The position numbers and the translations under genes are program-made. DNA of 57,274 nt, the filler included, from Sphacelaria rigidula (Eukaryota): assembly GCA_964200075.2 (NCBI GenBank). It is 6 parts of 6 records of this genome, joined end to end, with 100 filler letters (N's around TTAATTAATTAA, not from the genome) between each part and the next. Parts side by side here need not be neighbours in the genome. Positions count along the whole stretch, not along the records: positions 47,814 to 57,274 come from CAXNAA020008446.1; 5 more parts are not named here. The stretch is one strand, 5' to 3'. Below are positions 1 through 57,274 of this stretch, one piece after another. The stretch's first letter is position 1; every line of letters starts with the position of its first letter. The notes under the pieces were generated by a model that made no database searches, had not been told where the DNA came from, and worked only from the letters and a program-made list of their open reading frames with translations.

Positions 1-389
1 CGCATTACTCCTAGAACTGTGGCGATGTCTAAATCGACGGGAAAGTCGATTGTTTCGGGTCTCACTCTGAATCTGAAACTACCCTCTGAATCTCACGAAT
101 ATAGTGTTGAGTCCGGTCCCACAAGGGTTAATATTCCCAAAAAATCGTTTCTTCGTCTAGGACCCCCACATTTAGTTGTTCAGATCCAAATTTGTACGAC
201 GTGCAGTACTTGTCAATAGCGACCAGTAGGTGAAGGAATGGAACCATATTTTAAAGATTTGGTGTGGATACGATGATTTTAATCCTCCGGGTTTCTCATC
301 CTCAGTGACAAGCTCCATCCTCAAGTTGGATAATTTACAAGCTTTTCAGAAGCTCGTTTTAAGCTTTTTAAAAGCATCTTTTTCGAAGC

Positions 390-1300
390 CCGAAACCCCC
401 AAATTAAGCTGAACCTTATGCATACGAAGCTAAGGCCTAGATGCGATATCCACATTTATAGCGCATTCATAGTTTCTCTCTTCGTAATATATTCATTTTA
501 TTATAGAAACTTATGTGCGCCATATCTCGAAATAGATGACGAATTAGGCGAAGCTGAAGTATATCAATCGTTTCCCCGTGCCCTAGGGATTGTCCACACC
601 AAAAATCATTATCATCCAAGGCCTTGAACAAAAAATGAGGTTCAACTTAAAAGCAGTGCTTTCCCTAACCTGAAGTCATGACAGATGACTTTCATATGGA
701 CGACCTCATTCATCCCGACCTCCCTAAAACTGTTCCGGGAGATTTCTAGCCTCCTGTTCCCCCGAAGGGTATGTGCGAAAGCACGATTTTGGGCAAAAAG
801 CGCCCCTTTTTTCACCCCGAAATCAAAGCAAAAATATGCTTTCGCACATAGTCGTTGGGGGAAAGGAAAGCTTAAAATTCTCCGAAATAGTTGTTGGGAG
901 GTCGGGAGGGATGAGGTCACCCATATGAACGTCATTAGTCACGATTATAGGTGAGGGAAAACACTGCTTTTGAGCTGAACCTCATCGTTTCGTTCGACCC
1001 CATTTTTGGGAATCCGCTGTTACCCGCTGTATATATCTTTCGGGGTTTCATATAGACTTGAGTATGCCCGGACGCTCTCTTCGTACGGTATAGGAATTAC
1101 AAGACTTGGGAGTTAATCAACGAGAAAAATTGACTCAGAATTTTGAGCAGACGGTGACCTCTCTCTTGATCAGTAGACGATGAATACGATACGAGGATCA
1201 CGGCCCAATTCGCCTGTGTTGATGAGATATTGCTTTGAGAGCTCGAGTGCGCGTCCAGGCCGGTCCAGCTCGTCGTCCGTTTGGAAGCTGTGTGAAGACG
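390..1300. repeat. Dispersed repeat family C (non-autonomous DNA-element-like); other copies at about 9620-10560 and 30100-30960
   Basis: Shared core CATATCT..AGAT(A/G)ACG..TGAAG..TATC(A/G)ATCGTTTCCCCGTG...GCTGTATATATC.TTCGGGGTTTCAT seen at 521-1060, 9953-10080 and 30435-30565. The piece-1 copy is interrupted by a MITE. Ends are approximate. Confidence 0.75.
626..995. mobile_element. Palindromic MITE (~370 bp, arms ~165 bp); same family as 56596-57176
   Basis: AAATGAGGTTCAACTTAAAAGCAGTG... pairs with ...CACTGCTTTTGAGCTGAACCTCAT. Absent from the family-C copy at ~10047. Confidence 0.85.
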
Positions 1301-1423
1301 TCGACGCATTTTTCAACATTCACCCTTCTTCCATTGGAAAATGACTATTGAAAATTCTCAATGCTAAATCGGGATACTGAACGCATATAATAAACACGCG
1401 GTACAGTGGCGGCCAAGGTTTAA

Positions 1424-1541
1424 CCCTTTTGGAACCCATTGACGATTTTTGTTTTTGTGAATCGGCATCATTTTCAGTCATTTTCAAGCCAAAATGACGT
1501 CGATTCACAAAAACAAAAATCGCCAATGGTTTCCCAAAGGG
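1424..1541. mobile_element. piggyBac-type MITE
   Basis: TTAA|CCCTTT...AAAGGG|TCAA termini with a near-complete internal palindrome. CCC..GGG ends and a TTAA TSD are piggyBac hallmarks. Confidence 0.75.
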
Positions 1542-2017
1542 TCAAGAGAGATATGCCGGTTATGGTACTCTTTTACACTCCATGTGGTGTTGTAATTGTT
1601 GAGAGAGGCAAGCATAACACGCCAGTCGGCTTCGCGAGAGGTGATGCTGCAAGCCACAAGAGCGACTGCAGTGACGGACTTCCGTTGTAGTGTAGTGCAA
1701 GAGCCTATCACCGATCACCGATTGTGGTGACCGATCACCGTTGTTGTACTTGTCGTGAGAGTCGCTGCCGCCGCAAGCGATGCCGCAAGCCACGAGAGCG
1801 ACAACACATACGAATACTGCTGTAGTGTAGTGCAAGCGCCGCAAGCCATAAGAGCAACTGTACAAATAGCTGTTGCTCCATGTTCGACGGCAATGCAATC
1901 CAATTCCGTTGTCGGGGCGCAATCCAATTCCATTGTCAAGGCGTGTTGAAAATACTGTTCCCAAAATGATCATTATTGACCTGGATAAAGTATGGAAAAA
2001 CCGGACGCAAATATATT

Positions 2018-2957
2018 GATAACAGCCGATTACAATTTTTGGGGGTGAATACTAAAATGGGGTTCAAAGGGCATACATTTTTTGTTCGAATGACGCGAAA
2101 CAGTTACACCAAGGCAAAACATCTCCCGCCCCAAAAACTGCAGCAGTTAAGCAGTTAAGGCTAGGTGCACCGAACGAATGCGGTGTACACGCGTGTCGAT
2201 GACGATACAACCGGAGGCGTAACCGCAGCGAGGAAGCTCCTCGCCTGTATCCTTTGTGTGTCCTCGCTCGGCGATTCCCAATCGCACGAGAGACTGGCAT
2301 CATGCATATCACCAGCATGTACCCAATTTCCCATGTGCCGGTAGTAGGCAGGTTATTGCTGTACAGCCCCTCAAAGAACATCGAGGTGCCGAGGTGTCAT
2401 CTCTTTTTGTCTGTGGAGCTGACCAATGCAAAGATCATCGATTCTTCTCTACCTCTCTTTTCAGACAGGACGCGCCTCTGTGCGCTGCAGAACACGTCGT
2501 TGAAAAACAGGGCGATGTTCCCGTCACCGCTGCTGTTCTCTGTCACACACATGCCAGCAAGGACGGTGCTGCGGCAGTAACATATCCAATCGCAACTCGG
2601 AGGGTGTTATCCACCGTTGATTGTACCCGACATGTGTGCTCGTACCTGTGCGTGCGCGAGGACAAGAGCGTGCCACACGCCAGTTGTGGGGGGGGGGGGG
2701 GAGTGAGAGAGATCAAACACTTGTGAAGACCTTCTTGTCATGCGGAGCGAAAAAGATACCTATAACAGCCAATTTTAGCTTTTGGGGGTGAACACTGAAA
2801 TGGTGTTCAAGCGCCATATCGTTTTTGCACGAATGACGCGAAACAGTTACACAAAAAAAGGAGACCATCTCCCCCCCCCAAATCTGCATCAGTTAAGCAG
2901 TTGTGAACATCTTCCTGTCATGCGGAGTGAAAAGTATACCTATAACAGCCGATTCTA
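2018..2957 (-). mobile_element. Repeat cassette with A-internal-B-A-B direct-repeat layout and a relic minus-strand reading frame; homologous to 35756-36490
   Basis: A = 2018-2156 ~ 2762-2902; B = 2721-2770 ~ 2901-2950. Internal 2160-2570 aligns with 35900-36300. Confidence 0.7.
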
Positions 2958-3767
2958 ACTGCTGCTGGCGTGGCGCATGGGGGTGCCTCTATGCTGCAAT
3001 CTTGAGCACCCACCCATCCCGTGTGTCGCGGTGGCTTTCGATAATTCCGATGTGAGGAGGTCAATCATTACGAGCCGGGGCGAGCTATGGTCCACGAGGA
3101 ACAAGATTGCGTTATGATCAACCACTTGTTGTTGCATTTGAGACCCACGCCATCAACCGCCAACCGAAAAGGTCTTGTGGCTTTCAAGCAACGCTGGCGG
3201 TAGTATGCCCGACAAACCCGGTCAAAGTTAGCTTTCGTTGCTCCACTGTTTGTACAAAGTGTCGCGGCGTCTGTATAATCACCTTGTAACAACACCGAAA
3301 TTCACAAGGGTTGTAAAACTTAAAAATCCCCATTTTTCCAACTTATCCGACACAATGTAAAGGACTCTCAAGAGCTGCGGGAAAGTGGCCGCTTTGGGTT
3401 CGGTCAAACACGCGAAGGTACTGTCGAACAACAATACCAAACGATGCTGGGATTGACATGGATCAATCAGTATATAACCGTAGTGAAATTGACAGCTTTA
3501 CGTTCAGAGCAGAAAACTGTGCACCTGAAACGGTTTGCGTGTGGAAAAACGCGGATTTTCATTAGGAGAAACTCTCCGTGACCACGTCAGTGTTACATGA
3601 GCTGGCAAAAACTCTGTCGTCGTGTCTTGAATACCTCGTGGGGGTGCGGGGAAACCACCCTCCCCGCAGCTCTTTGGAGTCCTTCACATTGTGTGGGATG
3701 AGTTGAAAGAATGGGGCTGTTTGGTTTTTACAACCCTTGTGAACTTCGGTGTTGTTACGAGGTGATT

Positions 3768-4026
3768 TGTGACACCAAACAGAAGAACTGGTGGATCACT
3801 GCTGTTGAGGGAATCCCCAGTCTAACTGGCCTCAGTTTCAGTTGTCAGCCTTTGCAACATCTCATTATCAGGAGTGCCCTCGTAGGCACAGCCTCCTAGG
3901 CACGCCGGGTATCATCCCCGTGTCCCAGGTCGTTATCCAGAATCCTCCCAGAATTCTCCAGAATCCCCGTGCCCCCAGTCATTATCCAGATCTACCAACT
4001 CAACGTATGGGCGTAATTTCATCACA
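3768..4026 (-). repeat. 3' LTR
   Basis: TGTGAC...ATCACA. About 30 substitutions and 2 indels against the other LTR by eye (~88% identity). Confidence 0.92.
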
Positions 4027-4100
4027 GCACCCCCGAAGCACGTTGGACGAAAATCGATCAACAAGCTTGGCCCATAGAAATTGCCAAAACGATGAACAAG

Positions 4101-7100
4101 TCACAACTGAACATCAAACTCACGCGTAATGCGAGCAGCAACAGCACGAGTCACGCGCAATTTACGCAACTCCTTTGTGAGAAATTCCGGAGCGACCTCA
4201 AAAATATCCTCGAAATGCTCCCACGTACGCTTCTCAACTTCAAAACCAACCCAGTCGACCAACACGATCAACGAACGATTGTCGGCTTCTGTCACTCGGA
4301 CAATACAAGCCATCTGAAATTGCCCCTGATTGAAAGCGTGCTGGGACACGTCCTTAACCTCAGCCGTAACATTAAGCTACGCGTCTGCATAAAAACGCAA
4401 ACGAGCTACATGAGCGGTCTGAAAACAACCCGAAACAATGTTCTGAATCTCAAACACGTGTGGGTGGTGAGCATCAACCACTCTCCATGGACCAGTCCAC
4501 GTCGCCATCAACTTGGGCGTAACGCCCAGACGACGCACGCGTGCATACAAGACATAGTCGCTTACCTCAGAATTCGACAGTTCCAGGCCCGACGAGGACC
4601 CCTCACGTCTACACGCACGTTCAGCGGCAACAGGAAACGTTCTTGCAAGTCCAAGACTCCTTGCAATGCACGTTTAATTTGATCATCATCCAAGATATCA
4701 CAATTCCATTCCCCCGCCGACGAAGACGCCAACACCGAGAAAGACGTCCGAGGAGCACGACCAAGCATCACGTGGTACGGCGTACTATCGCAACGACGAC
4801 GATACGCTGTATTGAGCGCCCATTGCACCGCAGGCAACACGTCAACCCACTCGAAAACCGCCTTACGCTGCTCGAGAATAATAGAGCAAAGAGCATGCAC
4901 TACTTCCTTGACCATGCGTTCGCACGTGCCGTTAAACCACGGAGAATACGCCACCGCAAACTGGTGATCAACGTGCAAAGCCTCACGCAATCGGGCCAAG
5001 ATCACATTCTTTAAATGCGTGGCGGTATCACTCACCCACGCACGCGGCATCCCCGAAGTTTTGCACCAATTCAGCATAGATGCAGCAGTCGAGTCAGCAG
5101 TACACACTACTGCTGGTTCCGAAGACACGAAGTTGCTCAAATCATCCATGATTACCTGAATGTATCGAAACATCCGAGTGGCGGACTGCTCTAGCCCACG
5201 TACAAGAAGTCAAAATGAACGACTTATTCGGCATGATCCCACGGACCATTTCACCGAGCGGGCGGGGAACAAGATCGCCCGCCCTCGAGTCAACACAGTG
5301 AAGACACCGGTGGACAAATTCGCGCACATGAGTTTCTATCCCCTGCCAGACACGAAACTCCGGCAAGCGCACGGGCGTCGCAGTCACACCACGATGCCCG
5401 GCGTCGCGCATGTGCGCGCATATAATCAGACGTACCTACAACTGCTTGTCAGACCTCGGAATCCACAAAACGGTTGGGCCACGCACATGCACACGAAACA
5501 GACCTTCATTGTCCACGATAGCAGTACCAGCGTCCGACTCGAAAGATTGCACATCCGCATCTTCGGCCCCAAGGCCTTTCCATTGCGCTTGGCGAACAAC
5601 GGATTTAGACGGCATCGAGTCATCAGGTTCACACGGATCATACACAGCCACAGCACGCACAGGCAAAGCCGGAATATTCACCGAACGCGAAGCAAGTCAC
5701 CCCATGCGTTACGGTCACCCGAACTATGGCAAATCTAGTAACGAGACGAGGGTACTGGCTAAAAGCAGCTTTCCAACCCTCCAAACGTTGTGCCAATGCC
5801 TTCGGCACAGACGTAACCCACGCTTCCGGGTTGAAAATATACACGAGATTTCGGTGATCCGTGAAAATGTGCACGCCATCCCACAAAAGCAGCAAACAAA
5901 ACAACACTCTGTAAACGAGGCAAGATAGCATCAAGCGTGTCTAAAAGTCCGTCTTCCGTGTCCGCGAAAAAAAATACATCATCCACCCATATCTTGCATT
6001 TCAAGCCGACAAGCAGTTCTGTCATGATGCCTTGAAAATATGCCGTGGCATTCAGCACGCCTTGCGGTACTCTCTTCGGGGCAAACAAGCCAAACGGAGT
6101 CGTGATTGTGAAAATCTTCTGCGCCTCCTGCGCCTCCTGCGCCTCCTCCGCCAACGACATCTGCCAGCAACCTTGGAGGAGGTCCAACTTGCCAAAAAAT
6201 CGAGCACCCAACAGATCACGCATGTCCGATTCTTGGGTGGGCATCACACCCGGCGACTTCTCAATCTGCTCATTCACTGCCTTGTAGCCGCTTACCAGGC
6301 GAAATGAGTCTTTCTTCGGAACCGCCATCGCCGGACTAGACCACACCGTCTGCAAGTTCCTGAACACCAACCCGAGCGCCCACAGAGCCGCCATTCACGA
6401 CGCCAACCAACCCCACCTCACCGGATCGTACCGCCGCGGCTTCGTCTTCACCGCGGACACCCCAGGTTTTAGCTGAACACGCATGGGCTCCACGCGCGCA
6501 GGGGAATCACCCTGTAGCGCACGAGGAAACACGTTGACGCGGCGATGCAATACGCCGCGCAGGCGCTCCGCTTTTGAGCCGCTGAGGTCTCTCGCCACAG
6601 CATCTGTCAAGCTCTCCTTCAGCGCGACCTCCCGAGCGGACTCCTCTTCCGCCGGATCCATGAATCTCCGGGCCGCGCTCCACCAAGCTTTCCACCGCCG
6701 CGTCCCGTTCCTCGGTCACCTGCCCCCCAGCCTTGTGAAAAACATCCATCGTCAAGCTCACGCAACGACTGCCCCCAAAAGCGGGCGTCTCCACGTGCGG
6801 ACCAGGCGGAGACATCCGCGTCTTGATGGAGTCCCACAACCGCTCATACGGGTAGACTCCACAGATCCTGTAGCGTAAGCAACCCCAGAAGAATGACGCC
6901 ATCCGACCCCGACATGATCGCGAACGAGATCGGAGGCAACGGCGCCGGCCCCCAGGCAGTTGTGAAAGCCAGCTGCAGCGGAACAGTACGCTCCGTGACG
7001 GAAATATGCTGACCCGACGCGGTGACGGCCAGCGCAGCGGCACACCCGGGAAGAGACGCTCCAACATCTCTACAATCCGCACCGACAGACTCGTGAAGTG

Positions 7101-7244
7101 GGCGCCAGAATCCAACACAGCCCAAACCGCAATGGCTCCACGCTCCCGTTGATTCGGAAGACACAGCTCCTCAGGAACGTATTTGCCCGCAAACTCCACT
7201 GGCACTTCATCCACCGACCGATGCGCCACTAATCCCACTTGACG
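4101..7244 (-). pseudogene. pol: Disrupted pol (protease, RT, partial RNase H, integrase, chromodomain)
   Basis: PR AVLDSGA (~7110); RT KLDLLQGCWQ, VPQGVLNA, WVDDV; RH remnant IFTDHRNL; INT HHCC (GHRG...CLHC), SDTATHL, NGTCERMVK; WTGPW motif; chromo-like LVDWVGFEVEKRTWEHFED. Several stops and frameshifts, and a deletion of the RT end and most of RNase H near 5890. Confidence 0.92.
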
Positions 7245-8459
7245 TCACGGCTGCGCAAGCTGCGCAGGCGAAGACGCCCCGGCAGGTTGGAACGGCACCG
7301 CCGGCGGGTACGCCCCCCAGCCAGCAGACCACGAATTTGGCGAACATCCGACCAGAGCATCAATAGGCGTCGCGCCTGGCGCTGCTGCCGGTGTCGCCAC
7401 CGGCGCCACCACCGGTGCCGGCGCAGTGTTCGACACTGTAGCGGTCGGTCCCACCTGCACCGCTCGTTGCGGAGCAGCAGCACCTACGGCGGCGCCGGAC
7501 CCAGAACCAGACTCATGCTGACGCTGCTGCTGCTGCTGCTGAGAACTCGAGTGCGACCCTTCACCGCCGGAGGATCCACCGCCGCCACTACCCCGATCAC
7601 TTCGTTCTTTGCGCTTATGCTGTCGATGCTGGTGGCGCGCGGCATGAACCTGCCCAGACTCTCCACAGGAAGACGTTGGGCAATCGCGCGCGGAATGGCC
7701 GACCTGGCCACAACGGTGGCAGGTGATGGTCGCGGTGCGGCCAGCCGATTTCAAGCCGTGGTGGCGCACAGACTTTGGCGTGGAGGTGGACGACTGGCCA
7801 AACACCTCTATCTTTCGCCACTCCTTGACCTCGGCCACGATGGTATCCATCACCAGGTAAGGGTCGGTCTTCCAGTCTGTTTCGTGCTGCGACTTAACAA
7901 GCACGGCTTGCTTGAATGTTTCAGGCTTTAACCCCTCCACCAACGCCTTGGCGATTACGGCAGCCGGACCGGGCATAAATTCACCATGGGGGGAACGATA
8001 TATTAGCTCCACGTTTGGATTTCCTGATGAGTATTTTTCCAGATTGAACAGGATTGGTTCCACCCGCTGTAGCACCGTCTTTCCGCGAGACTCCATGGCG
8101 ACAGCTTTCGCCACGGCCGCGGACGCTTGGGTCAACTCCACCTCGGCCTCCGCCGCATGCCCAGCATGCTTTTTAACCGCTGCAACCAATTGCGGCGGGG
8201 TTATTGTGCTCCCATCATGTTGCACACGCGCCAACACTCCTTGCGCACTCGTCGGCACTTGTTGAGCCATCATCACTACCTGATATCGCACTGCATTCCC
8301 TGCCTTAGCGTGCTCTACACGCTTATTGTACCCCACATTCTTGGTATAGAAAGTGCGAAATGCACTGTCGGAGTATCTGTTTCCGTATGGGCCAGGTCGC
8401 ACCTCTTGCCGCATAACCACGGGCGTCACGCTCGACGCAGCACGCGAGCCAGTCGCCAT
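7245..8459 (-). CDS. gag: Retrotransposon Gag (404 aa, open)
   Basis: Zinc knuckle CHRCGQVGHSARDC (CX2CX4HX4C); lies just downstream of the 5' LTR. Confidence 0.85.
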   Translation of the reverse strand: MATGSRAASSVTPVVMRQEVRPGPYGNRYSDSAFRTFYTKNVGYNKRVEHAKAGNAVRYQVVMMAQQVPTSAQGVLARVQHDGSTITPPQLVAAVKKHAGHAAEAEVELTQASAAVAKAVAMESRGKTVLQRVEPILFNLEKYSSGNPNVELIYRSPHGEFMPGPAAVIAKALVEGLKPETFKQAVLVKSQHETDWKTDPYLVMDTIVAEVKEWRKIEVFGQSSTSTPKSVRHHGLKSAGRTATITCHRCGQVGHSARDCPTSSCGESGQVHAARHQHRQHKRKERSDRGSGGGGSSGGEGSHSSSQQQQQQRQHESGSGSGAAVGAAAPQRAVQVGPTATVSNTAPAPVVAPVATPAAAPGATPIDALVGCSPNSWSAGWGAYPPAVPFQPAGASSPAQLAQP

Positions 8460-8734
8460 AACAGCAGCCGGCTACCTGCGAACCTTTCGCAGGCCAGCGG
8501 ACCGTTGCGAATTGCCCACTTCACCCTTGCTTCGTCGCCGCACCACACCGTCGTAGGAGTCTCCAGTCTGGATTAATCACAGACCAACCGCCTTTCTGCC
8601 GATCACCTCAGCTAGAACCCCTTCCACGCGTCCGTGGTTTATCAGGTTTGTCCACATCTACCAGACTCTTGCGCCGGATTTTCCTGCAGCATTCCGCTAG
8701 GTACTAGCATTAGCACTAGCACTAATATCGATGT

Positions 8735-9001
8735 TGTGACGCCAGCCAGAAGAAGAACTGGTGGATCACTGCTGTTGAGGGACTCCCTAGTCTGACTGGC
8801 CTTAGTTTCAGTTGTCAGCCTCTACAACATCCCATTGTCAGAAGTGCCCTCTCAGGCACAGCCTACTAGACATGCAGGGTATCATCCTCGTGTCCCCGGT
8901 CATTTTCCAGAATCATCCCAAAATTCTCCAGAATCCCCGTGCCCCCAGTCATGATCCAGATCATCACTACCTACTCAACCTATCGGCGTAATTTCGTTAC
9001 A
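8735..9001 (-). repeat. 5' LTR
   Basis: TGTGAC...GTTACA, direct repeat of 3768-4026. Confidence 0.92.
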
Positions 9002-9463
9002 GATTGCACAGACACCGCGGCACTTAGTACAAACAGTGGAGCAACGAAAGCTAACTTTGACCGGGTTTGTGGGGCGTACTACCGCCAGCGTTGCTTGAAA
9101 GCCACAAGACCTTTGCGGTCGGCAGTTGATGGCGTGGGTCTCAAATGCAACGACAAGTGGTTGATCATAACGCACTCTTGTTATTGGAATATGTTTCGCC
9201 CCGGCTTGTAATGAATGACCTCTTCACATCGGAATTATCGAAAGCCACCGCGACACACGGGACGGGTGGGTGCTCAAGATGGCAGCATAGAGGCACCCCC
9301 ATGCGCCACGCCAGCAGCAGTTAGAATCGGCTGTTATAGGTATCTTTTTCGCTCCGCATGACAAGAAGGTCTTCACAAGTGTTTGATCTCTCTTACTCCC
9401 CCCCCCCCCCCCCCCCCACATCTCCTCCTGGCCTTTTTCCTCCACTGCTTCTCTCTAGTACAG

Positions 9464-9563
9464 NNNNNNNNNNNNNNNNNNNNNNNNNNNNNNNNNNNNN
9501 NNNNNNNTTAATTAATTAANNNNNNNNNNNNNNNNNNNNNNNNNNNNNNNNNNNNNNNNNNNN
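9464..9563. other. Artificial 100-bp linker N44-TTAATTAATTAA-N44 (also 19027-19126, 28590-28689, 38153-38252, 47714-47813)
   Basis: Five identical spacers with stops in all six frames, evenly spaced at 9561-9563 bp. The 10-N gaps at 26167, 42400 and 45377 look like native assembly gaps. Confidence 0.97.
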
Positions 9564-12174
9564 TCAATGGTCTTATGACTATGGCATGCATGATCATGAG
9601 TACCCCCCCCCCCGCCCCCAAGAGAATAAAAATGACGGCCCACTTTATTATTTTCAGTATACCTTTTGCGATTCTCCGTGTCAAGTCACAATTATAAAAA
9701 TTGAGCTGAAAAATTGAGATAAAGTCCAAGAACGAGGCCCCTTTTACCCAAAAAGTCCTCTGAAAAAAATGATGAGAAAAAAAGTTAGAGAAATGAAAAA
9801 TGCTGACGTTTTTTATTTTGTTGTGCGATAGAAATTCTCCGTGCGAAATTTCAAGGCACAACTCCCAAAAACTGAGGCGCAAAATCCAGATTTAGTGCAT
9901 GTAGTGCCTCTGCTCGTGATATATTGATTTTAGCATGGAATCTCATGTGCGCCATATCTCTAGATAGATAACGAATGAGGTGAAGGTAAGGGTATCGATC
10001 GTTTCCCCGTGCTCCAGGGAATGTCCGCACCAACAATCGTCATCATCCGCTGTATATATCGTTCGGGGTTTCATGTGGACGTTGGTGTGGACGGCTATCT
10101 CCGTACAGTACAGGAAATACCAGGCATGGCGTTCAATCAACTAGAAAGAAAAATAGCCCAGACTCTTGAGCGGATGGGCACCTTCCCCTTGGTCAGAGGA
10201 TAAACACAATATGCCGATCACTGCCCAACTCGTCTGTGTCGATGATATATTGCTTGGAGAGTTTTCACCCGTTTCTAGGCTGGACCAGCTCGTATCGCGT
10301 CCAGGGTCCTTTACTCTTTGGTATGTCTTAATCCATCCACAGCAATTGTCTCTCATTGGATGTTGTCTCTCTCGCCAACTCTGTGAGGGTTACTTGGACA
10401 TGCAAGATGTAGCCGAAACGCGCCCTTGGAGCAAAATACTGTACCAACCATGGGGGGCTCACCGCACATGACTGTTCCTGGCGAATCCAAGCTCGTTGAG
10501 TCTCGCAGTAAGTAAACTGCATGATGCACGTATAGGAGATATCGCGTGACTTGTGTACTTTTTTATATTGACATCCTGTCAGTCAGCCTTTTCTGCGTGT
10601 TTCGAAGCCAGCACACCGTTGTTAGATGAATGCCCGATATACGGTCCAGACGTGCATTGACAGTAGAAGGGTAAGAAAAAGTAACAACTTCAGGGGGAAA
10701 ACCATGAATAGTGCTGATGTTCCTGCACCGTCGGCTCCCGAAGCTCTCACCTTGAGTCGTCGAATTGCCACACACCTGCTAGTACTGTCTGTAGCAGAAG
10801 TTTTCATCATCATTCTTACGTCGACAGCTCATTCTCCTCCCACACGCCCCTCTAGGCGACACTTTCAAATCGCGGAAACACGACGGCACATGAGGCACGG
10901 GAGTGTCCGCGGCAAAGGCCTGGAAGCACGCTTCACGGGCTAGCGTTAAGGTTCAAAAAGTGTGGTGCTCCTGTGATACGGTTGCAGCCGGTCCGAAATT
11001 TCTCCTCAATATGACCGTCAGTAAAAGGCGTGTGCACCGATACTCTCCATACATCATTTTTATCTCATGTTCGTGTCCACCGGAATGAGATAAAAACGAT
11101 TGACCACATGCCGGTAGGGTATTTCATGTACTGTAATTTTATGCTGTGTCGACTACGCAGCACTGCAGCCTGTTGTGCTGACTGCAGGGTACCGTTCTCA
11201 CAGCTAGGAGGCAGCAGATGCCATCGTGCTTTAGTCGCCTCGATGCTAAGACGTGGGCCTCGTTTGCGGTGCAAGCGCAAACATACACTGAGAAAAAATC
11301 GCCGCAAGGCGGTCTAGCCGAGCCGTCGGGTAATCGGCACACGAACTCGCTCGCGATCGTCGCGATCGTTGCGGTCGCCAGCGGGATAAGTGTTGGGTTG
11401 GGTTTCCTCCTTCCATCAAGGAAAAAGAAAAACGGAGAAAAAGTAATTGAAATCACTCTAATTTCCTATGGCCCTTTGTTACATCAACTAACGGTCACTG
11501 ATTTTCAGGTTTAGATTCGGAATATTGTAGCACACTGCAGGCCAGTTCTAAGCCCAAGTCAATTCTTGGTGTGTCATGGGTGAAGCTGCCCACTTTTCGT
11601 GATATATTTCTTGGCAAGTGCTTTGAGTTTTGGGGAGCTGCGTGCCCTGCGTCCGCTCGCACCTCCTCCTGCGAACGGCCGGGCCTAATTATCTTCTCAC
11701 CGGGCAGTCATTTTCGCTGCTCTCACCGAAATTATGTAGGTGTAAGGTAAAGCGAGTCTTGACGCCGTTGCGCCGCGATGAGGTACCCCTAGGCCCTGTT
11801 CCTAAGTTACCATGTCATGGCTTTGCTGTACTTTATGGGTACTCAAGGCGACAATATCACAACTTGTTGCCGGCAATGCTGTCCCACTGTTCGGCATGGT
11901 AGACAGGGTTCTACGTCACATGTTCTCGTGCTGAGATACCTGCGCCTGTCTCGCCTATTCCACGGAGTGCTGTTCGACTGAAAGCACACTGTCACTCCAT
12001 CGAACGTACCACAATTGTTGACATGATAGATCTATGCCCGGCGCATCGTTCATTTGCGTCGCTTGTTCAGGCAACTCCAGAGGCCAATAGAGCCAGTTCC
12101 TTGCCGTCACCGATCATCCGGAAGCCGAACCTGTGGGTGCGTCGTGGTGACTTCCGTCGCCCGTCGTGTTAGAA

Positions 12175-14727
12175 ATGCCTGCTGCATGTACACACAATGG
12201 GTGCTCCACGATGGCTAGTTGGGGTGCAGCTGGCACCAGAAGACCAGATTTCTGCAGTCAACATGCTGCGGTGGGGATGGTGCCCATCCCCAAGAGGTAC
12301 TGCAACAAAGACGGCTGCTTCAAGAGGTGTTCTTATGGTAAAGCGGGGAGTAAAACACCAGAATTCTGCAGTCAACATGCTGCGGCGGGGATGGTGAATG
12401 TTGAGAAAAAGAGGTACTGCCACAACGACGGCTGCTCCAAGAGGGCTTCTCATGGTATAGCGGGCAGTAAAACACCGGAGTTCTGCGTTCAACATGCTGC
12501 GGCGGGGATGGTGAATGTTGACAAGAAGCGGTGCGGCGTCGATGGCTGCTCCAAGGGGGCTACTTATGGAATAGCGAGCAGTAAAACAGCAGAGTTCTGC
12601 TTTCAACATGCTGCGACCGGGACGGTGAATATTGACAAGAAGAGGTACTGTAATAACGACGGCTGCTCCAGGGGGGCTTCTTTCGGGATAGTGGGCAGTA
12701 AAACAGCAGAGTTCTGCTTTCAACATGCTGCGACGGGAATGGTGAACGTTGACAGAAAGCGGTGTGGCATGGACGGCTGCTCCAAGGGGGCTTCTTTTGG
12801 GATAGCGGGAAGCAAAACAGGAGAGTTCTGCTGTCAGCACGCCAGGGCGGGGATGGTGAACGTTGAGAAGAAGCCGTGCGTTGTCGACGGCTGCTCTAAA
12901 GGGGCTACTTATGGGATAGTTGGCAGTAAAAGATCAGAGTTCTGCAAGGCGCACGCCAAGGCGGGGATGGTGTGCATCGGGAAGAAAAAGTGCGACTTCG
13001 ATGGCTGCTTAAGGTTGGCTTCGTGGGGTGCAGCTGGAAATAGAACAGCGAAGTTCTGCGCTCAACACGCCGAGGCGGGGATGGTGTGCGTTGGGAAAAG
13101 GAAGTGCATGATCGATGGCTGCTCCACGGGCGTTAGATACGATGTACCTGTTGCTGTGAAGGGGAAATTCTGTAAGTACCATTGTAGTGAGGAAATGGCT
13201 AAGCTATCCGATGCAGGACAAGTCACTAAAGAGGCGGGGGCGGTGACTGTTGGTAAAAAAAAATGCGTGATCGACGGCTGCGTCAAAGGTGTCGGACACG
13301 ATGTGGTTGGTGCTGTGAAGGAGAAAATGAAAGTCTGTCAGCAACAGTGTAGAGAGGAAATGACTAAGGCTTCCGACGCGGGCCAACGTACTAAAGAAGA
13401 GAGGATGCTCGTCGGGGGGAAAAAAAAATGCGAGATTTATGGGTGCCCCAAGGGTGCTAGATACGATGTGCCCGGTGCTGTGAAGGGGAAATTCTGTAAG
13501 CGACATTGTACAGAGCACATGGCTAAGGCGTCCGACGGGGGACAACGTATCAAAGTGCGGAATAATGCGACCCGAAATCAAACCGAAGGTGAAGTTGGAA
13601 ACGTTGTTGATGGACGGGGTCGAAAGCGCAGTTGCCCCTCGAGTGCCCAATTTGGCGTCGCAAGTGCAAGTGGTTGTTCTCGTGATATGCTTTTGAGTAT
13701 TAGGCCGGGCGCTACGTCGCCGCCGCTGGACTCCGAACTGTCAGCTGCAGGGAGCGATTCGGCCTGGGGCGATGTTGATGCCGATTCGAAGCCACCATTG
13801 GATATGAGCCCGCGAAGAAAAAATGGTCGCTGGATGGGTGCCAACCCCAATTTACATTTCGCTTCCCAAAGTGAAGATATCAGTCCCAGGTGCAACTATA
13901 GCGGGAGCAGCGGCAACGGGCTGGGGTACTGGATTTGGCCACCGCCCGAGCCGGTAGTCACGGAGATTACGTCGCATCTGTCGTCATCGCGCGTCGAGTT
14001 TTCGAGAGGGGGAGCTTTGATGAACGACTCTGCCCTAGCTGACGCCGACCGTGGCAGAGCCGCTGATGATGAACGCGGCACGATGGAAATCGACGGTCGC
14101 CCAGCTATGGCAGCGGCGGCGCACTCTCAGAGTGGGAACGGCACAGGTTCCGCGGCACCCATAACAGGCGAGATGAGCCTTATCAACCTTGCTCCTTTGG
14201 TGGTGGAAGCATGCGCCACCGAGGACGAGGAGATGGACGATGGGATGATGCTCCCCCTTGCTTCAGCGAAAAAGTGTGCGGCCGCCAACTTCGCGAGTGC
14301 TGCCGCTGTTATCCTGGAACTGGCATCCGAGGCCGAACCGGTAGTCACCGAGAATATGTCGCATCTGTCGTCATCGCGCGTCGAATCTTCTGGAAGTGGA
14401 GCTTCGATGAAGGATTCTGCCCTAGCTGACGCCGACCGTGGCAGTGCCGATGATGGTAAATGCGGCACGATGGGAATCGACCGTCACCCAGATATGGCAG
14501 CGACGGCGCACTCGCAATGTGGGAACGGCACAGGTTCCGCCGCACCTAGAACAGCCAAGATAAGCCTGGTCAACCTTGCTTCTCTGGTGGTAAAGGCATG
14601 CACTGCGGAGGAGGAAGGGGTGGACGAGGGCATGATGCTAGATGTTGCTTCGACGAAAACGTTCGCGGCCGCCAACTTTGCGAGCGCTGCCGCTGTTATC
14701 CTGGAACTGGCTTCCGAGGTTGAATGA
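12175..14727 (+). CDS. EsV-1-7 cysteine-rich repeat protein (850 aa from the ATG at 12175), single coding exon
   Basis: Eight ~38-aa CxxxGCxKxAxxGxxGxKxxxFCxxHAxxGMVNV repeats plus three longer variants. This matches the EsV-1-7 family known from phaeoviruses and brown algae (e.g. IMM). An in-frame stop at 12088 lies upstream of the ATG. Confidence 0.88.
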   Translation: MPAACTHNGCSTMASWGAAGTRRPDFCSQHAAVGMVPIPKRYCNKDGCFKRCSYGKAGSKTPEFCSQHAAAGMVNVEKKRYCHNDGCSKRASHGIAGSKTPEFCVQHAAAGMVNVDKKRCGVDGCSKGATYGIASSKTAEFCFQHAATGTVNIDKKRYCNNDGCSRGASFGIVGSKTAEFCFQHAATGMVNVDRKRCGMDGCSKGASFGIAGSKTGEFCCQHARAGMVNVEKKPCVVDGCSKGATYGIVGSKRSEFCKAHAKAGMVCIGKKKCDFDGCLRLASWGAAGNRTAKFCAQHAEAGMVCVGKRKCMIDGCSTGVRYDVPVAVKGKFCKYHCSEEMAKLSDAGQVTKEAGAVTVGKKKCVIDGCVKGVGHDVVGAVKEKMKVCQQQCREEMTKASDAGQRTKEERMLVGGKKKCEIYGCPKGARYDVPGAVKGKFCKRHCTEHMAKASDGGQRIKVRNNATRNQTEGEVGNVVDGRGRKRSCPSSAQFGVASASGCSRDMLLSIRPGATSPPLDSELSAAGSDSAWGDVDADSKPPLDMSPRRKNGRWMGANPNLHFASQSEDISPRCNYSGSSGNGLGYWIWPPPEPVVTEITSHLSSSRVEFSRGGALMNDSALADADRGRAADDERGTMEIDGRPAMAAAAHSQSGNGTGSAAPITGEMSLINLAPLVVEACATEDEEMDDGMMLPLASAKKCAAANFASAAAVILELASEAEPVVTENMSHLSSSRVESSGSGASMKDSALADADRGSADDGKCGTMGIDRHPDMAATAHSQCGNGTGSAAPRTAKISLVNLASLVVKACTAEEEGVDEGMMLDVASTKTFAAANFASAAAVILELASEVE
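13948..14721 (+). repeat. In-frame 387-bp (129 aa) tandem duplication in the C-terminus
   Basis: EPVVTEITSHLSSSRVE...AVILELASEA followed by EPVVTENMSHLSSSRVE...AVILELASEV. Confidence 0.93.
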
Positions 14728-16372
14728 AGATACAGGCTACAGTGTCGTGGGAGGGATTGATGGAGCATATGACACGAATGAGGTGGGTTTTGCGGCGTCA
14801 GCGCCTGTACGGAATGATTCGAGCGATGACACCCGCGACATTCGTCTTACTTGATAAGATCCTTTGATCGGACCAGACCTGCTCTGTTTTGTTTGATTCG
14901 GCGATCTATTTGTTATGCTCGGGTCGCACAACAGACAAGGCGCCGTGACCACGGGTCGCCCTTCTGGGTGCGTCCGGGAAAACTGCTGCTTGATTGTCGT
15001 GAGAAAAAAGTTTTCGCGTGATTTGACCAGAAAAATCTCATTGAAATCGATATGTGTTCACCGGCATGACCTCACGTATGTTGATAGTAGCGTTCAAGAG
15101 TAGCATGGTTGCACTTCGAGAGCATGGAGGCACTTGAGGAAGGTGACCATTTTCACCATCCGCATGATGGGTGGCGGGTGGTCTTTGTTAGCGCAGCATA
15201 TACGTCGGCACCCGCATCGAATCGAGGGAAATTCCACAAGCCTTCTCATGCGGTACGCGTATGTGTACACCGGAAGGTCTACGTTTCGCCAGTCACATGC
15301 AAGGGAAGTACTGATAACGTGTCTTCCGACGCTGGACTAGATCGTATAGCCACCATTTAACCATTTTCACAGATATTATGGTTGAAGTTTGAAGTTGAAT
15401 GTTTGAGTCGAGAGTGGAAGTTCCAAGCGCAGGGGTGAAGGACCGGAGCCAAAGTTGAGCCTCACCTGTTGCACAGGCTTGATCCAATATCTTGTTCACA
15501 GTCAACTGTTTATTCGGGTGTCCAGGATGTGATTTACAATATTTGCGAAGTTTTCGGCACTACCGCAGCTGCGCTATACAAGGCCACCGCCTACAAAATG
15601 AGAAGACCGTGGGTGCCCTGCTGGGAAAAATGTCAGTTCTTGGACGGTAGAGAGCACGGAGGTCACGCGAACCCCGTTGCAGAAAGTCGTTGACTGTCAA
15701 CGTACCCGGTTTCAGTTTTCAGGCCTTGACCGTCGGACTTTTTCAGAGGGAGCTGATAGTTCCAAGTGCTCGCTAGCGTGGGTGATGGTGCCAACCGCAT
15801 CTCTTCAGGAGGGTACGGCGCGCGTGCAGAAACCTTTCATACAGCTGCTCTACCCTATATTATTGTGCATGTCTCCTCTCTTAACCGCTCTCCACAAGCT
15901 GCGAAGTGCATTCCGTTCGCCATCACCAGGTGGGGGTTGTGGGTGCTATCTACGCATGTACGGGGGAAAATGGCAGCAGCGCTCAGGGGGTTGTTGTTTC
16001 CAATGTTCGACCATTCGCCGGCAAGAGATTGCCGATTCGGCACAGAAGAGGCGTATGTCCAACACCACGCCGTCTTTCCCCATGACGTCACAAAGTTGTC
16101 CACCTCTCAACGTCATACCGCCGCGGTTTGAACGCCGGTTGTTTGCTGTTCGTGGGAAGCGTACCACCGCCATCACTATGATTCCAATATATATTTTCCT
16201 CTCTGGGCGACAACGGCTATCCAGCCCCACGGTTCAGCGGGATGTGAAGTTCACTGTCGTACCTTGGATTTATTTTTGCACACATGATCGTAAGTCGAAA
16301 ATTATTATCCGTCAGTTTTTTTTTTCCCTCTATAATAATAATAAGATGATGGTTTCGATTTTTATGACCTGA

Positions 16373-16470
16373 CCCTTGAGCTGCGAGAATAGATCATCTG
16401 TTGAATCGGCATCAATTTCACTGGTGAAAAGTATGCATGATCCAGATGGACCGCTCTCGCGGTCCAAGGG
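16373..16470. mobile_element. ~100-bp piggyBac-type MITE; second copy at ~40909-41006
   Basis: CCCTTG...CAAGGG|TTAA termini. Core TCATCTGTTGAATCG.CATCAATTTCACT shared with 40930-40960. Confidence 0.65.
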
Positions 16471-17873
16471 TTAAAAGAGAGAGACTTGTCATCACACTTT
16501 TGATCACCTTATTTATAAAGGTAAATATGAAAAAATAGTTATATTAAAATTGGGTCAACTATGAAAAGAACACTTTCGGTGATCCTTCACAAAAATTAGG
16601 CGTGAGTTCCAACCTGAAGCCGTGGGGTTAACCACGTCAACACCTTCCAACGTTTTGGATTTCTGCATCTATTCGGTCGGTCGAATTGTTCGCAAGATCA
16701 TTGACCAAGGGTGGACCAACTACGACAAAATTTGAAAAGTTCTCTCCCTAACGCTTGTGGGGTGCAACGTGGGCCCAGTTTTTAGCCCCACTCGGCAATA
16801 TCACGAATTACCACACGGCTGACTTATGTTTTCTGTCGACTGCTTAAGATTCCTTACCGCCCCCCCTCCCCCCCCGCGCGCGCTTTTACGCTCCCTTTGC
16901 TTATTTTCCGTGCCAACCATAGATCACTTGCGTGTCTCTAACGATCGTGGCAATGCTGTAATCCATCGCCTTTTCCGTGTGCGTCCGGGAGGGACCTCGT
17001 CATGTGCGGAAATGGGGGGAGGGGGGGTTGTAGGCCCCCAAGTGCCTTTCTGCCGCCTTAGTGCAACGCTGAGGGGAGTGATACTGGCTTCCTGTATGGC
17101 TCTTCCTATGTGCGTTCATTTGTGTGTGGGGTTTTGATGGCAATCTAGCTCGGCGAGTATTGGGATCGAGATATGTTTTGAACCGTGACTGTCGTGTCGT
17201 CGCCGCCCCGCATGCAGGAGTAGGCCGCATCCATGCGGACGAGGAACTAGGGAAGGTGTGGGAGGGGGAGGGGGTTTCTCCATACGCTTCGGGCATCCTG
17301 CTTCCACAACGAATGGTTTTCGGCGCCCAGGCTAGAGAGATGTCCTCCGTTCCGACGGGGTTGAATCCGGAGTTTTGACGTACGGAGATCCGCTTTGCGC
17401 TCTTTCTTCTCACACCACGGGTAGGTCTGAATCTAAACCCGGATTCGCATAATCGTCTGCAGTCCGTTTCTGTCGCCTTGAACCCGAAGGAGTCATGAAT
17501 TTTACCGCTCTTGAGGCCCCTATTAATAGTGCGGTATTTCGCAGTAATCAGTTGTAAAACTTGAGATGGTACCCTGGTGAAGCCTAGATATATATCGAGG
17601 AGACGGCGGCGGTGAATCGCAGGTGGGGTGGGTACTTCGCTAGGACTTGGCACTGCAAGGGAGATACAAGACACTCTGATTTGCTGGTATGACGTTGTGG
17701 CGTTCGGAGCTTGTCCCGACCGAATGAGTAGGGTTGATGAATGTAATTGATCCCCGAGGAGTCATGATCCAGCCGTGGTCATCATCCGCATGATGGACGT
17801 ACCCGAGACAAGAACAAAAGTGAAACATTCGCTGAAGAAAAAAAAACAGAAAAGGTAAAACATATGTACTGTA

Positions 17874-17995
17874 GTAGACCGAGGAAAGAAAAAAAATGTA
17901 CTTTTTAGTCAAGTATGCATGGATTAGTATAGTCGTAGACCAAGGAAAGAAAAAAAATGTACTTCATAGTCAAGTATGCATGGATTAGGATAGTC
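17874..17995. repeat. Two-copy ~61-bp tandem repeat
   Basis: GTAGACC(G/A)AGGAAAGAAAAAAAATGTACTT..TAGTCAAGTATGCATGGATTAG occurs twice. Confidence 0.85.
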
Positions 17996-18209
17996 GGGCT
18001 GTGCAATGCGTGGTCGTTGTAATCGTGGAGTACAGAAGTTTTGGCGATCCTTTGGCGATACGGGTGGGTGGTGATGTACAAGAGCACTCAGTCAGTGGAC
18101 AGGAGGGTCACTATTAGCAAATACACTGATCTCGCATGTGTCATGTTTTGTAAGAGTCAAGTCTCTTATCGGAAGCTACGCGCAATGCTCGGGGGTCAAA
18201 TCATAGGAA

Positions 18210-18500
18210 ATGCATGTATGTGTGTGTATGTTTATTCCTTCTATTCTGGACGCCAGTCTACACCTTTCGGCATTGTTTATGTGGGCGCATCAGCCCGGGT
18301 CACGGAAGCAATATCAACATGAGCTTTTATTCTCCATATTGTTTTTTTAGCACTCCATCTTTCTTCTGCGTTGCTTCCCTCACTTTTTATTGCGAGAAGG
18401 GGCAAGCGGTCCCTGTCCTTCGTTGACCGTGAAGTCGAATTGTGTGTACCTACGGTACCACATGGTCACCCTCCACTGGGCATGATGAGAGACAAGATCA
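18210..18500 (-). repeat. Dispersed repeat family D ending in a (CA)n-like tail on the minus strand; copies at about 27995-28460 and partial at 41720-41815
   Basis: (TG)n...CTATTCTGGACGC.AGTCTACAC.TTTCGG...GCGAGAAGG...GTCGAATT shared by 18220-18450 and 28005-28250. Confidence 0.7.
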
Positions 18501-20349
18501 CGGATCGTGCGGCTTCACCGAGATTCGAATTCACGCTCAACCGCCAGAAGCAGAAGGTTTCGATGTCACCAACTGAGCCACCGGAGCGACCGGACAGGTG
18601 CATGCTCAAGGGAATCACGCCCAAGGTTCGCAATGTATCACCCCGAACACCGGTAGCACTCATGCAACGAGCAATGCTACGGTAGGGGTGCACTTTTTGC
18701 CCGAAATCTTGTCTGGTTCAGGGGCTCCTAACGGTTCTAGATGCACAAGAATATGGGTCTGGACATCCCCGTTCGCAAATTCATCCGGGCTATCCCCAGC
18801 ACATTGGAAGAGTAATCCGGGCGTACTCTCACATATTTTCATAAGTCGTGTTTTGCATGGTATAAAGGGCTCCTAACAATTCTAAACTCAAAAAATATTT
18901 GTGCACCCCTACCGTACCACCACTCCAACGTTGACAGCATGAAAGTCTGTCCCCCCATCCATTTATAACTGTTTTCGTGAGATTGAAAGTAGATGATACG
19001 ATTGAGAGTGGCTTTGATCATTCGCTNNNNNNNNNNNNNNNNNNNNNNNNNNNNNNNNNNNNNNNNNNNNTTAATTAATTAANNNNNNNNNNNNNNNNNN
19101 NNNNNNNNNNNNNNNNNNNNNNNNNNTCCCTTCCCACCGAGGCAAAATCCAAGGGGGTGGCTTCTGCCTGTTTTGTTGCGAGCCGCACACACCAGGCTTA
19201 AGATGTGGGGGGGGGGGGGGGGGGGGGGGAATCCGGAACAGTTCGTCAACATGGAGAATTCCGGGAGAGCCAATACAAAAAGCCGATGACGGGAAAGTGC
19301 CGAAATGCAGACAAGACTTTCGCTACATCAACCCAGCGGATTACAGAAATGGATGGCCTTGCGCGACCGCCTGAACTAATACAATCAGCTACGATGATAT
19401 GCTCAGGTTGTCCCGCGTCAGTGCCGTTCAAAATATATGACCACCTGACACATTCATATTAGCTTTGTTCTTAAATCAGGGTGGAAGGTGACTGCAGTAA
19501 AATGACGCGACGAAAACGACATGAAGAAAAGGCCGCATGGAACACAGTGAAGTTATTGCCATCCCTGAACCCCAAAAAGCTCGTCATCCACAAACGATGA
19601 ATAACACCCCTCTCGTGGATTGTGATGCTCGGCCGAAAATCTAGCTTTCTTCCAGCAGACGGGGGATCGATCGCTAGTCCCCTTTTACAGTTTCACCTCC
19701 AGAACGTCTGGGGGAATCGTCTTCGTACGTGACAGGCCAAAGCGGTAGGTATCACCGCGATTTTCGTTTGAAAAAATGCTCAGGTGAGAAGGGAAGTTTA
19801 TGGCTTGATTGTGTCTCTTTGGACTGTTTCTTCCGCGCTAATTCTACTTCTGATGATCAATTATGTTGTCCTCCAGAAGGAAAGTAGGGTTGTCGCCACC
19901 TACCTACTCTTGCCAATGTGGACAGATACATAATTCCAGTAATAAGGTAGATATCACCCCCAAGACGAATAATTTTCAATCGTCGGACGAACCATGCACT
20001 TTTCCCAGGCCAAATTAACACATCTGGTATACATACATACTGTATATGGATGATGACTTACTTTGTAGTGCGTGTGACTCGACGTCTTCAACTCTTTCCA
20101 ACGCTCACAGATGAACCACCACTGCCTGACGTGTCACCTATCAAGTAGACGTCATGGTGCCAACTCAACTGATGGGACACCCACCCCCGTGAGCCCTTTC
20201 CCCCCACACTGCATAACAGACATTTTCCAATGAGCCCATAACCCGTGTGGCAAAATGACCGTTGTGGGCTTCACTCCAATGTACCGAATCGTCTGCAGTA
20301 AGGACCCCGAAATATTCGCAGTCAGAAGGGCTCGAGGGTTTAACATCAC

Positions 20350-22368
20350 CTTGTCAGCCTGCTCCGCCTTATACCGCTTCTGATCGTCCCTTGCCCTCGA
20401 GCGGTAAGCCTCTCGCTCGTCTCCAGACAGCGTCTTCCAAATCTCACTCATGATCTTATATGTCCACATGTATTTTGTTTCAAGGGAAGCAACATCAGGA
20501 CAGCGATGGGAGGGTGGGAAGGGGGGGGGGAAGGGCGCATCATACGGCTTGACAGATGCAAAGAGGCGTGGTAAATGGGAAATATTTTAGTCATCCTCCT
20601 TAGGCCGCTGTAGCTAAACTTGCTCGGAAGCTACGGAAAATGAGTTTCACCTTCTAGATCGTTGTCAACAGAGCTTCGCGAAAGGGAAAAAGCAGGACTC
20701 AGTGTGAAGAATTCGAAAACAGACAAGAAACGTTTTGAAACTGTTATCGAAAGCATAAATGTTCCGAAGGGGAGGCGGCGGGCGAGTCTCTTTCTTCCAC
20801 GAAAGTGAGATGGACTATGACAGTGTTGTCCCAGTAAACTCGCGCCATAACAGCGGAGCGATGTATGTCTACTGCTTGAAGGCCATGTCGAAATGGGATA
20901 TGTATACGATCACACTAGTAGCTTGGTGCCTGAACCCATGCAGAGTTTTCGGATACTGTATCCCTATTCTTTCATCAAGACACTTTGAGCGCACCTGTTT
21001 CTTCATCCAACAGGATTCGCATGCACCCTGTTGATGAGAGGATCACTTCTCTACTCATTGATCAATCAATCCGATAGTCGATATTTGACCATTAACATCC
21101 CTGACCTTTTGCTGCTGCGTGACAGCGATGTCGGGATTGTCCAGCTTTACTTGTTCGCGCCTGTCTTGGATGAACAGCATCCACGCGGACTGCGGCTTGG
21201 CCTGCGACGAAGCCGGCTGCGTCCACAGCCAGCAAGGACAGACGGGGAGATAGGGAGGGTAACGAAACACAAAGAAAAACGATCAACAGATCAGCGTAAA
21301 CAACTGAGAGCGCGGAGTGTTTCACCTTGTGGTTCCTTGAATCATCTGAGTGAACGATTTGGGCACATTGATGGTGTTTTATTGCAACTGCACATCAAAC
21401 ACTTGCTTGGTTATCAGGACACGTTAAGCACCACTCTGCGGACGGCAAACGGAAACCAGAATATCAAACGCTAGGGCTTGTGTTTCAATATGTACGTAGG
21501 AAGAAGCAACCGAAGGTGAAGTGCTAGCAGAGACCCCCGTGGAGAGAGCACTTCGTTTTGTCACGCAATATACCCGTCGGGGTCCACCTAATTTATGAGC
21601 ATGGGCGAGGCAAACTGTCCTGTACGTGCACTACTTACTGCTCTGTCAGCACGAAGCTTTTCGATTTGGTCGCACGAGCAAACGCCACAAACCAAAACCG
21701 CCCACATGACGAGAAACATGATGCGAGGATGAAAGCAAGCGAAAAGCTTCAATACATGCCCAACTTCACTTCCGCACATTAATCTGTACTTCACATTCGC
21801 GGCCACATACATTTACAGGATAGTACAGTACAGTACACGACATCAAATCAAAACAAAAGTCACTCACCCTCTTCTTGCCCCCCCCACCTGCCCCACCACT
21901 GACCCCGTTTACCCCAGCGACCGCCCCCGCTCCATTCCCAACCCCGCTCCCTTCCCCCCCCGCGCCCGCGCCCGCACCACCATCTCCTATCTCAGACGTC
22001 GGCGCGCCACCACCAGCAGGATTAGCTGGTATTGGGGTTGGCCCGGGCAACCCCGACTCTGCAGCATACCCGCCTTCGACGGCTACCATAGCCGGCGGTG
22101 GGACGCCGGCAACAGCGGCGGCCGTGGCGATGGGTGGTGCGGTTACGGGTTCATCGTTTTCATCCTCCGGATCAGGGGCGGCTGCCCCGGGAAGGGCGGA
22201 GGTGGCCGCCGATGTTGTGTGGAGGGGGGAAGATGGCATATCTGGTGGCGGTGTTGGTGGCGTTGGAAAAACAGGGGGTGTTGGTGTTGTTGCCGGGAGC
22301 ATGGGTGCTGGTGTGATCGGGGCAGGGGTGAACGTCGGAGGCGTAGCTGCGATGCTCGGGTCTGCCAT
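20350..22368 (-). CDS. HMG-box (HMGB/NHP6-like) protein; exons 22368-21868, 21201-21106, 20454-20350; 3' end not resolved
   Basis: Phase-0 GT-AG joins give a P/A/G-rich N-terminus, then GKKR|AKPQSAWMLFIQDRREQVKLDNPDIAVTQQQK|IMSEIWKTLSGDEREAYRSRARDDQKRYKAEQADK, a complete HMG box. Confidence 0.88.
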
Positions 22369-22564
22369 GGTCCTTTGTTACACTTGTTCGTGTGTTCGTT
22401 AGTGCCGTTGTTCCTTGTGGCAGATGGATGGCTGTTTTGCCAAGCTCACGTTATTCACGTTGTGCGCGTTGCGCCCGCTTTTCCGGGTTCACAGACTGTA
22501 GCTGGCCCGTTAGAGTCCTGCGCAACGGCACGGGCGAGGGAGGTGGCATGTCGGGGCGGGGGGA

Positions 22565-22938
22565 GGGGTTATTAAATCTTGAACGAATACTCATTTGCTT
22601 CGATTCTGATCGATTGATTTGTTAAGGGATATGGGACAATACTGCATCGTATGCAGTGTTACTACCGAAGGGTTTGATTATTCATCTATTCTAGAGATGA
22701 ACGCAGGCACAGTCAGTTTATACGGTACGGCGTAGTGAAGTAGGCAAGGGGGGGGGGTGATTATATCTTGAACGAATACTAGTGTGCTTCGATTCTGATC
22801 AAATGATTCGTTAAGCGATATGGGACAATACTGCATCGTTTACAGTGTTACTGTCAAAGGGCTTGATGGTGCATCAATTATAGTGATGAACGAAGGCACA
22901 GTCAGTTTATACGGTACAGCGTAGTGAGGTAGGCAGGG
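22565..22938. repeat. Two-copy ~190-bp tandem repeat between the divergent HMG-box and COX15 genes
   Basis: ATCTTGAACGAATACT...TTTATACGGTAC.GCGTAGTGA.GTAGGCA occurs twice, each unit preceded by a G-run. Confidence 0.85.
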
Positions 22939-23910
22939 ATCATTTTCCCTTTGTTTGATCTCATCACACCAGTGGAGTGCAGTACTCGTACCGTCTCGCA
23001 CACCCCCGACTCGTGCCCTTCGAAAAGATTCAAAACTGGAGCAACCATTGTCACATCGAAACTGTAAATAGATCACACCTCCCGTAGATGCCAACTCCCG
23101 ACAGACACGAGATGGACTACAGTACCGTGTCGTGCCGTACCGCACAGTCCGCCCAGAGAAAAGTCCTCGCTTCATTCTACAAAATCGTGATGTACAACAC
23201 ATCAAATATACTATAATGAACCCTTTTATAGCCAGCAGAATCGCACACTGTTGGGACGTACTGTACACCGCCGTACGATCAGAGAAGTACAATGGAGTCG
23301 TACAAGTATAGTGTGGAAAGCGGAGCGGAGGAGTCATCACAAGTGCACGCAGGGCAGGTCACACTCGTCAAAAAAGCGTGAAACCAATAGCTATAGGCAC
23401 GTAAACCAGTTCGAGAAACGAGTTGGGAAATATAGAATCCCCTCGACACCTCTGGCGATCTTGCTCATTTCCTTTCTTACCTGAACTTTCTTCCGGCAGG
23501 GTAGGAGCGCCAGCAGCAGTAGCTGTAGTTCCTGGGTCTACAACTGAAAGCTTAGCTTGTCATTCACTATCCAATAGGATTTTGTAATTGTCATTTTCCA
23601 CTTTTCGTCTTCTGTCGCTTTTTAGGACAAGTTTTATTTTCTGTGGAAACAATTCTGCAGTTGCTGACACGGGACTTTTCCTCGCTACTAAATTGTATCC
23701 CAGGAGTACTGTCGATTCCATTTTGATGTCTCTGGAGAGGCGGCTGAGTTCCATCACTTCCTCCTTCCATTTCAGGTCTAAAATCAGGCTGATGTGACGT
23801 TGAAAAACAAAAGAGTATAGATACCAGACTCATCCATCTGCCGCTGACACAGCAGCAGCGCTTCCCAGTCGGGGCTTTACCACTACCGATCACAAGCTCT
23901 CCCCACGACC

Positions 23911-26900
23911 ATGCTTCCCTGTCGACGTGTGCTATGTACAGCAACATCTTCTACGAAGAAACTGGGAGTTTTGCGTGTTGAACGAACGACTGTGCGTCGT
24001 GGACACCCATCTTCATCTGCGCCACTACAATCATGGTTATCCCCATCCAGCAGCAATTACTCCACCGCGTTCAGAACTCGCGCAATAAGAACCACTCCAG
24101 CTGCACGCAGCAAGCAAGCAAGACCAGTGTCGTCGCCTGTGGCAAGCTCCATACGTACTGCCTCGACGACACCAACAGCGAGAGCTGGCAATACATCAGC
24201 GGCAGCAACAGCATCAGAGGGACTCAGTGCTGCACTTGAAAGTGGGGGCACATCAGCGGCCGCCGCCGCGGCCGCCGGAGGGAAGCAAGGGGTCGGAAGC
24301 AAGCCGGTAGCCGCCTGGCTGTTCGGGACGGCGGGAGCAGTGGCGGTGATGGTGACGGTGGGCGGGATTACCCGCATGACAAAGTCGGGGCTGAGCATGA
24401 CAGACTGGAAAGTTCAGGGATCACTGCCGCCTACTACTGAGGTGATTTCGTTGAAAGATACGGTGACATTGACCGTACTGCACTGAGCAGTGCCGATACG
24501 TGCGGAACAACCTTGGATACTTGGCTCTCGCGAAGACATGCGGAGGCACACAGGACGCGTTCTTGCTCTCTGCCCTATAATGGTGCCCGTAACTCTCGTG
24601 TTCAGTAAGGTTGCAGCGAAACCATGCACATGGTGGGTTACGTGCCCTGCTTGGGTGATCGTCGCCAGTTTTGCTTCCTGGACGTTTCTGGACGCCGTCG
24701 GTATCAACCCGTTCGAGCTTCGCTCACCCTTGGTCAGGACAGAGTGGGGACGCGTTGCTTGGTTGCTGTGTTTGATGTCTCCAATAGGGCTGTCTCTTTG
24801 TTTCTCTGCTGCGTGTACCGTGTCGTCCGTCAAATACAAATACCTCCCCCCTGTCGTCGAATTAGGACGAAATTGAAGAGGTGAAAAATGCGGCGAAACT
24901 GTTTACTTCCGTTGCCTTTCGTTTTGCGCAAAGTCTAGAAGGTCTTTTCTCAGACCAAAGCTGCTGCATGCGGCAGAAGATACAAACCAGCGCCGAGTAA
25001 TCCCCCCCGGTTCAAAGTTGTTCACGCGTTGGTCTTGAGATGAACTGCGCGGTGCGCAATGCTCGATATTCCGAACCGTCGCTCTTGGTGAACCAATCGC
25101 TGTGTGCTTTATTTTGTATTTTGTCCGAACTGGCCGATTGACCACGAACGGAGGAGCTAAAATTCATCGTTTTCGACACCTGCTGGCAGCTCCAAACTGA
25201 CTCTTTTTCAACAACATTTGTGGCAGGATTTCACTTTTTATTTCTCAGTACCGAACAACCGGTTCTTCGTGTCATGGTTCTGGCAATGTGTCGCCAACCA
25301 CTTCGCAAAGGACGGGAACAGTCACGAGAGGTTGATCGATTGCTAGTAACAGCGACATGAATCGGTAGATGCGCTCAGGTGGTTCTGTACAACATAGTCT
25401 CACAAAGTCAAAGTTCCTGCGCGAGAATCTTGGGCTTCTTCCTTTTGATAGCACGAACGTGTACTCTTGTGCAGAGCAGCGCCCGAGGACGAGCGGCCGG
25501 GTCTGCAGCTGACGCAGATATTTGCGGCTTCTTCTTTCAAGGCTGTGAATGATACCGTCATCAGACGGTTTCTTTCAGTTGTTTGGGGGGCAGGAGGGGG
25601 TGTGGGGGGGTGGGAAAGGAGGGGGGACTCATTTGTTACCATGAACCACACATGCTTTGCGAGACGGGGCACCGTTCCTACTCCTATTAGAGACACCATC
25701 AACATTTCGATGCTGTTGATATCTACTCCCTCCTCCTCTTGACTACTGGTAAATCTCTTTCTCCTTTCTGCAGGTCCACATCTCCCGTCCGAAATCGCAG
25801 TTTCAAATTTTCGCCGCGCCCATTGGGCCATGCAGATATCTTGTCATCCCTATCCCCTCTCTCGGCCCCCTGAATATCTTCAGGTGTTCTTCCTCACTTT
25901 TAGGACATTTGACGCGGTTTATGGTCCCCGAGGAGAGGATATCGCCATCAGACGTCTTGAACACTTTACATCACCCCACCCGAGAGGAGTTTATTATATT
26001 TTTTCGATCTGCTTGGCTCCGAGGTACCGGGAATGGCCACTGAGCAAAACCTGAACTGAACAAAAAATGTGGTGTCTGCAGCTCATCCTTCATGCGGCTC
26101 GCCGAACACACCACGGCGCTTCGCGCTTGGTGACTGAGTGCGAGCCTGATCCCTCGAAAATTCGGCNNNNNNNNNNTCCCTCGAACAGTCGGCGTGCGCC
26201 GTCCCGGCTTTGTAGGGACGCGAGGTCAATGGTCTCATGACTATGACATGCATGATCATGAGTACACCCCCCTAGGAAATACACCGCAACAAACGGTCTT
26301 AGTTGCCAGAAGATACCAAGTGTTATTCACGAAGTGTTTATTCACGGTGTGCCTGTAGTGGACGGGATAGCAAGGGAGCTTGCTCAGCCCCCAAGGCCGC
26401 AGGATGAGGTGCCCTGTCACTCCTCGCAGATGACACAAAATAGACGATTTTCACACGGGCTAGAGCATGTATCGAAAGTCAAGTCACCGCTACCGGTGGT
26501 ATACATCTCATACGCGCGAGATCGACCCTTTTCACCTGAGCACGACCAGTTTACACGACAGCAAGAACTTCTTCGCGTTGCTCTTTCGCCCCACAGTCGT
26601 CATCAAGTGAGTTGTGACAGTGTAGTACTCAGTGTCTACGGTGAACTTTGGTTTTATGGCAACACAACTGTCAGGAGCCCTGACGGGGGTCGCAGGGAGC
26701 TTTATCGGAACAGCACTTGGTCGGGCGTCTCCGACCAATTATATATGCCATATGTGTGTGTTTTGCCTTGTAAGACTTTTTTCTTTCGTTTTTTTTCGGG
26801 TGGAGGGGGGGGGGGGGGGGGGGGGGGGGTTTTCCTCCCGAAATTTTCTTTTCCCTTGGGGGGTTCCTTTTTTGGGGGGTTCTTCCATCGCAAATTTCGC

Positions 26901-27391
26901 TTTCCCTTGGGTGTGTCCATCTTGTGACCACAGATGCGATCATGTCGGACTCCTCGTACTGTTCATCAATGTGAGACGACCGATCAATCACGCACGCACG
27001 CACGCACACCTCGCTAGTCGAGGACGGTTCAACTGGCCTTATGTATCCAGACTTGACACGACTTTGATCGTTGTGCTTCGCGGCAGCAATACTAACCATA
27101 TCTGAGAGGGAAAAGAAACGGCCCAGCACATGTCTCTTTCAAGGGATGAATGGGCATACTTTCCGGTGCACGCGCATATGTGCGTGCGAGGTGTATACTT
27201 TGAAGTTTCTCGAACTATGTGTGTTTTGACATTTTGTTTCGGTCAACAACGTTCGAACCCACGGACTATCTGAACGGTCACATGCGCAGGGCGAATGGAG
27301 GGCGGAGTTCGAGCGTTACAAGACGTATCCTGAGTGGCAGCAACGCCAAAACATGACCCTTGAGGAGTTCAAGTACATCTTCTTCTGGGAG
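23911..27391 (+). CDS. COX15: Cytochrome c oxidase assembly protein COX15 (heme A synthase), first two coding exons 23911-24441 and 27290-27391; rest cut off by the linker
   Basis: R/S/T-rich presequence; VTVGGITRMTKSGLSMTDWK..LPPTTE|GEWRAEFERYKTYPEW..MTLEEFKYIFFWE matches the conserved COX15 N-terminal motifs; phase-0 GT-AG intron. Confidence 0.93.
26076..26273 (+). mobile_element. Family A SINE-like 3' fragment in the COX15 intron (another 3' end at 9564-9617)
   Basis: ...GTCCCGGCTTTGTAGGGA.GCGAGGTCAATGGTCT.ATGACTATG.CATGCATGATCATGAGTACACCCCCC. Confidence 0.8.
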
Positions 27392-30300
27392 GTACGTTCC
27401 GGGTCTTTCAAGGAATCAAAGTGGACATCCTTGTGTTATCCTCCAGGCTCCAAGTGTCGAATCCCCCCCCCCCCTCCTCAAGTTCTTGATAGGGTTGTTC
27501 CATGCTTGATATTATGGTTTCGTAGATGGCCACGTTTTCGCGCCTTCAGCCCCGCTCCATATGCAGGAGGGTGAGCGCTTACATCAACGAATACTAGAAT
27601 AACAATCAATGTGAGAATCATCGTACAGTTAGCGGCGAACATTATTTCATTCTGCAGCCGTTATTTTGTTGCCATCAATAGAGGTCTGGTGGGGCGACGG
27701 CTCCCACGTGGAAACTTATATCGAGTCAAAGCTCTTGTCAACGGGGCTCTTACAACAGTGGAGGCATGCTCTTTTGATACATTGATGATTTTGAGGGGGC
27801 TCCGTAGCACGTGGAACGCATGCATCGAAAACAATATTGTTTTGAAGCTTTTCCTTTCTTGTCTCGGCACTAACAACAAATGTACCCACAAAACGACTTT
27901 CGATCACTGCCTAGGTTGTGATGTGCGTCGACGCCCCACACGATCTACAAAACCAGAGAGCACGCAGTGTTGCTTTTGCATGGTCATCATGCGTATTCCT
28001 CTTGTGTGCGCGTGTGCGTGTGTGTGTGTTCTGTCATCTTATCTATTCTGGACGCTAGTCTACACATTTCGGTATATGTGGGAGCATCAGTTGGAGTCAC
28101 ACAGCAGGAAGGTGAACAGAAGAGTTTTTCATTTCTTGTTTTGTTTAAGCATGCCACCTTTCTTCTGCTGTGCTTGCCTTTTTTTTATAGCGCGAGAAGG
28201 GCTCAGCGGTCCTTTTACCCCGGAAGTCGTGAGGTCGAATTTTACGTACCCACGACATGGTCGCTCTCCACCACACCCTGGACAAGGGGTTCTATTGTAA
28301 AACAATGTACGGCGTACAGTATGGGATCTTTTGCCTGTTGCAATAGACGCAATAGTCGATACTGCACGCAGCATATTTTTTGTCAATGTAATCTATTGTC
28401 CAGGGTGTGCTCTCTACCGTTGGGCATGATGTTAGAAAAAAAAACCAAGATCGTGTGACTTCATCGAGATTTTCACACACGTCCCAACCATCATAAGATT
28501 TCACACCCTCGGCAATACTTCCTCTGTCCCATAAGGAAAGTCCGTTATGTTTATACGAGCCCTTAACGGTGTCCGATTTGATTTTCGATNNNNNNNNNNN
28601 NNNNNNNNNNNNNNNNNNNNNNNNNNNNNNNNNTTAATTAATTAANNNNNNNNNNNNNNNNNNNNNNNNNNNNNNNNNNNNNNNNNNNNCCCCCTCTACT
28701 CAACGACCCATGACGCGCCCCCTATACTAAAAACAGTATACTAGTGAACCCCCACACTAAAACCAAGGCAATTCTCATAATAGTTCTCAAATATATCCCA
28801 GAAAACCCGCCAAAATTCCCAATATTCGACACACTATTTCTCAGTAATTACGAATCGGATTCAACTTTGTTTTATTTTAGAGGTATCCTCAAATCCATAG
28901 CTTTTCAACAAGCCTATCGGTAGTATCGTGAGTGACTAGGTTGGCGAGATATGATTTGTACCCCATAAGGACCTTTACTTATGGCACAGAGGAAGTATTA
29001 CTAGAGTGTTTATGCCATAATCTCCAATTATGCCCCCGCTCTTCTCAATAGATGAAAAACGTTCAGTCCATGAGGGCAAACGTCGTGGATGATTATTTGA
29101 GATGAGGCGCATGAAATACAACATAGCACCATTCGGCTAACGTTCACAAAACAGGACCATGGTTGTCGGCCTTTTCGGAAAAGCACTGTCTACTTCTTGA
29201 AAAGACGCTTTGCTTTTTGGCCCGATCTTCACACGCCACCCTCCTCGGGGAGAGTCTTGAGTGATCTTAAGGGATCGACATTTTACCTGCCTTACACCGT
29301 GTTTTCAAGTATTTTCCTGCAGTCCGTCGGTCTCCATCATACTAGTGTTGAAACCACAAAGCAGCAACTTAGCGGCAGCCAGCGTTTAACTTACACCCCC
29401 ATTAGGGCCCGATTCATGACACCCCATTATTTTCGCCTGTTGAAAGCAAATGAATAGTTTTCCCTTCCCGTCGTTGTCCAAGGGAAACTCTATACTCCCT
29501 GCCCCCACAAATGTACAGAGCAGACATCCAGGGCGCTCGCTCTTCTATGCCTGGAGTCTCATTTTGTCGCGGCAGAAGCTTCAAACACTATACGACTAGT
29601 ATTTACCTTGAACATACGGACTTATCCCGGCATTTCTCCGCAAGTACGGGATGGGCTAGCCTAAAAGCGGATCAGTAGGTTGCAGACAGCTTCTCAACTC
29701 AGTTTGGAGAGTTTTGCTTTAAATTTTTGTGTGGGGGATCGCCAGAGCATACTAAAGAAACAACTTGTGGAAAAATTGTGTTTATTTCATAAGTCAAAGA
29801 AAGCAAATATATACACGTTTCACTAATCACTCCTAACTAATGAACTGAAAAACAAGGCCCCCCAAAAGCGTTTCCCATAATGACCTGGTGATTTTCTACA
29901 CCAAATTTCTTGCGTCACTCTCAAAAATGAGGTGAGAACTCCAGATTTACAGGCTGGCTGGCCCAGCCTACATATGGAGCTGTATGTTGTAGGCCATTCA
30001 GCGGCTCGGTTCAGAGAGCTGTGCTTTGAACTTTTGTGCGGAGAATCGCAAGTGCATAATAAAATAGATACTGCGAGGTAATGGTTTTTCTTCATGAGTC
30101 AAGAACATTTCTCACTCTGCCCTTACTGTTCTCCACGCTGAAATTTCAAGTAAGGCGCAACTCTCAAAGCTGAGCTGAGAAATCCAGATCTAGTGTGCAA
30201 TGACCTAAGGGCAAAAAATAAACATCTAAGGTTCACAAAACCCTTCTTAACTCATGAAGGAGAATTACAATCTCAATGTGCCAAATGTATTTTTTTCTTC

Positions 30301-31348
30301 ACATTGCCCTTGCGATTCTCCACGCCAAATTTCAATGCGCAAACTCTCAAAACGGAGACGCGAAATCCATGTTCACTTCATTTCGTGCCTCTCCGCGTGG
30401 TATCTTCAGTGTAGTGTGGAATTTCACTTGCGTCATATCTATAGATAGATAACGGACTGAGTGAAGGCGAGCGTATCGATCTTTTCCCCGTGCTTCAAAA
30501 AGTATTAACACCAAAAACCATCGTTTTCCCCTGTATGTTTCGTTCGGGGCTTCGTATAGACTTTAGCGTGGAGATACCTCCGTACGTCACGCGATTTACC
30601 TTACGAGGGGTTCAATCAACGAAAGAAGAAATTATTGGGCATTTGAGGAAATCAGCGTATGTGTATCGATTAGATCATTATTAAGATGTGCGAATCACAG
30701 CTCAGTTCGTCAGCCTGGATGAGGAATGGCTGTGAGAGATTTATCCATCTTAAAGCTGGGCCAGCTCGCAGAGTCATCCACTCGGGCCATTCCATTAGCG
30801 GTAGAACCGTACACCGTGCGTTGTGGTTGCGAGGCGTTTCGATTACTGGGTGGGGTCTAGCTAGGCGACATACACTACACATACCTCCCCACTCTCCAAC
30901 AAGAGAAGAAACATTGTGCCACACTGAACGATCGTCATCAAATTATGTCTCTTATTCAAATTCCCAGTCAACGACAGACAGGCGGTAAAAGATCCTTCAT
31001 GAAGGGAAACCTCCTCCAGTAAGTATGCCCCTGGATAAGGGTGCCATCGTGATGCATAGGGAGTTCTAAACTATCGCACAACCTCCATTCGATATACCAT
31101 GTCCATCTGGCATATCATTTCCCTTTGGGATATTCAATCTGGTATATGGATATTCATCTATCAGATCCATATGGGACCATGGGATGCGTGCCAGAGGTAT
31201 ATTTTTGGGCTACATGTGGTCATTTCTAGTTTTTTTCCCCCATTTTTTCATCTTTCTTTTGTACTATACTCCTTTGTTTTTTGCGTTATCTTAGTTTATT
31301 TTCTTGTCTACTCGGGTTTTTTTCTACATTTCTTTTCTCGATACACTT

Positions 31349-33998
31349 CACACGCGGCCAATCGGCTCCTACTTGGAAATCACTATCGTGTCTTTAGACG
31401 GCAAAATGGCCCTCTGGACGATAAAGTACCCTCTAGTGGGTCATAACTCCTCTGGAGTGAACAGTACACGAAGTCGCTAAAGGACACGTGATTTTCTTGA
31501 ACACGAAATTTCACTGAGGGTACCTCTGGGCAAATATGGAGAAATAGTCATCTCGAGGATCCACCGATGATGGCCTCTACAGCACTTTCACGCCTGCAGC
31601 GGAAACACCGGTGCAATATCCTCCAGTGTGTAAATTTACCTCTGGAGTTTGCACTACATCAAGCCTCTGGAGGACACTTGTGTCCTCGACAGGCTAGCCA
31701 TCCAATGTTTCTCCAGAGGAGTAACCGATAATGGCCTTCAGGGCGATTTTGCGACTCCAGCTCTCTTGCAGTAGACCACCACACTAAATACCACCCGCTA
31801 TTCATAAGACCATGCAACCCCACACGACTCATTGCTACCGCCGCGACCCTACAGAATAGATCACTAGATAGGCACAGGGACAGATAAACTGCAGTGGTTG
31901 GGTATCATGTGTTAATTTATTTTCGGTGAAAGCTTGAGCCTCTTCCATGGTGGGTATCGGCGACGGGACTAAGTGGTACGGCGCGGATGACCGACTTGCG
32001 TACACTCATGGACAGTGCAGGCGATACAAAGATGCACGTTGATCAAGTCCTTTTCACTTCGCACTGTAAGCAGAAAGTACAGGTAGTCCTGCGCTGTCTG
32101 TACTGCGCTTCGCCAGCGTCTCTTTCACACTAAATAGTACGAAATATGCACACACACTGGCTCACTGTTAGCAACGTGTCTCGCAGCTGACGGCATATTA
32201 TAACACCCCCCAATCCAAACTTGCACGCATGCAAACGGTAGCGATACGTAGCGCATACCGCGTACTCTGCAGTACGGCACCGTACGTTCCTGCACGGTAT
32301 GATTCGGTACAGTACAGCACCATACTGCGCTTTCCCTGGTTCGTATCCCCATCAAATTACAAACCGTGACCAAAACTATTCGATGGCCTTTTGTTCCAAC
32401 TTTTGTTTTGTGCGTATTGATTCCCTGCGTGGTCTAAACCGGCAGAGCGGTCAACAAGATATCGGACCCCCCCGGGCGGGATAGAATCGTTCCTGCGCGG
32501 TGTTGAAATGTCCCACGCGGTCTAACTCAGCAGAACGGTTATGAAGATCGACGGCTACACCAAGACGCCGAGTACTCGGGAAGAGGGACATGGTAATGCG
32601 GCGATCCATCGTGTGAACCACGTTCAGTCCTAGGGTTTTTTAATCCTAGGACTGAGGGGGGGTGCTACGGATCGCGGCATGGCGTGGTGGATAAAGGGTA
32701 GTACGATGATGGGCCGTCGGTTTCAAAACGACGCTACGCCCGGAGGGCTAATTGCGGGAACTGGCTAGTACCGCGATCAGGGGTGAAGGCGATGTAATCC
32801 ATCAAGAGACGGAATACATAAACATGCCTCTTGACATCTGGTTGGATCCGGTTCTTTTCGAGGATCGACTCAATCAGCACCCTGGTGTTCACTTCTTGGA
32901 AGTGTCAAGTTAACACCAAGAGAAAAAGAGAAATTGAATCGACCTGAAGCTGTGACCAAGAAATATCCAGACGCTCGGCTTGTATCGTTCTGAGTTGGAC
33001 TTTTCCACGTGCTATGAGCTCACGATTGATCAGGAGTAACGATAAGACTGTAACGATATTTGATTCAAGCAGTGAGTAGATTTATGAAGGTCGACAAAAT
33101 AGTTAAAACGAACGGTGTGTCAAATGGAATTGTGAAGTGTGTAATTATAAAATCAAAGTAAGTCGTATTTGCATGAGCCAGCGAGTCATCGTAACTTGCC
33201 TTACCGAAATGCTATTGTTGTTCGCTCTAGTACACGGCTTGCACAGTAGAGACACGCAATGCGACAACAACTGTGAACAACACTATTCTGTTTGGAACAA
33301 CAGTGGGGACTGCAGGTCATTTGAAAATGAGGTATTCACAAATATTTCAGATATCAAGTATCACCGACTCTTGCTTATTCGTAGCATGGCCGTGTGTATA
33401 CATACTGGCAGCCAGCATATGGGACTTGTACAGCAGAGGCTGTTGAAAAATCATTGTATTGCACAATTAATATGAATTGGCGAGCAAGACGACGAGGTTT
33501 ATCTGAACAATGTCCGCTGCGCGAATCTCATACACCGACAACAACAGTGCAGTATATGAGATTCGTAAAGCAGATGTTGTTCGACATAAATCCTCGTCGT
33601 GCCCAATTAAATGAATGGGGCAAAACGAGATTACATTGTAGAAATGCCATTTACCGGGTATACTGTATTTGCCTAATTAAAAAAATGGGCAAAACGAGGA
33701 TATATTCCAAACAAGCTCCGCTGTACAAATCCCTATATATATGCTGTATCAAGTACGGGATTTCCACAGCACGAGTGCCTTCAGAAACAATCCAGAGGAT
33801 TCCGATGGTGACACAGACCCTCGAGAGAGACCCCAATGTTGAAAATCCTCTAGAGGGAGACTCCGAAGTTGAAAACCCTCTACGAGCAGGGGGTTGAAAA
33901 TGTCTAAGATCCTCGAGTGGTGATTTTCAAAACGGACGGACCCGATTGGGAAATCCACCAGAGGACTTCGACACTTGTCGGATTAATGGCCGCGTGTG
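31349..33998. mobile_element. Possible CAC-terminated DNA transposon derivative with CTCTGGAG-type subterminal repeats
   Basis: CACACGCGGCCA at 31349 and TGGCCGCGTGTG at 33998. Clustered CCTCTGGAG/CTCTAGAGG/CTCGAG motifs at 31410-31760 and 33790-33965. A short relative lies at 55636-56014. Confidence 0.5.
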
Positions 33999-34663
33999 TT
34001 TTCTTTAGCGAGTGTTTCACTTTTCTTTTATTTCGGTTACGTCTACCATGTGACTACGGCTCTTTCCCTGGGGGCTCATTTACAGTAAAGTACGACGATC
34101 GATCAAATCATCAATGAACCTGGGATGTGGATATCCGTGTAAGTATCGAACCCTCTCTTCAGTCGTTTAGATCTTCAATTTTACCCTCTACTGCCTGGCT
34201 CCGAGGGATACTCTATATACTATAATACTACAAATGATCAACATTTACAGGCAGAACTCCATCTCCACTTTTATCTTAGCAATGCCTATGAGTGAACAGT
34301 ACGTTGGTGCCATTTCGCCGACCCTTGAGAGATACATGGGAAGCCAAACGAGGGGGTGTTCGTGCGAGCATGGACTGTAGTGTTGGTACGGCACAGAACA
34401 GTCCAGCGCAGCAACAATATGAATCGCGAGAATGAACTACCGTGATGTTCCGCCGTACTGTAGTGATCACAGGTAGCAGGTACGAACAACTACTTCTACT
34501 TGTGGTACCAGAGCATCATGATGAGTCAGAACTAAAGCAGCATACTCGAGTGATATGGTTGTAGCGGAGCTACGTAGACGAGGCTGACTTCAGCAGAGCG
34601 TGCGGGCTGCGACGCCCTGCGGCTGTCTGCAGTGCTAAACGTACCATCCAAACCTGGACACAC

Positions 34664-34771
34664 CTCGATCTCAAGCGATAGTGATACGAGCTGATCTTTC
34701 ACTGCACTGTACGGAGCAGCTGCAGAGGAGGGTCGGGAGCCCCGTATCAATTCCTGAGAGGTCGCTGCCAT
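34664..34771 (-). CDS. Possible coding exon of an uncharacterised (coiled-coil?) protein
   Basis: ATG with A at -3, MAATSQELIRGSRPSSAAAPYSAVKDQLVSLSLEIE, then a GTGTGT donor. Further exons not found. Confidence 0.35.
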
Positions 34772-35755
34772 GATGTCTCCTTCGATGACGTGGGCACAAG
34801 GAATCTGGAGGCGATGATGTTCGGAAAGATCTCGACGACCAAGATCGTGATCCCGACTAAGAAAATGTCATTTTCCATCCACGTTGTTGTGTCTACGATA
34901 TTCTCCATGAACCGACGACATGGAAATTTTCAAGAAAGACAAAGGGACTCTGCAGCTGACATATACATTGAGAATCATATATTCTCCACCCGGGGAGTAA
35001 AGTGTTTGTGGTATCGCATTTTGTTTTAAATGCGTCTTTTGATCGCCGGTCTGAAAGCGGGCCGGTACAGCCGGTAAACAATACGGCTAGATACTGCGCT
35101 GCAGTGTGAATCTATCGCATTATCTTGCCCACTTCCAGGGTGGCTGGCTGAGAAGAGTCACCAAGTACAGATATTGTACGGGAAAGATCGAGTTGTCATT
35201 GAATTCGAAGAAGTTGGCTCAAGATTAGGATTAGGCAACCGCCCATCTGCAGTAAAAACGTCACCCGCAGCAGCAGTAAATCGATCTACAGTACAGAAAC
35301 AGCACTGGTGTCGCCCACCTCAACACTCGCGCCAAATCGCCGTACTGCCTAAAGATGGCGAAGAGGAGTAGACTATGCATCACAACCAGCAGCGAAGGAC
35401 CGGTGGATTCGTCATTCGACATATGCACTCACAAGGATAATCGCGGTGAGTAGAGCATAATGATGGTACTGATATGATTCGAGCTGAAAAATTCGCTGCG
35501 TTGAATCCCCTCGTGTACATCGCTTTCGACACTGAGGGTGTTTCCTGGAAGCACTTGCCTCACGGACCAACGCCGACCCCGGACGCGCTGCTGTGTTTCT
35601 TGCGCCCTAGTGTTGTACAAGAACGTTGCCACCTTCGAAATTGTTTTAAGGGTGTTGCGATGTTGCTGTGCGAACCGCAGATCGGCTCTTTTATTCGCAA
35701 AACATACGTACGTCACGAAATGGATTCGGCACGCTAACCCTTACTAGCCAGCGTG

Positions 35756-37731
35756 TATAAACAGCCGATTCTAATTTTGGGGTTGGACACCAAGATGAGG
35801 TTCAACCCCAATTCGAAGAATCGAGAACTCGCGCCAAAGAGTATCACCACGGGAAAACATTTTCGCAAGCAGAGTTTCTGTTGCAGCTACGCCGGTCTAG
35901 TTAGGTGCACCAAGTGAATACGGTGCACACGCGTGTCGATGACGATATCACCAGAGGAGCAACGGCGGAGAGGAAGCTCTCCGTCGGTGTCCTTTGTGTG
36001 TCCTCGTCACGCGATTCCCGACCACTGCAGAGGTTGGCATCATGTTATAGTAGCAGCACATACCCAGGTTGCCATGTGTGGGCAGGCGAGTTATTGTAGC
36101 ACAGTCCCGGAAACAAGATCGCGGGATGTCCCAGTTATCGTCTCCTATCTGTGGCGCTGACCAATGCGAAGATTGCATTATCTCTGCCTCTCTTCTTGGA
36201 CAGGAAGTGCCTCTGCGCGCAGTAGAACACGTCGTCGAAAAGCAGGGTGATGTTCCCGTCACCGCTACTGTTCTCTCATACACACATGCGAGCAAGGATA
36301 GCTGCGCCCTTGCGGCAAGATCTAATATTCGGAAGCTGGGGGGCTGTTATTGCAGTCGTTGATTTCATCCGACGTCTGCGAAACGAGGACAACGTCCAGT
36401 CTGCCACATCCCAGTGGTGAGGGGCTGGATGTATTAGGGATCAAATATTCCGTAGATCTTCTGGGTATGCGGAGTGAAAAAAGATGCCTCGTGCGGGTGA
36501 CTGAGCTCTTGCTGGCGTGACCAAAATGGGGGCTGAGAACGTGTGATTGAGCCTCTCTGCTGTCGACCGGTTGCATGCATGGTGTGTATGTCGGGGGGTA
36601 TCTGTCGCAAGAAATTGTCATGTGAGGAGAGTCATACTAAGCTGAGGCGAGATATGGTTAGGAGCAGGGGTGTCCTATGAGAAACCACCTGCCATTGCAT
36701 TCCTGACCCGCGCCGTCAAGCGCTGACCAGGAAGGTCTTGCTGAGAGCAGCTTTCGAGCAACGACAGCAGTAGGCAGTCGGTTCAGCCCGAAATATTACT
36801 ACAACTTCGTTGCTGCATGTACTGCCTGCCTGTAGCTATTCGATTGTACAAGCCTTGTGAGGGAGAAGGCTAGTCGTATCAGAATCTTGATCGGTTGGAT
36901 CGAAACGGCTCTAGAGAAACATTGCCGCCCCCCCAGAAAGTTTTATTCGAATTAAATTCACCCTTTTGCAATCGCAATGCGTTTTCTAGGAGACAAATTC
37001 AATTTCGAACATGAACGGGTCCACTGCAGTTCGGTTCTATACTGATCGCTCTATGCAGATTCCAGAAACGCTTGATGAAATTATTCGTACGGATGCTCGA
37101 ACGGCTGACCGAACCCATCTCTTGCACTGTTCTCTCAGCTTGCGAGCACGGTTTTGACTTAACCTATCAAGGTTCTAATATGATTACCCTCCTCTCTCGC
37201 AGGGCTTGTACAATCGGATTGCTACAGGCAGGCAGTACATGCAGCAATGAAGTTGCAGTAATATTCTGGGCTGAACCGACTGCCTACTGTCATTGCTCGA
37301 AAGCTTTTCTCAGACAAGACCTTCCGAGTCAGCGCTTAACGGCACGGTTTAGGAATGCAATGGCAGGTGGTTAATCATAGGACACCCCTGTTCCTAACCA
37401 TATCTCGCCTCAGCTTAGGATGACTCTCCTCACATGACAGCTTTTTGCGACAGACACCCCCCCGACACACAATGCTCCGTCTCAAAAGGGATGCGTGGTC
37501 AATGGTCAATGTACAAATGACCAAGGCAAGCAACACATGAGTACGCCCACCCCCGACACACACACCATGCACGCGACCGGTTGACAGCAGAGAAGCTCAC
37601 CTACAGCATCTCAGCCCCCATTTCGGCCACGCCAGCAAGAGCTCAGTTACCCACACGAGATTTGTTTTTCACTCCGCATACCAAGGAGGTCTACACGAGT
37701 ATATGATATCTAAAACATCCACCCCCCCCCC
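35756..37731. mobile_element. Second cassette plus fold-back element (cassette 35756-36420; arms 36420-36912 and 37141-37731)
   Basis: Cassette homologous to 2018-2760. The two ~490-bp arms are reverse complements; the right arm carries a LINE 3'-end insertion. Confidence 0.85.
37472..37554 (+). mobile_element. Extremely 5'-truncated LINE 3' end with 13-bp TSD
   Basis: TSD CCCCCGACACACA at 37459-37471 and 37550-37562. The opposite arm (36575-36610) shows the empty site. Confidence 0.88.
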
Positions 37732-37732
37732 C

Positions 37733-49549: not shown

Positions 49550-51149
49550 TGCGAAAGGAAGACGCTTGAGCTCGAGGGACAATTCCGTATTAATCAAGCG
49601 CAGATGGGCGAGATCGACGCTCAAGCCGCAGAGATCGAGTTACTTCGCACAGATATTTTGGGGCTGAAAAGGTACACCAGCCATTGAAACGGACAGGTGG
49701 TATAACGGTACGCCGTTGAACTGGGCGTGTCGATTCGCACATCGGTGGATCATATTCTGCGGAATTAACGATAGCAAAAATACCTGTACATTCTGGTCGA
49801 CCAAAGCGCAGCGAGGATAGCACGTGCACGGAGCCCCCATACGTCAGGGTCGAGTTGCGTACAGTCTGAATATGTTTCGTCGCTAGGCTTAGCACTACCC
49901 AATCAGTACGGAACGATACTGTAGTGGTGGAAGCACCCCCCTTCCCCACACCGTCCTTGTCACGTAAAAAAAAAGGAAACTCTTGACAAGGGAGGGAGAA
50001 GTGTCAGACGGACGGGCAACTACCAGTAACCTGAGACGAGAGCTGTCACGTGTACGCAGCGAGTTCATAATGAGCACCTCCAACCGGAGCGAGCAGCACA
50101 GCGCATTATTGGGGGGGCATCGTGGCGGAGGCAACCCTCGACGATCACGTCCGATTCCTCAAGGAAGTCGTCACGCAAGTAGCAACCAAGCCCTTGGCCA
50201 AGGTCATGCAACGCGCGGCGGACACCAGTTCTCTGAGGAGTGGGCGATGGACAGACCCTCTCCGTGTCCTGTCGAGGATACTCCCGTGTCGCGGCTTGGG
50301 TCCAACGTTTTCAAAGAATTCCGGCAGGGGGGGTCCTGTAATGACGTGTTCGTGTCGAGAGTGGACAGGATTCCGACTGCCGATAGTGCGGAAAAAACTC
50401 GCCTGGATCCTTTAAGAACGGGGAACGGAGGCGAAGAAAGCGCTTCACGCTCGCCGATTTCGCGTGCTCGAGGTATGAACGACAGACGCAAGAAACTACT
50501 GATTGCGCACGGCATGGTTCAGGGCTCGGTCAAAGTCAGTTGGGGAGACTGCAGCGATATTTTCCCGGGAGGTAACTGGCCCGAAGTGGGGGTATATACC
50601 GCGTGGTTTTGGTGTACGCTCTTGCACATGTTTCTCAGCATGGCACTTCTAAAGCTCAGCCGGCGATACCTGACGTGAGAATCAAGCACATTCATACCCA
50701 TGTACCGCATGATGCGACTTGTACCGTTGCCTATTTTACTCTATTTTAGAGGCTCTCCCGTACCGAGTTGCCAGAAAGCTTCTCTACTATCCCCAAAATG
50801 TTTCATAATTCAATTCACAAATTGTGTTGGGGGAATGTATTTGTCGCTGCATTCAGGCTGTGCCAAGAATACCGCGCCACCGATGAGAGGTACCAAGCCC
50901 AACCAAGCCAGGTCTGAGACGATCCCTACAGCCAACGCGTCCACCCTTCGGGTGCAAGGATCCATTTACGTGGGAACAGGACTGGGCGTCAGAAAAACGC
51001 CCGCCTGGGTTCCCACTGGGGGCCCTACGAAGGAATTCTTAGCCAATATTTTGGGCGATCAGCGGCAGCAACAAGCTGAGCCTGACGACGCAGTAGTTAC
51101 AACAATTGCTGATACGGCACAAGAAACGTTGCCAGAGGAGCACGATTGA
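49550..51149 (+). CDS. Last three exons (49550-49671, 49991-50571, 50857-51149) of an uncharacterised coiled-coil protein
   Basis: Pyrimidine-rich acceptor at the first exon and phase-compatible GT-AG joins (LK-R|EGEV; FPG-G|CAKN). Heptad-like EIDAQAAEIELLRTDILGLK. Stop at 51147-51149. Confidence 0.68.
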
Positions 51150-51324
51150 TGGATTATCATTCCCACTATCTATGTCCGCTGTTGGCCATGCTGCTTGTGC
51201 TTGCAGTCACTCATCCACCTGCCTTTTCTTGGGATGTCTCGGGATGTAGTGATACTGTCGACGTCGCGCGTTTGTAATTAAAACAAGCCTCCCCCCCTCC
51301 CCCTCCCCCCACTCCCCCAACCAT

Positions 51325-51831
51325 ATGAAAGATAATCAGTACGCTTTGGGCCGAATACATCACGGCGCTTTGCGCTTGGTGATTGATTGCGAGCCTGGTC
51401 CGGTGAAAACCGGGTGTGCTCCATCCTGGCTTTGTAAGGATGCGAGGTGAATGATTCATATGGCTATGGTATGCATGATCATGAGTACACCCCTCCCCTC
51501 CCCCGCAAACATATGGTGAGAAACATATAGTGAGACACCCATGAGGCAGTGTATACGCCGTGGCTGTCTCAGGAAATGGCGATACCAGAAAATAAAGCAA
51601 CTGATTATAGGCATCCAAATGCAAGACAATCAGTACGCTTCGAGCCGACCAATCTCAGCAGGATGCAGCTCACCCTTCATGCGACTCGCCGAACACACCA
51701 CGTCGCTTTGCGCTGCGTGGTGTGAGTGCGAGCCTGGTCCGGCGAAAACCCGGCGTGCTCTGTCCCGGCTTTCTAGGGATGCGAGGTCAATGATCTTATG
51801 ACTACGGCATGCACGATCATGAGTACACCCC
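51325..51831 (+). mobile_element. Two tandem 5'-truncated family A copies
   Basis: Both end in GATCATGAGTACACCCC (~51490 and ~51830); the array follows a C-rich tract at 51289-51318. Confidence 0.85.
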
Positions 51832-52026
51832 AAACATATCCGTGACCTAGCGAGAATCCCGATATATTTTTTCCACGTGGCGACCTCAACCGTTTGGGGA
51901 TCGTGGCCTACAAACAACGACAAATCCTGTTCGAGAGTGGTCATTTGTGGATAGTGGCCGATGATACGGGATACATCCAAAAATCTCGTTCCGTACGACA
52001 GTTAATATGTACACACACTGCCGCCG

Positions 52027-52097
52027 CGCCCCGGTGGTGAAATGGCCCGACTGTCGCCATCAAGTTGAAGAGCACGAGGATTCGATTCCCGATGCGT
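52027..52097 (+). other. Degenerate tRNA-like Pol III promoter (possible SINE head)
   Basis: A-box TGGTGAAATGG (52035-52045) and B-box-like GGATTCGATTCC (52078-52089). Stems are poor, so this is not a functional tRNA. Confidence 0.4.
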
Positions 52098-55000
52098 TCT
52101 GTTTTTTCTTTTGCACTATTTGATTTCCACTGTGGAAAGCGTGAGAACGTGAGTAAACAAAGTAGTCGACTGAGTTTGTTTGACGTGAGTTGACGCGGTG
52201 CGGGAGAGTGCTGACCCGAACGGCGAGACCAAAATGCAAGGCGTGTACCGGGGGAGAGAGGGGTTGATCCCTGGAGACTACGGACTTATCCCCAGAAAGG
52301 TGGGTGGTTCAAAGTGAGATAGGTAATAAATAATGATAGAAGAAAATGAAACAGACGTGCAACGTCACAACACAGTCGGTACAGCCTGTCGCTTCACAGT
52401 AAAGCATTTCCATCATCCACCGCTGGCAGAACAGTGTATTGTACGAAACGCAGGAAACTGCTGGAGTACAGCAATCCGAAGATGGGCATAAATGATGCGG
52501 CATGGCGACGCACCCCTACATTCCCCCGTTCCCACCACAGCCACATACATATGAGAGGAGACATGGGATACCGTGAACCACAAGCGCGAATAGTAGGATG
52601 TAGAAGATACAGAGCTAAGTAGCTAGCGTAGTTACATAATCAAGTGATGATGTGTCGGGTTATAGCTTGGTAAGCCTCCCAGGCAAAGAGAATCGGTTGT
52701 TCCCAACTTGCGTAGCATTCATACACAAACACACGCACATCAAACATCAAGGGAGCCAACGTACAAGAATAGCAATATATACATATATATATATAACTGG
52801 GCGGTATGAACAATCCCAACGGACAAAAGTATAACATCATTCACAGCAGCAACAAAAAGCAATGCCGAAGACAGCAACAACGACGACGACCACCACCGGT
52901 TGCAGCAACTAAAACAACGGCAAACGTAAGGCCTTTAAGGTGCGGTGAAAGATGATTATCAACTTTACGGTGCTGCAAGGCTCTAATCTCGCTCCCGAGG
53001 GTGTCGGCTATATCTCCAGCATTTTGTGACCTCCCCCGTCACACCGAACGGTAGCGTTGCACCTGTCTGGAGATCGCGGCTTGAATGGTCATTAAGATAA
53101 CTTGTTTGATGCGATCGGAGAGAGTTCTTCTCTGGGGCAGTTCTGTCCAAAACATATTTGACAATCACCATCACCGCCCACCACACATGAAAGCCCTTTT
53201 ACTGTTGTCGTCGGTCTCGTTTTTCGTTTCTGTTTGTTGGTCATCATTCACATGATAATAGCCGTACCAGAGACAAATAAAAACTGCAACACTCGCTCAA
53301 GAAAGTTGAAGAGAGCAGAAAAGGTAAAGCAGGCAACCGGACTAGTCTAAGAAAAGAAAAGAAAAGAAAAACAAAGAAAAACAAAGAAAAAAAGGAAAAA
53401 CAGATTTGAAAAGAGAAGAAGGAAATGTAGAAAGAGTAGAAATGGCCGGCCTCTGCCACATGGCTTCTGCGGGAAAGGTCTTGCGAAGAAACCACACTCA
53501 CACCCAATCGAACAAAACCAAAGACCGTGGGAAAACTTGCGACTCATCTATAATACTACGACGTCGCTATTTTGATATTTCTGTTGGAATTAAATGCAGT
53601 GACACTATGGTTATATGATCATGTTCATGTTGGCGCAATGTGCTATTATGTCCGATGGCTAGAAATGTGTGGCATATCTTATAGCCCCCTGCCCCCCCCC
53701 CGACTAGCACGTCGACACTAGGATTAAGATATGTATTCTGACGGACGTGATTTTCCCGAAGCTTGAGTATGCAGGAGGATAATGGGAAGGGAACACGAAG
53801 TTTGCGAAGCAGCTGGAAACCGTACAGATGATATCAGCTGAGAGATAACTTGGATGCTCAAAAACGTCGAGTGAAAAGAGGGTTAGTATCAAGCGCAGAA
53901 TTGGGAGTGTACCCACTTGAAGCAAGTAGAGACAACCTATATTGAAATGCAGTAGCAATATAATGTAAGGAACAGGCCAAAGAAGACATTACCAGTCGTA
54001 GGTGATAGGGCTGTATGGAAGAGTTGCTGTATGTAGCGATAGTCCCCCCCCCCCACCCGGAAAAATGGCTGGATTGAGGAGCCAAAGTCTACAAGCGAAT
54101 CAAAATGACGGAGTCGAGCACACCGAGTAGCTAGGGACTCCGCCGCTTGAGATCGGTATCGCCAATGTAGCCCACATGAAACGCTCCATACGGTCTGAAA
54201 CTAGCTCTTCGTGACAGTTTTGTGGCCGACTTGAGAGGGACCATCGCGGCATTACCTGGAAGAAACCAAAGGGCAGGTTGGAATAGGGTGGGGTAGCTTG
54301 CAGTCGAGAAAGGCTGGAAAGATATGAAGAGAAACAAGAGGAACATTCCGTAGGTGAATGTGGAGGGCACAAGACAAAAGTAAACGGAAGGAGAGAAATA
54401 CGGGGGAAACAAGAGCTATGATGAGACAAAAACGTGGACGAGGAAGCGTACCTGAAGATATACGGAGGGGTTGAGAGAAGTGCCACTAATGAAAACATAA
54501 TATACACGCAGATAATATATGGGGGGGGTGAGAGAAGGGCAGATAGTACCTGCATGGCCCAATGGACTACACGAAAAAGCTGAAACTGCGATTTCGAATG
54601 GGAGATCTGAATCTGCCAGAAAGAAGAACACCAGTCGTCGGGTGTAGGAAGTTGACGCACAGAATTGCAACATGCATGGCAGAACAGCAGAGAGTATACT
54701 TCGTCTGAAACAAAAGTTAGCTCGATTATGGTGCGCAGATCATATCTTTTGAACGGAAGAGCGTGCGATGCTATAGTTAGGTTCATTGCAAAGCTACAAT
54801 CACGGAGATGCTCATGAAAAAAACGAACAAAAAATCCGAGATGCTATTAGTGAGAATCTGTGGGGTCAAAACACTGTACCCTATTTTGGCCAATATTTTG
54901 GGAATTATTTGAGAATGTTTCTGAGAATGGTTTTTGAGACTTTTCTGAGAACTCTTGAATGGAAGTCCGTTTACCGCCCTCCTTCGTGGCAAAACCACGA

Positions 55001-55635
55001 TGAATACCGTAAACACCCCCCCTCGTCGCCAGCGGGGCGTTGAGGTGTCATTAGGCCGCCGCTATGCCCTGGCGATGGAGGTAGCGCTGGCCATTCCGCC
55101 AGGCAAAGTAAGGCTGCCCAAGGGCGTTGCCGGCCCCCTCGCCCAGCCCTACGGTGTTGGCCTTGAATACCCCGCACAGCTATGGAAGAGCTGCAAAGCA
55201 TTGATCAAAGGCACCCAGGAGCTTGGCCTCTCAAACAAACCTTGTAGCGGGCGGTCGTTGCTGCTTACTTCAACGAAGGAGGCGGCACTGCGGGCGGTAA
55301 TTTGGTGTTTTTCTCCCCCGGAAAAGAGGCGAAATATGGTCTTTTTTGGGCCGACTGATCTTTTGGGCCGCTTGCCCATGCAGGAGGCTGCGCAAGAAGA
55401 GTAAAAGAAGAGGGTTTCAAGTCGAAAAATGACAAAGATTTCAAAAATATCATCGCCGACGGCATCGGGCATGGCTAAGATCCAGTGCAAACGTAATCGA
55501 CTTAACTTATGTGTCGGAGAAAGTATGTAGAGGGAGAATGTGGACTACATACACCCTGCACAATATGCCGTCATTATTAGTTGCAGTAGAAAAACTTGTT
55601 CTGCGCAAAGTGCAGGCCTGTTGCAACTACTGCAT

Positions 55636-56014
55636 AACACGCGGCCGTTCGGTTACCCCCCCAAAATTCTCTACCGCGATTTTCATCGTCTCGAAGGTAA
55701 AATACCCTCTAGGGGATATTTCATCCTCAGATGCGGTCATAAAAGAATCCTCTGGAGGGCATCTGATGCTCCGGTGACTTCTGAGGTCTGACTCCCTCGA
55801 GAATAACGAAAACGATGGTGCTCTGGAGGGCCGCGCATCCTCCAAGTTTCTCCAGAGGGTGCGCGGCCCTCCAGAGGCAAAGCAAGCCTCTGGAGGCGTT
55901 TGATCCCAACCCTCTGGAGGGCCGCGCACCCTCTGGAGGAGATTAATTCCTCTGGAGGCTCGAATAGTTAACCGGAACAGAGTATTTTGGGGGGTAGCCG
56001 AACGGTCGCGTGTG
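55636..56014. mobile_element. MITE with ACACGCGGCCGTTCGG TIRs and internal CTCTGGAGG repeats
   Basis: ACACGCGGCCGTTCGGTTACCCCCCCAAAAT pairs with ATTTTGGGGGGTAGCCGAACGGTCGCGTGT. At least 6 CTCTGGAGG/CTCCAGAG motifs inside. Confidence 0.8.
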
Positions 56015-56221
56015 AAGGGTAGGTCGGGTAGGGCATATATGATATTCGGCGTTTTGAAAAGTCGCACACCACTGGCCTAGGTCAGTTACAAGGACTTGTA
56101 TGGGCTCTAGAGCGGGGAATAACATCATCAATCGGACTGGCTGTGGCTGTGGGCCTGAGTCGGATTTGCACTTTTCAAATTTCCATCAGTATCGAGTATA
56201 GCCCATACCCGACCTGCCCTT
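56015..56221. mobile_element. Small MITE
   Basis: AAGGGTAGGTCGGGTAGGGC pairs with GCCCATACCCGACCTGCCCTT. Confidence 0.7.
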
Positions 56222-56595
56222 GAACTCTTGGCCACATTTTGTTCAGGGCACGCGACTATACAATGGCATCTTAGAGGAGATGAGGGAAGTAAATGAACAT
56301 GAGAGATTGTTTACATCTTAGATGAGATGAGGGAAGTAAACGAACGTGAGAGATTGTTTGGCACTTGGGATATCAGCGACAAAACGATCGCGATAATACT
56401 TCGCAGTATAGTAGGAGCCAGATGGTGGCCACAGACGGCGAAACAGGAAGGGGATAAGATTGGTTAAAGCTTCTTCTTGTGTAAAGTACGGAAAAAGCTA
56501 ATGTGCGCCAAAATAAATGTTGAAGGTGTCTCTACAAGGCGTAGGAAAGGTGCTCCGTCTCGAAAGGGATACGTGGTCAATGGTCGAATGACAAA

Positions 56596-57176
56596 GGAGA
56601 GAGTTTCCTCGAAAATGAGGTTGAACATTAAAATCCAGTTAATCTCCAAAACAGTACCTTCCCTGACCTAAAGTCACGACAAATAATTTTCACACAGAGG
56701 GCCTCATGCCCCTTGACCTCCCTGATCCTTTGTTGGGGGTTCCCCGTCTTCCGTTCCTCTCCCAAAAGGGTATGTCAACGGTTTTTGCGCCATGTGTGGA
56801 AGGAGCGTAATGAGCACCGAAATGTTGGAGTTGCCCCTATTAGAAATAGGAACGTTGCTCTGTCCCGAAAGGGATACGTGGTAAATGGGCAAACGACTAG
56901 GGCAAGCAACAAATGAGTACGCCCCCCCCCCCAACGGATATGTGCGAGAGTACCATTTTCGAGAAAAATGCGTCCGTTTCTTCACCCCGAAATCGAGGCA
57001 AAAAGGTGTTTTCGCACATGCCCTTCGGGGGAATGGAAGACGGGAAACTCTCAAAACATGTTTCACGGAGGTCGGGGGAATCAGGTCGTCCATAGAAGAG
57101 TCATTTATCATTACTTTAGGTCAGGGGATAAAACACTGTTTTGGAGTCCGACCTCATTTTCGAGGAGATTCTTTTC
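56596..57176. mobile_element. Palindromic MITE (family of 626-995) inserted in the LINE 3' end and itself carrying a LINE 3' end (56776-56932)
   Basis: TIR CCTCGAAAATGAGGT / ACCTCATTTTCGAGG splits ...ATGACA|AAGGCAAGCAACAAATGA. The inner insertion is flanked by CCCAAAAGGGTATGT / CCCCAACGGATATGT. Confidence 0.85.
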
Positions 57177-57274
57177 AAGGCAAGCAACAAATGAGTACGC
57201 CCCCCCCCCCCCCCCCCCCCGCACGAACGGGGGGCGGGGGCAAAGGGCAAACGTCGGAGGCAGGCAAAAACAAA

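Follow-up and report, generated by a model that had tools for sequence, protein, structure and literature searches.

A LINE ending in a C-run in Sphacelaria rigidula DNA: its copies, non-autonomous partners and target sites

The stretch of Sphacelaria rigidula DNA analysed here (the window, 57,274 nt) carries copies of a brown-algal non-LTR retrotransposon of at least 5.0 kb with a single open reading frame (ORF) of ~1,400 codons. Between its stop codon and a C-run of variable length stand just 5 nt (GTACG), and neither poly(A) nor any further common 3′ UTR follows. On balance, the most probable reading is that of a C-tailed LINE with target-site duplications (TSDs) that start in C-runs and with an insertion process primed between G-runs and C-runs. 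In their descriptive part, these features are already recorded for Ectocarpus, as far as the annotation notes of that genome go (PMC12477816); the window confirms them and adds detail. The window consists of six separate pieces, each of ~9,463 bases (9.46 kb); the same artificial linker (44 N, TTAATTAATTAA, 44 N) connects them at 9464, 19027, 28590, 38153, and 47714. Three further runs of 10 N look like scaffold gaps.

Copies in the window and their common 3′ end

The 3′ end of the LINE (...AACAAATGAGTACG) is present in seven copies in the window. Its terminal motif, GCAAGCAACAAATGAGTACG, is found five times at up to 3 mismatches (37526, 56902, and 57180, and on the minus strand at 45451 and 47920) and not once in 100 shuffles. 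A profile built on the last 160 nt of the element yields 13 matches, eight of which represent the seven LINE copies and five the ends of a second family. A C-rich run follows all 12 of these window ends as well as the four copies found outside the window, and poly(A) follows none of them (0/12 and 0/4), which bears out what the first-pass annotation had claimed from fewer ends. C makes up at least 7 of the 10 bases that follow nine of the 12 window ends and 5-6 of those that follow the remaining three, against a background of 1.1% of 113,350 window positions for 7 or more. The length of the tail is highly variable among near-identical ends, from 3 to 33.

Copies of very different length (39, 74, 75, ~150, and >1,200 nt) end at this common 3′ terminus. 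Copy A (37472-37545, plus strand) comprises 74 nt and is followed by CCCA up to 37549. Copy B (45525-45451, minus strand) comprises 75 nt with a C33 tail at 45418-45450 (G33 on the plus strand) and has no C-run on its 5′ side. Copy C (45374-45328, minus strand, with a C12 tail from 45316) is cut on its 5′ side by a 10-N gap; it sits just downstream of the tail of copy B. Copy D (47958-47920, minus strand) is the shortest with 39 nt, lies in a C-rich site, and bears an interrupted tail, CCCCCC(ACCCCC)4A, that extends to 47890. Immediately after this tail begins fragment H (47815-47889, minus strand; L002rc 3665-3739, in the coordinates of the outside copy L002), which the linker cuts off at 47814. 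Copy G (25894-25629, minus strand) corresponds to L002rc 4451-4972 with an internal deletion, and a C-rich tract comes after it. Copy E (56771/6-56921, plus strand) is a 5′-truncated copy of ~150 nt with a C11 tail at 56922-56932.

The longest copy, F, is a single decayed LINE copy that starts at 53702 and is split by three inserts, as mapped against L002. Its first segment (53702-54022, plus strand) corresponds to L002rc 3967-4276 according to blastn/tblastn against the intact copy and to translation, and the ORF region reads ...HLDTRIKRCIL..PKLEYAGEVWEGN.... After a first insert of 237 bp with C11 at its start (54023-54259), the second segment (54260-54668, plus strand) continues with L002rc 4277-4638. 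A second insert extends from 54669 to ~56323/56378; for the inserts at 54023-54259 and 54669-56378, no informative match is found elsewhere in the window. The third segment (56324/56379-56597, plus strand; profile match 56452-56597) is an ORF relic and is overlapped by a 46-bp tandem duplication at 56267-56359. The third insert (56598-57176) is an inverted-repeat, foldback-like element, with arms at 56644-56775 and 57146-57016, and carries copy E inside. A paralogue of this foldback element devoid of the LINE insert lies at 624-1012, with 56621-56775 matching 624-774 and 56928-57162 matching 759-992. The last 23 nt of copy F (57177-57199, plus strand, ...GCAAGCAACAAATGAGTACG) follow, with a C21 tail at 57200-57220.

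The first-pass annotation had listed the end at 57199 as a LINE end beside that of copy E. It is indeed a real LINE end; its assignment has to be revised, since it belongs to the long copy from 53702, inside whose insert copy E resides. The relic ends of both copies translate as had been proposed, copy E to ...SRKGYVVNGQTTRASNK followed by the stop and copy F to ...KGYVVNGRMTK. Likewise, the truncated pieces at 53702 and 47889 do start right after C-tracts; the 5′-truncation point of copy F adjoins C10 at 53692-53701.

The second family has the last ~70 nt, and nothing else, in common with the LINE. It is represented by five ends (9603, 26265, 42519, 51488, and 51826), and its units of ~340 nt lack an ORF and end with ...ATGCATGATCATGAGTAC. 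All of them lie on the plus strand. A head-to-tail tandem occupies 51350-51831, with tails at 51488 and 51826; behind each ...ATGCATGATCATGAGTAC unit end stands an A and then a C-rich run. Tandem units at 41948-42875 show one tail at 42519, followed by A and C9. A unit end with C11 is found at 9564-9613, its 5′ side being cut by the linker, and a further unit end at 26194-26272 is followed by A and C6. The presence of these ~70 nt in a non-autonomous family suggests that a particular 3′ sequence is recognised, and not just the tail. Folding the common 3′ end yields a weak consensus structure (14 pairs, 1 compensatory change, -6.9 kcal/mol), and a recognised RNA structure is therefore not claimed. 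An Rfam scan of the entire window gave 0 matches at the gathering score.

Intact copies, coding capacity and occurrence in public data

Motif scans for the 3′ end identify copies outside the window at three loci in metagenome contigs and at one in a prokaryote contig filed as a MAG; viral contigs scanned for the same motif gave 0 matches. The four copies show the same 3′ end, followed by C8, C10, CCTCCCCCCC or C13 and then by unrelated flank. Three of them retain intact frames: 1,426 codons in L002 (tail C10), 1,253 codons in L001 (tail C8; the frame is open at the contig end), and 1,382 codons in the contig behind L004/L005 (tail C13). All three frames end with ...VVNGQ(T/M)TKASNK and a TGA stop codon, and then come GTACG and the C-run. 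Homology between L002 and the L004/L005 contig persists as far as the L002 contig extends; the element therefore measures at least 5.0 kb, with a true 5′ end beyond this point. A TSD search for L002 returned an 8-mer match only, which is at chance level.

The encoded protein displays the domains of a LINE. Pfam assigns an Exo_endo_phos domain (residues 235-461, E 6.7e-13) and an RVT_1 domain (807-1056, E 1.1e-30) to the protein P0002, and the same domains are found in P0003; a CxC-x8-H-x4-C knuckle is located C-terminal to the reverse transcriptase. An APE-type endonuclease thus precedes the reverse transcriptase within one ORF, the arrangement that defines a LINE, and the claim of a LINE with an ORF stop 5 nt before the C-run holds for intact ORFs as well as for relics. 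Among solved structures, human L1 ORF2p is the closest (E 3e-22), ahead of R2 proteins. From the reverse transcriptase to the C-terminus (P0002 760-1426), proteins of Ectocarpus sp. CCAP 1310/34 are 47-66% identical, one of them ending with ...TASNK. A decayed ORF piece of 113 aa (stops written as X) found no match in a word-index protein search; an exhaustive HMMER search with this piece gave 169 matches at E <= 0.001, nearly all to fragments of <330 aa.

The last 2.5 kb of the element is found in at least 20 public sequencing runs from 13 studies, comprising marine and macroalgal metagenomes plus five organisms, none on record as RNA. For four of these runs, contigs (3043, 11, 4667, and 3618, respectively) were aligned to the 3′ 900 bases of L002. 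Depth over the last ~100 nt exceeds the upstream depth 100-1000-fold in three of the four runs; the summed depth there reaches 10^5-10^6 in three runs versus 10^2-10^3 farther upstream. This gradient fits extreme 5′ truncation together with abundant partners that have the 3′ end in common. The homopolymer (places 103-107) is where at least 155, 1, 380, and 164 contigs, in the same order, part from the element. In the departing contigs the next 8-10 letters are still homopolymer, implying that many runs attain at least 17-20 letters, and thereafter agreement with the consensus falls to 0.34-0.44, as expected of unrelated flanks. A common longer 3′ UTR or poly(A), which had been named beforehand as the observation that would speak against a C-tailed LINE, is absent; hundreds of public copies exit into unrelated flanks instead. 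Other contigs go back within the element, from places 158-179 to places 103-122 with 1 to 36 letters in between; these joints are short copies arranged tail-to-head in tandem. In addition, 60 contigs of run X19 have a homopolymer directly upstream of truncated copies of ~65 nt.

Two-colour Illumina chemistry yields poly-G at read ends, and the lengths of homopolymers in assemblies are unreliable. It is conceivable on these grounds that the C-runs are sequencing or assembly errors, or else that they mark the 5′ start of an element on the opposite strand, and we regard either as very improbable. Unique sequence flanks the internal runs on either side, and they recur in the window, in four independent contigs and in the contigs of four sequencing runs, where the loose ends have a median of 60-255 letters. 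The orientation is fixed by the direction of the ORF, the variable 5′ ends, and the depth gradient. Moreover, C-runs at this place are recorded in the annotation notes of a manually curated library (PMC12477816).

Target sites and the origin of the C-run

Two insertions in the window, those of copies A and E, are resolved by TSDs of variable length, each with an empty paralogous site. Copy A is flanked by the 13-nt TSD CCCCCGACACACA (37459-37471 and 37550-37562); it sits in one arm of an inverted duplication, and the unfilled other arm provides the empty site (36585-36597). The TSD of copy E, (C)nAA.GG.TATGT, measures ~15 nt (~56761-56775 and 56929-56943), with the empty site in the unfilled foldback paralogue (759-774). 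Its 5′ junction is ambiguous by 5 nt, TATGT, which are common to target and LINE. Both TSDs start in a C-run (2/2 insertions with an empty site). The two empty sites read from the sequence in the first-pass annotation are accordingly real, and the association of pre-insertion sites with C/G-runs that it had proposed is seen at both resolved sites. As the empty sites belong to paralogues that have diverged (87% and ~70% identity), and with n=2, the C counts derived from them are approximate.

The run on the 3′ side of the copies is longer than that of the target or the 5′ side. Copy E has C11 after GTACG versus C3 in its 5′ TSD copy and C5 at the empty site, copy A has an extra CCCA between GTACG and its 3′ TSD, copy F has C21 versus C10, and copy B has C33 versus none. 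Homopolymers change in length in vivo, and assemblies are prone to errors in them. C-runs on both sides are seen for copies D and F and for many short public copies, and the TSDs of copies A and E run on into unique sequence.

One alternative account of these observations would leave the C-run to the target altogether: the element RNA would end with ...GTACG and no C, the LINE would nick existing (G)n/(C)n tracts, and the run after each copy would be duplicated target. TSDs that start in C-runs are what it predicts, and it accommodates the C-runs found 5′ of copies (C10 at copy F, the C-rich tracts at D and H, the X19 contigs). G/C homopolymers are also plentiful apart from the family: the window holds 22-23 C/G runs of at least 8 versus ~1.5 expected, and the family touches only 8 of 22. 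Such an account does not provide for the extra letters between GTACG and the TSD in both resolved insertions (CCCA in A, ~6 C in E), for the C33 of copy B in a place with no 5′ C-run, or for 3′ runs that reach at least 17-20 letters in public contigs, and we consider it unlikely.

Alternatively, the run may be made anew at each insertion, by a reverse transcriptase that adds untemplated G's or stutters on a few template C's. Slippage is a proposed source of the microsatellite tails that other LINEs carry, and the R2 reverse transcriptase is able to add untemplated nucleotides; a tail length of 3 to 33 among near-identical ends would suit such a process. Taken alone, it leaves the C-run starts of the TSDs and the insertion into older tails unexplained, and the interrupted (CCCCCA)n tail of copy D looks templated or inherited. 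The probability of this alternative is set low, somewhat beneath that of duplicated target runs.

That a C-rich RNA end pairs with a G-run, and that reverse transcription is primed there, is by comparison a plausible reading of these sequences. It fits them because the 3′ C-run exceeds the run of the target and because tail-to-head tandems occur.

A candidate priming mechanism and its relation to known LINEs

The process may be pictured as follows. The endonuclease would nick within or next to a G-run on the bottom strand, and the element RNA would offer a 3′-terminal C-run to which the freed G-rich 3′ end anneals. The position of the bottom-strand nick is given by the first base of the TSD, so that the primer would end in G's that are able to pair with this run. 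Polyadenylation cannot make a C-run; the donor's own tail, copied by read-through, would have to supply the run in the RNA. The reverse transcriptase, positioned by the conserved last ~70 nt, would start there. The C-run of each new copy would then merge with the C-run of the target, and old tails would serve as new targets, giving rise to tandem arrays. In its full form, with an endonuclease that nicks G-homopolymers specifically, G-run:C-run priming combined with recognition of ~70 nt, and a self-reinforcing source of homopolymers, this scheme is offered tentatively, and we put its chances slightly short of even.

Mammalian L1 has a poly(A) tail, nicks at TTTT/AA, and anneals the primer to the tail. 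The window LINE resembles it in its APE endonuclease and reverse transcriptase, in heavy 5′ truncation, and in TSDs that start with the same bases as the homopolymer tail, a pattern that annealing of the nicked strand to that tail would produce. Unlike in L1, the tail consists of C and not of A and does not stem from polyadenylation, a single ORF is present, and the 3′ sequence in common with a non-autonomous partner argues for sequence-specific, 'stringent' recognition, as against a reading of the tail only. A poly(A)-dependent, L1-like end is not what the public contigs contain, the consensus of their loose ends being a G/C homopolymer. The analogy with L1 is incomplete. If the proposed mechanism were true, it would be a natural G:C counterpart of the T:A priming of L1. 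Since a C tail is not obtainable from polyadenylation, the family would be a natural system in which to study cleanly what defines the 3′ end of a LINE template; it also bears on the roles of primer-tail pairing versus protein recognition in the choice of insertion sites.

LINEs with simple-repeat tails include microsatellite-targeting elements of the R1 clade and Dong. With these and with RTE-type elements, the window LINE has in common a very short 3′ UTR, a simple-repeat tail resembling the target, head-to-tail arrays, and 3′ ends that are found again in SINE-like partners. In contrast to them, its repeat unit is one nucleotide (C), and the continuation of its TSDs from the C-run into unique sequence suggests that insertion may extend beyond repeat arrays.

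The closest described elements are those of Ectocarpus. Whether such a LINE had been described was left as a question in the first-pass annotation, and a description does exist, in the form of annotation notes (PMC12477816, Supplementary Material 3). There, RTEX-1_Ec32 (5,867 and 5,511 bp) is characterised by 'single EN-RT ORF; (C)n 3′' and a 'C-rich' TSD, and RTEX-2_Ec32 by '(C)n termini/TSD'. Of the non-autonomous elements, RTEX-N1_Ec32 (607 bp) is annotated with '60 bp 3′ end 83% RTEX-1/2' and 'can be present in tandem', and RTEX-N2_Ec32 measures 188 bp. Other LINEs in the same supplement bear different tails, (CAA)n in RTE-1/2_Ec32 and (CA)n in CRE-1_Ec32. The main text names the RTE-X families as the most abundant elements of Ectocarpus; the term 'C-rich' has 0 occurrences in it, the feature being confined to the annotation notes, which offer no mechanism (PMC12477816). 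A literature search beyond this paper yielded no C-tailed LINEs, a weak absence given that bracketed terms, e.g. poly(C), are unsearchable.

Compared by description only, the window element matches the annotated RTEX-1/2 and RTEX-N of Ectocarpus. The single EN-RT ORF, the (C)n 3′ terminus, and the C-rich TSD of RTEX-1/2_Ec32 are all found here, with a length of at least 5.0 kb versus ~5.5-5.9 kb (PMC12477816). As for RTEX-N_Ec32, a non-autonomous partner with a common 3′ end (the last 60-100 bp there, ~70 nt here) occurs in tandem units; these measure ~340 nt in the window, unlike RTEX-N1 and RTEX-N2 with 607 and 188 nt (PMC12477816). The clade label RTE-X for the window element rests on a blastp note in the annotation of that paper (PMC12477816).

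If the mechanism holds, each insertion leaves a longer C-run and hence a new target, and the family with its partners would constitute a self-reinforcing source of the unusual G/C homopolymer excess of brown-algal genomes. G/C tracts are able to form G-quadruplexes or i-motifs. As to the window, the proposal of the first-pass annotation that the family generates the many G/C homopolymers stands in part: it is upheld for the runs of at least 8 that touch the family, and not for the others, some of which adjoin an unrelated element. C/G runs are found next to the ends of this unrelated element (2688-9417), which indicates that some C-runs arise, or are targeted, independently of the LINE. The C-tailed LINE may thus account for part of the homopolymer excess in the window.

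Apart from the mobile elements, the window contains an open frame of 858 codons (12151-14724) that is filled by EsV-1-7 cysteine-rich repeats (Pfam E 1e-108). Its named relatives mark the DNA as brown-algal, being from Sphacelaria, Pylaiella, and Ectocarpus with a best identity of 52%.

G/C homopolymers and the elements that carry them

Across the whole window, 23 G/C homopolymers of at least 8 nt were found, compared to 1.5 expected under a first-order model, and none of 100 simulations yielded more than 7 such runs. A/T runs of the same minimal length numbered 15 versus 2.5 expected. For approximately half of the G/C runs, no nameable element is attached. A retroelement of ~6.7 kb (2688-9417) harbors a gag zinc knuckle (7248-8471, minus strand), a reverse transcriptase (5762-6394, minus strand), and inverted terminal repeats (2688-2780 matching 9411-9319; 2901-3280 matching 9378-9002), and may be DIRS-like. 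Its terminal repeats carry G14 at the left and C20 at the right end, so runs of this kind also occur outside the LINE, the brown-algal non-LTR retrotransposon whose decayed copies end in GTACG and a C-run. A terminus related to this retroelement, followed by C12, is also present at ~37673-37721 (region 37673-37733).

The ends of the LINE and a second family

The last ~70 nt of the LINE recur in a second, non-autonomous family. This family consists of ~340-nt units devoid of an ORF and arranged head-to-tail in tandem (41948-42875, 51350-51831, 37733-38152, and 26077-26272), each unit terminating in the LINE-like ~70 nt and a C-rich run. In its tandem units, it resembles the RTEX-N families of Ectocarpus, part of whose annotation states that they ‘can be present in tandem’ (PMC12477816).

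In the LINE, the shared ~70 nt encompass the codons of G(C/R)VVNG, a motif located 8-12 residues from the C-terminus in 12 of 46 relatives of the ORF protein (P0154-P0199, among the matches listed), including proteins that are just ~40% identical overall. Since these codons lie within the stretch common to both families, conservation of the motif may act at the RNA level.

Regarding the 5′ region, an outside contig with a long LINE copy (L004/L005) shows two tandem ~70-nt repeats within its first ~190 bases in element orientation, CATATCAAAAC...GACATAGACAT...ACCAGTTTTTTTT. They precede the part of the contig that is homologous to L002, another outside contig with a long copy, and may represent monomers of the LINE 5′ UTR. 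L004/L005 is filed under a bacterial MAG; as it bears a eukaryotic LINE, it is probably a binning contaminant.

Inserts within a long LINE copy

The decayed LINE copy at 53702-57220 (plus strand) is split by inserts. One of them (56598-57176) is foldback-like, its long arms being inverted repeats of each other (56644-56775 matching 57146-57016), and it splits the LINE tail, with ...ACAAAG on one side and GCAAGC on the other. Its other copy, at 624-1012, is free of the LINE insert nested in this one. Another insert of 237 bp (54023-54259), with no match elsewhere in the window, bears C11 at 54044-54054 near its left (5′) end, and no such run at its right end.

Composition of the window and further reading frames

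Six pieces of ~9,463 bases each, connected by identical linkers of 44 N, TTAATTAATTAA, and 44 N (9464-9563, 19027-19126, 28590-28689, 38153-38252, and 47714-47813), make up the window. Elements at the piece ends 9564, 38152, and 47814 are cut by these linkers, not by biology. Exon-like frames with matches to COX15/CtaA (23848-24483, E 2e-12; 27230-27571, E 2e-06) and a frame matching an HMG box (20155-20586, minus strand, E 1e-05) probably belong to host genes with introns. An open frame of 858 codons (12151-14724) encodes EsV-1-7 cysteine-rich repeats, which Pfam recognizes in nine stretches (E 1e-108), and includes internal tandem duplications; its named relatives are brown-algal proteins.
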